Assembly (NCBI GenBank): GCA_030390025.1
Contig: CM059432.1
Span: 8,184,001-8,248,000, forward strand
From: Squalus acanthias
Lineage: Eukaryota
DNA: 64,000 bases
Direction of reading: 5' to 3'
Part shown: positions 1-64,000 of the stretch, piece after piece
Layout of the letters: every line of letters begins with the position of its first letter
Position numbering within the stretch: position 1 is the stretch's first letter
Made by a program: the position numbers and the translations under genes
Notes under the pieces: model-generated
Told to the model about the DNA's origin: nothing
Databases searched by the model: none
The model's input: the letters and a program-made list of their open reading frames with translations, nothing else

Positions 1-479
1 AAGCCAGGGTGCCGAATTTCTGGCCCAAGCTCCTGGGGTTGAGATCTTTTGCAAGTTCTGCTGGGGAGACTGCTGCTTTGAATTGATACGTTATTTTTAT
101 AATGAGGTCGGGACGTTTTAAGACAAAACTACTCCCATTCATCTATCAAAAGCATTTTGTTGGATTTAAAGCGCTTTTGGGTGTCCTGAGGTTGGGAAAG
201 GCAAATATTTCTTTCTTTGTCTTACTTTTAAATTGTCCAACTGATAATAGCTGTAACCTCACCTTGATTGATGAAATTTGATGAAACAAAATATAATATT
301 TAAATTCAGCAGAATTAGTTACGCCAGCTTTTTAGCAACAAGGATTCAACAGCCTTGCAGTGAGGATAAGCAGTGAGGAAATATATATGATCCCTTTGAT
401 AATGAATTATGACTACAAGAAAAATAAAGGGTCAACGCGCAACCGTGCATTCAAATCACACTGGTGTCTTATTCCAGGA

Positions 480-880
480 ACAACAACACCAACTTGCATT
501 TTTCTAGCGCCTTTAACACAGTTAAACGTCTCAACGTGCTTCACAGGAGCGATTACTAAACAAAATTTGACACTGAGCCACATAAGGAGATATTAGGGCA
601 GGTGACCAAAAGCTTGGTCAAAGAGGGAGGTTTTAAGGAGCGTCTTAAAGGAGGAGAGAGAGGCGGAGAGGCGGAGAGGTTTAGGGAGGGAATTCCAGAG
701 TTTAGGGCCTCGGCAGCTGAAGGCACGGCCGCAAATGACGGAGCGATTAAAATGGCGGATGCGCAAGAGGCCAGAATTAGAGGAGCGCTGAGACCTCGGG
801 GGGTTGTTGGGCTGGAGGAGGTTACAGAGATAGGCCATGGAGGGATTTGAAAATAAGGATGAGAATTTTGAAATTGAGGC
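480..880 (-). mobile_element. L2-type LINE 3' fragment
   Basis: Minus-strand translation ...RAFSCRGPKLWNSLPKPLR...FKTLLKTSLFDQAFGHLP followed by a (TTG)n-like tail. The same tail recurs at ~18.1, 23.9, 31.2 and 52.1 kb. Confidence 0.7.
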
Positions 881-894
881 TCACTAATCTGTAA

Positions 895-1422
895 GGGGGG
901 AAAATTTGGATGCTTTGCACCTCCCCTTAGAACCCTAAGAGGGCGCAAAGCAACTAGCGCCTGGGCGCGGCAATGATTGCGCCGCTCGTGAAATTGACCA
1001 GACATTTTGCGGTGGCACTAAACACTACCGCCACGATCTCCTGCGCCCGCAGATCGTGACGTCAGTCGAGCGTGCAACGCCCCGGTAGCGCCCCGGACTG
1101 GATATTGAGTGGTGCCCCCTGCTTTACCACCTGCCGCTAGCAACGGCAGGTTGAGGGGAGCGTTTTGCAGTCGGGAAGGGACTGGGGGAGCTAATTAAAG
1201 GCAGCCGCTTCCTGCCGTTTTTTGTCGGCGACATTTTTGCACCACGTATTCTGAGATAGAGAGACTTCTGGAGAGATTCAACGCTATGTGAAGGAGTTTT
1301 GGGTACTGAGCAGCACTTTGCAGGTTCATTTTGATTTGACCTTCCTTGCGTCGATTGAGAAGAGACTGTGGGGGCTGCACTCTGAGCTCTTTCCCTGGGC
1401 CTCTCCATTGTTCTTTCCAGCA
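895..1422. mobile_element. Truncated non-autonomous Harbinger derivative
   Basis: Starts TAA|GGGGGGAAAATTT and aligns by eye with 10930-11470 and with the reverse complement of the Harbinger right end near 17819. The other end is missing. Confidence 0.65.
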
Positions 1423-1559
1423 GAATTGATCTTATTGAGTGGCGGGGCAGGCTCGAGGGGCCACAGGGCCCACTCCTGATCCTAATTTTTATGTTTCTTA
1501 AGTTCTTAAATCATCAAAACTCAGGATCGTACTGTAAGATTAGCAGATACACTGTACTG

Positions 1560-3343
1560 CAGTGCGGCCAGTCAAGGAGGAACGTGGAACTAACTGGGAA
1601 CCAGAGCAGAGAGGAAAAAAACAATTCCAGGAGTGACATCACAGGACAGCTGGTAACTGATTGGTTGGTAAAGGTCACGTCATTTTTTTTGCTCTTCAAG
1701 TTAGGTACCGGGGTTAAATAGCTGGTTAGGGATAAAGCAGGAGCTTGGAGATTAGTAACTGTTAATACTATATTAAATTAGTAACTGTTAATACTATATT
1801 AAATTAGTAACTGTTAATAATATATTAAATTAGTAACTGTTAATAATATATTTTATTAATAACTTGAATTAGGTACTTCTTAGTCTTAAGTTTCTGTAAA
1901 GTTAGTTAATAGTTGAACAAATAAAGGCATGGCAGGGCAGCTCAGTCCCACAGAATGCACATCCTGTGCCATGTGGGAAATCCAGGACATTTCCCATGTC
2001 CTGGACAACAACATGTGCAGGAAGTGTCGTCAGCTGGAGGAGCTCGAGCTCCGGGTTTCGGAGCCTGAGCAGCAGTGCACCCGTGAGGCTGAGAGCTACA
2101 TGGATAGTACGTTTCAGGAGGTGGTCACCCCGTGGCTAAGGAATGCGCAGGCAGAGAGGGAATGGGTGACCACCAGACAGAAGAAGAGGACCAGGCAGGT
2201 AGTGCAGGAGTCCCCTGAGTGCATCTCGCTCTCCAACCAGTATTCTGTTCTGAGTACTGGTGAGGGTGATGGTTCCTCTGGTGAGTACAGCCAGAGCCAA
2301 GTCCACAGCACCACGGGTGGCTCAGCTGTACAGGGGGGAGGAGAAAGACAAGGAAAGCAATAGAGGTAGGTGAATCGATAGTTAGGGGAGCAGACAGGCA
2401 TTTCTGCAAATGCAGACGTGACTCCAGGATGATATGTTGCCTCCCTGGTGCCAGGGTCAAGGATGTCACTGAACGGCTGCAGGGCATTCCGAGGAGGGAG
2501 GGTGAACAGCCAAAGGTTGTGGTCCATATCAGTACCAACGACATAGGTAGAAAAAGGGATGAGGTTCTGCAGGCAGATTTTAGGCAGCTAGGAAAGAGAT
2601 TAAAAAGCAGGACCTCAAAGGTAGTAATATCTGGATTACTCCCGGTGCCACGCGTGAGTGAATATAGAAATAGGAGGATAGAGCAGATGAATGCATGGTT
2701 GGAGAGATGGTGCAGGAGGGAGGGCTTCAGATTCCCGGGGTATTGGGGCCGGTTCTGGGGGAGGAGGGACCTGTACAGGTCGGATGGGTTGCACTTCAAC
2801 AGAGCTGGAACCAATATCCTCGCGGGGAGCTTTGCTCGTGCTGTTGGGGAGGGTTTAAACTAAGTTGGCAGGGGGATGGGCAATAGGATGTAGCATTAGA
2901 AAGGGGAAACAAAGGGCACAAAGGATTGGGAGAGACGGATAGCACTCAAGTAAGAAATAGTAAGGGATTAGGTGGGGTCAGACTAAGAGAGAATACAGGG
3001 TGGTCTAAGACAGGTTTACAATGCATGTATGTGAATGCATGAAGCATAGTAAACAAGGTTGGTGATCTGCAGGCGCAAATAGCCACATGGGAATATGATG
3101 TCGTGGCAATAACGGAGACCTGGCTCAAAAAAGGGCAGGATTGGGTATTAAATATTCCTGGATATAAGGTGTTCAGGAAAGATAGGGAAGGAAAGGCAGT
3201 ATTGGTTCAGGAGAATATTACGGTGCTGGAGAGGGAGGATGTCCTGGAGGGGTCAAGGACAGAATCTATTTGGTTAGAGTTAAGAAATAATAGCGGTGCC
3301 ATTACACTACTAGGTATATTCTATAGACCACCAAATAGTGGGA
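1560..3343 (+). mobile_element. CR1 LINE, 5' part (degenerate ORF1 and start of ORF2 endonuclease)
   Basis: ORF1 remnants 1929-2863: CxxC...CxxC, leucine zipper and SGNH-type esterase (CCLPGARVKDV, DGLHFN). ORF2 APE motifs AITETWL and YRPPN. The element resumes at 10643. Confidence 0.9.
1751..1860. repeat. ~4 x 26-bp AT-rich tandem repeat in the CR1 5' region
   Basis: Unit ATTAGTAACTGTTAATACTATATTAA repeated. Confidence 0.9.
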
Positions 3344-4322
3344 GAGTGTCGAAGGCTTTTGTGAGGTCACAGAAGGCCATGTACAGCGGCTGGTGCTGTT
3401 CCCTGCATTTCTCTTGTAATTGACGCGCGGTGAAGATCATGTCCATTGTGCCCCTTAGTGGGCGGAATCCGCATTGCGACTCTGGGAGGAGCTCTTCAGC
3501 CACTGGGAGAAGGCGATTGAGGAGGATTCTTGCGATGAATTTCCCTGTGGCAGACAGCAGGGAGACTCCTCTGTAATTACCGCAATCGGACTTGTCACCT
3601 TTCTTGAAGATGGTCACAATTACGGCATCTCTGAGATCCCCAGGCATGCTCTCCTCCTTCCAAACAAGGAAATTAGTTCATGTATTCACGCCAATAATGC
3701 TTCTCCGCCATGTTTTAGCGCCTCAGCGGGGATTCCATCTGCTCCTGAGGCCTTGTTGTTGTCCAGTTGTCGGATGGCCTTTTCAACCTCATGCTGGGCT
3801 GGGGTTGTGCTGAGATGGTGGCGGGTAGCATGCTGCGGGATGGAGTTGAGGACACTCGCGTCGAAGACAGAGTCTCCGTTAAGGAGATCTTCGAAGTGCT
3901 CCTTCCAGCGGGCACTGACTGCCTCTCTGTCCTTGATGAGTACCTCTCTGTTCTTGGCTCGCAGTGGGGTAGGGCCTTGGGTGCTTGGGCCGTAGGCGGT
4001 CTTGACTGCGCTAAAGAATCCATGCACGTCGTGGTTGTCGGCTAGCTGCTGGATCTCCTGCGCTTTCTCCACCCACCATCTGTTCTTTAGGTCACGAGTT
4101 TTTTGTTGGACCTCGAGCATCTGTAGAGCTGCTTTCTTGCTCTAGAGTTCTGTTGCTGTTTCCAGATCAGGAATGCTTTGCGCTTGTGGCTTATTAGCTC
4201 CTGGATCTCCTGGTTGTTCTCGTCGAACCAGTCTTGGTGTTTCCTGGTCGAGTGACCGAGCGTCTCTTCACAGGTGCTGATTATGGAGGCCTTGAGTGCA
4301 GACCAGGTGCTGTGGACACTCT

Positions 4323-4926
4323 GGGCTGGATTTTCATTGACCCGTGGAGGTGGGTTTAGAGGTGTGTGGGGGGGTTAAAATTGCAAAAACTGGCGGGCGG
4401 GCACAAGTCTGCCTCCACGCAATTTTCATTAAATCGTGTCTGCTGGTCCCGACTCCGTCTCGCCTCTAAGAGGAGGGATAGGCTGTTAAGGCCCTTAACA
4501 AGCACAAAATTGCCTCTATAATGCCATTTTGAAAGGCCTTTGTGATTTTAACCCTTTTTCTACGTGAAGCATGCCAGGTCTGTCTGTCTGTATGAATGAA
4601 TGAATGAATGACTGACATATCTGGGAATGGTGGCGTAAAAATATCTGGGAGCAGACTTAGGGCTGCTGCTCATTTTGCATCCAGGTCCTCTCACAGCAAA
4701 GGCCAGGCAGTCTTTGCAGACCTTCAATGCAGCAGCAATGATGACATCATCAGAGGCGACTTTCAGACTGAAAACACTAATTGGGCCATGGGTTCCCGCA
4801 TGCTGGAACTCAATTGCCCAGTTAGGTGAAAATTGCATCAATCTCCCACATCCACTTGCAGTCGGGTGGATAACACGAAAAGTGGATGACACAATCCCAA
4901 CCCAGCCCAGTATCAAAATCCAGCCC
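4323..4926. mobile_element. MITE with 12-bp TIR and 3-bp TSD (Harbinger-type)
   Basis: GGGCTGGATTTT at 4323 and AAAATCCAGCCC ending at 4926. TCT is duplicated on both sides, and the element interrupts the RTE. Confidence 0.85.
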
Positions 4927-5845
4927 TCTGTGTCTCTGAGTCACTGGGAGTCATCAGGCTGGTTGTGAGGCGCAGGCTGAATAGGGCTTTCTTAGCGGGG
5001 TCTTTGAGTGCTCCAGCGTTGATTTTCCTGCGGCATTGCTTCTGTTGCCGCCGCTTTTTTGGGGCTACGATGATGGAGATGACAGAACGGATTAGGCAGT
5101 GGTCTGTCCAACAGTCGTCAGCTCCTGTCATGGCGCGGGTGATGCGGACGCCCTTGCGGTCCCTCGCTCGGACGATGACGTAGTCCAGCAGATGCCAATG
5201 CTTGGAGCGAGGGTGTTGCCATGAAGCCTTGTATTTGTCCCTCTGATGGAACAAGGTGTTGATTATGACAAGCCCATGTTCTAAGCATTTCATCAGCAGG
5301 AGGGTACGGTGGAGTTCGGCTTTCCCTACCCCCTACCCCTGTCAACCGTGAGGGATTATGGAGTGTCCTTCTCAAATTCGGCTGCACTCAAAAGTTTGTT
5401 ATCATCCGCCACCTGCTTCATGGCGACATGAAAGCCGTGATCCTGACCAACGGATCCACCACAAACCCAATTCACGTAAGGACCGGGGTCAAGCAAGGTT
5501 GTGTCATCGCACCAACGCTCTTCTCGATCTTCCTGGCTGCAATGCTCCATCTCACCCTCAGTAAGCTCCCCGCTGGAGTGGAGCTAATCTACAGAACAAA
5601 CGGGAAACTGTTAACATAAGAACATAAGAAATAGGAGCAGGAGTAGGCCAATCGGCCCCTCGAGCCTGCTCCGCCATTCAATAAGATCATGGCTGATCTG
5701 ATCCTAACCGCCAATCTACTATCTATCACAGAACCATCTCCTGCATCTAACAGAATTGCACACACGAAATAGGAGCAGAATCAGGCTACACAGTCCCTGG
5801 GCCCGCTCCACTACCCACAGGGCCATGACCGATCCGAACCTAGAC

Positions 5846-8797
5846 TCATGTCCAAATTCCTGCCCGCTCCCCGTAACCCTTAATGCCCTTTACTTCTAGG
5901 AAACTGTCTATTTCTGTTTTAAATTTAATTAATGTTGTAGCTTCTACAGCTTTTTGTGGCAGCATATTCCATGGACCTACCACCCTCTGAGTGAAGTAGT
6001 TCCTCCTCATCTCAGTTTTGAAAGAGCAGCCCCTTATTCTAAGACTATGTCCCCTAGTTCTCGTCTCACCCGTCATCGGGAACATCCTCCCCGCATCCAC
6101 CCGATCCAACCCCTTCACAATCTTATATGTTTCAATAAGATCGCCTCTCATTCTTCTGAACTCCAATGAGTAGAGTCCCAATCTACCCAACCTCTCCTCA
6201 TATGACCACCCCCTCATCCCCGGGATTAACCGAGTGAACCTTTTTTGCACTGCCTCGAGAGCAAGGATGTCTTTCCTTAAGTAAGGACACCAAAACTGTA
6301 TGCAGTATTCCAGGTGCGGTCTCACCAATACCTTGTACAACTGAAGCAATACCTCCCTATTTTTATATTCTATCCCCCTAGCAATGAAAGCCAACATTCC
6401 ATTTGCCTTCTTAATCACTTGCTGCACCTGCATACTAACCTTTTGAGTTTCGTGCACCAGGACCCCCAGATCCCTTTGCACTTCAGTACTCTCCAGTTTC
6501 TTGCCATTAAGATAATAAATTGCTCTAGGATTTTTCCTGCCAAAGTGCATCACCTCACACTTTCCAGTGTTGTATTCCATCTGCCAAATCTCTGCCCACT
6601 TACTTAGCCTGTCTATGTCCCCTTGCAGGTTTTTTATGTCCTCCTCACTCACTACTTTCCCTCCCATCTTTGTATCATCTGCAAATTTTGATATGTTACA
6701 CTTGGTCCCTTCCTCCAAATCGTTAATATAGATTGTGAAGAGTTGGGGACCCAGCACTGACCCCTGTGGAACACCACTAGTTACTGATTGCCAGTCTGAG
6801 AATGAACCATTTATCCCAACTCTTTGCTTTCTGTTAGATAGCCAATCCTCTATCCATGCCAGAATATTACCCCCAATCCCGTGATTTTTTACCTTAAGCA
6901 ATAATCTTTTGTGTGGCACCTTGTCAAATGCCTTTTGGAAGTCTAAATACACTACGTCCACTGGTTCCCCTTTATCCACTCTATATGTTACTTCCTCAAA
7001 GAACTCCAGCAAATTTGTCAAACATGACTTCCCCTTCGTAAAACCATGCTGACTTTGTCCTATTAAATTATGATTATCCAAATGTCCTGTTACTGTTTCC
7101 TTAATAATGGACTCCAAAATTTTACCTACCACAGATGTTAGGCTAACCGGTCTATAGTTACCAGCCTTCTGTCTACTGCCCTTTTTAAATAAGGGTGTTA
7201 CATTAGCAGTTTTCCAGTCTGCCGGGACCTTAGCGGAATCCAGGGAGTTTTGAAAAATTATTACCAATGCATCTACAATCCCTACCGCCACTTCCTTCAA
7301 GACTCTAGGATGTAAGCCATCAGGTCCAGGTGATTTATCCGCCTTGAGTCCCATTATTTTACCGAGTACCACTTCCTTAGTGATTTTGATCGTGTTTAGC
7401 TCCTCTCCCCCTATAGCCCCCTGTTTGTCCAGTGTTGGGATATTCTTAGTGTCCTCTACTGTAAAGACTGATACAAAATATTCATTCAGTGTTTTTGCCA
7501 TCTCCATATTTCCCACCATTAATTTCCCGGTCTCATCCTCTAAGGGACCAACATTTACTTTAGCCACCCTTTTTCTTTTTATATAACTATAAAAACTCTT
7601 ACTATCTGTTTTTATATTTTTTGCTAATTTACTTTCATAATCTATCTTCCCTTTCTTAATCAATCTTTTTGTTATTTTTTGCTGCCTTTTAAAGTTTTCC
7701 CAATCCTCTGTCCTCCCACTAGATTTCGCTACCTTATATGCCCTTGTTTTTAGTCGAATACTATCCTTAATTTCTTTACTTAGCCACGGATGACTGTCCT
7801 TTCTTTTACACCCTTTTCTTTTCAGTGGAATATATTTTTTTTGGAAGTTGTAAAATAACTCCTTGAATGTACACCACTGATCATGTGTCGTCTTACCCTT
7901 TAATCTATTTTCCCATTCCACTCTACTCAATTCCGCTCGCATACCTTCATAGTCTCCTTTATTCAAGCTTAGCACGCTTGTTTGAGATCCAACCTTCTCA
8001 CCCTCTAATTGAATATGGAATTCAACCATGTTATGGTCACTCATTCCAAGGGGATCCTTTACTAGGACATTTTTAATTAATCCTGTCTCGTTACACAGGA
8101 CCAGATCTAAGGTTGCTTGCCCCCTGGTCGGTTCAGTTACATACTGCTCAAGAAACCCATCCCTAATACACTCAATGAACTCATCCTCAAGGCAGCCCTG
8201 CCCCATTTGATTTGTCCAATTAATATGATAGTTAAAATCCCCCATAATTATAGATGTTCCCTTATTACATGCCTCAACTATTTCCTGATTGATACTCCGT
8301 CCAATAGAGTTGCAACTGTTCGGAGGCCTATAGACTACGCCCACTAATGTTTTTTTCCCCTTATTATTCCTTATCTCCACCCAAACTGTTTCATTATCAT
8401 GATTTTTTGACCCAATATCATTACTCTGTATTACAGTGATTCCTTCCTTTATTAACATAGCCACCCCACCTCCCCTTCCTTCCTGCCTGTCCTTCCTGAT
8501 CGTTAAATAACCTGGTATGTTTAATTCCCAGGCATTGTCACCCTGCAGCCATGTTTCTGTAATGGCCACAATATCATAACCATATGCAGTTATTTGTGCC
8601 ATTAACTCGTCTATTTTGTTACGAATGCTACGTGCATTCAGATAGAGAACTTTCAAATATGCTTTGTGGCACTTAGTTCCTGCTTTTTCACTTTTTACCA
8701 GTTTACCTTTTACTCCACACACTCTGTCCCTTCCTGCCACGCTCTGATTTGTGATTCCCCTACTGCTACCTATGTCTATGACCCTCTCTGTTGTCAT
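5846..8797 (-). CDS. CR1 ORF2: AP endonuclease plus reverse transcriptase, 983 aa, uninterrupted
   Basis: Motifs NARSIRNK, ITETWL, GDFN, SDH, PGPDG, YLDFQKAFDKV, GVPQGSVLGP, KFADDTK. Confidence 0.95.
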   Translation of the reverse strand: MTTERVIDIGSSRGITNQSVAGRDRVCGVKGKLVKSEKAGTKCHKAYLKVLYLNARSIRNKIDELMAQITAYGYDIVAITETWLQGDNAWELNIPGYLTIRKDRQEGRGGGVAMLIKEGITVIQSNDIGSKNHDNETVWVEIRNNKGKKTLVGVVYRPPNSCNSIGRSINQEIVEACNKGTSIIMGDFNYHINWTNQMGQGCLEDEFIECIRDGFLEQYVTEPTRGQATLDLVLCNETGLIKNVLVKDPLGMSDHNMVEFHIQLEGEKVGSQTSVLSLNKGDYEGMRAELSRVEWENRLKGKTTHDQWCTFKELFYNFQKKYIPLKRKGCKRKDSHPWLSKEIKDSIRLKTRAYKVAKSSGRTEDWENFKRQQKITKRLIKKGKIDYESKLAKNIKTDSKSFYSYIKRKRVAKVNVGPLEDETGKLMVGNMEMAKTLNEYFVSVFTVEDTKNIPTLDKQGAIGGEELNTIKITKEVVLGKIMGLKADKSPGPDGLHPRVLKEVAVGIVDALVIIFQNSLDSAKVPADWKTANVTPLFKKGSRQKAGNYRPVSLTSVVGKILESIIKETVTGHLDNHNLIGQSQHGFTKGKSCLTNLLEFFEEVTYRVDKGEPVDVVYLDFQKAFDKVPHKRLLLKVKNHGIGGNILAWIEDWLSNRKQRVGINGSFSDWQSVTSGVPQGSVLGPQLFTIYINDLEEGTKCNISKFADDTKMGGKVVSEEDIKNLQGDIDRLSKWAEIWQMEYNTGKCEVMHFGRKNPRAIYYLNGKKLESTEVQRDLGVLVHETQKVSMQVQQVIKKANGMLAFIARGIEYKNREVLLQLYKVLVRPHLEYCIQFWCPYLRKDILALEAVQKRFTRLIPGMRGWSYEERLGRLGLYSLEFRRMRGDLIETYKIVKGLDRVDAGRMFPMTGETRTRGHSLRIRGCSFKTEMRRNYFTQRVVGPWNMLPQKAVEATTLIKFKTEIDSFLEVKGIKGYGERAGIWT

Positions 8798-8835
8798 TTT
8801 TATTTTTTGCTCTCTTGAAACCTCCCCCCCACTAA

Positions 8836-9630
8836 TTAGTTTAAAGCCCTCTCCACAGCCCTAGTTATTCGATTCGCCAGGACACTAGTCCCAGCACTGG
8901 CCAAGTGAAGTCCGTCCCAACGGAACAGCTCTCTCCTGCCCCAGTACTGGTGCCAGTGTCCCAAGAAGCAAAACCCATTTTTCCCACACCAGTCTTTGAG
9001 CCACGCATTCAACTCCCTGATTTTATTTACCCTAGCCAAATTTGCTCGTGGCTCAGGTAGTAATCCAGAGATTATTACCCTCGAGGTTCTGCTTTTTAAT
9101 TTGGCCCCTAGCTGCTCAAACTCCCTCAGCAGAACCTCTTTCCTTGTCCTATCTATGTCATTGGTACCAACATGGACCACGACAACTGGATCCTCCCCCT
9201 CCCACTCCAAGTTTCTCTCCAGCCCAGAGGAGATGTCCTTAACCCTGGCACCGGGCAGGCAACACAGCCTTCGGGACTCTCGCTCTTGGCTGCAAAGAAC
9301 CCTATCTATCCCCCTAATGATACTATCCCCTACCACTACAACATTTCTTTTTACTCCCCCCACTTGAATGGCCCCCCTTACCACGGTGCTGTGGCCAGGT
9401 TGCTCATCCTCCCTGCAGTCCCCGCTCCTATCCACACAGGGAGTAAGAGCCTCGAACCTGTTGGACAAGAGCAAGGGCTGCGGCTCCTCCAACACTACCT
9501 CCTGGATCCCTGTACCTGCCTCACTCGTAGTCACACCTTCCTGTCCCTGACCACGGGCTACTTCTGAATTAGTTACTCTAATTGGTGTGACTACCTCCTG
9601 AAACACGGAGTCCAGGTAACTCTCCCCCTC
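8836..9630 (-). CDS. CR1 ORF1, C-terminal part (SGNH-type esterase domain)
   Basis: VVVGDSII, CCLPGARV, VHVGTND, DGLHL. The ORF-track portion beyond ~9630 is RTE sequence, not ORF1. Confidence 0.88.
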   Translation of the reverse strand, partial: EGESYLDSVFQEVVTPIRVTNSEVARGQGQEGVTTSEAGTGIQEVVLEEPQPLLLSNRFEALTPCVDRSGDCREDEQPGHSTVVRGAIQVGGVKRNVVVVGDSIIRGIDRVLCSQERESRRLCCLPGARVKDISSGLERNLEWEGEDPVVVVHVGTNDIDRTRKEVLLREFEQLGAKLKSRTSRVIISGLLPEPRANLARVNKIRELNAWLKDWCGKNGFCFLGHWHQYWGRRELFRWDGLHLASAGTSVLANRITRAVERALN

Positions 9631-10642
9631 CCGCCGCCTCCAGTCCAGATCCAAGGTCGTCCCATCCTCTGTCATCGAATTACAGTCTGCGTACAGTCTG
9701 AGGTCGAACTCCAAACCATCGTCAACACCTTCACTGAAGCATACGAGAGCATGGGTCTTACACTAAACATCCGTAAGACAAAGGTCCTCTACCAACCTGC
9801 CCCCGCCACACAGTACTGCCCCCGATTATCAAAATCCATGACAAGGCCTTGGACAACATGAACCACTTTCCATACCTCGAGAGCCGACTGTCAACAAGGG
9901 CAGACGTGGATGACGAAGTCCAACACTGCCTTCAGTGTGCCAGTGCAGCCTTGGGTTGCCTGAGGAATAGAGTGTTTGAAGACCAGGACCTCAAACCCAG
10001 CACCAAGCTCATGGTCTACAGAGCAGTAGTGATACCCACCCTCCTATATGCTTCAGAGACATGGACCATGTACAGCAGGCACCTCAAAGCACTGGAGAGG
10101 TACCACCAACACTGCCTCCGCAAGATCCTGCAAATCCATTGGCAGGATAGGCGCACCAACGTCAGTGTTCTCGCTCAGGCCAACATCCCCAGCATCGAAG
10201 CTTTGACCATGCTTGATCAGCACCGATGGACGGGCCACATTGTCCGTATGCCCGATACGAGACTCCCAAAACAAGCGCTCTACTCGGAGCTCTGGCACGG
10301 TAAGAGAGCCCCAGGTGGGCAGAGGAAACGCTTCAAGGACACCCTCAAAGCCTCCTTGAAAAAGTGCAACATCCCCACCAACACCTGGGAATCCCTGGCC
10401 CAAGACCTGCACAAAGTAGAGGAGAAGCATCCGGGAAGGCGCCGAACGCCTGGAGTCTCTCCGCCGGGAGCAAGCGGAAGCCAAGCGCAAACAGCAGAAG
10501 GAGCGCACGTCAACCCAAGCACCCCCCCCACCCACCCTGCCCCTTCAACCACCATCTGCCCCACCTGTGACAGAGACTGTAGGTCTCCCATTGGACTCAT
10601 CAGTCACCTGAGAACTCATTTTTAGTGTGGAAGCAGAAGAAG

Positions 10643-12787
10643 AAATAGTGGGAAAGATATGGAGGAGCAAATTTGCAGAGAAATTACAGAGAGGTGCAAG
10701 AACTATAGAGTAGTGATAATGGGGGACTTCAACTGTCCTAATATAGACTGGGATAGTAACAGTTTAAAGGACAGAGAGGGGGAAGAATTTCTCAAATGTG
10801 TTCAGGAGAACTTTCTTGATCAGTATGTTTCCGGCCCAACAACGAAGGAGGTATTGCTGGATCTGGGGAATGAGGTAGGTCAAGTGGAGCAAGTGTCAGC
10901 AGGTAAACATGTAGGGAACAGTGACCATAGGGAGAAAAATTCAGTTGGTTGCGCCTCCCATTAGCGCTTAAGAGGGCGCTAATGGGGCGCAAAGCATCTA
11001 GCGCCCAGGCACGGCGAAGTTTGCGCCGCTCGCGAAATTAACTAGACATTTTGCGGCGGCGCTAAACACTACCTGCCACGATCTCCTGCGCCGGCAGATC
11101 GTGACGTCAGTCGAGTGCGCAACGCCCCGGTATCGCCCCGGAGCAGATATTGAGTGGCGCCCCCTGCCTTACCGCCTGACGCTAGCAACGACAGGTTGAG
11201 GGGAGCGTTTTGCAGTCATGAAGGGACTGGGGGAGCGCTATTTAAAGGTGACCGCTTCCTGCCTTTTATTGTTGGTGCCATTTTTGAACTACGCATTCTG
11301 AGAGAGAGAGAGAGAGACTTCTGGAGAGATTCAACGTTGTGTGAAGGAGTTTTGGGTACTGAGCAGCACTTTGCAGGTTCATGTTGATTTGCCATTCCTT
11401 GTATCGATTTAGCAGAGACTGTGGGGGCTGCACTCTGATCTCTTTGCCTGGTACTCTCCATTGTTCTTTCCAGCAGGTTTGATGTGCAGGTCTCTCCAGG
11501 CCGAGATTCAAGGCTGCAATGAGCAGGATGTGGATGGAAAGCAAGATTAACCATCCCCTTTAAGAACTGGCCCGTGCCATTGTGTGTGTGTTCCATTGCT
11601 GACTGACATTACATGAGCTTCGCCAGCGCTCTGAGGTAGCGCCTCGCTCCTCGGCCTTTGCGCCTTAAGACAGGTGTGAAGCGCCTGATTTAGCGCTCCA
11701 CTCACCTCCAGGGGACGATAAAAGTCAAGTTTGCAGTCGGTGGCGATAATTAGCGCCAGGCGCTAATCTTTGCGCCCGGCCGATAATTGCGTCCCAAACG
11801 GGGCGATACTGAATTTCTCCCCCTATATAGTATCATAAGGTTTAGATTAGCTATGGAAAAGGACAGGGAGCAATCTAGAGTAAAAATACTTAATTGGAAG
11901 AAGGCCAATTTCAGTGGGATGAGAATGGATCTGGCCCGGGTAAATTGGAATCAAAGATTGGCAGGCAAAACTGTAATGTAACAATGGGCTGCCTTTAAAG
12001 AGGAAATAGTTCGGGTACAGTCGAGGTCCATTCCCACTAGGGGGGAAAGGTAGGGCAACTAAAGTCAGGGCTCCCTGGATGACGAAAGAGATAGAGAATA
12101 TGATGAAGCAGAAAAAGAGCACATATGTCAGATGTCAGGCATATAAATAGTAAGAGGAGGGGTTGGGCCAATTAGGGATCAAAAAGGAGACCTATGCATG
12201 GAGGCAGAGGGCATGGCTGAGGTGCTAAATGAATACTTTGCATCTGTCTTCACCAAGGAAGAAGATGCTGCTATAGACATAGTGAAGGAGGAGGTAGGGA
12301 AGATACTGGATGGGATAAAAATTGATAAAGAAGAGGTACTAGAAAGGCTGGCTGTACTTAAAGTAGATAAGTCACCAGGACCGGATGGGATGCATCCTAG
12401 GACGCTGAGGGAAGTGAAGGAAGCAATCGCGGAGGTACTGGCCATAATCTTCCAATCCTCCTTAGAAACGGGGGTGGTGCCAGAGGACTGGAGAATTGCA
12501 AATGTTACACCCTTATTCAAAAAAGGATGTAAAGATAAACCCAGCAACTACAGGCCAATCAGTTTAACCTTGGTAGTGGGGAAGCTTTTAGAAACAATAA
12601 TCAGGGACAAAGTTAACAGTCACCTGGACAAGTGTGGATTAATTAAGGAAAGCCAGCATGAATTTGTTAAAGGCAAATCGTGTTTAACTAACTTGATCGA
12701 GTTTTTTGATGAGGTAACAGAGAGGGTTGATGAGGGCAATGCGGTTGATGTGGTGTACATGGATTTCCAAAAGGCATTCGACAAAGT
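10643..12787 (+). mobile_element. Continuation of the first CR1 ORF2 (degenerate), interrupted by a MITE
   Basis: MGDFN, then PGPDGMHP, NYRPISLT, YMDFQKAFDKV, with stops and frameshifts. Confidence 0.9.
10930..11823 (-). mobile_element. Non-autonomous internal-deletion derivative of the Harbinger family
   Basis: Termini GGGAGAAAAATTCAG ... CTGAATTTCTCCCCC. The left half matches the reverse complement of the Harbinger right end; the right half matches the reverse complement of the left end, including the Myb start region. Confidence 0.85.
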
Positions 12788-13971
12788 TAAAGGGGAGGGC
12801 CGCTGCGCACTCTGCAGGGCCTCCGATGGCACACACTTGGCCACCAGGCGGCGTGGTGCCATGGCAGCAGCCCGGCGCCGAGACGCGGTGCCAGGCTGCG
12901 CAATGGCAGCCAGGACCATGCCACGGCCCACCACGGAGGGCCGACCTGGAGGTCGGCCAAAAAAAGGAACTGGCGGCGCGGGTCTCGGCCTCACCTCCCC
13001 TTTAACTACCACCCCGCGAGAGGTCAGCCCGGCTCGCGACCTGCGAGGCTGGCTATGACACCGCCCATGGCAGCCTCGCGGGGCGCAGCCGAATTTCTGC
13101 CGCGGAGCGGTAAGGGGACGTTGCGGGGCGCTAAGGGGTCACGGCGCATGGTGATTACATCATCGCTGGTGGCACACCAGCCTGGGGCGCTACTGGTGGG
13201 GGCGCTACCGGTGGGGGCGCAGCGCCATCGGGTAGTGCCTCAGCAACGCCCCGCTGAATTTCTCGGGAGGCACTCACCCCCGCCCGGGCAATAAGCCCGT
13301 TGCGCCCCGTTAGTGCCCCCAAAGGTGCTAACGGCAGACGCAATGGAGCCGAATTTCCTTCTGTACAGAAACCCCATAAGCATGAATGGGAATAGCCCAA
13401 AAAATACATGCACACATCAAATAAAAAAAAAGAAATCACATGTTTAAAATTAATCAAACTGGCATTTAATTAATATTTAAACCAAAAATTTTAATTTTGA
13501 AAAATAAATTTAGATGTTTTCAAGGTGCTAAAAATAAACTTACCTTATTTCACAGGTTTTTAAATGTATAAATTATTGATAAAATTTTATTTTTCTGTTT
13601 TTTAAAACTCTTAGGGGGAAAAATTAGGTCGCGCCCCGTTTGGGGCGCAAATATCGTCTGGATGCAAAAATTAGCGCCTGGCGCTAATTATCGCCACTGA
13701 CTGGAAACTTCACTTTTACCGCCCCGGGAGGTGAGTGGAGCGCTAAATCAGGCGCTGCACACCTGTCTTAAGGCGCAAAGGCCGAGCAGTGAGGCGCTAA
13801 CTCAGCATGCGAGCGCAGCGCAGGTGCTGCCAGTTAGCGAGGGAACACAGACACACTGGCGCCGGCCAGTTCTTAAAGCGGGGGGGCCAACTTGCTCCCC
13901 AGCCACACCCTGCTCATTGCAGCCTTGAATCTCGGCCTGGAGAGACCTGTGAATCCATTTTGCTGCCAAGG

Positions 13972-15846
13972 ATGGAGAGGGTGAGAGAACGAGCTCAGCG
14001 CTTCACCGAGCGGGCCTTGGATGCTCTGGTTGGCGCGGTGGAGCACAGAAGATCTATACTCTTCCCTGAGAATGGCAGGAGGCCTTTGCCACGCGAGTAC
14101 AGAAGAGTGTGGAGGGAGGTGGCTCAGAGCGTCTCCTCCAGGAGCATGGTGCCCAGGACCCATACTCAATGCCGCAAAAAGTTCAACGACCTCACTCGGG
14201 TCGTCAGGGTGAGTGGCTTTTTCTCAATACCTCTCCATCCATCCATCTCAACCTCACTCTATGGCCAGAGGGTCTTAAAACCCCAATGCACAACACTCAT
14301 CCAACACCAATGGCCCTTTCATGAAACACACACACACATTCCACACTTTGCATACAGTAAGGGCTATTCACCTATGGGAGGCACATCAGGCAAGACCATG
14401 GCTGCATACAGTAAGGGCTATTCACCTATGGGAGGCACATCAGGCAAGACCATGGCTGCATACAGTAAGGGCTATTCACCTATGGGAGGCACATCAGGCA
14501 AGACCATGGCTGTATATTTACTCAGATGCTGCCCTTTTACTTGCAGGCCAAGCTGGCGCATAATAGGAGACAGCAGCAACGGACAGGTGGAGGGTGGCCT
14601 CAGCTGCAACCCCTCAGCGATCTTGAGGAGCGCGTCCACAGGATTGTGGCAAGCCGGGTGATCGGTCCCGTCGCCACTGGAGACGCCGACCCCGTTCTGG
14701 ACAGCAATGGTAAGGTCATCACCTTTTTGTCCTCTGTCCTTCCACTTGTCCCTCACAACACCAGCCTTTGAAACTTTCAATCCAACTTGCTAACTCGCTG
14801 CACTTATTCCTCCCTTACTGCCACCCTGTCCTCACGCTAAAGCCACTCTTGTACCTCCCTGCTTTCAGATGGTGATTCACCAGCTGAGGAGACGGGCCCT
14901 GAAGCTGCCAGTGGGAGTGAAGCTGCAGCCGAGGAGGAAGAGGAAGCCGGAGCATCAGTGCCACCCTCTCCCGAGGAAGCCCATGCCCACACTGGGAACA
15001 CGCCTTCCCTGGAGGGGAGCAGGGGGGAAGGGTCTGATGAGGGTGAAGCTCCAGGACCCAGTGGGCTGCAGCAACGCCATGGGGGTAGGGAAGAACGGGG
15101 GCCTTCTCCCCAGAGGGAGAGTATGCCAGCGACTCCTACTGCAATGGACGCAGAGGAGGAGCGGCTGATCGCAGAAATGAACACCCAGGCGGTGGGCATG
15201 CACACTGAGCTCATGGGTGCAGTGGGAAGGGTGCCCGAATGCATTGAGTCACTGGCAAGGAGTGTGGAGCACTTCGCTGTAGCACAGGCGGATGCCACAC
15301 TAAAGCTTAGTGCTGCAATTCAGTCACTGACTGCCGTGATCCCATCTCTGACTGCTCTCATGCAGACTCAGATTGAGGCCACGCGAGCACTGACTGCTGC
15401 CAACCTCGATGGTTCGTTCACATGTCCCCGGGGCTCTCACCGCGCCGCAGCAGGCCAGCAATCTGTGCTCCAGCAGATTGACTCCGGATGCTGAAGTGCT
15501 GCCCCGTGGGAGTGCCAGTGTGTCGGTCGAGCAGGGAGTTGCTGTCCTCTCTCACGATGACAGCATTCCTGCTGCCAACACTGTCACTTCTCCACTGCAC
15601 TTGCCACCGCCTGTAGGACAGACTGCTGCCGCCCATGCAGAGTTGGTGCAGTCTGCAGCCGGGCCCTCCAGGCCCAGAACTGGTCGAGGCCGTCCTTCAG
15701 GGGCATCTGCAGTGTCAGGGTCTGACAATCAGCAGCCTTCCACCAGCCTTGCTGCAGCCACTGAGGTCCCATTACGGAGGAGCAGTAGGGTTAGAAGGGG
15801 GGAAGTGCGCAAGGGAAGGAGATCACCCTCGAAGGGCAAAAAGTAG
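13972..15846 (+). pseudogene. Harbinger Myb/SANT-like DNA-binding gene, 3 exons (13972-14208, 14547-14709, 14869-15846), +1 frameshift near 15481
   Basis: RFT..L.LV...W.EVA..V...RT..QCRKKFNDL; GT-AG introns with compatible phases; RTGGG motif. One extra base relative to copy 2. Confidence 0.8.
14349..14512. repeat. 3 x 54-bp tandem repeat in Myb intron 1
   Basis: TGCATACAGTAAGGGCTATTCACCTATGGGAGGCACATCAGGCAAGACCATGGC x3. The same array is at ~38809-38972. Confidence 0.92.
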
Positions 15847-16147
15847 GAGGTGTGGTCATTTTTTTATTAAAGGCCGAGGTTCGTGGTCCAACTTTTGTCT
15901 AGTGTTTTGGACATTATCTCCAGGTTGTGAGAACCAGTTATGTTAATGACTGTTTTTTTGTGTTTATTTCTATGAGTTTGTCATGAGGAAATGACACACA
16001 CAGAGTTTGTAAAGTAAATAAGTTTTTGTATTCAAAATATACATGTTTGGTGTTTGGAATCATTGGTGCCTTGGCCGGCTTAGGGGTTGCGTGCTGGGTT
16101 CATTGATGTTGTTAGCAATGGCAGAAGCCATTTCCACAGCAGGGGCC

Positions 16148-17307
16148 CTAGAAGCGGCTTGCTATCAGCCGTTGACGGACGGCCCTTGCAGTTTCACCAT
16201 TGTGGGCCGCCCTCCCGCCTTGGTGCTGCTGATGATCATCCTCCTCGTCCTCTTCCTCCTCTTCCTCCTCCTCCTCTGGTGGCCTCCAAGGCCTGGTGGC
16301 ATTGGCTGGGTCCTGACGATTGCCATGTTATGCAACATGCAGCACACAACTACGAAGTTGGATACTCGCTCAGGCGAGTACTGCAGGGCTCCTCCAGAAT
16401 GGTCGAGACAGCGGAACCGTTGCTTCAGCACGCCGATTGTGCGCTCAATGATGTTCCTGGTAGCTTGATGGCTCTCGTTGTACCGCAGCTCAGCAGGGGT
16501 GTTGGGCGTACGGAGCGGTGTCATCAGCCAGGTGCTCAATGGATACCCCTTGTCCCCGAGAAGCCAACCAACTGGCTGATGCGGTGCCTCGAAAAGTTCT
16601 GCCACAGTAGTCTGGCGCAGGATGAAAGCATCGTGGCAGCTGCCAGGATAGTGGGCATTGACAGCGAGTATCAGCTGTCTGTGGTCACAGACCAACTGAA
16701 CATTCAAGGAATGGAACCCCTTTCTGTTCCGGAATTCCTCGGCATTCTCATGTGGAGCACGCAAAGCCACATGCGTGCAGTCAATGGCGCCCTGCACCAT
16801 GGGGAAGCCCGCTATCCTCGCAAAGCCCAGAGCGCGGTCACGCTGCTTGTCTGGGGTCATGGGGAAAGAGATGAACTCTCGTCTCCTTTTAAAGAGGGCA
16901 TTTGTGACCTGCCGGATGCAGCAATGCACCGCGAACTGGGAGATATTGGCGAGGTCCCCAGCAGCAGCTTGAAATGAGCCAGTAGCATAGAAGTTGAGAG
17001 CCACTGTGACCTTCACTGCCACCGACAGAGACATCCTGGACCTCAGTTGAGGCTGCAGATCTGGCTGCAGCAGGTGGCAGAGCTCAGTGACCACCTCCTT
17101 GCTGAATCGCAGCCTTCGCAAACACAGCTCCTCAGACATATGAATGTAGGAGAGCTGTTCACGATATACCCTGGGAGGGTAAGCTCTCCTGTACATACGC
17201 CTGTTGGCCCTCCTCCGTCTGGCCATCATTGCCACTCTCTCTCTGCGTCTCTGTGTCCTCCGATTCAGCTGGAGCAGGACGACGCCCCCATTCAGTGCAG
17301 CCCCCAT
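16148..17307 (-). pseudogene. HARBI1-like DDE transposase, 1-nt deletion near 16280 alters the C-terminal tail
   Basis: GAIDCTH, HDAFIL, LLGDKGY, IERTIGVLKQRFRCL, CCMLHN. Length is 1160 nt versus 1161 nt in copy 2. Confidence 0.88.
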
Positions 17308-18089
17308 AGTCTCTTTGCAAGCAAAGTTATGAAGGACAGCAACCAAAGTACCAGCGAAGTTAGGATCAGTAGGCAAAACTACCTCACAAAGCGTTGACTC
17401 AATGCAGAAGTCTCTCTTTCTCTCTCTCCGAATCTCTCTCTCTCTCTCAGAACGAGTGGTGCAAAAATGTCAACCACAGAAAAAGACAGGAAGAGGCCCC
17501 CTTTAAATAGCGCCCCCCCCCAGCCCCACAGCGATTGATAGCGTTCCAGTCTTCCGGTCGTTGGATGCGCCAGGCGGTAAGGCAGGGGGCGCCACTCAAT
17601 TTCCGCTCCGGGGCGCCACAAGGGCGTTGCACCATGGAATGATGTCACAATCTGCGCGCGCAGGTGGTCGCGGCGGTAAAGTTTAGCGCCGCCGCACAAT
17701 GTCTAGTTAAGTTCCCGAGCGGCGCAAACATCGCTGCACCCGGGCGCTAGCGGCTTTGCGCCCCATTAGCGCCCTCTTAAGGCGCTAACGGGAGGCGCAA
17801 CCAACTGAATTTTTACCCCTTACTTTGGTAAAAGCTTTTACCAGGCGTAAGAATTTCACGGGCATTCGCTGGGCAGAAGTCTTCACCCGCGGATACCCTT
17901 TTCACGGGGATTCGGATCATCTGTCAAGATGATTCTTGACAGAATCGCAAGTTCCGGGTTTTAGCGCATGCGCGTAAGCACCTCGTACGCACCAGTAGGG
18001 GCTGCAAATTATGGCCCATTAATTACCTCCATCCAAATTACTAGATTGGTACAAGGGATGAGGGACTTCAGCTATGTGGCAAGACTAGA

Positions 18090-18370
18090 GAACAACAACA
18101 ACAGCAACAACTTGTATTTATATAGCGCCTTTAACGTAGTAAAACATCCCAAGGCGCTTCACAGGAGTAGTAAAAGACAAATTTGACACCGAGCCACAAA
18201 AGGAGAAATTAGGGCAGGTGACCAAAAGCTTGGTCAAAGAGGTAGGTTTTAAGGAGCGTCTTAAAGGAGGAAAGAGAGGTAGAGAGGCGGAGAGGTTTAG
18301 GCAGGGAATTCCAGAGCTTAGGGCCTAGGCAACAGAAGGCACGGCCACCAATGGTTGAGCGATTATAATC
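18090..18370 (-). mobile_element. L2-type LINE 3' fragment
   Basis: Same tail as 480-880. Confidence 0.7.
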
Positions 18371-18995
18371 ATTCACTCCCTCCACCACCGGCGTACCGTG
18401 GCTGCTGTGTGTACCATCTATAAGATGCACTGCAGCAACTCGCCAAGGCTTCTTCGGCAGCACCTCCCAAACCCGCGACCTGTTCCACCTAGAAGGACAA
18501 CGGCAGCAGGCACATGGGAACACCACCACCTCCAAGTTCCCCTCCAAGTCACACACCATCCTGACTTAGAAGTATATCGCCGTTCATTCAGTCGCTGGGT
18601 CAAAATCCTGGCACTCCCTCCCTAACAGCACTGTGGGCGTACCATCACCACACAGACTGCAGCGGTTCAAGAAGGTGGCTCACCACCACCTTCTCAAGGG
18701 CAACTAGGGATGGGCAATAAATGCTGGCCTTGCCAGCGACGCCCAGATCCCATAAACGAATAAAAAAAAAATCAGGGATGCTCAGCGAGTTATTATGATC
18801 TGGAATGCACTGCCTGAAAGGGCGGTGGAAGCAGATTCAATAGTAACATTCAAAAAGGAATTGGATAAATACTTGAAGGGGAGAAAATTACAGGTCTATG
18901 GGGAAAGAGCAGGGGGAGTGGGACTCATTGGATCACTCTTTCAAAGAGCCGGCACAGGCACAATGACCGAAGGGCCTCCTTCTGTGCTGTAAGAT
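18371..18995 (+). mobile_element. CR1-group LINE 3' fragments
   Basis: Tail GCGGTTCAAGAAGG...GGGATGGGCAATAAATG with poly(A), then IWNALPERAVEADSIVTFKKELDKYL. Confidence 0.7.
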
Positions 18996-19714
18996 TCTCC
19001 AGTTTTAACTCCAGGTGGATTCGCCGCTCAGACCTGAGTTAAAATTACAGTCGGGTCTCAATGATGTCAACGGGCTGCAACATGCATATGTAAAGAAGGA
19101 CACCTGTCGTCTCCGGGCGCCTGTCCTTGTTGTTCCTGCTCAGGAGAGCAGGTTAAAATTGCAGATGTTGCGATTATGGCGGCTTTCAGACAGGTGAGAG
19201 CCAGGGCGATTTTAACTGCCCACCCGCCAGTTTTCTGCTGAGCGAGAAAGGGTTAAAATCGCCCCTATGAAATATAGCTGCTTGTATTCACAGTAAGCAG
19301 GTACCTGAGGGCTGTATCAGTCATATTCCTCCTCCGTAGGCAGACTCCAAGCTGAAGTTAGGTTCTCTCACCTACAAATCTTCCACATTTTTGAAAAATC
19401 AGAGTTTCCTTTTCTATGGCAGTAGTTGTACCAGAAGAGTGATTCTTGTCAGAATTGTTCATTTTACTAGACTAAAGATGCTATATAAATGCAAGTAGTT
19501 GTTGTGTTGTTATTATGTAAGTTGACTGGAATAAATTGAAGGAAAATTTGACTTGACTAGGAATAACATCAAAGCGAAATTCTGCATTAAAGTTGCTCTA
19601 AATTTGAACAGGATTTGATTTTTCATTAAGTCGATGACCAGTTCATTAAAACAGACTTGGCCAAGTTAAAATCGGCCTTGCCAGTGTATGTGTCTGTGCA
19701 AGGAGGATGATGTC

Positions 19715-20185
19715 GCCGGTCTAGTAATCAGTGGGTAGCACTCTCGCCTAGGAGTCAGAAGCTTGTGGGTTCATAGTCCCACTCCAGAGACTTGAGCACA
19801 CAAAGCTAGGCTGACACTCCAGTGCAGTACTGAGGGAGTGCTGCACTGTTGGAGCTGCCGTCTTTCAGATGAGATGTTAAACCGAGGCCCCGTCTGCTCT
19901 CTCAGGTGAACGTAAAAGATCCCGTGGCACTATTTCAAAGAAGAGCAGGGGAGTTATCCCCGGTGTCCTGGCCAATATTTATCCCTCAATCAACATCACT
20001 GAAACAGATGATCTGGTCATTATCACATTGCTGTTTGTGGGAGCTTGCTGTGCGCAAATTGGCTGCTGCATTTCCTGCATTACAACAGTGACTACACTTC
20101 AAAAAGTATTTCATTGGTTGTAAGAGCTTTGGGATGTCCTGAGGTTGTGCAAGGCGCTATAGAAATGCAAGTCTTTCTTTCATTT
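19715..20185 (+). mobile_element. tRNA-derived SINE with Deu-like central domain
   Basis: A/B-box-like head, central GATGAGATGTTAAACCGAGGCCCCGTCTGCTCTCTCAGG...GTGTCCTGGCCAATATTT and a (CTTT)n tail. Several copies in the window. Family assignment is from recall. Confidence 0.7.
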
Positions 20186-20232
20186 CTTTCTTTCCATTCC
20201 AGAGGTTAACGCAGGTCACTCCATTCCACTCA

Positions 20233-20560
20233 TAGGGGGAAAAATTCAGTTGGTTAGCACCTCCCGTTAGTGCCAGTAATGGGGCGCTGATGCAGTAGCG
20301 CCGGGGTGAGGCTGCACGGCAAATCCGGACACCCCGTTGCACCGCTGGTACGAGTTACAGCCAGGGAATTCAACGCCAGGCAGACTGTGACATCAGTGAG
20401 CGTGCAACGCTCACTGGGTGCCCGAACTGCAAAATTCATTTTCGCCACCTACCTTAGCACCTCGACCAGACAGCAACAGGGAGAGGAGGTGTCAAGCAGC
20501 TGGAAGCCGGCTCCAGGGACGTTATTTGAAGGGATCATGAGAAATGAGGCACAGCTGTCA
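20233..20560. mobile_element. Diverged Harbinger-family terminal fragment
   Basis: GGGGGAAAAATTCAGTTGGTT...CCTCCCGTTAG matches the reverse complement of the Harbinger right end. Confidence 0.6.
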
Positions 20561-21516
20561 GGTTAGTGGAGTTTCAGTGCTTTCTTGTCAGTTTGACATT
20601 GTGCAACAGTTTAATTCAGGAATTTAAAGGTTCTTTTGTATCAGGAGTGTTGTGGCAACTAAAGAGTAGTTACATTTATTCTTAAAACAATTACTCTCTC
20701 TCACCCTGGCCGTTCCCCCAGTACAGCCCTCATCTTCGCTCCCTTAAGTCCAAGGGACGCAGACTTGAACGGATATGGCGGACAACTGGTTTAGCCATTT
20801 ACCGCCAGATCTGGCTGGACCACATAAAGCATTATTAGGTCTTGATCTCGTCTGCCAAAACTGCAAAGATAAACCCTGGCTTCCATTCTCCACTGCTAAC
20901 CATCTTTAAAACCCCTCTCCCCTGTCCCCTCCACCCTCACCTCCAACAATAAGTGTGAGGAGCTCATGGACTTCTTTGTCTCTAAGATTAAGACCATCCG
21001 TTCAGCTGCATCTGCCACTTCCCTTCCTTTGTGAAGGAATAAGCCATATAACCTATTCAGAAAAATACACCATTCTATGAAATAATTCTGGCCTTATTAA
21101 AACATGACAAACTCGGTTTGGAAATCTGGAAGCCTCAACAATCCAAAGCTGTGATAGAATTCTGGCTATAGAGATAAGATAGTTGTTGACACTGAATCAA
21201 TAACCTTATTGAAACAGAAGGTTAAAGGCTCCCGACAGTCTGAACCTTTCGGAGCAAAACAAAGGTTCACCCTGTACAAGGTGTTCTAATTTACACTTCA
21301 TAAAGATGCACAAACAGAAGACCTTAGTAAAAATGACATCAAATAAAATGCACCTGCTGTTACCCCGTTTTTTATGGTAAGCTTAGAATACCCAGAGGAG
21401 AGACACGATTCTGTATTGCTACCAGCTGAGGTGACTGTAAGAATTGTAGAAGTCAGCAGAAAAATGACTAGAGATAATTAGCTTACATCGGCAGAAATCC
21501 TTAAAGGGAATACCAC

Positions 21517-22925
21517 TGGAAATTATAGACCAGTAAGTCTGACATCAGTAGTGGGGAAAATGCTAGAGTCCATTATAAAAGATGTAATAGTAGAGCACTT
21601 GGAAAACAGTGACATGATCAGACAAAGTCAACATGGATTTACAAAAGGTAAATCATGCTTGACTAATTTACTGGAATTTTTTGAGGATGTAACTGGTAGA
21701 ATAGATAAGGGAGAACCAGTGGATGTGGTGTATTTGGACTTTCAGAAGGCTTTCGATAAGGTCCCGCATAAGAGATTGGCATGCAAAGTTAAAGCACACG
21801 GGATTGGGGGTAAGGTACTGTCTTGGATAGAGAACTGGTTGGCAGCCAGGAAGCAAAGAGTTGGAATAAATGGGTCTTTTTCCGAGTGGCAGGCAGTGAC
21901 TAGTGGGGTACCGCAGGGATCGGTGCTAGGACCCCAGCTATTCACAATATATATAAATGATCTAGACAAGGGAACTAGATGTAATATCTCCAAGTTTGCA
22001 GACGACACAAAGCTGGGTGGGCATGTGTGCTGTGAGGAGGATGCAGAGAAACTCCAGTATGATTTGGACAGGTTGGGTGATTGGGCAGATGCATGGCAAA
22101 TGCAGTATAATGTGGATAGATGCGAGGTTATCCACTTCGGTGGCAAAAACAGGAAGACAGATTATTATCTGAACGGCAATAGATTGGGAAAAGGGGAAGT
22201 GCAATGAGACCTGGGTGTCCTTGTGCACCAGTCGCTGAAGGTAAGCATGCAAGTGCAGCAGGTGGTTAAGAAGGCAAATGGTATGTTGGCCTTCATAGCG
22301 AGAGGATTTGAGTACAGGAGCAAGGATGTCTTGCTGCAGTTGTACAGGGCCTTGGTGAGTCCACACCTTGAGTATTGTGTGCAGTTTTGGTCACCTTATC
22401 TGAGGAAGGATGTTCTTGCCATGGAGAGAGTGCAGCGAAGATTCACCAGACTGATACCTGGGATGGCAGGAATGACGTATGAGGAGAGATTGGGTCGATT
22501 AGGCTTATATTCGCTAGAGTTTAGAAGAATGAGAGGGGATCTCATTGAAACTTATAAAATTCTAACAGGACTAGACAGACTAGATGCAGGAAGGATGTTC
22601 CCGATGGCGGGGGAGTCCAGAACCAGGGGTCACAGTCTAAGGATAAGGGGTAAGCCATTTAGGACTGAGATGAGGAGGAATTTCTTCACCCAGAGAGTGG
22701 TGAACCTGTGGAATTCTCTACCACAGAAGGCAGTTGAGGCCAATTCATTAAATATATTCAAGAAGGAGATAGATATATTTCTTAAGGCTAAAGGGATCAA
22801 GGGATCTGGGGAGAAAGCAGGGACAGGGTACTGAATTTGGATGATCAGCCATGATCTCATTAAATGGCGGAGCAGGCTCAAGGGGCCGAATGGCCTACTC
22901 CTGCTCCTATCTTCTATGCTTCTAT
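21517..22925 (+). mobile_element. CR1 3' portion (RT domain with in-frame stop, plus 3' UTR)
   Basis: ORFs 21551-22207 and 22223-22834, and a (CTTCTATG)n tail. Confidence 0.9.
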
Positions 22926-22959
22926 GCTCCACTCGAGCCTCCTCCCATCTTTCCTCATC

Positions 22960-23325
22960 TAAATCTATCAGCATAACCCTCTATTCGCTTCTCCCTCATA
23001 TGCTTATCTAGCCTCCCCTTAAATGCATCTACTCTATTCGCCTCAACCACTCCCTGTGGTAGCGAGTTCCACATTCTCACCACTCTCTGGGGAAAGAAGT
23101 TTCTTCTGAATTCCCGATTGGATTTCTTGGTGACTATCTTATATTGACGGCCTCTAGTTATGCTCTTCCCCACAAGTGGAAACACTCTCTCTTTATCCAC
23201 TCTATCAAAACCTTTTGTAATTTTAAAGACCTCTATTAGGTCACCCCTCAGCCTTCTCTTTTGAAGAAAAAAGAGACCCAGCCTGTTCACCCTTTCCTGA
23301 TAGCTATAACCTCTCATTTCTGAAA
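22960..23325 (-). mobile_element. CR1 3' fragment
   Basis: LRGDLIEVFKI...RVVRMWNSLP. Confidence 0.8.
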
Positions 23326-23879
23326 TTATAGATGAGATGTTAAACTGAGGCCCTCTCAGGTGGTGTAAAAGATCCCATGGCACTATTTCGAAGCAGAGCA
23401 GGCCAATATTTATCCCTGAACAAACACCATGCAAAAAAAAAGGATGCTCTGGTCATTATCACTTTGCTGTTTGTGGGAGCTTGCTGTGCCCAAATTGGCT
23501 GCTGTGTTTCCTACATTACAACAGTGACTATACTTCAAAAAGTACTTCCATTGGCTGTGAAGCGCTGTGGGACATCCTGAGGATATGAAAGGCGCTATAG
23601 AAATGTAATTCCCTCTTTCTTTGAGAGAAACAAACAGATAAGGACATTTTCCGAGGGTGAGGGGGCATTTTGGTTTGCACCTTGCGGAGTGGGGGGGGGG
23701 CGGGGCGGGGAATGAGTGGGATTGGATAGAAAGTTAAGGATGAGATGGGTGTTAACGGAGCAAGAAGAGGGGAAGAAACAGGGATTGGATGAGTGGATCA
23801 ATGGGTAAGAGGTAAGGGTGAAGGGTTTTTAGTAAGGGGAATTGGTATTCAGAAAAGTAAAGGGGTGGGGAATATGAAA

Positions 23880-24275
23880 CAACAACAACAACAAGAACAA
23901 CAGCTTGTATTTAAATAGCACCTTTAATGTAGTAAAACGTCCCAAGGCGCTGCACAGGATATTTTAAGACAAAAAATTAGACACCGAGCCACATAAGGAG
24001 AAATTAGGGCAGGTGACCAAAAGCTTGGTCAAAGAGGTAGGTTTTAAGGAGCGTCTTAAAGGAGGAAAGAGAGGTAGAGAGGCGGAGAGGTTTAGGCAGG
24101 GAATTCCAGAGCTTAGGGCCCAGGCAACAGAAGACACGGCCACCAATGGTGGAGTGATTATAATCAGGGATGCTCAAGAGGGCAGAATTAGAGGAGCGCA
24201 GATATCTCGGGGGGTTGTGGGGCTGGAGGAGATTACAGAGATAGGAAGGGGCGAGGCCATGGAGGGATTTGAAAG
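23880..24275 (-). mobile_element. L2-type LINE 3' fragment
   Basis: FKSLHGLAPSYL...PKLWNSLP...DQAFGHLP. Confidence 0.75.
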
Positions 24276-24747
24276 GAGCAAGGGAGTGGCAGAGGAGCGG
24301 GGGCGGGGGTGGGGGGGGGGGGTTATCACAAATAATTGGGAGAGGGGTTGGAATGGGAGCCACCGAGGGCCAGTATCTCCGCCCACTACCTCTGACCTGA
24401 AAGCAAAGAGGAGGCGAAAAGGATAAAGACAAGTTAAGGGGAGAGAAGCAGCAGGGAAGAGAGACAGAGAGACTGAATCAGAAGAGGAAGGACAACAAGC
24501 AACAGCAACTGAAGACATCAGAAACTGATTAGAGACTGACCAGAATCTGTGACATGCTGTGTGCAATGCTGTGGGAGACCAACTAATTGTTAATATATGT
24601 TATAGCGGGTCATTGCTTATTATAATTTTCTTTGAGAAGGGGGACTCCTGGAGTAATATTTAATATCTTGTGGTTGATGCCCTGAGTGTAGAAACTGGTC
24701 TCATCTGCGTTGCATCCAGATGAAGTCGCAATGACAAAATATAGAGG

Positions 24748-25080
24748 CCATGATGCGGAGATGCCGGTGTTGGACTGGGGTGGACAAAAGTGAGAAGTCG
24801 CACAACACCAGGTTATAGTCCAACAGTTTTATTTGAAATCACGAGCTTTCGGAGCTGCTGCTCCTTCGTCAGGTGAAGTGAAGGAATACGAATCGGCACA
24901 GCATATATAGACAGAGAACAATGCCTGTGCAGCGTACAATGTCAGACGACTACAGTTAATCTTTCTGACTGCCTTTTATCACACCTCGGCAGAGAGACAA
25001 TCAGGTCAGTCAGGAAGGCACCACATCAAAGACACGGCAAGATACAACAAAGACAATGACAATAGAGGATCATAGCTGTC
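24748..25080 (-). mobile_element. Penelope-like pseudo-LTR fragment
   Basis: CATGATGCGGAGATGCCGGTGTTGGACTGGGGTGGACAAAA...CACAACACCAGGTTATAGTCC, homologous to 57747-58050. Contains a hammerhead-like core. Confidence 0.75.
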
Positions 25081-26402
25081 TACGGATCAAATTGTACTGA
25101 CTTATTTCACTACTGCTTGGCAAAGCACCTCCGATGAGGAACAGCGCGAGATTCCAAGTAATCTGCTGCAAGTTCACAGACACTCTACTGCCACTTTTGT
25201 GTTCTGCTTAACCAATACCTGCATCGCATCGCCAAAGGAAAATAAACTGGGTTACCTGCCCCTTTAAGTTGCAGGGTTGGTCGAAGTAATTTTCCAGTCG
25301 TGGAGTTCTGGAATAGAAAGATGTTAATCTGTATGGCTTGCTTCCCGGGGATCAGTTCACTGGCACTACCGTAGCTCGCAGTGACTGAGCAGCTCCCCGC
25401 TGTTTGAGGAGATCCAAATGGCAGGTTTACATGAAGCTGGAAGAGATGGATTCAATTTGAAATAGGAGCCGTGTGGCATTTTTTTAAAACCTTAATTAGA
25501 TGACGAGTGGTTCATGTTGAGAGCAGAATCCACTCCCAGTAATTCATGGAATCATAAAATAGTATCACACAGAAGGAGGCCATTTGGCCTGTCGAGTCTG
25601 CGCCGGCTCTTTCGCAGAGCGATCCAGTAAGTCCCACTCCCCCACTCTTTACCCACATCCCTGCAACTTTTCTCCTTCAATTATTTATTCAGTTTTTTTT
25701 TGCACTAAAAAGGAATTATCCAACGTTTTGAATGTAAATAACACAGCAAAGTGGAAAATTGCTGCATTAAAAAACTCAATTATCAACTAGCTTGACTCAT
25801 GTGTCAGCCATGGCTCAGTGGGTAGCACGCCTGCCTCTGAGTCTAGAAGGTTGTGGGTTCAAGTCCCACTCCTAGAGACTTGAGCTCATAATCCAACCTC
25901 ATTCTCCTCCTTTAAAACCTAACTCTTTGATCATCTGTCCAAATATCTCCTTATGTGGCTCGCTGTCAAATTTTGTTTGATAATCGCTCCTGTGAAGCAC
26001 CTTGGGACGTTTTATTATGTTAAAGGCGCTGTATAAATACATGCTGTTGTTATTGTTATTTGTTCAATAATACGTGTAGCACACAAGGCTTCATTGAACC
26101 ACTTGTTGTTCTCGGTCCTTGGATGACAGAGTGGTGACACAAGCCAATATTGAAGTAGGAAACCCTGGTCTCTAAGCCACCAATCTGACACATTACTCGA
26201 GCTGAAGAATATGCCTTTGAATGTTGAAGAAGAAAAGAATCATCGCAGCTTCCAGGGCCGCAAGCTAAAAGATTAACAGGCAGTTAAGTGGCTGTAATCC
26301 CCTTCCCGCCTCCAGGAGACGGGACCCGCCCCCAGACTCTGAAACTTTCCCGGCAGTCCCGCCTCCAAACCCGCCTCCCCAGGACTGGAAAAATCACCCC
26401 CT

Positions 26403-26815
26403 TTGTGTGTAGAAGTGTTTCCTAATTTCACTCCTGAAAGGTCTGGCTCTAATTTTTAGACTATGCCCCCTAGTCCTAGACTCCCCAACCAGCAGAAATA
26501 GTTTCTCTCTATCTACCCTATCTGTTCCCCTTAATATCTTGAAAAGTTCAATCAAATCACCCCTTAACCTCCGAATTCCAGGGAATACAACCCTAGTTTG
26601 TGTAACCTCTCCTCGTAATTTAACCCTTGAAGTCCAGGTATCATTCTGGTAAACCTACGCCTGCACTCCCTCCAAGGCCAATATATCCTTCCTAAGGTGC
26701 GGTGCCCAGAACTGCTCGCAGTGCTCCAGGTGTGGTCTAACCAGGGTTTTGTACAGCTGCAACATAACTTCTACCCCCTTGTATTCTAGTCCTCTAGATA
26801 TAAAGGCCAGCACTC
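26403..26815 (-). mobile_element. CR1 3' fragment (degenerate)
   Basis: Reverse complement encodes LEHCEQFWAPHLRKDILAL-like sequence. Confidence 0.7.
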
Positions 26816-27284
26816 CACAGAGGGGGGATCAGTGACACCACTTGGGGAATCCTGCCCCTCAATCAAATTGGAGTGCTCATTGTCTTTACTCTGGTGGGTC
26901 TGTGGGAAAGAATGAGATCCGAGGATGACCCAAACAGGACATCTATCATGTGGTTAATTCATTGATGCACTGCCGATTGACTTATGCCAATTATCTCTCC
27001 CGAGACTGCCCAAGGAAACATCCGGTGGCGTAAAAATTTAGAGTTGTTGTTACCTTTACAGCCAGAGCCAAGGCAGTATCCCTGATAGAAGGAGGCTTTA
27101 GGTCTGGTGCCAACTGGTGGCATAACGCAATGCTTTGGAAGGAAAGTGCTGCCTTCATATATAACCCCCCTGGTCTGTCGGTCCTCCGGGGTGCGTGCCT
27201 ACATGTCCGCTGCTGGCTGTATACATGATGCCAGATTGTCCAGGCTTTCCTTCTCTTCTCCTCCGTGTCCTCATCATTCCTCAG

Positions 27285-27386
27285 AACACGGCAACAAAGG
27301 AATTCCGTACTATTTCCACTTTAAGTTCATTGGAAATAGCAGCAAGTCCCCCAACCGTGGGGGAGACGTCCCTGAAAACCCCCGTG
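27285..27386 (+). other. Candidate host-gene exon (102 nt)
   Basis: Long polypyrimidine tract and CAG acceptor, GTTAGT donor, length divisible by 3, open in two frames, in apparently non-repeat sequence. Confidence 0.35.
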
Positions 27387-28189
27387 GTTAGTAAAACCGC
27401 GGTTGGCAAATACAGTATAAATGTTCAAATAACACAATAAAAAAGAATATAAAAGCAATAAAATCATGTTATTTACCTTAATCCTAAATTAAAAACCGCG
27501 TGTACGCAAAATTCACTGCCGCAGATGGCAAAAATTGTCGCAGAGAGGAAACCGTGTATACTTGAAATCCGCGCATGGCAAACCCACAGTTGGGGGCGGG
27601 ATTCCTGTATCTGCAAATCCTGCAATAACTCAGTTATTGTGCTTTCATGGAAATCACTTCCAGTCTTCACGGTCCTAAAGGAAAGTTGAATTTAATGATT
27701 CTTTATTGCCTCTGGAACACCACGCTAGTCCCGACAGCACCACTCTTACAGTGGCAGTGTCTCCTCGGGGGAGGGTACTGGGCAGAAACAGAGGGAGCTG
27801 CCAGGGACTACAAAAACCATTTTCTTCTCCACATCATTTACACCCTTGTTAGGCAAGGGTATTAAGCGTCACGAGACCGAGGCGGGTAAATGGAGTTAAG
27901 ATGCAGATCAGCCACGATCTAATTGAATGGCGGAACAGACCCGAGGGGCTGAAAGACCTACTGCTGTTCCTGTGTCTCATCGCGAGGCAAGGGCGGGCTC
28001 CGGGCAGGCTTCCAGCAGGGTTCGTTACATGAAAATATAATGACAGCCATTTGCTCGGGGCAAGGTATCGGAGGGTGGCCTCACCATCCAACTTCGCCTG
28101 CCGAACTGCCTCTGACCTGCCTGAACTCACCCAGGTTTGGCCAGGGAAGCCAGGCTCAGATGCCGAGACTGCTCAAGGTATATTACGCT

Positions 28190-28260
28190 GCAGGCTCTCG
28201 AGAATAATTGTTCTCTGCTGTATCCTGCACAACTTCACTCTGCAAAGAAGCATCCCCGTG
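28190..28260 (+). pseudogene. Harbinger transposase C-terminal remnant
   Basis: SRIIVLCCILHNF, compared with SKFVVVCCMLHNM in the intact transposase. Confidence 0.55.
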
Positions 28261-28589
28261 GAGCGAGTGGAAAACACATGCCAAACCAGGAGCCTTTCAA
28301 GCTGGCGGTCAGCTATTCAAATCCATGTGTCAGCATTTCGCAAGAAAAAATCGGATTTCTTTGAGTTGGAAAAGCACAAATGGAAGTTGTCAGAGCAAAT
28401 CGTGTCAATTGAAGTTAAAGCTGAAGGCTGTTATAACCATTTCCCCCCACGGGTTATTACAACCTGGTCTCTCCCCAAAGCTGAGGAACCTTTCCAAGTA
28501 GCAGTCAATTTACACACAAATATCGTCAGCAACAGCAATTGGCCTCTAATTCACCGTGGGATGTGCCTTATTTATAGCAATTAGACTAT

Positions 28590-30336
28590 GGCCGCGATTC
28601 TCCCTACCTCGGCGGGTCCGTGGCGAGCGAGGTCGGTGGCGGGTCGCGGCCTCGCTGCTGGCTCCATCCCGGCCTCCGACATGATTTTCCCCCTGATTGG
28701 GCTTGTTAAGCCCCGCCCAGCAGCTGTCCCGGTCTAATTGAAGGAAGCGGGTCTGATGACGTCATTTGATGACCTGTCATCAGCCGGTTTCCTTAAAGGG
28801 ACCATGCGCTGTCAGTGTTCTACAGCATTGAGGTGCTGCAAACATTGACAAGCACTGCACAGAGGTGCACGGCTGCACCCAGGCTCTCCCATGACTCCCT
28901 CCATATACTTATGGAGGGAGTCACAGCACGCAGGGAGGTTCTCTTCCCTTCCAATGGGCGGAAGAGACCACCCCAGGAGACCAACACAGCCTGGTTGCAC
29001 ATTGCACAGGAGGACACAAGCAGGGATGTTGTCAGGAGGACCAGGCTGCAGTGGCGCAAACCTTTCAATTATCTCAATAGATCACGAAATGTTACTGCAA
29101 AGCTACACTCAACCTCATCCTGCTGTGCCACTCATCACATCCCCATCACTCTGCCTTCCCTACCCTACTCCTGCACATCCTTACTCGCACCAACTTACCT
29201 TGCACCTCCACCCATCCCTCTCTATCTACATTATCACTTCCCCATCTCACTAGCCACCCCTCACACTCCCCCTCACCCTAGTCCAATCATACCAACTAAC
29301 AACACACAAGGGTAGGCATTTGTGTGTTTTAGCCAATGTTCATGTGAAACTTTTGTTAATGTGGTGTCAAATATTGAAATCTTTATTTTCAACATTTTGC
29401 GTTCTTGGACAGATTTGCGTGCACCTTTTGAAGTGGCTAAGTGAGTTGCAGTGAATGGATGAGACATAACAGTACCCCCCGCAATGGTCATGAGTGTGAA
29501 AGGAATGGCTTGGGCATTGTAGGGATGCTTTATGGTGTTGGTGTGGGGTGGTGCCAACCCGGCACATCATGTGGCAGCCAGGGTGTACAGCATCAAGTAA
29601 AATAAATCTGGCCATGGTGAGGCCACCCCTGGCCTCCCGGGCAGCAATGTGGTTGGGTGCTGATGCCCTGTGTCCTGTGCAGCATCAATTGATTGCGGAG
29701 AAGGTTGGTGTTATTGTCGGTGCTGCTGGTGCGCCCGGTGCTGCTGCTGTTGGGGATGATCATGGTCAGATTCTGAGGACCAAGGTGAGAGAGTATAACA
29801 GTGCTGATGGAATAGATGGCAGGTGAAGTAGAGATGACAGAAGCGATCTGTCAATGGTGGGAGAGGTAATGAGGTCAGACTGGATGGAGACTTGTGTAAA
29901 GACTTGCAGCATTCTGAATCAGTCGTGGAAATGCAGTTTAGAGAAGCTAGTGGCTAAGGGAAGATATTTGAATCAGCTGGGAGCTTTGACTTGACATTTG
30001 AAGCTGTCAACTCATCAGCTGATTCAATGGCCACTGACCTCCCGCCTCAGCTTCACTGACAAGGTCTGGGCACAGCGGGAAACCAGTGGGCGATGTGTCA
30101 AATCCAAAAAGCTGGGGAAAAAAACATTGATAAGTGTCTGTAAACAAGCCACTAATGATTTTAATTGCCTCCCCCGCCACTGCCTGTCGGGTCTGCTCAG
30201 CGCTGGCAGACCCGACATCAGGAAATGCAGGTGTACGCGTTTTGACAGCTGGTTCCCGACCCGCTGTCAATCATTTTCAATCTAACAGCTGACCCGCCAC
30301 CCATCCCGTCCGCTGAGCGCTGGGAAAATTCCGGCC
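28590..30336 (+). mobile_element. Second-family Harbinger derivative with degenerate Myb/SANT region, no transposase seen
   Basis: TAT TSD on both sides and imperfect TIR GGCCGCGATTCTCCC / GGGAAAATTCCGGCC. Translation AAPRLS...ARREVLFPSNGRK...AWLHIAQE...RRTRLQWRKPFNYL. Confidence 0.75.
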
Positions 30337-31179
30337 TATGCGTCCATAAAGGGACAGGCCTGCTCCTCCTCAGCAGAAGACAGACTTCCTCAAGGCAGTC
30401 TCTGCCTATTAGGAACATGCCATCATGACATAAATATTATAAAATAATACATTGTTTGATGCACCTCGCAATACTCTTGTTTTAATAAATCAACGTATTT
30501 TCTGACTTACCATGGGTAATTCACCACAGGTCCATTATTAACATAAATTAACTGGATAGAACACAATATTAAAAGTCATACATGGCTAAATATACATAAT
30601 TTAAAGCTCTTGGTTTGAACTAAAGCACACAACGGAGCTTGGTCCCCTTTTGCTTAGCATTTCCGCAATTCTTTAATTCATTGCGAGGATGTGGGCATCG
30701 CTGGCAAGGCCGGCCTTTATTGCCCACCCCCAGTTACCCTTGAGGAGGTGGTGAGCCGCCGCCTTGTCGAGCCGCTGCAGTCCGTGTGGTGAAGGTGCTC
30801 CCACAGTGCTGTTGGGTAGGGAGTTACAAGATTTTTTCCGAGCGACGATGAACGAACGGCCGATATATGTCCAAGTCGAGATGGGGTGGGACTCGGAGGG
30901 GGTCTAGCAGGTGATGGTGTTCCCATCTGCCTGCTGCCCTTGTCCTTCTAGGCGGATTATTGAAAGAAAGATTATACAGAAGAATGTCAAGGTCCTCACT
31001 CTGTTTTAATAAGGCTGACTGTTGTAGTTCCACCAACAAGCACCTGCTATGACTTTATACCAACATCTCCATTAGTGGTATTCACATGCCTACGTAACTC
31101 AAAATAATTCACCAACATTAATCTTGTATTGCACCCAAGCAAGCAATGGTGCTGGGGAGGGTAATGCTCGGTGGCCTAC

Positions 31180-31570
31180 ATTTGCTCCCAGTCTGGCAAC
31201 GCCTCGATTTTAAAATTCTCATTCTTGTGTTCAAGTCCATCCATGGCCTCGCCCCCTCCCTATCTCTGTAACCTCCTCCAGCCTTACAACCCTCCGAGAT
31301 CTCCGCGCTCCTCCAATTCTGGCCTTTTGCGCGTCCCAGATGTTCTTCACCCCACCATTGGCGGCTGTGCCCTCAGCTGCCAAGGCCCTGAGCTACAGAA
31401 TTCTCTTCCTAAACCTCTCCGCCTCTCTACCTCTCTCTCTCCTCCTTTAAGACTCTCCTTAAAACTTCCCTCACCTGTCCTAATATTTCCTTACGTGGCT
31501 CGGTGTCAAATTATGTCCGCTAGCGCTCCTGTGGGACGTTTTACTACGTTAAAGGTGCTGTATAAATATA
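31180..31570 (+). mobile_element. L2-type LINE 3' fragment
   Basis: PYLCNLLQPYNPPRSPRSSNSGLL...NSLPKPLR. Confidence 0.7.
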
Positions 31571-31574
31571 AATA

Positions 31575-32534
31575 CAGGTTGAGCGTCCAGAAGCCGGCAA
31601 CCTCGGGACCGAGGCCGAGCCGGTTTTCGTGTTTTTCCGGACTTCGGAACGTGTTTCTGATGTCCGAAGTCCGGAAACGGCCGAGCCCAGGTTGCGATAT
31701 TTCCAGACTTCGGACATCAGAAACACGTGCCAAGTCCGGAAATGCCTGGGCCCAGGTTGCGATATGGTATGTTGGCCTTCATAGCGAAAGGGTTTGAGTA
31801 TAGGAACAGGGATGTCCTGCTGCAGTTGTACAGGGCCTTGGTGAAACCACACCTTGAGTACTGTGTGCAGTTTTGGTCGCCTTATCTGAGGAAGGATGTT
31901 CTTGCCATGGAAGGAGTTCAGCGAAGATTCACAAGGCTGATACCTGGGATGGCAGGAATGACATATGAAGAGAGATTGGGTCGATTGGGCTTATATTCGC
32001 TGGAGTATAGAAGAATGAGAGGGGATCTCATCGAAACATATAAAATTCTGACAGGTCTGGACAAACTAGATGCAGGAAGAATGTTCCCGATGGTCGGAGA
32101 GTCCAGAACCAGGGGTCATAATCTAAGGATAAGGGGTAAGCCATTTAGGACAGAAATGAGGAAGAATTTCTTCACCCAGAGAGTGGTGAACCTGTGGAAT
32201 TCTCTACCACAGAAGGTAGTTGAGGCCAAGTCATTAAATATATTCAAGAAGGAGTTGGATATATTTCTTAAAGCTAAAGGTATCAAGGGATATGGGGAGA
32301 AGGCAGGTACAGGGTACTGAGTTTGGATGATCAGCCATGATCTCATCGAATGGCGGAGCAGGCTCGAGGGGCCGAATGGCCTACTCCTGCTCCTATCTTC
32401 TATGTTTCTATGTTTCCGGTTTTTGGTAAGCCTCCCTCAGGGTGTCCGGATTCCGGAACATTTTATGGATTCCGGACGACCCTGCCACCAATTGTCCCGG
32501 ATTCCGGAACTCCGGATTTTGGACGCTCAACCTG
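31575..32534. mobile_element. Tc1/mariner-pogo-type MITE (TA TSD) carrying a CR1 3' insertion (~31765-32415)
   Basis: TA|CAGGTTGAGCGTCCAGAAGCCGG ... CCGGATTTTGGACGCTCAACCTG|TA. Confidence 0.85.
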
Positions 32535-33019
32535 TACAAGTGGTTGTTGTTGAGGAAAACTCTGTAAGTTCAAGAAAATTCCAAAATATGTTTCGGCATT
32601 GTGGGGGGTGGGGGGGGGGGGGTGAAAAATAAACTATGAGAGAGGAGTAATTTCGAATGCATCCCTCACTCCAGTCAGCCTACAATTTGAATTCACTTGT
32701 GCGCTTTTATAGCAGTATTTTCTTTTTATTCCAATGCTCCGGAGCAATCCGCTGACATGTGGAATATATCTTATTATTCTTTAGGGAAATAATTCCCGAG
32801 GTTCATTGCTCTCGTGACACATTGAGTTCATTGACTGCACTGAGACATTTTACTGCCGAGTTTCAGCTTCGACTGCAGATAGAGTTTCACTGCATCACCG
32901 ATGTTATAAAGCTTCAGCTCGTCCACTCCTTTATCTGCTCTCTTATGCATCACCCATAAATTTGGCCCAACGGCATTTTACAAATCAGAATAACATTCAT
33001 CTTCACAGAAGTGTGAAGG

Positions 33020-34460
33020 GATTGCGTTTTGGTAGGAAGAACGAAGAGAGGCATTGTAAACGAAAGGGTACAATTTTAAAGGGGGTGCAGGAACAGAGAG
33101 ACCTGGGGGTGTATGTACACCAATCTTTGAAGGTGGCAGGACAAGTTGAGAAGGCTGTTTAAAAAAAAAGGCATAGGGGATCCTGGGCTTTATAAATAGA
33201 GGCTTAGAGTATAAAAGCAAGCGAGTTATTGCAAGGGTTGGTGTATAAAAGCAGGGAAGTCCTGCTACAACTGTACAGGGTGTTGGTGAGGCCACACCTG
33301 GAGTACTGCGTACAGTTTTGGTCTCCTTATTTAAGGAAGGATATACTTGCATTGGAGGCAGTTCAGAGACGATTCACACGGTTGATTCCTGAGATGATGG
33401 GGTTAACTTATGAAGAAAGGTTGAGTAGGTTGGGCCTATACTCATTGGAGTTTAGAAGAATGAGAGGTGATCTTATTGAAACATATAAGATACTGAGGGG
33501 GCTCAACAAGGTAGATCCAGAGAGGATGTTTCCCCTCGTGGGGAAAACTAGAACTCGGGGGCATAGTTTCAGAATAAAGGGTCGCCCTTTTAGAACTGAG
33601 ATGAGGAGGAATTTCTTCTCTCAGAGGGTCGTAAATCTGTGGAATTCTCTGCCCCAGAGAGCTGTGGAGGCTGGGTCATTGACTACATTTAAGGTGGAGA
33701 TAGACAGATTTTTGCAAGATAAGGGATTGAAGGGTTATGGGGAGCGGGCAGGGAAGTGGCTTTGAGCCCAAGATCAGCCATGATCTTATTGAATGGCGGA
33801 GCAGGCTCGAGGGGCCAAATGGCCTATTCCTGCTCCTATTTCTTATGTTCTTATGCTAAACCTTTATAAATCACTGGTTTGGCCTCAGCGAGTGGTGAGG
33901 ACCTGGAACTCGCTGCCGACGGAAGTGGTGGAAGCGGAGACACTCATTGTTTTCAAGGGGAGACTGGATAGGCACTTGAGGGAAATAAACTTGCAGGGCT
34001 ACGGGGATAGAGCGGGGGAATGGGACTGATTGGATTGCTCTACAGAGAGCCGGCACGGACTCGATGGGCCGAATGGCCTCCTTCTGTGCCGTTATGACTC
34101 TATTGTGCCCAATTCTGGGAACCACACTCAAGACCTTGGAGAGGGTACACAGGAGATTTACTAGAATGGTACCAGGGTTGAGGGACTTCAGTTATGTGGA
34201 GAGACTGGAGACGCTGGGATTGTTCTTCTTAGAGCAGAGAAGGTTAAAGGGGGGGATTTAATAGAGGTGTTCAAAATTATGAAGGGTTTTGGTAGAGTAA
34301 ATAAGGAGGGTCCGTAACCAGAGGACACAGATTGAAGATAATTGGGAAAAGAACCAGAGGGGACATGAGGAGCAATTTTTCACGCAGCGAGTTGTTATGA
34401 TCTGGAATGCGCTGCCTGAAAGGGTGGTGGAATCAGATTCAGTAGTAACTTTCAAAAGGG
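33020..34460 (+). mobile_element. Cluster of nested CR1 3' fragments
   Basis: Repeated LEYCVQFWSP / RVVxxWNSLP segments and (TTCTTATG)n tails. Confidence 0.8.
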
Positions 34461-34619
34461 AATCGGGTATATGCTGATAGGGTGCAATGAAGAGGGGTGG
34501 GCGGAAGCTCGTGTGGAGCATAAACACCGGAATGGACCTGTTCGGCTGAAGGGTCTGTTTCTGTGCTGTAAATTCTATGGAACATACTTGAAAAGGATAT
34601 CCCGTCGTATTATCTGGTT

Positions 34620-35345
34620 CAGGGCGAGAGCAGGAAACGGCACCGATAGTCATCAATGTATCGGAAAAAGAGGTGAGGGAGGGGACCCGAGTAGGACTGG
34701 AACAAAGAGTGTTCCACATATCCCACGAAAAGGCAGGCATAGCTACGACCCATGCGGGTACCCATAGCAACACCTTTGATTTGGAGGAAATGAGTGGAGT
34801 CAAAGGAGAAGTTGTTCAATGTGAGAACAAGTTCAGCCAGGCGGAGGAAGGTGGTGGTGGATGGGGACTGGTTGGGCCTCTGTTCAAGGAAGAAGCGGAG
34901 TGCCCTCAGGCCATCCTGGTGGGGAATGGAGGTGTAGAGGGATTGTACGTCCATAGTGAAAAGGAGGCGGTTGGGGCCAGGAAACTGGAAACGGTTAAAG
35001 TGGCGGAGGGCGTCGGAAGAGTCGCAGATGTAGGTGGGAAGAGACTGGACAAGGGGAGAAAAAATAGAGTCGAGATAGGAAGAGATAAGTTCCGTGGGGC
35101 AAGAACAGGCTGAAACGATGGGTCTACCAGGGCAGTCCTATTTGTGGATCTTGGGAAGGAGGTAGAAGCGGGCTGTGCGGGGTTGGGGAACTATGAGGTT
35201 GGCGGCCATGGGGGGAAGATCTCCAGAGGAGATGAGATCAGTGACAGTCTTGGAAACGGTGGCTTGATGTTCGGTAGTGGGGTCATGGTCCAGGCGGAGG
35301 TAGGAGGAGGTGTCGGAGAGTTGGCGTTCAGCTTCCGCTAGGTAG
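34620..35345 (-). mobile_element. Penelope-like RT fragment
   Basis: MDVQSLYTSIPH, QIKGVAMGTRMG, FFRYIDD. Confidence 0.85.
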
Positions 35346-35749
35346 AGGAGATATTTGCTGGGCTCGGGGAACGAGCAGGGAGAGTGGGACTAATTGGGTA
35401 GCTCTTTCAAAGAGCCGGCACAGGCACGATGGCTGAATGGCCTCCTTCTGTGCTGTATCATTTGATGATTTTTTTTTACCAGTTTTGTCAGTTGTGCATT
35501 ATGGATCTTAATTTCAACTTTAAACATCTATATTAAAAATGAGATAGAGTTTATTTTCCCTGTATTTGATCCTAGGTATTTAGCATTCTGACCACGTTAA
35601 GCTATATTGTCAACTGTTCTGTACAGCGTTATTCTGTTCATTTAGCACTTGATCAATATCTAAATGTCATGTGATTGAGATGATAATTATGTGGAGCAGT
35701 GACTTTAAGAAAAATAACCTGAACAAGGGCATTTTACTTGAGGTATTTA

Positions 35750-36230
35750 GGGGTGCGGTAGCATAGTGGTTATGTTACTGGACTAGTAATCGCAGAACCT
35801 GGACAAACAATCTGGTATGGCAGACATGAGTTCAAATCCCACCACGGCAGCTGGGGAATTTAAATTCAGTTAATTAAATAAATCTGGAATAAAAAGCTAG
35901 TATCAGTAATGGTGACCATGAAACTACCGGATTGTCGTAAAAACCCATCTGGTTCACTAATGTCCTTTATGGAAGGAAATCTGCCGCCCTTACCCGGTCT
36001 GGCCTATATGTGACTCCAGACCCACAGCAATGTGGTTGGCTCTTAACTGCCCTCTGAAATGGCTCAGCAAGTCACTCAATTGTAACAAAACCGCTACGAA
36101 AAACAATACACAGCGGTTCGAGAAGGCAGCTCACCACCACCTTCTCAAGGGCAATTAGGGATGGGCAATAAATGCCGGCCTGGTTTGTGACGCCCACACC
36201 CCGAGAACGAATATATATATAAAAAAAATT
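35750..36230 (+). mobile_element. tRNA-derived SINE with CR1-group 3' tail
   Basis: Head TAGCATAGTGG / GAGTTCAAATCCC, tail shared with 18660-18770. A minus-strand copy is at ~63270-63485. Confidence 0.65.
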
Positions 36231-36609
36231 CATTTGTGAAAGTAATAGCGCAATTCTTTGTACTTGGAAGCAAAGGGTTTCAAAATAATTGGACAAGTTT
36301 TATGGTCAGTTTCGTTATTTTAGATGTAGCAGCAGTTTTACAGATCTATCTGCCATAATCGAAATGATAATGTGTTCGCAACAGTAATGGTAATAATTGC
36401 ACATGAACAATGCAGCATTTATCATTTTGTGTTCATGATAATTGTCATCAGGCCTAACTGCTATTTTTTTGTTGGTTTTTTTACCTTCTGTGCTGAAACT
36501 AAAACGATCTATCTATAATATCCTAAAAATCTCATGTCTGTGCAACTGTTGTCGCATTTTTCTACCACTTTTTGTGTCAGTTTTTCGCATTGAAAATTTT
36601 TTCATCCGC

Positions 36610-36895
36610 GTTTAGTCTCAGGATAAGGGGCGGCCATTTAAGACTGAGATGAGGAGAAATTCCTTCACTCAGAGGGTGGTGAATCTTTGGAATTCTCTGC
36701 CCCAGAGGGCTGTGGAGGCTCAGTCGTTGAGTATATTCAAGACAGAGATCGATAGATTTTTGGATGCCAATTGAATCGAGGGATTTGGGGGAGATGAGGT
36801 AGTAAATCAGCCATGATCTTATTGAATGTGCGGAGTAGGCTCGAAGGGCCGAATGGCCGACTCCTGCTCCTATTTATTATTTTCTTATGTTCAGT
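36610..36895 (+). mobile_element. CR1 3' end
   Basis: RVVNLWNSLPQRAVEA followed by the CR1 3' UTR. Confidence 0.75.
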
Positions 36896-38431
36896 TATAA
36901 AGGATTCGGCCAATCTTGAATTCAGCACTGTGATTCTGAATTCTGAGCATTAGCCTCCCGCTAATTGCCCAAAATGCTTTCTCAAAATGACTTTCTTGAC
37001 ATATTTTTTATTAACTGAAATTTTGAATATTTGAAACAAGGGTTTAAACGAAATTAAAAATACTCAAAAATTAGATATTTCGTAATAATGTGAATACATT
37101 TATCCACTGAATTGTCTTTTGTGTCTTTTATTCATTCACGGGATGTGGGCGTTGCTGGCAAGGCCGGCATTTATTGCCCGTCCCTAATTGGTGGTGGTGG
37201 TGAGCCGCCTTCTTGAACCGCTGCAGTCCGTGTGGTGAAGGTGCTCCCACAGCGCTGTTAGGGAGGGAGTTCCTGGATTTTGACCCAGCGACGATGAAGG
37301 AACGGCCAATACATTTCCAAGTCAGGATGGTGTGTGACTTGGAGGGGAATTCAGAGGTGGTGGTGTTCCCATGCGCCTGCTGCCCTTGTCCTTCTAGGCG
37401 GTCGAGGTGCCGTCATTAAAGTTTGGATTTGAAGGCCTGAACTTCTTTCAAAAAAAAACCCTTGGCTTGGCCTTGATATTTTTGCTCAGAGCTGCGACTC
37501 TGGGCTAAATTTGGATTCTGCAGACTTAACATGTTAACAGGGAGTGAACCTTATCAGCCAGGATGTATCAGTACCAGCCAGTCAGCTGTACGTGAGGCAT
37601 TTTTCTGTTAACTTCTTGCACTTTCTGCTCAGTATCTCATCCTCAAATAATTTTGTATATCAACTGGGCAAATTTCAAAAGCCTTATGCCACCATAGGAA
37701 AACCTTGGTGTAATATATGCTAAAATGCCACCATTGAGTTAAACGTAACTCTCGTGGAGTTCATTTCGCAAAACAGGGCTGGGAAATGTAGACTGGGATT
37801 TTAGATGCAGTGTCTGAACAATTGTGCTTCAGCCAATGAAAGTTATTTTGGATGTTGTTCGCACCTATTCTGGCTGTGATTAGAATTCTGGTTCGCAATC
37901 TCGGCGTCCTATTTGACCCCGAGATGAGCTTCCGACCCACGACTGCTCCATCACCAAGACTGCATACTTCCACCTCCATAACATCGCCCGTCTCCACCCC
38001 TGCCTCAGCTCACCTCCTGCTGCGGTCTGCCCTGGCTCAGTGGGTAGCACTCTCGCCTCTGATCAGAAGATTATGGGGTAGAAATTAGGTCGCGCCCCAT
38101 TTGGGGCGCAAATATCGTCCGCGCGCAAATATTAGCGCCTGGCGCTAATTATCGGCACTGACAGGAAACTTCACTTTTACCGCCCCGGGAGGTGAGTGGA
38201 GCGCTAAATTAGGCGCTGCACACCTCTCTTAAGGCGCAAAGGCCTAGGAGTGAGGCGCTACCTCAGCGCACGAGCGCAGCACAGCTGCTGCCAGTTAGCG
38301 AGGGAACACAGACACACTGGCGCCGGACACTTCTTAAAGCGGGGGGGGCCACTTGCTCCCCAGCCACACCCTGCTCATTGCAGCCTTGAATCTCAGCCTG
38401 GAGAGACCTGTAATCCATTTTGCTGCCAAGC

Positions 38432-40395
38432 ATGGAGAGGGTGAGAGAACGCGCTCATCGCTTCACCGAGCGGGCCTTGGATGCTCTGGTTGACGCAGTG
38501 GAGCGCAGACGATGCATGCTGTTCCCGGAGAGTGGCAGGAGGCCTTTGCCACGCGAGTTCAGAAGAGTGTGGAGGGAGGTGGCTCAGAGCGTCTCCTCCA
38601 GGAGCATGGTGCCCAGGACCCATGTCCAGTGCCGCAAAAAGTTCAACGACCTCACTCGGGTCGTCAGGGTGAGTGGCTTTTTCTCAATACCTCTCCATCC
38701 CTCCATCTCAACCTCACTCTATGGCCAGAGGGTCTTAAAACCCCAATGCACAACACTCATCCAACACCTATGGCCCTTTCATCAAACACACACACACATT
38801 CCACACTTTGCATACAGTAAGGGCTATTCACCTATGGGAGGCACATCAGGCAAGACCATGGCTGCATACAGTAAGGGCTATTCACCTATGGGAGGCACAT
38901 CAGGCAAGACCATGGCTGCATATTGTAAGGGCTATTCACCTATGGGAGGCACATCAGGCAAGACCATGGCTGTATATTGACTCAGATGCTGTCCTTTTTC
39001 TTGCAGGCTAAGCTGGCTCATAATCGGAGACAGCAGCAACGGACGGGTGGAGGGCGGCTTCAGCTGCAACCCCTCAGCGATCTGGAGGAGCGCGTCCACA
39101 GGATTGTGGCAAGCCGGGTGATCGGTCCCGTCGCCACTGGAGACGCCGACCCCGTTGTGGACAGCAATGGTAAGGTCATCACCTTTTTGTCCTCTGTCCT
39201 TCCACTTGTCCCTCACAATACCAGCCTTTGACACTTTCAATCCAACTTGCTAACTCGCTGCACTTATTCCTCCCTTACTGCCACCCTGTCCTCACGCTAA
39301 AGCCACTCTTGTACCTCCCTGCTTTCAGATGGTGATTCACCAGCTGAGGAGATGGTCCCTGAAGCTGCCACTGGGAGTGATGCTGCAGCTGAGGAGGAAG
39401 AGGAAGCCGGAGCATCAGTGCCACCCTCTCCCGAGGAAGCCCATGGCCACACTGGGAACACGCCTTCCCCGGAGGGGAGCAGGGGGGAAGGGGCTGATGA
39501 TGGTGAAGTTCCAGGACCCAGCGGGCTGCAGCAACGCCATTGGGGGGGGAGGGAAGAACGGGGGAGCAGGGGGGAAGGGGCTGATGATGGTGAAGTTCCA
39601 GGACCCAGCGGGCTGCAGCAACGCCATGGGGGGTGGAGGGAAGAACGGGAGCCTTCTCCCCAGAGGGAGAGTATGCCAGACACTCCTAATGCAATGGACG
39701 CAGAGGAGGAGCGGCTGATTGCAGAAATGAACAGCCAGGCGGTGGTCATGCACACTGAGCTCATGGGTGCAGTGGGAAGGGTGCCCGAATGCATTGAGGC
39801 ACTGGCAAGGAGTGTGGAGCACTTCGCTGTAGCACAGGCGGATGCCACACTAAAGCTTACTGCTGCAATTCAGTCACTGGCTGCCAGGAACCCATCTGAG
39901 CCTGCTCTCATGCAGACTCAGATTGAGGCCACGCGAGCACTGACTGCTGCCATCCTCGATGGTTCGTGCACATGTCCCCGGGGCTGTCACCGCGCCGCAG
40001 CAGGCCAGCAATCTGTTCTCCAGCAAATTGCTCCGGATGCTGAAGTGCTGCCCCGTGGGAGTGCCAGTGTGTCGGGCGAGCAGGGAGTTGCTGTCCTCTC
40101 TCACGATGACAGCATTCCTGCTGCCAACACTGTCACTTCTCCACTGCACTTGCCACCGCCTGTAGGACAGACTGCTGCCGCCCATGCAGAGTTGGTGCAG
40201 TCTGCAGCCGGGCCCTCCAGGCCCAGAAGTGGTCGAGGCCGTCCTTCAGGGGCATCTGCAGTGTCAGGGTCTGACAAGCAGCAGCCTTCCACCAGCCTTG
40301 CTGCAGCCACTGAGGTCCCATTACGGAGGAGCAGTAGGGTTAGAAGGGGGGAAGTGCGCAAGGGAAGGAGATCACCCTCGAAGGGCAAAAAGTAG
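38432..40395 (+). CDS. Harbinger Myb/SANT-like protein, exons 38432-38668, 39007-39169, 39329-40395 (488 aa predicted)
   Basis: GT-AG sites are conserved with copy 1 and the spliced length of 1467 nt is in frame. Myb/SANT domain, RTGGG motif and basic C-terminus. Confidence 0.82.
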
Positions 40396-40689
40396 GAGGT
40401 GTGCCAAAATGCTGGTCATTTTTTTATTAAAGGCCGAGGTTCATGGCCCAACTTTTGTTTAGTGTTTTGGACATTATCTCCAGGTTGTGAGAACCAGTTA
40501 TGTTATTGACTGTTTTTTTGTGTTTATTTCTATGAGTTTGTCATGAGGAATTGACACACACAGAGTTTGTACAATAAATAAGTTTCTGTATTCAAAATAT
40601 ACATGGCTGGTGGTTGGAATTATTGGTGCCTTGGCCGGCTTAGGGGTTGCGTGCTGGGTTGATTCGTGTTTGTAGCACTGGCAGGGGCC

Positions 40690-41850
40690 CTAGAAGCGGC
40701 TTGCTATTAGTCGTTGACGGACGGCCCTTGCAGTTTGACCATTGTGGGCCGCCCTCCTGCCTTGGTGCTGCTGCTGATCATCGTCCTCGGCCTGTTCCTC
40801 CTCTTCCTCCTCCTCCTCTTGTGGTGCTGCAAGGCCTGGTGGCATTGGCTGCGTCCTGAGGATTGCCATGTTGTGCAACATGCAGCACACCACTACGAAT
40901 TTGGAAACTTGCTCAGGCGAGTACTGCAGGGCTCCTCCGGAATGGTCCAGACAGCGGAATCGTTGTTTGAGCACGCCGATTGTGCGCTCAATAATGTTCC
41001 TCGTTGCTTGTTGGCTTTCCTGGTACCGCAGCTCAGCAGGGGTGTTTGGCGCACGGAGCGGTGTCATCAGCCAGGTGCTCAATGCGTACCCCTTGTCCCC
41101 CAGAAGCCAACCAACTGGCTGATGCGGTGCCTCGAAAATTTCTGCCACAGTACTCTGGCGCAGGATGAAAGCATCGTGGCAGCTGCCCGGATAGTGGGCA
41201 TTGACAGCGAGAATCACCTGTCTGTGGTCACAGACCAACTGCACATTCAAGGAATGGAACCCCTTTCTGTTCCGGAACTCCTCTGCATTCTCTCGTGGAG
41301 CACGCAAAGCCACATGCGTGCAGTCAATGGCGCCCTGCACCATGGGGAAGCCCGCTACCCTCGCAAAGCCCATAGCACGGTCATGCTGCTTGTCTGGGGT
41401 CATAGGGAAGGAGATGAAGTCTCGTCTCCTTGTGAAGAGGGCATTGGTGACCTGCCGGATGCAGCGATGCACCGCAAACTGGGAGATATTGGCGAGGTCC
41501 CCAACAGCAGCTTGGAATGAGCCAGTGGCGTAGAAGTTCAAAGCCACTGTGACCTTCACTGCCACCGACAGAGACGTCCTGGACCTCAGCTGAGGCTGCA
41601 GATCTGGCTGCAGCAGGTGGCAGAGCTCAGTGACCACCTCCTTGCTGAATCGCAGCCTTCGCAAACACAGCTCCTCGGACATGTGGATGTAGGAGAGCTG
41701 TTCACGATATACCCTGGGAGGGTAAGCTCTCCTGTACATGCGCCTGATGGGCCTCCTCCGTCTGGCCATCATTGCCACTCTCTGTCTGCGTCTCACTCTC
41801 CTCCGATTGAGCTGGAGCAGGACGACGCCCCCAATCATTGCAGCCCCCAT
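40690..41850 (-). CDS. HARBI1-like DDE transposase, 386 aa
   Basis: GAIDCTH, HDAFIL, LLGDKGY, IERTIGVLKQRFRCL, CCMLHN, acidic tail, RQRLIASRF. Confidence 0.93.
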   Translation of the reverse strand: MGAAMIGGVVLLQLNRRRVRRRQRVAMMARRRRPIRRMYRRAYPPRVYREQLSYIHMSEELCLRRLRFSKEVVTELCHLLQPDLQPQLRSRTSLSVAVKVTVALNFYATGSFQAAVGDLANISQFAVHRCIRQVTNALFTRRRDFISFPMTPDKQHDRAMGFARVAGFPMVQGAIDCTHVALRAPRENAEEFRNRKGFHSLNVQLVCDHRQVILAVNAHYPGSCHDAFILRQSTVAEIFEAPHQPVGWLLGDKGYALSTWLMTPLRAPNTPAELRYQESQQATRNIIERTIGVLKQRFRCLDHSGGALQYSPEQVSKFVVVCCMLHNMAILRTQPMPPGLAAPQEEEEEEEEQAEDDDQQQHQGRRAAHNGQTARAVRQRLIASRF

Positions 41851-42514
41851 ATTCTCTTTGCCAGAAAAGTAATGAGGTACAGCAACGAAAGTAGCAGCAA
41901 AGTTAGGATGAACTAGGCAAAACTACCTCACAAAGCGTTGAGTCAATGTAGAAGTCTCTCTCTCTCTCTCTCCGAATCTCTCTCTCTCTCTCAGAACGAG
42001 TGGTGCATAAATGTCGACCACAGAAAAAGACAGGAAGAGGCCCCCTTTAAATAGCGCCCCCCCCAGCCCCACACCGATTGATAACGTTCCAGTCTTCCGG
42101 TCGTTGGAAGCGCCAGGCGGTAAGGCAGGGGGCGCCACTCAATTTCCGCTCCGGGGCGCCCCAAGGGCGTTGCACCACGGAATGACGTCACAATCTGCGT
42201 GCGCAGGTGGTCGCAGCGGTAAGTTTTAGCGCCGCCGCACAATCTCAAGTTAAGTTCTCGAGCGGCGCAAACAGCGCTGCGCCCGGGCGTTAGCGCCTTA
42301 ACGCCCCATTAGCGCCCATTTAAGGCGCTAACGGGAGGCGCAACCAACTGAATTTTTACCCCTATAGGTTTAAATCTCACTCTGTAGACTTTAGCAGAAA
42401 AAATCTAGGCCGACACTCCGAGTGCAGTGCTGAGGGAGTGCTGCACTGTCGGAGGTGCCGTCTTTTGGATGAGACGTTAAACCGAGGCCCTGTCTGCTCT
42501 CTCTCAAGTGGATG

Positions 42515-44149
42515 TGTAAGGGGTGACCTGTGGCTCTGTGCTTAGCCTGGGTGCTAGTGCGGGGTTAGGCCCTGTTGCCTGCTCTGGTCTCCAGCCAGCC
42601 TGGTAACACTAGACACCTGTGAGTGGTTCGACCCACTCGCCCTTACGGTTCTGACACTGGACTTAGGTGCGAGAGCAATAATGCAGAGAAGACTCAGGTA
42701 GACCCGGTTGAATAGTGCGAAATGGAAAATCTTTATTGCATATTATTCAAGATTACGAGATACATGTCATAAGCACAGATTAACGACAGTACAATCTTAC
42801 ACACAGTTATGAAACTAATTTTAGGGAAACGAGGAGCGCACGACACATCGTAAAAGGGGATACACATTATAATTATCCTTAAAACTTAAACCCTCCCCTA
42901 TTAATACCTGTCCTAATCTAGATTTGTAGGATCGAGACTCATGCTCACCACTCGTGATAACTCGGAGAATTCCAAAACTCTGCTCGGATGTTTTTACCGC
43001 AGCACCTGACTATCCACGTGTTGATCAGGGGTCTCTGTACCCCACTTGTTTACTCGTTTCTGCTCCGGCTAGCAGGCTAGACCGTCTGCTGTCATGAAGA
43101 TCTGTGTTGTCCTCGGAGTTCTGATACTACTCAAAAAAGAGTCTTCCTGTGCCCTACACCGGTTCGGTAGAACTCGAAGAAGGATCTTCCTGGGCCAGTT
43201 GTGGAGTAGCCGATAAAATTCAAAGAAGTGTTTATTCGACTTACAGGCGCGGTCGGGGCTTACTGACCGTGGCGATGCGTATTGTTGTCTTCTTCTCTTC
43301 TCATCTCATCTCATCTCATCTCATCTCCTCTCGGGCCTTCGGTTCCAACACCGTTTACTGACTCCTCGGGATGGTGCGCCCGCCTCCAGGCCTCACAGCC
43401 CAGTTCTCCACAGATCTTCGCGGCAAGCCACGAGGTTGATCCTAGCGGATCAGAGTCCAGAGCTGTCAGGCAAGAGAATAAAAGTTCAGCAGTCTTCCAG
43501 CGAGTCAGAGCAGCAAGAGAAAGATGGACGATTGTACTTTACAGTTATAGTGCTGTAATTCCTCTTTTCCCGCCCAATCTTAATGTCTATCTTTTGTCAG
43601 GTTTTTGGCGCTCAAACTTCTTGTATGGGGTGATCTCAGTCTTTAATGGGTTTCGGTGATACTTGTAACTGTCTGAGTACCCGTTAATATTTCTCCCATT
43701 GTGGAACCGGCTAGTAGTCTCCCTGGAGGGGTTTTGGGGCTTCCAAATGCTTACTGTGAGTACCCGCAAACGGCTCTCTCATCGTAGAGTCATGGGGATT
43801 TTGCATATTAATGTCTTTGGATGGGTCCTTGATCGCTCAGTACAATAGCCCTTGTTTGCACCTGGGAGACCGATTTCAGTATTCATGTTTAAAGTGTAAA
43901 CCCATCGCGTCTTGTCATTATCTCATCATGTTGGATCTTTTCGATCTTGCACAAATGTTTATTGGAAACGCCATCTTGTCTGCCTACTGAAAGTCTAGAA
44001 CTTTCTGCCACGAGGCGTGGTGGCCATTTTACAGGCTGTTTGTGTCCGTTTTGAAACCTGACAGCATTCTGCTGAAATAAAGCTGTTTATACGAAACTTT
44101 ATGTCTCCTTCTTATTTTTATAAAATCGCATAATTTTGGGAATTCTACA
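42515..44149 (-). repeat. 3' LTR (1635 bp)
   Basis: Direct repeat of 50167-51800 with roughly 20-25 differences by eye. Minus-strand AATAAA at 42732-42737 and an internal (TCTCA)n tract. Confidence 0.95.
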
Positions 44150-44161
44150 GTCCCTCCTGTT
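44150..44161 (-). promoter_or_regulatory. Polypurine tract
   Basis: AACAGGAGGGAC immediately precedes the TGTAG start of the 3' LTR on the minus strand. Confidence 0.75.
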
Positions 44162-44594
44162 GATGCGAATAACTCCGCTTATCGTATCAAAAACATTGTG
44201 GTGAGCAATATTATCTCGATTCTCCATATCTAAAATTCCCATAACTTAAAACTATCTAGGGTCTCCGTGTCGTCCTTATTTCCCAGGAAAACTACATTCT
44301 TATAACACCATAGGCAGCATTTGCCTTTAACTTACACCGCGTGTATTTCCTTCCAGGTGTAACCAGGCCGATGCCTCTCGCACCACCTGCATATGCATAT
44401 TTTTTTATTCAAGGAAAAAGAAAAACAAAAACAACCAAACAATCATATTCAACAACACCAAATCAAAATAATCAAAACCAACTCTTAAATATGTAGAGTT
44501 CCAAACTTAATTACAGTTTCTGAGAAAAATCACGATCGATTACAACAATTCCGAGGCGCACGTGGAAAAACTGGAGTGACGCCATTTTGTCTGT

Positions 44595-46946
44595 TTACGT
44601 GGTGCTTTCATCGTGCACGCGCACGTAACGTTCTCGCCACTCTCCCGTGTTTTCGTTCTTGGTGAGGCGTTTACCTCTCTTACAATGCACGACCAATAAG
44701 TATATCACAATAAACACTTGGCATATAACTAAAATGTGGGAGGCTATTCTAATCCAGGAAGGCACTTCAATGTTGGTGAACAGATCCCACCACGGTGGAA
44801 TTCCTATGTCTAGAATTTCTGTCCCTATCTCGACAGTCTTTTGTTCTAGGGTGTAAAAATGTTTTTGCGATACCGCGACGGCTTTCAAAAGCTTGGTGGG
44901 GTGTTCAGGGAGAGGGGGAATGAGGTATCCGAAATGCGCGACGAATCGCTGCAAGTCGGTGAAGTTCTCTTTTACTGTAAGATGAACAGTGGATGGTTCA
45001 GGGATCGGGACAATTCGCTGTTGTGCCACTTGAACTTCCGCCCTGGGTTTAAAGCAGAAACTGCTGTCACTCACCGGACACCGGCTACGGTTTCCATGCT
45101 GGTAGTGTTGCGCTGCAGTGGTAACACAATATGTTCCACCCCCGATGTATGCTACCTGCGGAGGCACATGATCTTGTGCCATTGCCTCCATGGTGCAATT
45201 CATGGGCTTGGCGCCAGCCGTTCTGAACCCGCACTGTGGTGTTAAAAAGGCATTCAAGTGCTGGGGACACAGTATTATGTGTGCTCCCCGGCCACGACAA
45301 CCAGAGAGATCTGTACCTGTCATCGTTTGCTCCCAGCGTATGACGTAAGATGGAACCGCTGCATAGCGAATGTGGGCTCCCCCCTGAATGACACCAATGT
45401 TCTCTACCCGATACACCGGGGCAGGCTTTGCTGTGTCGCCCAAAACCGGTATACGTAATACTATACCCATGATGGTGTGGTTTGATCGTCCGCAGTCCAC
45501 GGGGACTGGGTATGCTTCTGAAGCTAGCCTGAGCTGGCACGGGCTTAATGCGTTCTGAAAAGGGTGGAGCGCCTGCAGGTGTTTGTTACTTATCCAGGAC
45601 GGGACCAAACCTTGTTTTAAATCCTCCAAATTACTGCGGCCCTCGCCCAGTAACCACGCCCCGTAAAGCACGCACACCTCATTCTGCGCAGCCTGATCGG
45701 ACGCATTACGATCTTCCCTGATCAGGGCATTTACCGTGCGCGCATGTTTCTCTAGTTCAGCTATTATTTCCTTTAAGTGTAGCGTCATGGCCTGGTCCTC
45801 ATGTAACCCAGACCCAACCATCTTATTTTCATCTGTGAGAATGTTCTTCAATTGTGTTTTTAAGCCATTAATCTGGGTCTGCAGCTCCACACTGTCTAGA
45901 GCGTTGACCACAGATGTACCTGTATTGAAAGCAGTGAACATGTCGTTCACAACACCCCTTCTTTGTCTCCCCACCTGACCCAAAACTTCATGTGGTGCGG
46001 TGTACAAACTTGTTTTATCAATTTCCGCGAAATCGAACTCATAAAATTGCCTAAACATCTTGGTCAACAGGATCTGATATAACTGTTCCGTCTCTTTGGG
46101 GCACCACTCCGGCAACCGCACCTCGGTGAGGTTTAAAATCACTGAGGCCACCGCGTAATGTACCCCCTGAAATAGTATCTGGTCTGTAGGGACCAATACC
46201 AAACCATTCCCGGGTCCCTTACTGGTTTTTGGGCACCCTTCTTCCTTAGCTAGAACCACCGGAATCGTGGGCGGGGCCTTGCGTGGGCGCGTAATGAGTT
46301 CAGTGGCATTTACCGGGATCGGAGAGTATGGAGCTCCGCACCCCCTGGTGCTCGCATCCCACCTCATCCCCTGCCCGTTATCCTGCCACTGATTGATGAA
46401 AAATATGGAGATGCCTTTGGGGCAAACGTGCTTTGACTCCCACATACATACATAAATTCCCTCATCCGGTTCCCACCATTTGTCCCAACAGACTCTCACT
46501 TGTCCGTTTGTCCCCGTAATTGTCCGATGGGTATTATTACCCAGTCGCTCCCACTCGACCGAAGAGTTCCTCATGTTTTTGCTCAGCTTTCGCAGCCACC
46601 ACCATCGGCTCAATGGGACATTCCCATTACAAGTCAAACAAATCCGTTTGCCGACGGTGACGCTGACTCTGGGTGCGATGATCCTCACTTTGGGGCACAT
46701 TAAAGAAGTCTCTTTGTAGGCAAAACCCGATGTACTGGAATACTCAGTGGAATTCGTTCCCAGCCATCCTGGCCACCTTCCCTTGTGGAAATAGGTGGTG
46801 GTATCCTTAGCCTCTCGCCTTCCGGTCCCATCCATCGCGATGGGGGCCATGTCCCCGGAGCATCCAAACACCACGACATCCTTGGTGCGGCCTCGATAGG
46901 CCAGTCCACATCCGATTGCCGCGAGCACTACTAGAATCCGTTCCAT
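44595..46946 (-). CDS. Envelope-like type I glycoprotein (ORF open from 47105; probable start at 46946)
   Basis: Signal peptide MERILVVLAAIGCGLA, Ig-like domain, furin site RQRR (45957-45968), putative fusion peptide and heptad repeat, Cys-rich region, N-glycosylation sequons, TM IASHILVICQVFIVIYLLVV and a short tail. Confidence 0.88.
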   Translation of the reverse strand: MERILVVLAAIGCGLAYRGRTKDVVVFGCSGDMAPIAMDGTGRREAKDTTTYFHKGRWPGWLGTNSTEYSSTSGFAYKETSLMCPKVRIIAPRVSVTVGKRICLTCNGNVPLSRWWWLRKLSKNMRNSSVEWERLGNNTHRTITGTNGQVRVCWDKWWEPDEGIYVCMWESKHVCPKGISIFFINQWQDNGQGMRWDASTRGCGAPYSPIPVNATELITRPRKAPPTIPVVLAKEEGCPKTSKGPGNGLVLVPTDQILFQGVHYAVASVILNLTEVRLPEWCPKETEQLYQILLTKMFRQFYEFDFAEIDKTSLYTAPHEVLGQVGRQRRGVVNDMFTAFNTGTSVVNALDSVELQTQINGLKTQLKNILTDENKMVGSGLHEDQAMTLHLKEIIAELEKHARTVNALIREDRNASDQAAQNEVCVLYGAWLLGEGRSNLEDLKQGLVPSWISNKHLQALHPFQNALSPCQLRLASEAYPVPVDCGRSNHTIMGIVLRIPVLGDTAKPAPVYRVENIGVIQGGAHIRYAAVPSYVIRWEQTMTGTDLSGCRGRGAHIILCPQHLNAFLTPQCGFRTAGAKPMNCTMEAMAQDHVPPQVAYIGGGTYCVTTAAQHYQHGNRSRCPVSDSSFCFKPRAEVQVAQQRIVPIPEPSTVHLTVKENFTDLQRFVAHFGYLIPPLPEHPTKLLKAVAVSQKHFYTLEQKTVEIGTEILDIGIPPWWDLFTNIEVPSWIRIASHILVICQVFIVIYLLVVHCKRGKRLTKNENTGEWRERYVRVHDESTT

Positions 46947-47242
46947 CCTTCCTTGGTTCCTGTGATCAGATAGAATGAGGTAGCCAGCCTCCCAAGAGTC
47001 TCTGGCTTTTGTGAAGGGTGAGCGGGTCCCCTGACCTCGCCTCACGTAAGAAGACATGTGCGCTGGATAGACTTTAACTATTCCTATCTCTAAAACTCCC
47101 ATCATTTTACCATTTTCTGTTAAAAACCTTAAACTACAAACTTAACCTGATTTAAGAACTATAAACTTGAACTTACAAAACTTATCAACTTATCACTTAT
47201 CTTAATAACTGTACAGTGCCGCCCGTTCCCAGGGCGGCCTAC

Positions 47243-48355
47243 TCAAATTCTGCGGTCGCTGCCGCAGGCTTCTCCCAACGGTGGGAGGGCATTGACCCCT
47301 CCCTTTGATCTGCCGCAGCCTGTTGCTGCTGCGCTGTGACTGGGCTCTCCCTGGGCTGCCTTAGCCCTGGACCTACGCTTAGGGACATACGGGGGACTTA
47401 CCCACATCTTTCTGGGCTGGGGTTTCCGACTTGACCTACGGGGAACTACCGGGGGCAGGAACTCCAGGACTGACGGACCGGGTTCCGAGACTTCCACCGT
47501 GGCGACCTGTGGTCCCACCACAGTCGCTGGCTCCGCCTCCCCTGACTCCGCCTCCCTGAACTCGGGATCTGCAGCTTGTGGCACCGCCCTACTTGGCCCA
47601 GTAGGCGGCCCTTCACTCGCAGTCCCTACCTCCCTCGAGGGCAGGACGTTCAAGGCGGGCGGCTTGGGCTCTGAGGCTTCCATCGCCACGCCCTGTGGTC
47701 CCACCACAGCGGCTGGCTCTGCCTCCCCTAGCTCCGCCCCCCTGCGTTCGGGACCAGCAGCTTCGGCCTCCACCCTGTGTGGATCTCTATCTGCAGCCCC
47801 TGTCTCCCCTACACCTGAATCGGGGGCGACCCTTTCGTCCTCCGATTCCAGCTCCTCTTCGCTTGCGTCACTATCTTGGTCGAGCTCCTCGAACTCTTCC
47901 TCATCTGACTCCCAACCCAAATAAAGGATCCTACATTTTGCTAGGATGTCCTCTCCCCTGATGCAAGCTGCTTTGCCTGCCTGTGTGCCCTGTGGCCCTA
48001 CCCGGGGCTGCGAGTCCCCACTCGCAGGTTTGGCCCCTGTGGTTGGCCCTTGTGCACCCGGCTTATACAGTTTGCACTGGTTAAAATCCTCATACTCCCT
48101 GCTTCTGGCTACCCTGTAGGCTGCCTTTATCGCTCCAAGCTGCCCTTCCAGCACGTCTAACTTTCCCATTAAGCGGGCGTTCTCCTCCCGCAGGGCCTGC
48201 TCTCTAAGCTGCCCTTCTAGCCCGTCTACTTTCCCTATTAAACGGGCGTTCTCCTCCCGCAAGGCCTGCTCTTCTAACCTGGCCTCCCTACAGGAGACCC
48301 CCTCCTGTGTGTGTCTTTTAAAGGGACACAGGTAGGCAGGCTGCGTGGGCTCTAG
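47243..48355 (-). CDS. ORF2: coiled-coil plus acidic/Pro-rich protein, in frame with gag after a single UGA
   Basis: The frame is open from the codon after the gag stop (48355) to 47243. No PR, RT, RNase H or IN catalytic motifs. Confidence 0.7.
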   Translation of the reverse strand, partial: LEPTQPAYLCPFKRHTQEGVSCREARLEEQALREENARLIGKVDGLEGQLREQALREENARLMGKLDVLEGQLGAIKAAYRVARSREYEDFNQCKLYKPGAQGPTTGAKPASGDSQPRVGPQGTQAGKAACIRGEDILAKCRILYLGWESDEEEFEELDQDSDASEEELESEDERVAPDSGVGETGAADRDPHRVEAEAAGPERRGAELGEAEPAAVVGPQGVAMEASEPKPPALNVLPSREVGTASEGPPTGPSRAVPQAADPEFREAESGEAEPATVVGPQVATVEVSEPGPSVLEFLPPVVPRRSSRKPQPRKMWVSPPYVPKRRSRAKAAQGEPSHSAAATGCGRSKGGVNALPPLGEACGSDRRI

Positions 48356-50162
48356 TCATTGGGTACCGGTGGACGGGGCTGCGGCATCTGCGGGGCCGGT
48401 AGCGACTGCCACCCTTCCCTGCGAAATCATGAGGGTGCGCATGGCTCCCAACATTGATTCGATCGCATCGGGATGGATAGGTGCACCAGCTCCCCTATCA
48501 GAAACAGGCGCCTGGGCTCGGACTGCGGGATTTTTATCCCTGGACTCCTTCCAAGGATTCCTGCAGTTCTTGCGCCAGTGCCCTGTCTTTCCGCATCCGA
48601 AACAAGCATTACTGGCCTGTGGGACGCGATTTCCCTCCTGATGCCACTCCTTTTGAGCCGGGGCTGTGGGCCGCGCCTCATGCACCTTTCCCTTAAGGGG
48701 ACGTGCTCCCGCACTCCTGGTATTACGGTACCCTACCGTGAGTCGATTTAGGACCGACTCCTCTGTAGTGGCAGGGTTAGTGGGATCAAACCACGCTTTG
48801 GCCTGCTCCCTGACGGCTGGCAAACTGTTGGCTACCACACACCTGAGCCAATGAGTTAAACCGACACCGTCTAGGCGGTGACGCGCTGGTGCGCCTGGGC
48901 AGCTACGCTGGTATACTGGCCACAGCCTGTCGGCGAAAACCTTCGGGGGTTCTCCCTCCATCTGCACTGTTTGTGCCAATCTAACGAACGGACCTTCATC
49001 GTCCGCGCCCAACACTTCCAGGACCTCGTCCCTCAATTCCCCATAGGTATTATTTCCCCTCTTGCTCTCGTCTGAGAGACACTGAAGGATCGAGCTGTCT
49101 AATGAGAACAACAGCATTTTTGCTTTTTCCCCATCGTCGCAGCCGTTAATGGCTGCGGTTTGCTCTACCTCCCTGAAATGTACGGAAGGGTCGTCTGACT
49201 CGGACAGCTTCCGTACGTGACTGATCATAGCCCTCAGCTGGTGTGAGCTGTGAGGCAACACAAGCTGGTTGAGGAGATCCCCCTCTGCCCCACCGTCTCT
49301 GTTCGGGCCCCTTTTGATACCCGTGACCGGACACAACGGTCCCGGCTTCACTTCTACCTCGGGGGGCTCTTTCTCTACTTCTACCACTTCCTTCCTCACC
49401 CAGGTTGCCGAATAGCTGGGTGGCGCGGAGGGCACAGTGGCAAATACCTCCTCTGCTTTGTTCGGTGGGGATTTCTGAAATTCCCCATCCACCAGCGGCT
49501 GGTGTGCTGACGGGCTGATAAGGCACACCATGCCGTGCGCTTTATTCAGGGCCTCTTTAAGGTTCCCTATCTCTCTTTGGCAGACGCTGTGATCGGCCCC
49601 CTCATGTTTATCCTCGAGGGCCATCTTATATGCCGCCCTAACCCCCGTTAAGCTCTCTTCCTGGGCTTTTATTTGGGCAGCTAGGCGGGCACATCGTTCC
49701 TTTATTCTGCCCTCATTTAACTTTGCCTCAGTGACCTGGCACTCGAGGTAATCTATTTTCGCCTCATGGTGGTTGGCGACTAACTGACGTTCTTGATGCA
49801 ACGCATTTAAAGACGCGATGAGCTGCTGCCCCCCCCGCGACCTTCTCGTCCATTTCCACCTCTAAACCCTTGATCTGAGCTGCCTGCGCTATGATGACCT
49901 GGTCCGAAAGCTGGACTTGTCTTTTATAGCACATCAGCCAGTCCGCTTTCTCTACTGTTCTTTTATGTTCCTTGCTACCTGTCCACCTCATGGCTGCCTC
50001 TAGTGGACACTTATCCACCAGCAGGTCACTTATCCATTTCTTAGTCAAATTCACTTTTCCAAACACATAATCTGCTATTCTCTCTTCCATAACATTTCGC
50101 CCATTCATACCAGGGTCTAACACATTATTTTCTCGCTGCCAGTGTCCCTTCGTGGTCGCCAT
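48356..50162 (-). CDS. Gag (~600 aa), one frameshift in a G8 run at 49829-49836
   Basis: Coiled coil, PSAPPSY, capsid-like region with MHR-like QMEGEPPKVFADRL, and zinc knuckle CFGCGKTGHWRKNC (48563-48604). Removing one G joins ORFs 49764-50162 and 48356-49801. Confidence 0.85.
50144..50161 (-). promoter_or_regulatory. Primer-binding site, tRNA-Arg
   Basis: TGGCGACCACGAAGGGAC, 5 nt after the 5' LTR. Complementary to the 3' 18 nt of a vertebrate tRNA-Arg(UCG) (...GUCCCUUCGUGGUCGCCA), recalled rather than searched. Confidence 0.85.
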
Positions 50163-50166
50163 TATC

Positions 50167-51800
50167 TGTAAGGGGTGACCTGTGGCTCTGTGCTTAGCCT
50201 GGGTGCTAGTGCGGGGTTAGGCCCTGTTGCCTGCTCTGGTCTCCAGCCAGCCTGGTAACACTAGACACCTGTGAATGGTTCGACCCACTCGCCCTTACGG
50301 TTCTGACACTGGACTTAGGTGCGAGAGCAATAATGCAGAGAAGACTCAGGTAGACCCGGTTGAATAGTGCGAAATGGAAAATCTTTATTGCATATTATTC
50401 AAGATTATGAGATACATGTCATAAGCACAGATTAACGATAGTACAATCTTACACACAGTTAGGAAACTAATTTTAGGGAAACGAGGAGCGCACGACACAT
50501 CGTAAAAGGGGACACACATTATAATTATCCTTAAAACTTAAACCCTCCCCTATTAATACCTGTCCTAATCTAGATTTGTATGATCGAGACTCATGCTCAC
50601 CACTCGTGATAACTCGGAGAATTCCGAAACTCTGCTCGGATGTTTTTACCGCAGCACCTGACTATCCACGTGTTGATCAGGGGTCTCTGTACCCCACTTG
50701 TTTACTCGTTTCTGCTCCGGCTAGCAAGCTGGACCGTCTGCTGTCATGAAGATCTGTGTTGTCCTCGGAGTTCTGATACTACTCAAAAAAGAGTCTTCCT
50801 GTGCCCTACATCGGTTCGATAGAACTCGAAGAAGGGTCTTCCTGGGCCAGTTGTGGAGTAGCCGATAGAATTCAAAGAAGTGTTTATTCGACTTACAGGC
50901 GCGGTCGGGGCTTACTGACCGTGGCGATGCGTATTGTCGTCTTCTTCTCTTCTCATCTCATCTCATCTCATCTCATCTCCTCTCGGGCCTTCGGTTCCAA
51001 CACCGTTTACCGACTCCTCGGGATGGTGCGCCCGCCTCCAGGCCTCACAGCCCAGTTCTCCACAGATCTTCGCGGCAAGCCACGAGGTTGATCCTAGCGG
51101 ATCAGAGTCCAGTGCCGTCAGGCAAGAGAATAAAAGTTCAGCAGTCTTCCAGCGAGTCAGAGCAGCAAGAGAAAGATGGACGGTTGTACTTTACAGTTAT
51201 AGTGCTGTAATTCCTCTTTTCCCGCCCAATCTTAATGTCTATCTTTTGTCAGGTTTTTGGCGCTCAAACTTCTTGTATGGGGTGATCTCAGTCTTTAATG
51301 GGTTTCGGTGATACTTGTAACTGTCTGAGTACCCGTTAATATTTCTCCCATTGTGGAACCGGCTAGTAGTCTCCCTGGAGGGGTTTTGGGGCTTCCAAAT
51401 GCTTACTGTGAGTACCCGCAAACGGCTCTCTCATCGTAGAGTCATGGGGATTTTGCATATTAATGTCTTTGGATGGGTCCTTGATCGCTCAGTACAATAG
51501 CCCTTGTTTGCACCTGGGAGACCGATTTCAGTATTCATGTTTAAAGTGTAAACCCATCGCGTCTTGTCATTATCTCATCATGTTGGATCTTTTCGATCTT
51601 GCACAAATGTTTATTGGAACGCCATCTTGTCTGCCTACTGAAAGTCTAGAACTTTCTGCCACGAGGCGTGGTGGCCATTTTACAGGCTGTTTGTGTCGTT
51701 TTGAAACCTGACAGCATTCTGCTGAAATAAAGCTGTTTATACGAAACTTTATGTCTCCTTCTTATTTTTATAAAATCGCGATAATTTTGCGAATTCTACA
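50167..51800 (-). repeat. 5' LTR (1634 bp)
   Basis: Direct repeat of 42515-44149, with the PBS adjacent. Confidence 0.95.
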
Positions 51801-52089
51801 GATGTCAAAGATTCCGTGGCACTATTTCGAAGAAGAGTAGGGGAGTTATCCCCGGTGTCCTGGCCAATATTTATCCCTCAATCAACATCACTAAAACAGA
51901 TTATCCAGTCATTATCATATTGCTGTTTGTGGGAGCTTGCTGTGTGCAAATTGGCTGCCGCGTTTCCTACATTACAACAGTGACTACACTTCAAAAAGTA
52001 CTTCATTGGCTGTAAAGCGCTTTGGGATGTCCTGAGGTCGTGAAAGGCGCTATAGAAATGCAAGTCTTTTTTTATCCATACCTTCTTTG

Positions 52090-52630
52090 TTACTGCTAGA
52101 CTCGACTATTCCAACGCTCACCTGGCCGAACTCCCAACTTGCACCCTCCGTAAACTTCAGCTCATCCTTAACTCGGCTGCCCGTGTCCTAAATCGCAACA
52201 AGTCCCGTTCACCCATCACCCCTGTGCTCGCTGACCTACATTGGCAACCAGTCCAGCAACATTTCAATTTTAAAATTCTCATCCTTCTTTTCAAATCCCT
52301 CCATGGCCTCGCCCCTCCCTATCTCTGTAATCTCCTCCACCCCTACAACCCTCTGATTTTCATCGCTCCGCCATTGGCGGCCGTGCCTTCAGCTGCCAAG
52401 GCTCTAAGCTCTGGAATTCTCTCCCTAAACCTCTCCGCCTCTCTACCTCTCTTTTCTTCTTTAAGACGCTCCTTAAACCTACCTCTTTTCTTTTGGTCAC
52501 CTATACTAATATCTCCTTGTGTGGCTCGGTGTCACATTTTATTCGATAATGCTTCTGTGAAGCACCTTGGGACGTTTTACTATGTTAAAGGCACAATATA
52601 AGTACAAGTTGTTGCTGTTGTTGTTGTTGA
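52090..52630 (+). mobile_element. L2-type LINE 3' fragment
   Basis: RLDYSNA...HITPVLADLHW...FKILILLFKSLHGLAPPYL followed by a (TTG)n tail. Confidence 0.8.
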
Positions 52631-53092
52631 GAAACTGCGCCCCCATCTCCAAACTCTCGTTCCTCTCCAACGCTATTGAACGTGTTGACACTTTCCGAAT
52701 CGATGCCTGTCTTCCCTGCAACTTTATATCTGAGTCTCTCTAAGTCAGATTTCTGCTCCTGCCACAGCAATAAAATGGCTCTTATCAAAGTCACGGATTA
52801 GTTCCTATGTCACTGTGGTGCGCTATCCCTCCTCATCCTTCTCGACCTGTCTGCAGCCTTTGACTCACTAGAGCGCACCATCCCACTCCAACGCCTCTCC
52901 TCCATTCTCCAGCTCAGTGGGACTGCTCTGCCCTCTTCTTCCTCATCTAAATACTGGCCCTTGTATGAACCCCAGACACAGGGCCAGTTTCCACATGTAA
53001 GCTGACAACGCCAGCGATGCCTCTCCAGTACCTCTCTATCGCTCGAGCACTCAAAAGCAAACTAAAGCCCCTTTGAAGGGAACAGATTGGAA

Positions 53093-56000
53093 GGGAGTGT
53101 CGGCGAGAGAGGGGAGTGTCGGAGGGAGAGGGGAGCGAAGGAGGGAGAGGGGTGTGTCGGAGAGAGAGGGGAGTGTAGGAGGGAGAGGGGAGTGTCGGAG
53201 AGAGAGGAGAGTGTCGGAGGGAGAGGGGAGTGTCGGAGGGAGAGGGGAGTGTCGGAGGGAGAGGGGAGTGTCGAGGGAGAGGGGAGTGTCGGAGAGAGAG
53301 GGGAGTGTCGAAGGGAGAGGGGAGTGTCGGAGGGAGAGGGGAGTGTCGGAGGGAGAGGGGAGTGTCGGGGGGAGAGGGGAGTGTCGGAGGGAGAGGGGAG
53401 TGTCGGAGGAAGAGGGGAGTGTCGGAGGGAGAGGGGAGTGTCGGAGAGAGAGGGGAGTGTCGGAGGGAGAGGGGAGTGTTGGAGGGGGAGGGGAGTGTAG
53501 GAGGGAGAGGGGAATGTCGGAGGGAGAGGGGAGTGTCGGGGGGAGAGGGGAGTGTCGGGGGGAGAGGGGAGTGTCGGAGGGAGAGGGGAGTGTCGGAGAG
53601 AGTGGAGTGTCGGAGGGAGAGGGGAGTGTCGGAGGGAGAGGGGAGTGTCGGAGGGAGAGGGGAGTGTCGGAGGGAGAAAGGGAATGTCGGAGGGAGAGGG
53701 GAATGTCGGAGGGAGAGGGGAGTGTCGGAGAGAGAGGGGAGTGTCGGAGAGAGAGGGGAGTGTCGGAGAGAGAGGGGAGTGTCGGAGAGAGAGGGGAGTA
53801 TCGGAGGGAGAGGGGAGTGTCGGAGGGGGAGGGGAGTGTCGGAGGAAGAGGGGAGTGTCGGAGGGAGAGGGGAGTGTCGGAGAGAGAGGGGAGTGTCGGA
53901 GGGAGAGGGGAATGTCGGAGGGAGAGGGGAATGTCGGAGAGAGAGGGGAGTGTCGGGGGGAGAGGGGAGTGTCGGAGAGAGAGGGGAGTGTCGGAGAGAG
54001 AGGGGAGCGTCGGAGTGAGAGAGGAGTGTCGGAGGGAGAGGGGAGTGTAGGAGAGGGAGAGGGGAGTGTCGGAGGGAGAGGGGAGTGTTGGAGAGAGAGG
54101 GGAGTGTAGGAGGGAGAGGGGAGTGTCGGAGAGAGAGGAGAGTGTCGGAGGGAGAGGGGAGTGTCGGAGAGAGAGGGGAGTGTCGGAGGGAGAGGGGAGT
54201 GTCGGAGGGAGAGGGGAGTGTCGGAGGGAGAGGGGAGTGTCGGGGGGAGAGGGGAGTATCGGAGGGAGAGGGGAGTGTCGGAGGGAGAGGGGAGTGTCGG
54301 AGGGAGAGGGGAGTGTCGGAGAGAGAGGGGAGTGTCGGAGGGAGAGGGGAGTGTCGGAGGGGGAGGGGAGTGTAGGAGGGAGAGGGGAATGTCGGAGGGA
54401 GAGGGGAGTGTCGGGGGGAGAGGGGAGTGTCGGGGGAGAGGGGAGTGTCGGGGGAGAGGGGAGTGTCGTTGAGAGAGGGGAGTGTCGGAGGGAGAGGGGA
54501 ATGTCGGAGAGAGGGGAGTGTCGGAGGGAGAGGGGAGTGTCGGAGGGAGAGGGGAGTGTCGGAGGGAGAGGGGAGTGTCGGAGGGAGAAAGGAAATGTCG
54601 GAGGGAGAGGGGAATGTCGGAGGGAGAGGGGAGTGTCGGAGAGAGAGGGGAGTGTCGGAGAGAGAGGGGAGTGTCGGAGTGAGAGGGGAGTGTCGGAGAG
54701 AGAGGGGAGTGTCGGAGAGAGAGGGGAGTGTCGGAGAGAGAGGGGAGTATCGGAGGGAGAGCGGAGTGTCGGAGGGAGAGGGGAGTGTCGGAGGGAGAGG
54801 GGAGTGTCGGAGGGAGAGGGGAGTGTAGGAGAGAGAGGGGAGTGTCGGAGGGAGAGGGGAATATCGGAGGGAGAGGGGAATGTCGGAGAGAGAGGGGAGT
54901 GTCGGGGGGAGAGGGGAGTGTCGGGGGGAGAGGGGAGTGTCGGAGGGAGAGGGGAGTGTCGGAGAGAGAGGGGAGTGTCGGAGAGAGAGGGGAGTGTCGG
55001 AGAGAGAGGGGAGTATCGGAGGGAGAGGGGAGTGTCGGAGGGAGAGGGGAGTGTCGGAGGGAGAGGGGAGTGTCGGAGGGAGAGGGGAGTGTCGGAGAGA
55101 GAGCGGAGTGTCGGAGGGAGAGGGGAATGTCGGAGGGAGAGGGGAATGTCGGAGAGAGAGGGGAGTGTCGGGGGGAGAGGGGAGTGTCGAGGGGAGAGGG
55201 GAGTGTCGGAGGGAGAGCTGAGTGTCGGAGGGAGAGGGGAGTGTCGGAGGGAGAGGGGAGTGTCGGAGGGAGAGGGGAGTGTCGGAGGGAGAGGGGAGTG
55301 TCGGAGGAAGAGGGGAGTGTCGGAGGGAGAGGGGAGCGTCGGAGAGAGAGGGGAGTGTCGGAGGGAGAGGGGAGTGTCGGAGGGGGAGGGGAGTGTAGGA
55401 GGGAGAGGGGAATGTCGGAGGGAGAGGGGAGTGTCGGGGGGAGAGGGGAATGTCGGAGGGAGAGGGGAGTGTCGGAGGGAGAGCTGAGTGTCGGAGAGAG
55501 TGGGGAGTGTCGGAGGGAGAGGGGAATGTTGGAGAGAGAGGGGAGTGTCGGAGGGAGAGGGGAGTGTCGGAGGGAGAGCTGAGTGTCGGAGGGAGAGGGG
55601 AATGTCGGAGGGAGAGGAGAATGTCGGAGGGAGAGGGGAATGTCGGAGAGAGAGGGGAGTGTCGGAGAGAGAGGGGAGTGTTGGGGGGAGAGCTGAGTGT
55701 CGGAGGGAGAGGGGAGTGTCGGAGGGAGAGGGGAGTGTCGGAGGGAGAGAGGAGTGTCGGAGTGAGAGGGGAGTGTAGGAGAGGGAGAGGGGAGTGTCGG
55801 AGGGAGAGGGGAGTGTCGGAGGGAGAGCTGAGTGTCGGAGGGAGAGGGGAGTGTCGGAGGGAGAGGGGAGTGTCGGAGGGAGAGCTGAGTGTCGGAGGGA
55901 GAGGGGAATGTCGGAGGGAGAGGGGAGTGTCGGAGGGAGAGCTGAGTGTCAGAGAGAGTGGGGAGTGTCGGAGGGAGAGGGGAATGTTGGAGAGAGAGGG

Positions 56001-56927
56001 GAGTGTCGGAGGGAGAGGGGAGTGTCGGAGGGAGAGCTGAGTGTCGGAGGGAGAGGGGAATGTCGGAGGGAGAGGAGAATGTCGGAGGGAGAGGGGAATG
56101 TCGGAGAGAGAGGGGAGTGTCGGAGAGAGAGGGGAGTGTTGGGGGGAGAGCTGAGTGTCGGAGGGAGAGGGGAGTGTCGGAGGGAGAGAGGAGTGTCGGA
56201 GTGAGAGGGGAGTGTAGGAGAGGGAGAGGGGAGTGTCGGAGGGAGAGGGGAGTGTCGGAGGGAGAGAGGAGTGTCGGAGGGAGAGGGGAATGTCGGAGGG
56301 AGAGAGGAGTGTCGGAGGGAGAGGGGAGTGTCGAAGGGAGAGGGGAGTGTCGGGGGGATTGCTGAGTGTTGGAGGGAGAGGGGAGTGTCGGAGGGAGAGG
56401 GGAGTGTCGGGGGGAGAGCTGAGTGTTGGAGGGAGAGGGGAGTGTCGGAGGGAGAGAGGAGTGTCGGAGGGAGAGGGGAGTGTCAGAGGGAGAGGGGAGT
56501 GTCGGAGGGAGAGAGGAGTGTCGGAGGGAGAGGGCAGTGTCGGAGGGAGAGCTGAGTGTCGGATGGAGAGGGGAGTGTCGGAGAGAGAGGGGAGTGTCGG
56601 GGGGAGAGCTGAGTGTCGGAGGGAGAGGGGAGTGTCGGGGGGAGAGCTGAGTGTCGGAGGGAGAGCGGAGTGTCGGAGGGAGAGGGGAGTGTCGGAGGGA
56701 GAGCTGAGTGTCGGAGGGAGAGGGGAGTGTCGGAGGGAGAGGGGAGTGTCGGGGGGAGAGCTGAGTGTCGGAGGGAGAGGGGAGTGTCGGAGAGAGAGGG
56801 GAATGTCGGAGAGAGAGGGGAGTGTCGGAGGGAGAGGGGAGTGTCGGGGGGAGAGCTGAGTGTCGGAGGGAGAGGGGAGTGTCGGAGGGAGAGAGGAGTG
56901 TCGGAGGGAGAGGGGAGTGTCGGAGGG
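53093..56927. repeat. 19-bp purine-rich minisatellite, ~200 units
   Basis: Unit GGAGGGAGAGGGGAGTGTC with point variants. Confidence 0.97.
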
Positions 56928-56979
56928 AAGCTGTTTGAGAGTGGAGTGCCTGCCATCTCTCACCACCTGTCCTTTTCAG

Positions 56980-57026
56980 GGCAATCTCATTGAGAAAGTT
57001 TGTAGCGGTTTAAAATTTGCAGAGAG
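56980..57026 (+). other. Candidate short host exon (47 nt)
   Basis: CTGTCCTTTTCAG acceptor and GAG|GTAAGT consensus donor. Open as GNLIEKVCSGLKFAE. Confidence 0.35.
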
Positions 57027-57409
57027 GTAAGTTTTCATTTTCCAGGATTGGACTCATTGCAACGATCACGTAAAGCAAAGAAATGGCTTCGCTTGGTAAG
57101 CTCGCCTTGTTATCCACTTAACTGGAAAGCGCGCTCTGAAATTCCTGCTCACCAATTAGTTACGGGAGATTTGCTTTCCAGCTCTGATGTGCTTCAGAAT
57201 AAAACAAAGTGATGCTTCGGGGCAAAGTGTTGCAGACTTCTTTGAGTAGATGCTAAATATTGGGTTTTTATTTTTCTAGATTTTTAAACGTTATTTTCTG
57301 GCATAAGGATTTCATATTTTTGGATTATTTTTCTGGTTGTCTTTTTCCGTGTCATTTTATTCTGATTTCTTTCCCACTGGTCTGTTGAACATCCAGCATA
57401 TTGAAAAGA

Positions 57410-57625
57410 AAGAAAGATCTTGCATTTATATAGCGCCTTTCACGACCTCAGGACATCTTCATGTGCTTTACAGCCAGTGAATTACTTTCGAAGCGCAGTC
57501 ACTGTTGTAATGTTGGAAACGTGGCTGCCAATTTGCGCACAGCAAGCTCCCACCAGCAGCAATGTGATAATGAGCAGATAATCTGTTTTTTACTGATGTT
57601 GATTGAGGGATAAATATTGGCCCAG
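57410..57625 (-). mobile_element. Deu-like SINE 3' fragment
   Basis: Reverse complement of the 19970-20180 region. Confidence 0.7.
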
Positions 57626-58719
57626 AACTTTGCTGTTCTTTGCCAGGGCCGGAAGAATTATATCCGAGGCTAATAAAAGAAGCAAGGGAGGAAATTGCGA
57701 AGGCTCTGACCATCATTTTTCAATCCTCTCTGGCTACAAGAGTGGTCATGATGCGGAGATGGACTGGGGTGGACAAAATTGAGAGGTCGCACAACACCAG
57801 GTTATAGTCCAACAGTTTTATTTGAAATCACAAGCTTTCGGAGCTATCGATTGCCCCTTCCTCAGGTGAAGTAAATAGATACAGAATCGCCAAAGCATAT
57901 ATAGATAGAGAACAAAGCATGTGTACCTTACAATTGCAGACCACTAAATTAAATCATCCTGACTATCTGCCGAGGTGTGATAAAGTTAATCAGGTCAGCC
58001 AGGAAGGTACCACATCAAAGACATAGCAAGATACAACTGAGACAATGAGGTGTAGTCGCAGGGGTTCTAACGTGTCAAAAGCTGCCGTCTGTATGTAAAA
58101 CGAAAAGCTTTAAAATTTTTACTTTTTTACTGGGAAAATTTTTACTTTTTTACTGGGAATCACATCTGTGAACAAGCCAACGACGACTCGAGTCCGGATC
58201 ACGTCATGTATCGTGACATAAACCCAAGATCCCGGTTGAGACCGTCTTCATGAGTGCGGAACTTGGCTATCAGTTTCTGCTCGATGATTTTGCGTTGTCG
58301 TGTGTTTCTAAGGTTGCCTTGGAGAACGCTTACCCGCAGATCCGAGGCTGAATGTCCTTGACTGCTGAAGTGTTCCCCGACTGGGAGGTAACAATCCTGC
58401 CTGGCGATTGTTGCGCGGTGCTCGTTCATACGTTGTCTCAGTGTCTGCATGGTCTCGCCGATGTACCATGCCGCGGTGCATTCTTTCCTGCAACGTATGA
58501 GGTAGACAACGTTGGCCGAGTCACATGAGTATGTACCATGTACCTGGTGGTTAGTGTCCTCACGTGTGATGGTGGTATCTGTGTTGATGATCTGGCATGT
58601 CTTGCAGAGTTTGCCGTGGCAGGGTTGTGTGGTGTCGTGGTCGCTGTTATCCTGAAAGCTGGGTAATTTGCTGCGAACGATGGTACTTCTGAGGTTATCT
58701 GTGTTGATGATTTGGCACC

Positions 58720-59828
58720 TCCAGCCAACGCTGTACACCAGATACATCGACGACATTTTCTTCCTTTGGACCCATGGCGAAGGATCACTGAAAAGACTAC
58801 ACGATAACATAAACAAGTTCCATCCCACCATCAAACTCACCATGGACTACTCCTCAGAATCGGTTTCATTCCTGGACACACGAATCTCCATCAAAGACGG
58901 ACACCTCAGCACTTCACGCTACCGCAAGCCCATGGACAACCTCACGATGCTCCACTTCTCCAGCTTCCACCCTAACCATGTTAAAGAAGCCATCCCCTAT
59001 GGACAAGCCCTGCGAATACACAGGATCTGCTCAGACGAGGAGGAACGCGATGGACACCTACGGACGCTGAAAAACGCCCTCGTAAGAACGGGATATGACG
59101 CTCGACTCATCGATCGACAGTTCCGACGGGCCACAGCGAAAAATCGCATAGACCTCCTCAGAAGGCAAACACGGGACACAACCAACAGGGTACCCTACGT
59201 CGTCCAGTACTTCCCCAGAGCGGAGAAACTACGCCATGTTCTTCGCAGCCTTCAACATGTCATCGATGACGACAAACACCTCGCTAAGGCCATCCCCACG
59301 CCTCCACTACTTGCCTTCAAACAGCCACCTAACCTCAGAAGTACCATCGTTCGCAGCAAATTACCCAGCTTTCAGGATAACAGCGACCACGACACCACAC
59401 AACCCTGCCACGGCAAACTCTGCAAGACCTGCCAGATCATCAACACAGATACCACCATCACACGTGAGGACACTAACCACCAGGTACATGGTACATACTC
59501 ATGTGACTCGGCCAACGTTGTCTACCTCATACGTTGCAGGAAAGAATGCACCGCGGCATGGTACATCGGCGAGACCATGCAGACACTGAGACAACGTATG
59601 AACGAGCACCGCGCAACAATCGCCAGGCAGGATTGTTACCTCCCAGTCGGGGAACACTTCAGCAGTCAAGGACATTCAGCCTCGGATCTGCGGGTAAGCG
59701 TTCTCCAAGGCAACCTTAGAAACACACGACAACGCAAAATCATCGAGCAGAAACTGATAGCCAAGTTCCGCACTCATGAAGACGGTCTCAACCGGGATCT
59801 TGGGTTTATGTCACGATACATGACGTGA
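58720..59828 (+). CDS. Penelope RT C-terminal part plus GIY-YIG endonuclease (5'-truncated)
   Basis: RYIDDIF, FLDT, YRKP, then NVVYLIRC...WYIGET...LRQRMNEH...EQKLI...GLN. Confidence 0.9.
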
Positions 59829-60154
59829 TCCGGACTCGAGTCGTCGTTGGCTTGTTCACAGATGTGATTCCCAGTAAAAAAGTAAAAATTTTCCCAGTAA
59901 AAAAGTAAAAATTTTAAAGCTTTTCGTTTTACATACAGACGGCAGCTTTTGACACGTTAGAACCCCTGCGACTACACCTCATTGTCTCAGTTGTATCTTG
60001 CTATGTCTTTGATGTGGTACCTTCTTGGCTGACCTGATTAACTTTATCACACCTCGGCAGATAGTCAGGATGATTTAATTTAGTGGTCTGCAATTGTAAG
60101 GTACACATGCTTTGTTCTCTATCTATATATGCTTTGGCGATTCTGTATCTATTT

Positions 60155-60200
60155 ACTTCACCTGAGGAAGGGGCAATCGATAGCTCCGAAAGCTTGTGAT
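60155..60200 (+). ncRNA. Putative minimal hammerhead ribozyme motif
   Basis: CTGAGGA-A-GGGGC-loop-GCTCC-GAAA-GCTT. Minus-strand copies at ~57830-57870 and ~24841-24876. Confidence 0.55.
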
Positions 60201-60302
60201 TTCAAATAAAACTGTTGGACTATAACCTGGTGTTGTGCGACCTCTCAATTTTGTACAAGAGTGGTGCCAGAGGATTGGAGAACTGCTAACGTTGTACCAT
60301 TG

Positions 60303-63015
60303 GGCATAGTCTTAGAATAAGGGGCTGCTCTTTCAAAACTGAGATGAGAAGGAACTACTTCACTCAGAGGGTGGTAGGTCCATGGAATATGCTGCCCCAA
60401 AAAGCTGTAGAAGCTACATCATTACATAAATTTAAAACAGAAATAGACAGTTTCCTAGAAGTAAAGGGAATTAAGGGTTACGGGGAGCGGGCAGGAATTT
60501 GGACATGAGTCGAGTTTCGGATCGGTCATGGCCCTGTGGGTAGCGGAGCGGGCCCAGGGGCCGTGTAGCCTGATCCTGCTCCTATTTCGTGTGTCCAATT
60601 CTGTTAGGTTCAGGAGATGGTTCTGTGATAGTAGATTGGCGGTTAGGATCAGATCAGCCATGATCTTATTGAATGGCGGAGCAGGCTCGAGGGGCCAATT
60701 GGCCTACTCCTGCTCCTATTTCTTATGTTCTTATGTTCTTATGTTTAAAAAGGGAGGAAGGGATAAACCAAGCAATTACAGGCCAGTTAGTTTAACCTCA
60801 GTGGTGGGCAAATTACTGGAATCAATTCTGAGGAACAGCATAAACCTTCATTTAGAAAGACACAGATTAATCAAGGACAGCCAGCATGGTTTTGTTCAGG
60901 GAAGGTCATGTCTGACTAACTTGATTGAATTCTTTGAGGAGGTAACGAGGAGGGTCGATGAGGGCAGTGCGTTTGATGTAGTCTACATGGTTTTAGCAAG
61001 GCTTTTGAGAAGGTCCCACATGGCAGGCTGATCAAACAAGTACAAGCCCATGGGATCCAAGGGAGAGCGGCAAATTGGATCCAAAATTGGCTCAGTGGCA
61101 GGAAGCAAAGAGTAATGGTTGAGGGGAGTTTTTGTAACCGAAAGGCTATTTCCAGTGGGGTTCCACAGCACTCAGTACTTGGTCCCTTACTTTTTGTGGT
61201 ATATATCAATGATTTAGGCTTAAATGTAGGGGGCATGATAAAGAAATTTGCAGATGATACAAAAATTGGCCGTGTGGTTGACAGTGAGGAGGAAAGCTGT
61301 AGACTGCAGGAAGATATCGATGAACTGGTCAGTTTGGGCAGAAAAGTGGCAAATGGAATTCAATCTGGAAAAGTGTGAGGTAATGCATTTGGGGAGGGGC
61401 AACAAGGCAAGGGAATACACAATTAATGGGAGGATACTGAGAGGTGTGGAGGAACAGAGGGACCTTGGAGTTTATGTCCACAGATCCTTAAAGGTAGCAG
61501 GACAGGTCGATAAAGAGGTTAAAAAGGCATATGGAATGCTTTCCTTTATTAGCCGAGATATAGAATATAAGGGGGTGATTTAGCCAATGGGGAGCTTTTG
61601 GAGGCGGGACTCCCACTTGTCGGGTTTCAGTCCCGCCTCCATCAACTTCTGGCCAACCCACGCTATTTTCCCTTGATTGACCTTGTTAAGCCCGCCCAGC
61701 GGGCTTAGCAGGCCAATTAAGGGAAAGCCGGTTGCAGAGAACATCAACGTATGACGTTTCATCTGTCAAAAATTTTTGACAGATGAATTATCATCGTTTG
61801 ACAGCTCTGTGAAGCTGTCAAACACTGACAATCTCTGTAGTTTGATGAGGTCTTGAATTCAAGACCTCATCAAACCTCTTTCTTTTGCAGAAATGAGATG
61901 GTTGTTGCATTGGAGAATGCAAAGGCCATCTGTCATCTCTACCGCGGAGGGTCCGAGACTCTCCGCATACCCACCGCCTGAAGCCTGCAGGAAGAAACAA
62001 AGTTAAGTACACTTTTACTAACACTTTGCACTTACCTCAGATACTCACCTCTCCACTCTTGCACCCATCACTTACCTTCACGCCACACTTTTGCACCCCC
62101 CCCCCCCCCGACCCCTGCAGACCCAGTACTCGCCTCGCTGACGGGTTTCAGAGCCTTCGGGAAGCCCGCACTTGTGAGGGCAAAAAGGGGATAATCCTAT
62201 TTTCTGCCTGTTAACTACCTGTTAACAGGCAGTTAATAGGCTTTAATCCCTTCCTGCCTCCAAGGAGATGGGACCCGGCGCAGGACGGCTACCCACCTCC
62301 TGGGAAGATGGTATGGAGGCGGGTTGGGCACCCGCTCCCAAATTCTGCCATTTTCTCAGCAGTCCCGCCTCCATACCCGTCTCCCCAGGGCTGGCAAAAT
62401 CGCCCTCTAAGAGCAGGGAAGATATGCTAGAATTGTATACAACACTGGTTAGGCCTCAGCTAGAGTACTGCGTGCAGTTCTGGTCAACACATTACAGGAA
62501 GGATGTGATTGCACTGGAGAGGGTGCAGATGAGATTTACGAGGATGTTGCCAAGACTGGAAAACTTTAGCTATGAGGGAAGATTGGATAGGCTGGGGTTG
62601 TTTTCCTTGGAACAGAGGAGGCTGAGGGGCGGATTTAATTGAGATGTATAAAATTATATGGGGCCTAGATAGAGTGGATAGGAAGGACTTATTTCCCTTA
62701 GCAGAGGGGTCAAGAACCAGGGGCATAGATTTAAAGTAATTGGTAGAATGATTAGGGGAAGATGAGGAATAAATTTTCACCCAGAGGGTGGTGGGAGTCT
62801 GGAACTCACTGCCTGAAAGGGTGGTAGAGGCAGAAACCCTCATCACATTTAAAAAGTACTTGGATGTGCACTTGAAGTGCCGTGACCTACAGGGCTACCA
62901 ACAAAGAGCTGGAAAGTGGGATTAGGCTGGAGAGCTCTTTGTCGGCCGGCGCGGACACGATGGGCGAATGGCCTCCTTCTGTGTCGTAATTTTTCTATGA
63001 TTCTACGATTCCATG
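60303..63015 (+). mobile_element. CR1 fragments (young 3' end 60303-60745; older RT plus 3' end 60745-61570 and 62408-63015)
   Basis: NYRPVSLTS, KFADDTK, LEYCVQFW, and tails (TTCTTATG)n and (TTCTATGA)n. Confidence 0.85.
61571..62407. mobile_element. MITE with TAA TSD (Harbinger-type)
   Basis: TAA|GGGGGTGATTTAGCCA ... TGGCAAAATCGCCCTC|TAA. The CR1 frame EYK|SRE rejoins across it. Confidence 0.8.
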
Positions 63016-63967
63016 ATTCTTCGAAATAGTGCCATGGGATACTTTACGTCCACCTGAGAGAGCAGACGGGGCCTCGGTTTAATGTCTCATCTGAAAGACG
63101 GCACCTCCAACAGTATAGAACCTTGGGGACACTGGAGATAATGGTGGGAAGGTCGGGAATTGGCAGGAGTGACCACTGCATAGTCCTGGTGAAGACCAAG
63201 TCACACCTTCACAATGAGGACCTTCCATCGTGTCATGTGGCACAACCATCGTACTTTTTTTTTCTTTTTTCATTCATGGGATGTGGGCGTCGCTGGCAAG
63301 GCCAGCATTTATTGCCCATCTCTAGTTGCCCTTGAGAAGGTGGTGGTGAGCCGCCTTCGTGACAACTGAATGACTCGCTAGGCCATTTCAGAGGGGCAGT
63401 TAAGAGTCAACCACATTGCTGTGGGTCTGGAGTCACATATAGGCCAGACCGGGTAAGGACGGCAGATTTCCTTCCCTAAAGGACAGATAAGTGGGATAGA
63501 TTAAGAACAAATCTAGCAGCTCAAAACCGGATATCCATGAACTGCTGTGGGCCATCAGCAGCAGCAGAATTGTATTTCACCACAATCTGTAACGCCATGG
63601 CCCGGCATATCCCTCACCCTCCCATTACCATCAGCCTTGGTTCAACGGGATGTGTAGAAGAGCATGTTGGGAGTAGCATCAGGCATAACTAAAAACGAGG
63701 TGCCAACCTGGTGAAGCTACAACACAGGACTACATACATGCTAAACAACGGAAGCAGCATGCTATAGGCAGAGCTAAGTGATCCCACAGCCAACGGATAA
63801 GGTCAAAGCTCTGCAGTCCAGCCACATCCAGTCAGAAAAGGTGGTGGATAATTAAGCGGCTAACGGGAGGAGGAAGCTCCATGAACATCCCCATCCTCAA
63901 TGATGGCATTAATCCAAAAGACAAGACTCACACTTCTGCCATGCAAGCTCAGCCTTGGCTCTGGGTA

Positions 63968-64000
63968 TGATGCGGAGATGCCGGTGTTGGACTGGGGTGG
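63968..64000 (-). mobile_element. Edge of another Penelope-like terminus
   Basis: TGATGCGGAGATGCCGGTGTTGGACTGGGGTGG, identical to ~24751-24783. Confidence 0.65.

What the first reader, a model, noticed from the sequence alone, without database searches (positions are those of the whole stretch)
42515..51800. Young pol-less gag-ORF2-env LTR element: a candidate helper-dependent enveloped retroelement
Seen: two ~1.63-kb TG..CA LTRs roughly 98.5% identical by eye, a 4-bp GATG TSD, an 18-nt tRNA-Arg PBS and a PPT. Gag is near-intact, the env-like ORF is intact, and a third ORF is open. The 6-kb interior shows no protease, RT (YxDD), RNase H or integrase motif. Established: a TSD with complete LTRs is the product of normal reverse transcription and integration. 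Inference: if the element inserted in this form, its enzymes came in trans from a pol-bearing helper while it kept its own particle and entry genes. The pol slot holds an open 370-codon ORF rather than a deletion scar, which suggests a stable non-autonomous lineage.
Basis: partly seen in the sequence, partly recalled or inferred. Interest (0 to 1): 0.88.

Follow-up and report, generated by a model that had tools for sequence, protein, structure and literature searches.

The report
Enzyme-less shark retrovirus riding on helpers
This is one copy of a roughly thousand-copy retrovirus lineage in a shark-type genome that lost its copying enzymes but kept coat and envelope genes, so it must borrow the enzymes from near-identical complete relatives, with which it keeps swapping genes; its supposed new gene is mostly the leftover ends of the lost enzyme gene.

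Summary
The anatomy is confirmed: 98.7% identical 1.63-kb LTRs, GATG TSD, exact tRNA-Arg(TCG) PBS, PPT, gag (one frameshift), open 370-codon ORF2, open env, no PR/RT/RH/IN. Helper dependence is supported: the genome holds 1,016 exact matches to the pol-less junction and 1,396 to the pol-bearing one; both forms share LTR, PBS, gag, env and 4-bp TSDs, and they interleave in gag and env trees (one clade rejected), i.e. they recombine. Its frame is kept (38 of 41 junctions) but its residues show no purifying selection; env's selection signal is mostly shared with the helper. The helper RT lacks the lokiretrovirus signature and lies near snakehead retrovirus, yet Env is paramyxovirus-F-like and matches walleye retrovirus Env. 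Closest kind: IAP 1Δ1, cattle ERVK D-type, recKoRV. The scan found this pol-less form before on other DNA of this genome (e1-8036056). New variant of a known kind.

The parts
50167..51800 (-). 5' LTR (1,634 nt, TG..CA)
42515..44149 (-). 3' LTR (1,635 nt), 98.7% identical to the 5' LTR
42511..42514 (.). Target-site duplication GATG, left copy
51801..51804 (.). Target-site duplication GATG, right copy
50144..50161 (-). 18-nt primer-binding site, exact complement of host tRNA-Arg(TCG) 3' end; 5 nt from the LTR
48356..50162 (-). gag: N-terminal coiled coil, helical capsid-like middle, one CCHC knuckle (48,560-48,607); broken by one frameshift in a homopolymer run near 49,830; start codon uncertain (50,162, 50,108 or 50,090)
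48352..48358 (-). gag stop in leaky context TGA-CTAG; identical position and context separate gag from pol in the helper
   Evidence: context from bioRxiv 2021.04.18.440353
48324..48355 (-). ORF2 part 1: first 11 codons of pol (before the protease)
48083..48323 (-). ORF2 part 2: 241-nt in-frame filler replacing about 3,620 nt of PR-RT-RH-IN; heptad protein with an internal 69-nt duplication; resembles the Gag coiled coil of this and of a sister family, no DNA donor found
47243..48082 (-). ORF2 part 3: last 279 codons of pol (end of the integrase SH3 strand plus a low-complexity acidic then basic tail), 94-97% identical in DNA to the helper
44595..46946 (-). env, 783 aa, open: signal-peptide-like start (by eye), weak Ig-like region, RQRR cleavage site (aa 327-330), fusion-peptide and heptad region, TM aa about 728-750; paramyxo/pneumovirus F-type fold; AG splice-acceptor-like site about 14 nt upstream (by eye)
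44150..44161 (-). Polypurine tract abutting the 3' LTR
42400..42514 (+). Left part of the host short interspersed repeat into which the element inserted (continues at 51,801-52,050)

Best explanation
The element is a member of a pol-deleted, helper-dependent sublineage of a large endogenous retrovirus family. Once, a recombination event replaced PR-RT-RNase H-IN (about 3.6 kb) with a 241-nt piece probably taken from a gag coiled-coil region, leaving the two ends of pol fused in frame (shown by sequence comparison). The shortened genome kept LTRs, PBS, PPT, gag and env, so it is transcribed and packaged like the parent, and is reverse transcribed and integrated by Pol made from pol-bearing copies in the same cell (inferred; the shared PBS, LTR ends and 4-bp TSD fit). 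Because both RNAs enter the same particles, template switching keeps exchanging gag, tail and env between the two forms (recombination shown; co-packaging as its cause inferred), which is the main reason the pol-less copies carry selected, helper-like gag and env. The leaky TGA-CTAG stop should give a minor Gag-ORF2 fusion in place of Gag-Pol (inferred). The ORF2 frame is preserved while its residues drift, so what is kept is most likely translation through the region or a length/frame requirement acting in cis, as described for IAP 1Δ1, not a new protein function.
For: Same organisation in many copies: 40 scored matches to the gag-ORF2-env stretch, 1,016 exact matches to the pol-less 5' junction against 1,396 to the pol-bearing one; 3 of 3 extra junction samples had filler plus tail in frame at 89-90% identity. 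Different exact 4-bp TSDs in 7 of 10 pol-less copies with both ends and 4 of 5 pol-bearing copies with both ends. Helper: 11 of 29 other top gag loci continue into a protease after the same stop; 18 of 20 loci picked by the IN/tail junction cover at least 0.8 of PR-IN; Pfam finds RVP, RVT_1, RT_RNaseH, RNase_H, Integrase_H2C2, rve in a 1,496-codon pol. ORF2 ends match pol ends. Recombination: pol-less and pol-bearing copies need 14, 15 and 12 label changes on gag, tail and env trees, 0 of 200 bootstrap trees with one clade; AU test rejects one clade (gag p 1.5e-7, env p 1e-75); three loci (two of them near-identical) are chimeras with full PR-IN followed by gag end, filler, tail and env. Frame: junction-to-junction distance is a multiple of three in 38 of 41 copies, in 7 length classes; 1 shared indel in ORF2 (in frame) against 28 in the spacer and 18 in the 3' UTR; no shared stop in filler or tail. 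TGA-CT kept in 39 of 39 copies with the context in view (29 CTAG, 9 CTGG, 1 CTAT).
Against: No amino-acid selection on ORF2: shared/singleton N:S ratio 0.92 (filler) and 1.12 (tail), both not significant; the helper's own tail shows none either (0.72, p 0.27). Noncoding control regions are AT-rich with homopolymers, so the indel contrast is inflated. Env's strong signal (0.27, p 2e-14) is mostly shared with helpers; variants private to pol-less copies give 0.62, p 0.13 for env and 0.49, p 0.03 for gag (38 helper rows only, so 'private' is overcalled). Gene conversion between integrated copies could also mix the two forms. Readthrough and co-packaging were not observed directly; a downstream stem-loop test was inconclusive. 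The window's own gag is frameshifted, and env was open in only 6 of 20 and gag in 10 of 26 scorable pol-less copies.
Confidence: 0.85

Rival explanations
1. Functional satellite: the Gag-ORF2 readthrough product is a real protein that gives the short genome an advantage (cis-preferential packaging or taking the Gag-Pol slot in the particle), and pol-less copies contribute their own Gag and Env, so the two forms divide labour.
For: Frame kept across 7 length classes and about 10% divergence; readthrough context kept; filler looks like a Gag coiled coil (score 67, 0 of 2,000 shuffles as high; 36% to a relative's Gag), a plausible oligomerisation module; ORF2 open in 21 of 28 scorable copies; private gag variants show some selection (p 0.03); a sister family has independently lost pol and also kept the stretch from the NQCKL motif onward; precedent of a cis-acting fusion in IAP 1Δ1 (PMC6466679).
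Against: No amino-acid constraint on filler or tail; no relative or fold found for the tail or the filler (best 0.87); in the sister family the remnant is not in one frame; private env variants not significantly selected.
Confidence: 0.25
2. Passive deletion derivative: ORF2 is open only because the deletion happened to be in frame and the tail is refreshed from helpers; gag and env are passengers that recombination keeps helper-like.
For: Neutral N:S in ORF2; most shared variants also in helpers; tail tree interleaved; duplication and deletion in GC-rich coding-derived DNA may favour multiples of three.
Against: Four separate length changes in the filler, which cannot be refreshed from helpers, are all in frame, while the out-of-frame class is three 1-nt losses not shared between copies.
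Confidence: 0.35
3. One-off rearrangement after insertion, or copies spread by segmental duplication or assembly artefact.
For: A few stretches are near-identical duplicates (L059/L060) and some lie on small contigs.
Against: About a thousand junction matches on many chromosomes, distinct TSDs, LTR pairs 0.2-1.2% apart within copies but 2-12% between copies.
Confidence: 0.02

Closest known systems
Mouse IAP 1Δ1 (PMC6466679, passages)
   Same: Non-autonomous internal-deletion subtype whose deletion leaves an open fusion ORF; mobilised in trans by full-length relatives; very successful.
   Different: 1Δ1 loses part of gag and has no env and needs Gag in trans; here gag and env are whole, only the enzymes are gone, a foreign filler sits in the gap and the fusion would be made by stop readthrough.
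Cattle ERVK[2-1-LTR] D-type, mouse ETn/MusD, koala recKoRV (PMC10924933, passages)
   Same: Central segment of a competent ERV swapped for a piece of another retroelement, flanks kept, trans-complementation, pervasive recombination between competent and defective forms.
   Different: Those forms have no intact gag/pro/pol/env ORFs (stated for D-type); here gag, env and the pol-slot frame stay open, and the pol-less form does not outnumber the helper (1,016 vs 1,396 exact junctions).
Zebrafish BHIKHARI Bik-1/Bik-2 (bioRxiv 2024.03.25.586437, passages)
   Same: Young fish LTR families with coiled-coil Gag and no pol, needing a partner.
   Different: Gag only, no env; lokiretrovirus-related; partner not identified for Bik-1. 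The sister family L140/L141 seen here (gag, pol remnants, no env) is closer to this pattern.
Snakehead retrovirus and SnRV-like ERVs (record L144; PMC2717909, PMC13517186, PMC12193657 passages; PMC4422223 part 1)
   Same: Best RT match among 18 viral records (44%); coiled-coil Gag with one zinc knuckle; gag-pol stop readthrough; PBS beginning TGGCGA; SnRV-like ERVs known in elephant shark.
   Different: Stop context TGA-CTAG rather than UAGGGC; no accessory ORFs seen; RT tree leaves the grouping unresolved; Env similarity only weak (domain E 0.003).
Lokiretrovirus / lokiortervirus (PMC7947760 main text parts 1-2 and supplement parts 8, 67, 68; PMC9040795 passages)
   Same: F-type Env with RxxR site, fusion peptide, coiled coil, TM; tether plus RNase H; coiled-coil region ahead of capsid.
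   Different: RT has LPQGFHNSP as in canonical retroviruses, whereas the Loki RT rows seen have PFG[YL]xN; Loki was found in 0 of 6 cartilaginous-fish genomes; Env here has an extra N-terminal region.
Epsilonretrovirus Env (WDSV, WEHV-1)
   Same: Env family profile aligns colinearly with the env of a 12,708-nt record (WDSV by length and Pol) at E 1.8e-11; fold search hits WEHV-1 and WDSV Env (E 2e-9, 6e-8).
   Different: No pairwise BLAST similarity; helper RT lies outside the gamma/epsilon clade (99/94).

Membership tests
Non-autonomous (helper-dependent) ERV sublineage | Lacks PR, RT, RNase H and IN | tested here: met
Non-autonomous (helper-dependent) ERV sublineage | Many copies with the same deletion at independent sites with their own TSDs | tested here: met
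Non-autonomous (helper-dependent) ERV sublineage | Pol-bearing partner sharing LTR ends, PBS, PPT and TSD length | tested here: met
Non-autonomous (helper-dependent) ERV sublineage | Co-packaging and mobilisation in trans shown directly | not testable with these tools
   only indirect: recombination and chimeras
Lokiretrovirus (lokiortervirus) | RT groups with Loki clade | tested here: not met
   By eye on the published alignment: helper RT has LPQGFHNSP, Loki rows PFG[YL]xN; about 76 identities to SnRV vs about 53 to Loki-Pma over about 148 core positions (hand count). No tree with Loki sequences could be built.
Lokiretrovirus (lokiortervirus) | Env related to paramyxo/pneumovirus F | tested here: met
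   but not exclusive to Loki
Lokiretrovirus (lokiortervirus) | Tether plus second RNase H | tested here: met
   (shared with canonical retroviruses)
Lokiretrovirus (lokiortervirus) | Integrase closest to CGIN1 | not tested
   no IN tree; 'NYNRIN-like' labels are automatic names and occur in several clades
SnRV-like canonical retroviruses | RT groups with SnRV | tested here: inconclusive
   best identity, same unresolved basal group with SnRV, Ovex1-like and frog ERVs, outside gamma/epsilon
SnRV-like canonical retroviruses | Coiled-coil Gag with one CCHC knuckle; gag-pol by stop readthrough | tested here: met
   (readthrough inferred from layout, not measured)
SnRV-like canonical retroviruses | Accessory ORFs and complex splicing | tested here: inconclusive
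   no accessory ORF between env and the 3' LTR; splicing not testable
Ty3/gypsy errantivirus with F-type Env | RT within Metaviridae; single RNase H | tested here: not met
   RT groups with retroviruses apart from Ty3/gypsy rows; dual RNase H

The most novel reading that the evidence does not exclude
This is a true enveloped satellite retrovirus fixed in a vertebrate germ line: a thousand-copy lineage that makes its own Gag and F-type Env, replaces Gag-Pol by a readthrough Gag-coiled-coil-tail protein that favours its own RNA, and is held in long-term balance with its helper by constant recombination; and its family shows that canonical (SnRV-like and walleye) fish retroviruses use a paramyxovirus-F-type Env thought to be peculiar to lokiretroviruses.
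Probability: 0.25. Interest if true: 0.8.

Novelty: new variant of a known kind. Interest (0 to 1): 0.52.

Why it matters
Defective ERVs that succeed usually drop env and often gag; one that drops only the enzymes, keeps an open pol-slot frame and sits at about 40% of a family of more than 2,400 junction-bearing copies is a natural record of helper/defective coexistence, with enough copies to measure recombination and selection directly. The side result may matter more: the Env family profile and fold link this Env to walleye retrovirus Env (and weakly to SnRV), while PMC9040795 states that canonical and lokiretrovirus Env share no detectable similarity and builds a two-origin model on that. 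If F-type Env is present in canonical fish retroviruses, that model needs another look. I found no paper saying so in three searches, but the library lacks most subscription journals.

Tried and rejected
Hidden divergent pol in the interior: none. ORF2 as the Loki 'smc' gene: rejected, smc lies 5' of gag in the supplement's header and ORF2 is pol-derived. Lokiretrovirus label: my first guess from Env, dropped after comparing RT rows. DNA donor of the filler: none in helper stretches, the window or the sister family; the genome search returned only family copies among 40 scored. ESM Atlas: no usable hit for filler (best 0.87) or tail. Readthrough stem-loop: a hairpin starting about 15 nt after the stop is predicted in window, helper and sister family, with one apparent compensatory change between families, but z-scores are -1.6 (pol-less mean), +0.8 (helper group, which includes at least one misfiled pol-less row) and 14 of 40 control windows reach -1.6 or lower: inconclusive. 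Gag fold from a single sequence: pLDDT 43, no match. Expression: no RNA holder listed; contigs of four runs of guessed type cover all 30 bins including the filler, which cannot show transcription. First junction counts (105 vs 249) used the more variable 3' junction and undercount both forms; 2 of 20 loci picked by the 'helper' pattern were not helpers. The stop-codon column used a wrong frame and was ignored. Rows dropped: L060 (duplicate of L059) from all counts; L059 and L063 (chimeras) but still present; L123 and L132 from helper sets. Samples are biased toward copies most like the window; a planned larger unbiased sample could not be fetched. EAV-HP as a pol-deleted gag-env precedent is recalled only; the one paper checked had no passage. 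Hart et al. 1996 on SnRV is not held. Supplements of bioRxiv papers were not seen.
Full report
Observation. The element spans 42,515-51,800 on the minus strand. Its LTRs are 1,634 and 1,635 nt, TG..CA, 98.7% identical (19 substitutions, 3 gaps), flanked by GATG on both sides; it splits a host short repeat that is whole elsewhere in the window. The 18-nt PBS is the exact complement of a tRNA-Arg(TCG) gene of this genome, and a short PPT abuts the 3' LTR. The 6,017-nt interior holds gag (two frames, one frameshift near 49,830, one CCHC knuckle), a 370-codon ORF2 and a 783-codon env, and no protease, RT, RNase H or integrase signature. The genome is 3.7 Gb; the nearest named proteins come from a skate and a sawshark, so the host is taken to be a cartilaginous fish.

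It is a family, not an accident. The gag-ORF2-env stretch had 40 scored matches at 90-100%. I fetched 39 of them whole; of 10 copies with both ends in view (window included) 7 have exact, all different, 4-bp TSDs, and their LTR pairs differ by 0.2-1.2%. The pol-less 5' junction occurs 1,016 times exactly, the pol-bearing one 1,396 times, controls 0; three junctions sampled outside the first set were filler plus tail in frame at 89-90% identity. LTR divergence of 1.2% gives about 2.6 My at a mammalian rate or about 26 My at the shark rate assumed in PMC4422223 (part 1 read), so 'young' is relative.

The helper exists. Of 29 other top gag loci, 11 continue after the same stop codon into a protease. 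Ten were fetched: 8 show gag-pol-env with the same LTR, PBS and env at 94-98%, and 4 of 5 with both ends found have 4-bp TSDs. One open pol of 1,496 codons carries protease, RT, tether, RNase H, integrase and an SH3 end. Of 20 further loci picked by the IN/tail junction, 18 cover at least 0.8 of PR-IN.

What ORF2 is. It starts directly after the gag stop, in the gag frame, without an ATG. Its first 11 codons are the start of pol, its last 279 the end of pol (from NQCKL, the last strand of the integrase SH3, through a low-complexity tail), and between them 241 nt replace about 3,620 nt. So it is a deletion scar with a filler. The filler has no DNA match in the helper, but its protein resembles the Gag coiled coil of this family (score 67; 0 of 2,000 shuffles) and of a sister family (32-36%): probably a captured gag piece, donor not found. 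The stop context is TGA-CTAG, reported as readthrough-prone (bioRxiv 2021.04.18.440353, passages; type II context in PMC13517186, passages); the helper has no other visible way to make Pol, and 39 of 39 pol-less copies with the context in view keep TGA-CT. A Gag-ORF2 fusion is therefore expected but not shown. A downstream hairpin test was inconclusive.

Selection. Comparing variants shared by two or more copies with singletons in 37 pol-less copies: env N:S 62/169 vs 263/194 (ratio 0.27, p 2e-14), gag 96/129 vs 177/115 (0.48, p 6e-5), filler 29/18 vs 28/16 (0.92), tail 69/36 vs 110/64 (1.12) (shifted frames gave no such deficit). ORF2's residues thus drift. Its frame does not: 38 of 41 junction distances are multiples of three, in 7 length classes, the other three being 1-nt losses; one shared indel in ORF2, in frame, against 28 and 18 in the two noncoding parts (with the caveat of their homopolymers). 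Against my first reading, the env signal is mostly inherited: 189 of 247 shared env variants also occur in helpers, and the private ones give 33/25 vs 243/115 (p 0.13); gag private variants 28/24 vs 149/62 (p 0.03).

Recombination. All pol-less copies carry the same filler, so they have one origin, yet they interleave with helpers on gag, tail and env trees (14, 15, 12 changes; shuffled means 19-20), and one clade is rejected. The window's gag is sister to a helper's (99/86) while its env groups with pol-less copies. Three loci are helper/pol-less chimeras and one has a shifted, still in-frame 3' junction. Template switching in particles holding both RNAs is the standard explanation (as argued for cattle ERVK, PMC10924933, passages); gene conversion is not excluded.

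Mechanism. Shown: loss of all enzymes, many independent insertions, a near-identical helper, exchange of genes between the forms, a kept frame. Inferred: Pol supplied in trans, co-packaging, readthrough, and a cis benefit of translating through the pol slot, for which IAP 1Δ1 is the precedent (PMC6466679, passages). I put helper dependence at 0.85; within it, a passive open frame (0.35) and a functional fusion protein (0.25) remain open beside a frame-only requirement.

What kind of retrovirus. The Env model (pLDDT 59; N-terminal 230 residues unresolved) matches paramyxo- and pneumovirus F (E 1e-11), as lokiretrovirus Env does (PMC7947760). But the helper RT has LPQGFHNSP, while the Loki rows of the published alignment have PFG[YL]xN, and by hand count it is closer to SnRV; Loki was reported in 0 of 6 cartilaginous fish. 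SnRV is the best RT match among 18 viral records (44%); the RT tree leaves helper, SnRV, Ovex1-like and frog sequences in an unresolved group outside gamma/epsilon and apart from Ty3/gypsy. I do not file it as a lokiretrovirus. A profile of 27 Env relatives aligns over some 550 positions with the env of a 12,708-nt record (WDSV by length) at E 1.8e-11, weakly with SnRV env, not with gamma-type env; 102 shuffled or reversed controls reached E 0.13 at best; the fold search independently lists WEHV-1 and WDSV Env, though plain BLAST sees nothing. PMC9040795 (passages) says canonical and Loki Env share no detectable similarity; three searches found no paper on F-type Env in walleye or snakehead retroviruses, and Viro3D section 7 does not name them.

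Earlier notes of the scan describe the same pol-less form on other DNA (e1-8036056), the Ig-like Env head several times, an SnRV-like reading of a provirus of this genome (e1-7789907, which led me to test SnRV) and two PBS types; I confirmed the first independently, saw only a weak Ig signal (Pfam E 0.16) and saw a second PBS type in a few copies.

Verdict. Real and well supported as a helper-dependent, env-keeping ERV sublineage; ORF2 is a patched pol remnant, not a new gene. New variant of a known kind; interest 0.52, carried by the scale, the recombination record, the kept frame and the Env link to walleye retroviruses.

Noticed in passing
L148:5962-9648 and L144:6131-9532 (viral records): Env of the WDSV-sized record aligns colinearly with this family's F-type Env profile (E 1.8e-11) and SnRV Env weakly; fold search also lists WEHV-1 and WDSV Env. 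F-type Env seems present in canonical fish retroviruses.
   Followed up: partly
L140-L143 (G000:C2076:85720-94900; G000:C6:36936200-36945316): A sister family (Gag about 45% identical) has independently lost most of pol and all of env: gag, TGA-CTAG, patches of protease and integrase, the stretch from NQCKL onward, then the LTR. At least 71 gag loci scored; only two were read.
   Followed up: partly
L059, L060, L063: Chimeric proviruses: whole PR-IN followed by a second gag end, filler, tail and env; sign of a template switch between helper and pol-less genomes.
   Followed up: partly
window 47,243-48,082 and P0054 residues about 1,220-1,496: The helper's Pol has a 280-residue low-complexity extension after integrase that frog relatives lack; no amino-acid selection seen in either form.
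   Followed up: partly
window 50,144-50,162: An ATG overlapping the PBS is in frame with gag; a few copies carry a different PBS after TGGCGACC (L048, L055, L068).
   Followed up: no
window about 46,450-46,700: Weak Ig-like match in the Env N-terminal region (Pfam Ig_3 E 0.16); not resolved in my model.
   Followed up: partly
window 40,690-41,922 (minus): Open 410-codon Harbinger/HARBI1-type DDE transposase ORF (DDE_Tnp_4 E 6e-38) about 600 nt from the provirus.
   Followed up: no
window 52,970-57,000: A 19-nt G-rich minisatellite of about 200 units with strong GC skew.
   Followed up: no
window 57,770-60,257: Perfect 928-nt inverted repeat with a 632-nt spacer: very recent foldback element or assembly artefact.
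   Followed up: no
P0010, P0002: Annotated gene models fuse pieces of this Env to a zinc-finger array (P0010) or to a Niban-like protein (P0002); probably mis-predictions, possibly exonisation.
   Followed up: no

Follow-up and report, generated by a model that had tools for sequence, protein, structure and literature searches.

The env gene examined here raises two questions: what kind of membrane fusion protein it encodes, and to which group of elements it belongs. It lies in a stretch of 64,000 nucleotides from Squalus acanthias (assembly GCA_030390025.1, contig CM059432.1, positions 8,184,001 to 8,248,000), hereafter called the window, whose coordinates are used throughout. A preliminary description had proposed that this Env has an F-protein-like architecture rather than a classical retroviral TM subunit, and that the element may be lokiretrovirus-like or a Gypsy-type element with an independently captured fusogen. 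In this study, we analyzed the provirus, the predicted structure of Env, its homologs and its sister copies in the genome. The best explanation, which we hold with good confidence, is that the gene is the env of a young endogenous retrovirus (ERV) that is present in many copies, of which this one has lost pol, and that likely belongs to the snakehead retrovirus (SnRV)-like clade. Its product is predicted to be a class Ib fusogen with a likely Ig-like receptor-binding domain.

Layout of the provirus and its env gene

The features identified in the window are, in the direction of transcription:

50167..51800, minus strand: 5' LTR, ~1.63 kb, TG...CA (sequence comparison)
50144..50161, minus strand: primer-binding site, complementary to the 3' end of tRNA-Arg(TCG), 5 nt past the LTR
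48356..50216, minus strand: gag, in two frames through a frameshift in its 5' part, with an N-terminal coiled coil and one CCHC knuckle
47243..48355, minus strand: pol remnant, in frame behind the UGA-CUAG stop of gag
44595..46946, minus strand: env, open frame of 783 aa (ORF reading)
46896..46946, minus strand: predicted signal peptide (hydropathy alone)
46446..46694, minus strand: probable Ig-like domain, residues ~150-232 of Env (P0001), a candidate receptor-binding module
45957..46235, minus strand: F2-like part of the fusogen core, with the RQRR furin site at its end (model and motif)
45615..45956, minus strand: fusion peptide and HRA-like helices (model and sequence)
45054..45299, minus strand: Cys-rich beta region, like F domains I/II (profile, model and structure search)
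44691..44747, minus strand: transmembrane anchor, followed by a 31-residue tail (hydropathy)
44150..44161, minus strand: purine-rich tract in the position of a polypurine tract before the 3' LTR (sequence)
42515..44149, minus strand: 3' LTR, ~1.63 kb, TG...CA (sequence comparison)

The provirus is flanked by a 4-bp target-site duplication (CATC). Its primer-binding site agrees with a tRNA-Arg(TCG) gene in the genome, and the 15-nt core of the site has 415 exact genome matches, compared with 6 for the reversed control. The zf-CCHC knuckle was detected under the cut-off in the Gag of the window (E 0.0026) and over it in the homolog P0055 (E 3.4e-6). In the gag frame, the first ATG shares nucleotides with the primer-binding site (50162-50144, minus strand); the annotated ray homolog P0055 begins likewise, and the true start of gag may lie further downstream.

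The pol remnant consists, in order, of ~10 codons of the pol start, a ~240-bp insert encoding a Gag-like coiled coil (48323-48083) and the post-integrase tail, whereas PR, RT, RH and IN are missing from this copy. The insert holds a 69-bp repeat, and its coiled coil matches the Gag homolog P0056 at 35% (E 9e-4). The tail is acidic and repeat-bearing, comprises ~280 residues, and is open in the pol-less copy (48082-47243, minus strand). Because the insert, which is common to pol-less copies, was found in 11 of 30 copies, it marks a spreading subfamily and not a single deletion event. No separate attachment gene is present in the element, and no accessory ORFs were identified in it.

The env frame extends from stop to stop over 848 codons (47141-44595, minus strand), with a likely start, MERIL, at 46946; the range 44595-46200 given in the preliminary description thus omitted the N-terminal ~250 residues, which contain the probable Ig-like domain. 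In other respects that description of the sequence held well. Both the RQRR site (residues 392-395 of the 848-codon frame; 45968-45957) and the quoted fusion-peptide stretch directly after it, GVVNDMFTAFNTGTSVVNAL, are present. The claimed post-cleavage ectodomain of ~400 residues measures 403 residues from the cleavage site to the sole strong hydrophobic segment (residues 799-817, Kyte-Doolittle 2.58), and all seven cysteines of its Cys-rich block were located (residues 615, 625, 637, 649, 672, 688 and 696). A pattern search of the Env frame found neither CX6CC nor an immunosuppressive-domain-like string, as had been stated, so that with its long ectodomain this Env has none of the three marks of the gamma-type (CX6CC, immunosuppressive domain and short TM ectodomain). 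On the other hand, the long heptad region stood only in part: the structural model described below contains two long helices there, but the periodicity in the sequence is moderate (in the best registers, 58% of the a/d positions are hydrophobic). The fusion peptide is mildly hydrophobic (best 11-residue mean, 0.9).

A T-rich tract ending in CAG (47141-47116, minus strand), ~170 nt upstream of the env start, is a plausible splice acceptor for env. Transcript data from four runs of uncertain kind yielded fragmented contigs of related copies, with no splice joint among the matches listed. Database gene models P0006, P0011, P0014 and P0041 join pieces of env to Niban, zinc-finger, cadherin and F-box genes; these fusions are probably annotation artefacts of nearby insertions.

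Predicted fold of Env and its N-terminal domain

A homolog search over 1.84 billion representatives yielded 50 Env homologs, 33 of which aligned to the F-core part, and the model of Env was built from the resulting 34-sequence alignment (pLDDT 73, pTM 0.55); a single-sequence model (pLDDT 36) was not used. Comparison of the predicted structure with F proteins and retroviral Envs, which had been suggested as a check, supported an F-like fold. All of the 38 Foldseek matches listed from the PDB were paramyxovirus or pneumovirus F proteins (best E 2.5e-11), although the TM-scores were low (0.39-0.41). In a separate structure search with VIA-align, F proteins and foamy virus Env filled rows 1-13 (Z 11.6 to 7.1), whereas unrelated rows had Z of at most 6.6. 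The best row (Z 11.6) aligned 360 residues at rmsd 18.1; RSV prefusion F (Z 9.2, rmsd 5.5, 283 aligned) and foamy Env 8rm0 (Z 8.2, rmsd 6.1, 271 aligned) also matched. Large rmsd values would be expected, since a monomer model is being compared for a protein that has two states.

The matches listed from BFVD comprised lispivirus/arlivirus glycoproteins, baculovirus F, paramyxovirus F, walleye retrovirus Envs and feline foamy Env, with the walleye epsilonretroviruses WEHV1 and WDSV at E 1.3e-9 and 9.6e-8, respectively. SnRV Env was not named in the best 50 of 55 BFVD matches (E <=0.001), three of which were nameless. Also among the BFVD rows listed were a glycoprotein of a fish filovirus and proteins of aquatic herpesviruses. 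Direct Pfam and PDB searches with the single Env sequence gave nothing significant; in Pfam, no F-family match was found for the window Env at E 1, and Baculo_F was touched by one Env homolog alone (E 0.0011).

Thus, the F-like architecture claimed for this Env was supported by structure prediction, Foldseek and VIA. The contrast drawn between F-like and retroviral Envs was nevertheless too sharp, because foamy virus Env shares the fold and tops the matches of the Env profile to PDB sequences (8rm1, E 0.00097). The class Ib fold groups foamy Env with F and coronavirus spike, as described in PMC11468914, and in our predicted model the fold of F domains I-III is found with HRA behind a fusion peptide at the putative cleavage site. 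The window Env is therefore predicted to be a class Ib fusogen of the F/foamy Env type. With paramyxovirus and pneumovirus F proteins (PDB 1ztm, 3maw and RSV F) it shares the predicted fold and the order of parts, but identity is 9-16%, and an N-terminal module here contrasts with a separate attachment protein there. With foamy Env (PMC11468914; PDB 8rm0/8rm1), as there described, it shares F-like domains I-III, a long post-cleavage subunit, a furin site before the fusion peptide and a built-in extra module; however, foamy Env has a leader peptide instead of a short signal peptide, and its module is inserted before the furin site instead of N-terminal to the core.

The N-terminal region (residues ~150-232) is probably an Ig-like domain, with Cys, Trp and DEGIYVC at Ig spacing. 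It matched Pfam Ig_3 at E 0.007, below the curated cut-off, and Atlas assigned it to Ig clusters (0.89), likewise below the curated cut-offs. Among the weak PDB matches listed, 49 of 50 were Ig-superfamily chains, the best being JAM-A (E 0.087). No Ig chain was found in the PDB with a profile of seven sequences of this domain or with the full-length frog homolog P0038. The frog relatives P0038 and P0059 have a V-set-like start, and hhalign comparisons of the shark and frog modules gave no clear sign of homology (best E 0.003). The domain is likely the receptor-binding module of Env. Ig-fold receptor-binding domains have been described at the N-terminus of gamma-type Envs, both IgV-like and, in Env-Dbi, SIRP-like (bioRxiv 10.1101/2024.03.17.585361); there they are carried by a short class Ia fusion subunit, whereas the scaffold here is F-like.

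The short signal peptide would likely direct the Env precursor into the ER; the precursor would trimerise, and furin would cleave it at RQRR. Once the Ig-like domain had bound a protein on the host cell surface, the fusion peptide and the HRA helices would reach into the target membrane, and, by analogy with F, the C-terminal helix would zip back to form a six-helix bundle and bring about membrane fusion.

Lineage of the family and alternative explanations

In sister copies, pol encodes PR, RT, tether, RNase H, IN and an SH3-like GPY region, the tether plus a second RNase H constituting a dual RNase H. The nearest RTs are gene models of frogs and coelacanth named 'NYNRIN-like' or Gypsy (49-52%). 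RT phylogeny, which had been recommended through the helper (pol-bearing) copies, placed the family inside Retroviridae with frog and coelacanth elements. The tree comprised 50 rows, from which 24 of 74 RT rows (Gypsy-like) were left out and in which SnRV and foamy RT were absent; three eel proteins, labelled by RT motif match to the published lokiretrovirus alignment, served as Loki references. The query fell inside a clade (100/97) that excludes the Loki-signature rows, which are its sister, and stood next to the frog and coelacanth elements at 84/95, below the starred threshold. By hand count, 68 of 132 RT positions (~52%) are identical to SnRV and ~50 of 132 to Loki-Sau (published supplement sequences). 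The Loki signatures SRWPM, CPFGYSNSPAEFNIFLHKA and IYVDD are lacking, and SnRV-type ones are present instead. An IMG/VR scan with the RT query found no relative.

In the frog protein P0059, the top named RT match, the terminal stretch is 48% identical (E 2e-32) to the start of P0038, the Env homolog with an Ig V-set-like start; thus, the pol clade and the env family travel together. Env homologs occur in sharks, rays, coelacanth, eel and frogs, the nearest named ones being from a ray and sharks. An arginine-tRNA primer site is a feature of SnRV and is also present in this family. A single zinc finger, a coiled coil in Gag and readthrough from gag into pol are described for SnRV in PMC2717909; this family likewise has one knuckle, a Gag with a coiled coil and a stop in frame between gag and pol, although the stop reported for SnRV is UAG-GGC (PMC13517186) instead of UGA-CUAG. 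Relatives of SnRV have been described among the ERVs of elephant shark and coelacanth, and the clade Huo ERVs, including CmiERV lineage I of elephant shark, resemble this family in having an aquatic host (PMC4422223, PMC4977317, PMC8922424). Based on these sequence features, the family likely belongs to the SnRV-like (clade Huo) retroviruses. With respect to Repbase ERV4, which is described as having a 5-bp duplication, no zinc finger and no GPY/F (PMC4299795), the 4-bp duplication, the Gag knuckle and the GPY in pol did not fit.

Neither of the two origins first proposed agreed with the pol data. A lokiretrovirus, which would be the first from cartilaginous fish, is highly improbable. An F-like Env on a dual-RNase-H backbone is indeed common to both, and by eye the Env cores share a GP..G..L start, a YR..N.G strand and an RXKR site (PMC7947760 and its supplement). 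However, the RT of the query does not group with the Loki-signature RTs, and forcing it to do so was rejected by the AU test (p 0.0015); in addition, the Loki Envs shown in that paper have the F core directly behind the signal peptide, whereas this Env has ~220 extra residues, and the screen reported there was positive in none of six chondrichthyan genomes. Even less credible is a Gypsy/errantivirus-type retrotransposon with its own captured F protein. F-type Envs are widespread among invertebrate Ty3/gypsy elements (bioRxiv 10.1101/2023.10.26.564294), and Ty3 is narrowly the top PDB sequence match of pol (239 vs 230 bits for MLV-type), but the tether and second RNase H indicate, barring an independent gain of the latter, that the family is not of Gypsy type, and a 100/100 branch parts its RT from 16 Gypsy-like rows, which also speaks against membership in Metaviridae or the errantiviruses. 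We regard as unlikely a foamy-like ERV, or a recombinant with an env from a foamy or Loki donor on an SnRV-like backbone, for which the foamy Env as top PDB profile match, the long LTRs (~1.63 kb) and the resemblance of the Env core to Loki Env would speak. Foamy viruses express Pol separately and have a Gag that lacks a zinc finger, whereas here Gag has a zinc knuckle and pol lies in frame behind a readthrough-type stop, so that Gag and Pol expression is not that of spumaviruses. There is also no long insertion from the F2-like part to the furin site, the position of the foamy receptor-binding domain (PMC11468914), and thus the family was not assigned to the spumaviruses. The joining of the same env family and pol clade in frog and the occurrence of homologs in sharks, rays, coelacanth, eel and frogs argue against a recent env swap.

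A different objection accepts the F-like fold but questions the N-terminal region, which might have another fold than Ig or take no part in receptor binding, serving for example as a shield or decoy. This is possible, although we consider it doubtful. Every Ig match is weak, and the module is dispensable in relatives, because it is absent from 3 of 11 distinct homologs of full-length type (4 of the 12 rows inspected; coelacanth, eel and one without a name), in which the F core starts at residue 20-23. On the other hand, the Ig-spaced Cys, Trp and DxGxYxC are retained in five shark/ray-type homolog rows, the region is under purifying selection (pN/pS 0.24 in the 30 closest copies), the homolog P0016 is named 'Ig-like domain-containing protein' in UniRef, and the element has no other gene for attachment.

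F-like Envs have been published for lokiretroviruses (PMC7947760), foamy viruses (PMC11468914) and invertebrate errantiviruses (bioRxiv 10.1101/2023.10.26.564294), and our literature search, which covered sources other than subscription journals, found no report of an F-like Env or an Ig-like head in SnRV-like retroviruses. Wang and Han left open four scenarios for the origin of retroviral Env (PMC7947760). Our results suggest that F-like Envs arose earlier, and occur in more retroviruses, than has been assumed; the presence of such an Env in a further deep branch of Retroviridae, together with the epsilonretrovirus hints, favors an F-like Env in the common ancestor. Tentatively, and with slightly more doubt than belief, we propose that a class Ib Env was ancestral in retroviruses, that the gamma/beta type was a later replacement, and that the SnRV-like scaffold repeatedly gained swappable receptor modules. 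Under the same proposal, to be held just as cautiously, the ancestral Env would have been kept in lokiretroviruses, foamy viruses, SnRV-like viruses and walleye epsilonretroviruses, and the Ig domain here would derive from a host gene. The origin of retroviral Env becomes testable by folding the Env of each deep lineage, and the homolog set, from no module to Ig-like modules, offers a natural series for an F scaffold gaining a receptor-binding part. Moreover, an F-like Env alone does not identify a lokiretrovirus, and screens demanding a standard TM motif may overlook young families of this kind.

Age, selection and spread of the family

The two LTRs of the window copy differ by a K2P distance of 0.012. 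With ERV substitution rates of 2.2e-9 and 2.2e-10 per site per year given in the literature (PMC7947760, PMC4422223), the provirus is ~3 to 28 million years old. The family is large, with at least 93, 138 and 40 scored matches at 94-100% identity and thousands of candidates. When 40 gag-env pairs were matched by coordinates, half of them (20) were long, with a pol-sized interval, and 20 were short. The UGA-CUAG gag-pol stop occurred in 12 of 16 loci in the stretch searched.

Selection was analyzed in 30 copies, which were not a random sample: the window copy and the 29 copies nearest to it in DNA sequence (out of 40 that were scored among 4496 candidates). In 16 of these 29, env had no stops or frameshifts relative to the window. 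Across the 30 closest copies, env is under purifying selection: pairwise pN/pS was 0.19 (435 pairs), and the ratio was 0.14 at shared sites vs 0.50 for singletons, or 0.09 vs 0.48 with CpG sites removed (p 2e-8). The 11 pol-less and the 15 pol-bearing copies gave the same pattern. Thus, it appears that the family depended on Env during its expansion, which suggests reinfection by way of particles, one of the three routes of ERV spread laid out in PMC10435555 and PMC8922424. Pol-less genomes would have been mobilised in trans by enzymes from pol-bearing copies. In the env tree (L031-L059 and the window), pol-less and pol-bearing copies are interleaved, with at least 9 changes in 26 rows; this hints at recombination between co-packaged genomes of the two kinds, with low support (4 of 27 branches starred).

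Several other elements lie in the window. Two related transposon copies (13800-17470 and 38400-41920), the second of which adjoins the provirus, each have a transposase-like frame on the minus strand and Myb/SANT-like and second frames on the plus strand; we take them to be Harbinger/PIF-like. An open 1004-codon ORF2 with an ORF1-like frame upstream (5846-8860, minus strand) is presumably that of a CR1-type LINE. Finally, a 19-bp G-rich minisatellite of ~4 kb (52970-57000) is followed by GIY-YIG frames (58199-59828), which we assume to be Penelope-like.

Follow-up and report, generated by a model that had tools for sequence, protein, structure and literature searches.

The gag gene of a pol-less endogenous retrovirus of Squalus acanthias ends in UGA-CUAG, and this stop is probably a retroviral gag-protease readthrough site that was inherited by a pol-deleted derivative, in which a small share of ribosomes is predicted to enter the downstream frame, ORF2. 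The element lies on the minus strand (51800-42515) of the window, that is, the whole 64,000-nucleotide stretch of DNA analysed here; it contains 1.6-kb LTRs, gag, ORF2 and an env-like ORF, and thousands of copies are found in the 3.7-Gb genome. Its features, in minus-strand order, are:

51804-51801: target-site duplication CATC (4 bp) on the 5' LTR side, read from the sequence
50167..51800, minus strand: 5' LTR (TG...CA), 1640 bp, 98.6% identical to the 3' LTR by self-BLAST
50144..50161, minus strand: primer-binding-site-like stretch of 18 nt, 5 nt past the LTR and overlapping the gag ATG (50162-50160); we take it to match the 3' end of tRNA-Arg
48359..50162, minus strand: gag, about 601-607 amino acids where open, with a PPSY motif and one CCHC knuckle
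48352..48358, minus strand: gag stop TGA (48358-48356) with the following CTAG (48355-48352)
48325..48347, minus strand: conserved hairpin 1, with 5' arm 48347-48341, 9-nt loop 48340-48332 and 3' arm 48331-48325
48282..48291, minus strand: GTAGGGAGGC, the 3' arm of an outer stem claimed in an earlier note on this DNA; its first 5 nt are a possible pseudoknot partner of the hairpin-1 loop
47246..48355, minus strand: ORF2, 370 codons in the gag frame (codons 1-11, protease leader; about 24-90, gag-like coiled coil; 92-370, pol tail)
44595..47105, minus strand: env-like ORF of 836 amino acids, with an RQRR site and a C-terminal membrane anchor
44161-44150, minus strand: purine-rich tract before the 3' LTR
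42515..44149, minus strand: 3' LTR, from self-BLAST and reading of the sequence
42514-42511: target-site duplication CATC on the 3' LTR side

The gag frame is broken in the window copy, where two gag ORFs overlap at 49764-49801 and alignment puts the indel near 49850; the zf-CCHC match of gag has an E value of 0.0024, below the Pfam cutoff. The env-like ORF has 91% identity to env of the protease-bearing relatives and 74% to that of family B1. It gave zero Pfam matches even at E values up to 10, including PF00523, and zero sequence matches in the PDB, and its AlphaFold model, based on a four-row alignment, has a mean pLDDT of 27.4 and is useless for the fold. Lokiretroviruses possess an Env resembling the paramyxovirus F protein and a reverse transcriptase that is sister to those of all retroviruses. 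The words readthrough, stop codon and frameshift are absent from two lokiretrovirus papers (PMC7947760, PMC9040795), and a literature search on elasmobranch endogenous retroviruses returned unrelated papers only.

The gag stop and its counterparts in pol-bearing relatives

On the minus strand the end of gag reads ACC CAA TGA CTA GAG CCC, as described in the earlier note, which was also right about its surroundings: the frame past the stop is the same as that of gag and is open for 370 codons, up to a stop at 47245-47243, and the ORF-track start at 48262 is a TTG located 31 codons downstream. A sense codon or another frame at this point in other copies was named in the note as evidence against recoding; TGA-CTAG is invariant in 30/30 copies of the window family (family A). 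A wider survey considered 90 loci, one of them without the junction; in the 89 junctions, drawn from five families with gag divergence of up to 55% at the protein level, the TGA, the C at +4 and the T at +5 are always kept. Positions +4 to +7 read CTAG in 55 junctions, CTAA in 11, CTGG in 22 and CTGA in one, so that CUAG or CUAA is present in 66/89, +6 is G in 23/89 and +7 is variable. Of the leaky context proposed for the window copy, only UGA-CU is conserved across families; CUAG itself is not fixed (CUGG in 22/89, CUAA in 11/89). The window copy has the Type II context, UGA directly followed by CUA(G); the Type III context, UAG-GGA, is absent, as all 89 junctions are UGA-CU(A/G).

Within family A, whose copies are only 3-7% diverged, variability after the stop is like that of the rest (pi of 0.066 vs 0.051), and 69 of the 2920 14-nt windows across gag and ORF2 have no variable column; conservation of the stop context within the family is therefore, taken alone, marginal evidence. 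TGACTAG is not enriched on the two strands of the 64-kb window (4 observed vs 7.35 expected), so its meaning rests on its position at the gag stop and on its conservation in relatives.

These relatives, found in the same genome, carry gag, TGA-CT, a shared stretch of about 11 codons and then, in frame, protease, reverse transcriptase, tether, RNase H and integrase. The B1 junction is TGA CTGGAG followed by LEAAQPVYLC...LLDTGAS; in seven B1 loci no stop interrupts the frame before the edge of the locus is reached at 499 codons, and Pfam recognizes RVT_1, RT_RNaseH_2, RNase_H, Integrase_H2C2 and rve downstream. In families A0 and A0' the TGA has CTAAAG or CTAGAG after it, the translation being L[KE]PAQPVYLCPL...LLDTGAS, and six loci keep this frame without a stop up to their edge (488-490 codons). 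In B1 and A0/A0' the stop is placed between the zinc knuckle of NC and the DTG of the protease, and the window family is without protease, reverse transcriptase, RNase H and integrase. The window element and A0' match by BLASTN (81.5%) across the LTR and gag, and this homology ends 34 nt past the T of TGA, at the end of hairpin 1. The comparison with autonomous relatives that the earlier note had advised thus places TGA-CT at the same site before an in-frame protease, and the common TGA-CT, leader codons and in-frame pol indicate that the stop is the inherited, ancestral gag-pro(-pol) recoding site, as had been proposed. Among solved structures, the best match of the relatives' reverse transcriptase is an MLV/XMRV-type enzyme (E about 1e-60). 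Synonymous identity between A0/A0' and B1 over the first 12 codons past the stop is 0.69, a value that is no outlier along gag-pro. A second recoding site inside the B1 pol was considered and rejected: the two B1 copies compared lose the frame at different points, one after 605 and the other after 687 codons, and a single frame covers the A0' pol, so that the B1 frame changes are independent defects.

The reading frame and the RNA beyond the stop

Judged by its sequence, ORF2 is the remnant of an in-frame internal deletion of pro-pol, which left about 11-30 leader codons and a pol tail of about 280 residues, with a gag-like coiled-coil segment inserted between the two. This origin emerged from pairwise comparison with the pol and gag of relatives: the C-terminal part of ORF2 has 60% identity to their pol tail over 267 aligned positions (E 4e-86, a match assigned to residues 92-306), and its middle part, which has a tandem repeat in the coiled-coil segment, is gag-like (E 5e-13 in the sister family). 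The designation of ORF2 as a non-Pol protein has consequently to be given up as far as origin is concerned. No Pfam family was found in ORF2, the protease, reverse transcriptase, RNase H and integrase domains being absent and pol being represented by just the protease leader and the tail that follows integrase. No homolog was found among proteins of near length or in the ESM Atlas (best score, 0.82). Searches for longer, fused homologs of gag found none, which is weak evidence by the search tool's own note, and none of 30 matches among 1.84 billion representative proteins bridges query position 608, corresponding to the gag stop.

In the gag frame, pN/pS between families A and D (95% bootstrap intervals in brackets) indicates purifying selection on two blocks of ORF2. 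Codons 31-95 have a value of 0.25 [0.12-0.52], codons 31-62, which precede the common ATG, 0.17 [0.05-0.60], and the pol-tail block 0.18 [0.06-0.37]; the off frames of the same segments give 0.50 to 5.1, and gag gives 0.237 between the two families and 0.305 within family A. No protein-level constraint is seen at codons 12-39 (0.98 [0.29-3.79]), and the last 170 codons or so are not under selection (0.84 [0.65-1.13] from alignment column 200 to the end). Shared indels in gag and ORF2 measure 18, 6, 15 and 15 nt, those in the spacer between ORF2 and env 13, 7, 1, 2, 3 nt etc. ORF2 is open over at least 370 codons in 20/28 copies and gag over at least 614 codons in 7/28. There is no conserved opening ATG in ORF2: among 27 family-A copies, an in-frame ATG is first met past the stop at codon 63 (16 copies) or codon 40 (8 copies), and three copies run into a premature stop without one. 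Most copies of B2, a further pol-deleted family, have breaks in the post-stop frame at scattered positions, which indicates that an open frame can be kept as no more than a relic.

Concerning the RNA, the stem-loop described in the earlier note can form and includes its two inner hairpins: GCCTGCCTAC (48341-48332) and GTAGGGAGGC (48291-48282) are able to pair at 9/10 positions. The region 48361-48250 folds with a z of -2.19, with 5/200 shuffles folding equally well, and forcing the claimed outer stem gives -26.4 vs an MFE of -29.1 kcal/mol (+12..+90), the MFE topology being nearly the same. However, the covariation check was negative: the 27 distinct sequences of families A and D show no pair with changes in both partners, and 18 of them have lost pair 24-71. 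An alternative fold tried within A and D, made of hairpin 1 and a local GGUCUCC/GGAGGCC hairpin, has about 92% of cells paired, as does the claimed fold, and neither has double changes; thus, the two are not distinguishable. An Rfam scan of 48150-48450 gave six chance-level matches (5.7-14.6 bits), compared with gathering scores of 50-90 bits.

The only structure conserved across families, and the sole RNAalifold consensus, is hairpin 1, which has 6-7 bp, starts 8-9 nt past the stop and shares some bases with the claimed stem-loop. Its arms pair in 91.6% of 441 cells (63 distinct sequences), and it is weak, with -4.7 kcal/mol in the window family and -4.7 to -6.4 across families. The six core pairs never covary, so that its support comes from the closing pair (AU in 13 sequences, GC in 8, CG in 7, unpaired in 35) and from the codon-position pattern: at the four third-codon positions of the core stem, 63, 63, 63 and 62 of the 63 sequences agree, and each of the six third-codon positions located in spacer, loop or facultative closing pair (column 12) is variable. 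Pairing of the loop with the downstream element is intact in 7/27 A copies and mismatched in 20/27 A and 13/13 D copies; it is intact in 219/220 cells of 44 protease-bearing copies, a value which is yet reached by 890/2000 shuffles.

Proposed mechanism and alternative explanations

At a UGA preceded by CAA as last sense codon and followed by C-U-A-G, a near-cognate tRNA would sometimes beat the release factor. The UGA-CUAG context alone would be expected to give about 1-8% readthrough in vertebrate cells, and a few percent of the ribosomes are predicted to read on into ORF2. A contribution may come from the small hairpin located 8-9 nt downstream, whose loop could pair with GUAGG some 40 nt beyond. 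Such readthrough would yield a Gag-ORF2 fusion in minor amounts, which would co-assemble through its Gag part and, as suggested in the earlier note, might be packaged into particles in place of Pol; reverse transcription and integration would presumably be supplied by pol-bearing relatives. That the fusion has a useful role for the element, instead of being merely tolerated, is a tentative proposal that we would not yet favor; were it functional, a non-autonomous retroelement would here exploit its helper in a novel manner. More speculative, and on balance unlikely, is the idea that thousands of pol-less proviruses keep the readthrough cassette to meter a Gag-X adaptor, with the captured coiled coil and the conserved pol tail as its selected parts, which would dock particles or RNA to the helper Pol or integrase; if true, a recoding signal would have been repurposed from enzyme production to an adaptor for hijacking the helper.

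The main competing explanation, which we regard as unlikely, is that context and frame are ancestral leftovers without a role, any product being a by-product, with ORF2 open solely because of the youth and GC-richness of the copies and the selection signal arising through recombination with pol-bearing lineages. The low divergence of the copies, the marginal conservation of the stop context within the family, the loop-downstream pairing degraded in most A and all D copies, the unconstrained end of ORF2 and the decay of the post-stop frame in B2 are all in line with it, as are a pS of only 0.09-0.2 over ORF2 codons 1-62, vs 0.51 in gag, and signs of mosaic histories, namely the 74% identity of env between A and B1 and a gag 45% identical to that of the B1-like P0003. 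It fits poorly, however, with the pN/pS of 0.17-0.25 in the coiled-coil block, which is absent from the pol-bearing relatives compared, so that its constraint is not borrowed from pol; moreover, every shared indel of ORF2 is a multiple of three, and ORF2 is disrupted less per codon than gag.

Independent production of ORF2 from a spliced or internally initiated message, the gag UGA being an ordinary efficient terminator, appears improbable. Splicing is common in retroviruses and an in-frame ATG is available at codon 40 (8/27 A and 12/13 D copies) or at codon 63 (16/27 A copies), but the former is ATA in 18/27 A copies, and the constraint on codons 31-62 in the gag frame lies upstream of the latter; the ancestor, in addition, would express the homologous pol tail through readthrough of the same stop, and the short contigs from four of the eight sequencing runs found, all of guessed type, contain no informative joint leading into ORF2, although such contigs could still miss one. 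Very improbable, finally, is a chance coincidence of an ordinary stop with CTAG and an open frame: the lack of enrichment of TGACTAG in the window would agree with it, but the same TGA-CT site, frame and next codons recur in the five families in spite of their divergent gag, and the B1 and A0/A0' junctions already contradict it. An inherited gag-protease readthrough site is the reading that we retain as likely.

Comparison with known systems

That UGA-CUAG is a documented leaky context, as asserted in the earlier note, finds support in PMC4132726 and PMC13517186. According to the former, genes with UGA-CUAG have about 3.5-31% readthrough and UGA-CUA alone gives 1.5%; in the latter, MDH1 with UGACUAGAC reaches 7.8%, the basal readthrough of UGACUA is high, and UGACUA is found, among viruses, solely in animal viruses, CHIKV, SINV and PSIV being named. 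The window copy shares with the Type II cases (alphavirus nsP3/nsP4; OPRL1, OPRK1, AQP4, MAPK10, MDH1) the identical UGA-CUAG heptamer and an in-frame extension, and its UGACUAGAG equals the MDH1 nonamer except for the last base; unlike in these cases, +6 and +7 vary between the families described here.

To our knowledge, gag-pol readthrough has been measured only in gammaretroviruses, with UAG-GGA and a pseudoknot, and for fish and amphibian retroviruses we know of few UGA contexts on record, none of them tested. The arrangement found here resembles that of MoMLV and other gammaretroviruses, in which gag and pro-pol are in one frame with a single stop between the NC knuckle and the protease DTG. 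The structure starts 8-9 nt past the stop, compared with a spacer of 8 nt in MoMLV, while stimulatory structures typically begin at +12 or +16, as stated in PMC13517186. Conversely, MoMLV has UAG-GGA and an H-type pseudoknot, whereas here UGA-CU(A/G) is followed by a weak 6-7 bp hairpin and the pseudoknot is only putative; the spacer is not purine-rich, there is no Rfam match and the downstream ORF of the window family is without enzyme domains. SSSV (UGAAGA), ZFERV (UGACGA) and RMEV (UGAAGU), listed in PMC13517186 as cases of inferred readthrough, are similarly retroviruses from aquatic lower vertebrates and have gag and pro separated by a UGA in frame, but none of them has UGACUA or UGACUG there. 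The present lineage unites the UGA-CU(A/G) context of alphaviruses and vertebrate readthrough genes with a small hairpin at an MLV-like spacing of 8-9 nt, and its five diverged families offer ready natural variants (CUAG, CUAA, CUGG) for an assay.

The pol-deleted families also provide a natural test of the fate of a recoding signal once its enzymes are lost: the stop, its context and hairpin 1 are retained, the longer-range pairing degenerates and two selected blocks survive in the downstream frame. A parallel is the mouse IAP of the I-delta-1 type, a pol-deleted, non-autonomous endogenous retrovirus which encodes a Gag-delta-Pol fusion, constitutively or through a frameshift route. As in that element, an in-frame internal deletion of pol is found here in a high-copy element that would need a helper; differently from it, the fusion would be minor and gated by a stop codon, and the pol remnant has also gained a gag-like coiled coil.

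The provirus and its copies

The gag stop belongs to an endogenous retrovirus with the following features, in window positions:

LTR pair: 51800-50167 and 44149-42515, minus strand, TG...CA ends; 1.6-kb direct repeats, 98.6% alike by self-comparison
Target-site duplication: both flanks of the LTR pair, CATC, 4 bp
PBS-like stretch, 18 nt: 50144-50162 region, minus strand, begins 5 nt past the LTR and overlaps the gag ATG (50162)
gag: ATG at 50162, minus strand; carries a PPSY motif and a single CCHC knuckle
After gag, minus strand, in order: TGA, ORF2, env-like ORF (836 aa, 47105-44595), purine tract

The PBS-like stretch presumably matches the 3' end of tRNA-Arg; an untranslated leader between LTR and gag is almost absent, since the gag start codon overlaps this stretch. 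Neither protease nor RT, RNase H or integrase was detected in the window element by Pfam. Intact gag has about 601-607 codons; in the window copy it is out of frame, with two overlapping ORFs in its place (50162-49764 and 49801-48356, overlap 49764-49801) and an indel placed near 49850 by alignment. A 1-nt insertion at the frameshift is found in four of 30 aligned copies of the element's own family (family A), the window's included, and a 1-nt deletion there in one more.

All copies were drawn from the 3.71-Gb genome carrying the window, by taking the best-scoring ones of each of the five families compared. A 701-nt query across the junction gave a first-pass list of 3699 candidates; 40 of them were scored, with identities of 93-100%. 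Of 28 copies, 20 keep ORF2 open over 370 codons or more, and seven have a gag frame that runs uninterrupted to the limit of the retrieved sequence (614 codons or more). Shared indels within gag and ORF2 measure 18, 6, 15 and 15 nt; the ORF2-env spacer holds many indels, of lengths that are not multiples of three.

The env-like ORF displays an RQRR site and then a hydrophobic and heptad stretch, after which come a long central part rich in Cys, another heptad region and an anchor at the C-terminus; in our own reading, this layout recalls paramyxovirus-F-type proteins more than ordinary retroviral TM proteins. No sequence match to it was found in Pfam or PDB, and its predicted fold was too poor to be of use (mean pLDDT 27.4). 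The provirus is adjoined by a satellite of 19-nt period (52947-56966, about 138 overlapping 300-nt copies reported), which yields a spurious 1339-aa ORF of PLSLRHS repeats.

The gag stop in the window and in related families

The context described in the earlier note, ACC CAA TGA CTA GAG CCC on the minus strand, is indeed present; the TGA occupies 48358-48356 and the CTAG 48355-48352. As also stated there, the frame remains open past the TGA and the ORF track begins with a TTG at 48262; the open stretch measures 370 codons, up to a stop at 47245-47243. Within family A, TGA-CTAG is invariant (n=30), 14-nt stretches free of variable columns are not uncommon (69 of 2920), and variability over the 100 nt 3' of the stop is as high as in the rest of the sequence; differences within the family are mostly post-insertion decay and hence little informative.

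Two gag homologs, one from a skate (58% identical, annotated as an uncharacterised protein) and one resembling family B1 (P0003, 45% identical), both terminate where the window gag does; a search of the window's genome with both led to four further families.

Junctions of the four further families
B1, pro-bearing: gag, TGA CTGGAG, LEAAQPVYLC...LLDTGAS; open to locus edge (499 codons), 7 loci
A0/A0', pro-bearing: TGA CTAAAG (11 loci) or TGA CTAGAG (5 loci), then L[KE]PAQPVYLCPL...LLDTGAS; open to locus edge (488-490 codons), 6 loci
D, sister of the window family: TGA CTGGAA, ORF2 present
B2: TGA CTAGAA, half a protease (DTGAAS), then integrase-end and pol-tail remnants

In B1 pol, Pfam recognises RVT_1, RT_RNaseH_2 (the tether), RNase_H, Integrase_H2C2 and rve, and an env-like ORF lies beyond them. 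A0/A0' have pol in one single frame and a gag end nearly identical to the window's. The best match of the lineage's RT among solved structures is the MLV/XMRV-type RT. By BLASTN the window element is 81.5% identical to A0' from the LTR through gag, the alignment ending 34 nt past the T of TGA. B2, a second pol-deleted family, retains two integrase-end motifs (..DQCKLFKP.. and ..NQCKLYKP..) before the pol tail; most of its copies have an interrupted frame after TGA-CTAGAA, the breaks lying at scattered positions (family loci L031-L035, L044, L046-L060, L063).

Among 90 loci examined over the five families, one lacks the junction; the other 89 all keep TGA and, at +4 and +5, C and T, bases +4 to +7 being CTAG in 55, CTGG in 22, CTAA in 11 and CTGA in one. 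A sense codon or another frame at this point, the outcome the note had named against its proposal, occurs in none of the 89, and the autonomous relatives that it had suggested inspecting, B1 and A0/A0', have TGA-CT before an in-frame pro. This conservation, pro-bearing relatives included, shows by homology that the window stop is the gag-pro readthrough site of the lineage, inherited and kept in a pol-deleted, high-copy family; the ancestral recoding signal postulated in the note is thus recovered in relatives from the same genome.

A second recoding site in B1 pol was considered and rejected: two loci (L061 and L062) shift to the -1 frame after 687 and 605 codons, and these differing positions indicate independent defects. 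The families have a mosaic history: the window env is 91% identical to A0' env and 74% to B1 env, gag is 45% identical to P0003, and D joins a B2-like gag end (..APYNPDF) to an A-like ORF2.

Origin of ORF2 and selection on it

ORF2, previously taken for a non-Pol protein, is not foreign. The pro leader makes up residues 1-11 (LEPTQPAYLCP); residues 92-306 align with the C-terminal tail of A0' pol (60% identity, 267 aligned positions, E = 4e-86), the matching part beginning just past the integrase SH3-like end (...NQCKLYKP...), and with B1 and B2 the alignment is colinear but weaker. The middle is a tandemly repeated coiled coil like gag residues 135-195 (E 3e-5), with a longer version in D (gag 138-221, E 5e-13). 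No Pfam families and no near-length homologs of ORF2 were found. Leader, tail and middle together indicate a pol that has undergone an internal deletion and received a gag-like insert. A leader-like motif, in peptide and nucleotide, recurs in gag about 1000 nt 5' of the stop (..KPGPLCPV.., many copies), with its counterpart at ORF2 codons 5-11 (..QPAYLCP..); both are possible cleavage sites for the protease.

pN/pS between families A and D in the gag frame (95% bootstrap interval) and in the two off frames
gag: 0.237 (0.20-0.28); off frames 1.3-1.4
ORF2, all: 0.64 (0.51-0.82); off frames 0.80, 0.94
ORF2 codons 31-95: 0.25 (0.12-0.52); off frames 1.1, 2.3
ORF2 codons 31-62: 0.17 (0.05-0.60); off frames 0.50, 5.1
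ORF2 pol-tail block: 0.18 (0.06-0.37); off frames 2.5, 0.9
ORF2 codons 12-39: 0.98 (0.29-3.79); off frames 0.30, 1.1
ORF2 column 200 to end: 0.84 (0.65-1.13); off frames 0.72, 0.85

Together with the alignments, these comparisons show ORF2 to be a pol remnant with two blocks under selection. Among 27 A copies, 16 have their first in-frame ATG at codon 63 and eight at codon 40, the latter codon being ATA in 18 of 27; low gag-frame pN/pS 5' of any conserved ATG indicates that parts of ORF2 are under protein-level selection in the frame of gag, which is consistent with entry into ORF2 from gag.

We infer from the sequences that ribosomes would pass the gag UGA at a few percent, producing a predicted Gag-ORF2 fusion. 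A search of 1.84 billion representative proteins gave 30 homologs, none of which crosses the stop. That stop context and ORF2 are a functionless relic is unlikely, though a serious reading, to be weighed with the values near one at codons 12-39 and towards the end of ORF2 on one side and the two blocks of low pN/pS on the other. Expression of ORF2 separately from gag, for which the downstream ATG codons could be invoked and to which the selection upstream of them is opposed, is quite improbable. The heptamer TGACTAG is not enriched in the window (four against 7.35 expected); chance, set beside the 89 concordant junctions, has hardly any probability.

RNA structure and known readthrough systems

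Regarding the stem-loop proposed after the stop, the named pairings exist and the outer stem is near the MFE (-26.4 when enforced vs -29.1 kcal/mol, a cost of 2.7, with nearly the same topology), but double changes across A and D copies are absent, the full stem-loop and an alternative model each being about 92% paired with none. The 112-nt stretch at the stop has a fold z of -2.19, matched by 5 of 200 shuffles, and the junction has no Rfam match.

The sole RNAalifold consensus structure of 63 distinct junctions from the five families is a small hairpin whose arms, +13..+18 and +28..+33, enclose a loop of 9 nt; when the facultative closing pair +12/+34 (A-U 13, G-C 8, C-G 7, unpaired 35) is counted, 91.6% of cells are paired. 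No covariation is seen in its six core pairs among these sequences; the four third-codon positions of the core stem hold a single base in 63, 63, 63 and 62 of 63, and all six in spacer, loop and closing pair (column 12) are variable. The hairpin is weak (-4.7 to -6.4 kcal/mol). The last five bases of its loop are complementary to GURGA, about 25-45 nt downstream, the core of the proposed outer stem; this pairing, if formed, would be a pseudoknot. In 44 pro-bearing copies it holds in 219 of 220 cells, against 43-65% in shifted registers, but 890 of 2000 shuffles equal it. The one double change, U-A to C-G, is in B2; in the families without pol, 7 of 27 A copies, the window's included, retain the full pairing, and all 13 D copies carry mismatches.

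According to a 2026 review (PMC13517186), readthrough measured in retroviruses is gammaretroviral, with UAG-GGA, an 8-nt spacer and an H-type pseudoknot; UGA is found at gag-pro of SSSV (UGAAGA), ZFERV (UGACGA) and a toad ERV (UGAAGU), where readthrough is putative; UGACUA, whose basal readthrough is high, is the context of alphaviruses and dicistroviruses, and MDH1, with UGACUAGAC, reaches 7.8%. Excerpts of PMC4132726 give about 3.5-31% for UGA-CUAG genes and 1.5% for UGA-CUA alone. A text search of two lokiretrovirus papers (PMC7947760, PMC9040795) returned no mention of readthrough, stop codons or frameshifting, and our literature search found no description of a type II context combined with MLV-like hairpin spacing. 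The shark lineage shares the UGA-CU context with type II systems and the spacing of the small hairpin after the stop with MLV.

Follow-up and report, generated by a model that had tools for sequence, protein, structure and literature searches.

A probable in-frame pol-deletion scar between gag and env of a lokiretrovirus-like endogenous retrovirus in Squalus acanthias

Introduction

A 9.3-kb LTR element lies on the minus strand of a 64-kb stretch of the Squalus acanthias genome (the whole of the DNA analysed here, hereafter the window), with its genes in the order gag, ORF2 and F-type env, and its pol slot is occupied by ORF2, a stop-free frame of 370 codons (47243-48355, minus strand). The explanation that we favour, and that we regard as reasonably probable, is that a lokiretrovirus-like endogenous retrovirus (ERV), which is non-autonomous and carries env, lost pol by a deletion of which ORF2 is the in-frame scar, and that the open frame helps the RNA in cis and the residues themselves are little constrained. 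Defective elements of this kind are known, and the present one is an unusual form of them, probably a pol-less relative of the lokiretroviruses that keeps env.

In the proposed model, the deletion would have removed protease, RT and RNase H together with almost the whole of integrase, and about 70 codons of Gag-like coiled coil, later duplicated, would bridge a protease stub to the integrase tail. Template switching would have brought in the coil, probably from an RNA that was packaged together with that of the element and belonged to its own or a related family. ORF2 would be translated only via readthrough of the ancestral gag-pol UGA, and the resulting Gag-ORF2 protein would enter particles by its Gag part and be a largely inert, disordered passenger, the enzymes for mobility being supplied by pol-bearing relatives. 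The frame probably stays open since translation through ORF2 aids the RNA in cis, as in IAP 1Δ1, and may matter more than the residues it encodes. Searches for longer proteins with the Gag core (870 candidates) or with ORF2 aa 1-200 (4784 candidates) found no pol-bearing helper, a negative that carries little weight, and the metagenome and viral contigs searched held no related loci. The family seemingly has many copies in several species, which offers a test of selection for translation in cis versus selection for a product.

Structure of the element

The present insertion is a young endogenous retrovirus. Its LTRs are 98.8% identical (1613/1632 aligned bases in a pairwise alignment), and at a divergence of 0.6% per LTR, ORF2 is expected to have gathered about six substitutions and about 0.3 stops. 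The remaining landmarks are collected in Table 1; a short purine-rich tract is found just before the 3' LTR, and the primer matching the PBS is, we assume, tRNA-Arg(UCG). The window holds no further copy of the provirus. The NCBI Gag model from skate (P0004) begins with the same N-terminus, at the PBS-overlapping ATG, and the closest named relative of Gag is a Rhinoraja longicauda protein (57% identical). The N-terminal coiled coil of Gag gave weak coiled-coil Pfam hits, and among the PDB matches by sequence there was no CA fold match for Gag. In the present copy the gag reading frame is disrupted near 49.8 kb.

The assignment of Env to the F-type fusion proteins comes from ESM Atlas feature hits of residues 300-800, at 0.92 (PF12259, on 61% of members) and 0.91 (PF00523, on 83%); the F family was not found in Env by direct Pfam scans, and comparison of Env with the PDB by sequence gave no real match. 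Pfam scans of gag, ORF2 and env found none of the pol enzyme domains (protease, RT, RNase H, integrase core), Rfam yielded no matches, and the interval between gag and the env spacer is only 1.1 kb. Near the N-terminus of the Env frame, a weak Ig_3 match (E 0.16) covers aa 150-232 (46446-46692, minus strand).

Table 1. Features of the element, with positions counted from the first base of the window.
Feature	Position	Strand	Basis or remark
5' LTR (TG...CA), ~1.63 kb	50167..51800	-	LTR-LTR alignment; direct repeat
PBS	50144..50161	-	overlaps gag ATG at 50162-50160
gag: N-terminal coiled coil, capsid-like core, single CCHC knuckle	48356..50162	-	ORF and domain scans
gag stop, CAA-UGA-CUAG (candidate for readthrough into ORF2, same frame)	48352..48361	-	sequence
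ORF2 aa 1-19, probable protease-start stub (P-x-x-YLC)	48299..48355	-	by-eye likeness, unscored
ORF2 aa 20-90, coiled coil with tandem duplication, ends in Gag-like AAY motif	48086..48298	-	repeat search, alignments
ORF2 aa 91-370, last strand of integrase C-terminal domain (NQCK.YK) and Pol tail	47243..48085	-	P0010 match
Acidic tract, aa 149-174, within integrase tail; also in P0010	47834..47911	-	alignment
Pro/Glu/Ala-rich unit x2, 186-nt (62-aa) period	47450..47776	-	repeat search
Basic RRS..PQPRK motif, aa 303-316, common to P0010	47408..47449	-	alignment
env, F-type fusion protein, RQRR site	44595..46946	-	ESM Atlas feature hits
3' LTR	42515..44149	-	direct repeat; LTR-LTR alignment
TSD GATG, 4 bp	42511..42514 and other copy 51801-51804	.	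flanking sequence

Composition of ORF2

Judged from protein comparisons, ORF2 is a chimera that consists mostly of disordered integrase tail, together with a duplicated coiled coil. Its first 19 residues are probably a stub of the protease start, as by eye alone they look like the residues that precede the catalytic motif in a number of published lokiretrovirus proteases. The identity of the long C-terminal part comes from a search of ORF2 against 1.84 billion representative proteins, which returned two hits. One of them, P0010 (E 6e-32), aligns with ORF2 from around aa 92 almost to the C-terminus, with 45% identity in the aligned stretches and with the acidic tract and the RRS..PQPRK motif both included; it has about one 62-aa unit fewer than ORF2. 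The other, P0011, was set aside as a repeat protein without relation to ORF2, and the PDB hits of P0010 were dismissed as chance. To the left of ORF2 aa 92 there is no convincing match to P0010, which has a GPY-type motif there. P0010 aa 12-49 match SH3_Tf2-1 (E 0.002), a match common to Ty3/Gypsy integrases too, and P0010 also matches Integrase_p58_C (E 0.1), in both cases under the curated cut-off.

P0010 and the integrases of lokiretroviruses end alike by eye (GP..I.DK.SP.V...KW.H.NQ.K), ORF2 aa 92-98 match published loki integrase ends, again by eye, and the published integrases show an HINQ or HRNQ end at 13 places in the searched part of the supplement (PMC7947760). Because the P0010 match starts there and the loki integrase ends look alike, the junction of ORF2 with Pol is placed at the last strand of the integrase C-terminal domain, and the integrase-derived tail in ORF2 would be ~280 residues long. 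The loki integrases viewed end at most ~20 residues after the NQ motif, in contrast to this long tail (PMC7947760, integrases in the available part).

A sequence-only reading of the same DNA had anticipated several of these features. Its 23-aa tandem duplication was recovered as a 69-nt repeat (48133-48270, 87% identical) and its acidic tract was confirmed; its Pro/Glu repeat is real and larger than the ~35 aa proposed, with 141 nt at 75% identity. The likeness to an integrase tail, which it saw at the end of ORF2, was right yet understated, since about three quarters of ORF2 are such a tail, and the RRS motif that it placed at the very end is followed by 54 more residues. The resemblance to Gypsy-type integrase ends that it noted gives way to a lokiretrovirus-like affinity, in view of the F-type Env and the loki-type integrase end. 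As for its proposal that a Gag-derived module replaced the enzymatic core of pol, no pol enzyme domain is present, the coil lies at the place of the core and the rest is integrase tail, as that proposal would have it; the Gag origin of the coil is only probable, and the sequence-only reading had overlooked that ORF2 is for the most part a plain remnant of pol.

In sister contigs of X6, X12 and X8 the sequence differs just after the coil-to-tail junction (48038-48077), which suggests that there is a second subfamily whose junction is different or has diverged. One X8 contig breaks off at precisely 48082, where the junction is predicted; this would agree with a branch point there and proves nothing.

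Origin of the coiled coil

The similarity of the ORF2 coil to Gag, first noted from the bare sequence, was compared with shuffled sequences and with natural coiled coils. Aligned with the element's own Gag over aa 20-95, ORF2 has a local score of 67, which was reached by 2/3000 shuffles of the whole of ORF2 and 0/3000 shuffles of the region, and by 4/3000 and 0/3000 when the heptads were preserved, so that nearly all shuffled coiled-coil controls (all except 0-4/3000) were exceeded. For each of six Gags, 0-13/1000 shuffles scored as high as the ORF2 coil. The best local score was obtained with P0005 (pairwise E 9e-6), a Gag from a Logan contig whose coiled coil carries 18 inserted residues, seemingly from a local duplication, in the part that resembles ORF2. 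The match terminates on a V.AAYK block that is invariant in 6/6 Gags. Scored with a Gag profile, the coil segment reached 15.3 bits (whole ORF2, 11.2), a value that none of 2000 heptad shuffles attained (1799 scored), and the best unrelated coiled coil among 177,635 PDB sequences reached 12.7 bits with the same profile.

Other comparisons place the coil level with the best unrelated PDB coils, and they speak for an origin outside Gag, either as a decayed and duplicated linker helix of integrase or as an unrelated coil whose heptads have converged on those of Gag, which we consider very unlikely. In phmmer searches the own Gag scored 13.7 bits and six other Gags 8.6-11.5 bits, against 13.2 bits for the sole unrelated match at E<=10 among the same PDB sequences, and hhalign gave the ORF2 coil probabilities of 40% and 13%. 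The coil has no DNA-level similarity to the element's own gag (264/500 shuffles score as well), and loki integrases have, by eye, an L..L..AF..A helix before their SH3 domain that could have served as a source; however, Gag shows an exact fit to the L-x-G/A-V/I-K/R-A-A-Y register, which the integrase helix follows less closely (also by eye), no PDB coil and no shuffle comes up to the profile score of the coil segment, and an integrase origin would require a second deletion that removed most of the SH3 domain.

The Gag origin did not reach significance in a database-wide search, and the ESM Atlas returned only leads under 0.9 for ORF2 aa 1-150. Because the natural coiled-coil controls score level and there is no DNA similarity, the Gag origin is rated as probable and not as proven; we hold with good confidence that the coil stems from a Gag helix. 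A recent copy of the own gag was rejected, as there is no DNA similarity, and the coil was probably acquired from Gag long ago or came from a different family.

Expression of ORF2

Four full-length homologous Gags also terminate in Gln, at the same alignment column as the Gag of the present element, and for this reason the gag stop is regarded as a family trait and most likely as the gag-pol boundary. UGA CUAG is named as a readthrough-prone context in the available part of one report (10.1101/2021.04.18.440353). The start of ORF2 has no ATG, its methionines being found solely at positions 63, 225 and 317. Having no start codon and lying in frame behind a leaky-type stop, ORF2 is hardly a free-standing accessory protein, and a separate ORF2 protein was discarded as unlikely, with Met63 having a pyrimidine at -3. 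Any ORF2 product would most likely be a minor Gag-ORF2 readthrough fusion, which the present copy cannot make because its gag is broken. No strong splice acceptor turned up in a crude scan of the sequence immediately ahead of ORF2, and the RNA after the gag stop shows no clear structure (z -0.3 to -1.9).

A consensus-like splice donor (GG|GTAAGT) is located at 47402 (minus strand), within the ORF2 tail, and a weak acceptor-like CAG at 46960, just before the env ATG; when the two are joined by hand, ORF2 is not in frame with env.

Variation among sister copies

Sister copies were compared over 46000-50170 in 4/22 runs, from three organism codes, and all four runs cover all 30 bins of this interval, including the coiled coil. 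For substitutions, 40 of 759 rows were listed and 35 were classed, two rows in the spacer and three upstream of the gag break being left out; the rows mix private and lineage changes, and some are linked. Among these 35 the synonymous share is 10/15 in env, 5/9 in gag and 3/11 in ORF2, where the neutral expectation is 0.24, and the difference between ORF2 and gag plus env has a p of 0.057. In this small sample, the ORF2 substitutions in the sister contigs look neutral.

For indels, 12 of 49 rows were listed, together with 11 joint rows, and the count leaves out a 1.1-kb deletion, joints of unknown in-between length and the gag rows. Four of the ORF2 events keep the frame (3, 6, 39 and 75 nt) and one, a 70-nt duplication in an X8 contig, breaks it. 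Among the rows listed, triplet indels thus make up 4/5 events in ORF2 versus 1/7 rows in the ORF2-env spacer (p 0.045, or 0.09 with the 6- and 75-nt events merged), p-values that are optimistic, as several spacer rows are linked and the tail events may come from helper elements. The triplet excess is indirect evidence bearing on translation in cis. The 1.1-kb deletion, from one X1 contig, cuts across ORF2 and env, and X1 and X6 carry an additional 75-nt unit in the coil that keeps the frame.

The internal repeats of ORF2 offer a second view of constraint. The two copies of the 62-aa repeat are 25% diverged, with 13, 11 and 11 differences at codon positions 1, 2 and 3. The two 23-aa copies differ at five synonymous and four non-synonymous codons (p 0.04-0.14), and three of the differences between them coincide with rows where the present copy differs from its sisters; this is a faint hint of constraint, which the pol-deletion reading does not need. 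The overall pattern points to a frame of ORF2 that is mostly kept, around residues without visible constraint.

Two further explanations are considered. In the first, which recasts the role proposed in the sequence-only reading as that of a fusion protein, the coil is a selected module by which Gag-ORF2 cross-links helper Gag or Gag-Pol, either aiding the packaging of the satellite or interfering with the helper. By analogy with the foamy viruses, in which the N-terminal coiled coil of Gag is described as a dimer interface (PMC3649970, available part), the satellite would have swapped its enzymes for a second Gag helix, made at Gag-Pol stoichiometry by way of the former readthrough signal, an adaptor or decoy favouring the satellite genome, an arrangement we think unlikely. 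The grip of Gag-ORF2 on helper Gag or Gag-Pol, for which we see a similarly small chance, would bias enveloped particles toward the satellite genome; if the coil were indeed selected and bound helper Gag, a satellite retroelement would have built a hijacking protein from Gag. The presence of the coil in all four runs, its retention in frame with in-frame variation in copy number (the extra unit of X1 and X6) and the synonymous changes at five of the nine differing codons of the 23-aa copies all fit such a module; however, only 2/6 of the sister differences listed within the coil are synonymous, the ORF2 coil corresponds to no more than the C-terminal part of the Gag helix (~30% identity), and the Gag-ORF2 fusion would already have a full Gag coil. 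Foamy Gag may serve as a model for the role of the donor helix, and ORF2 differs from the foamy Gag N-terminal domain in being a partial helix without the head domain (PMC3649970, available part).

In the second, which we judge quite improbable, ORF2 is neutral debris that is open solely on account of the youth of the pol-less lineage and of a tail inherited open from Pol, and neither its frame nor its product is of any relevance. The youth of the insertion and its neutral-looking substitutions agree with such an account, as would triplet indels in the tail that derive from helper contigs. Against it, both coil junctions, the 69-nt and 186-nt duplications and the further 75-nt unit are all in frame, and the divergence of the 62-aa copies implies a lineage old enough to have gathered stops; moreover, in diverged X12 and X8 contigs the frame apparently terminates at the same position in another stop codon (loose ends, read by hand). 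The pol-deletion scar with a frame that serves the RNA in cis remains the reading that we prefer.

Relation to known elements

The closest functional parallel is IAP 1Δ1 of the mouse, which has a deletion-born gag-pol fusion frame and obtains its enzymes in trans, and whose fusion is reported to help retrotransposition in cis (PMC6466679, here and below as described in the available part). Like IAP 1Δ1, the present element is a non-autonomous ERV with an internal deletion that leaves a novel open gag-pol frame: it has paired LTRs, a PBS and a TSD, no pol enzymes, and residual pol that is open in the gag frame. By this analogy it most likely works as a 1Δ1-type non-autonomous ERV. In contrast, IAP 1Δ1 deletes part of gag as well as pol and is without env, whereas here gag and its stop are kept and env is intact; and, unlike in IAP 1Δ1, ORF2 depends on readthrough, with a probably Gag-derived coil inserted at the deletion (PMC6466679).

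By sequence, the element likely belongs with the lokiretroviruses, although it has no RT of its own. It shares with them an F-type Env with an RXXR site and, on weak Pfam hits, an N-terminal coiled coil in Gag (their 'smc' region), and differs in having a CCHC knuckle in Gag (PMC7947760, available part). In Loki-Oja, the 'smc' region begins a Smc-Gag-Pol polyprotein and gag-pol forms one frame without a stop, in contrast to the stop between gag and ORF2 here (PMC7947760, same part). The survey of lokiretroviruses by Wang and Han had 0/6 chondrichthyan genomes positive, according to the text of its Fig. S1 (PMC7947760, part available). The interest of the element lies in a host group in which that original survey had none, in the apparent UGA-CUAG readthrough signal and in the very long integrase tail.

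Pol-less relatives of the lokiretroviruses are also known from zebrafish, where the BHIKHARI elements Bik-1 and Bik-2 are described as recently active and dependent on partners for enzymes (PMC12067270, available part). Like the present element, they are pol-less and have an N-terminal coiled coil in Gag, and they show that pol-less loki relatives can remain active; they differ in encoding Gag only, without env or a pol remnant frame (PMC12067270, same part). A published description of an element such as the one reported here was not found among titles and abstract openings on lokiretroviruses, shark ERVs and pol-less elements, a scope outside which subscription journals and repeat databases lie. 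Of the texts searched by word, PMC9040795 has no mention of readthrough, stop codon or coiled, PMC12440569 none of shark or readthrough, and 10.1101/2023.10.26.564294 none of shark or cartilaginous.

Genomic surroundings

The provirus apparently sits in a SINE-like host repeat (42380-42514 and 51801-52070), which we take to resemble the tRNA-derived SINEs of sharks and part of which reappears inverted at 57410-57622. About 600 bp from the provirus lies an intact-looking Harbinger-type DDE transposase (40690-41922, minus strand; PF13359, E 6e-38), faced by a long ORF without a Pfam hit (39301-40395, plus strand), perhaps the tail of a partner gene. On the other side, a minisatellite of about 4 kb (52960-57000) has a 19-nt period and extreme GC skew, and is open in several frames.
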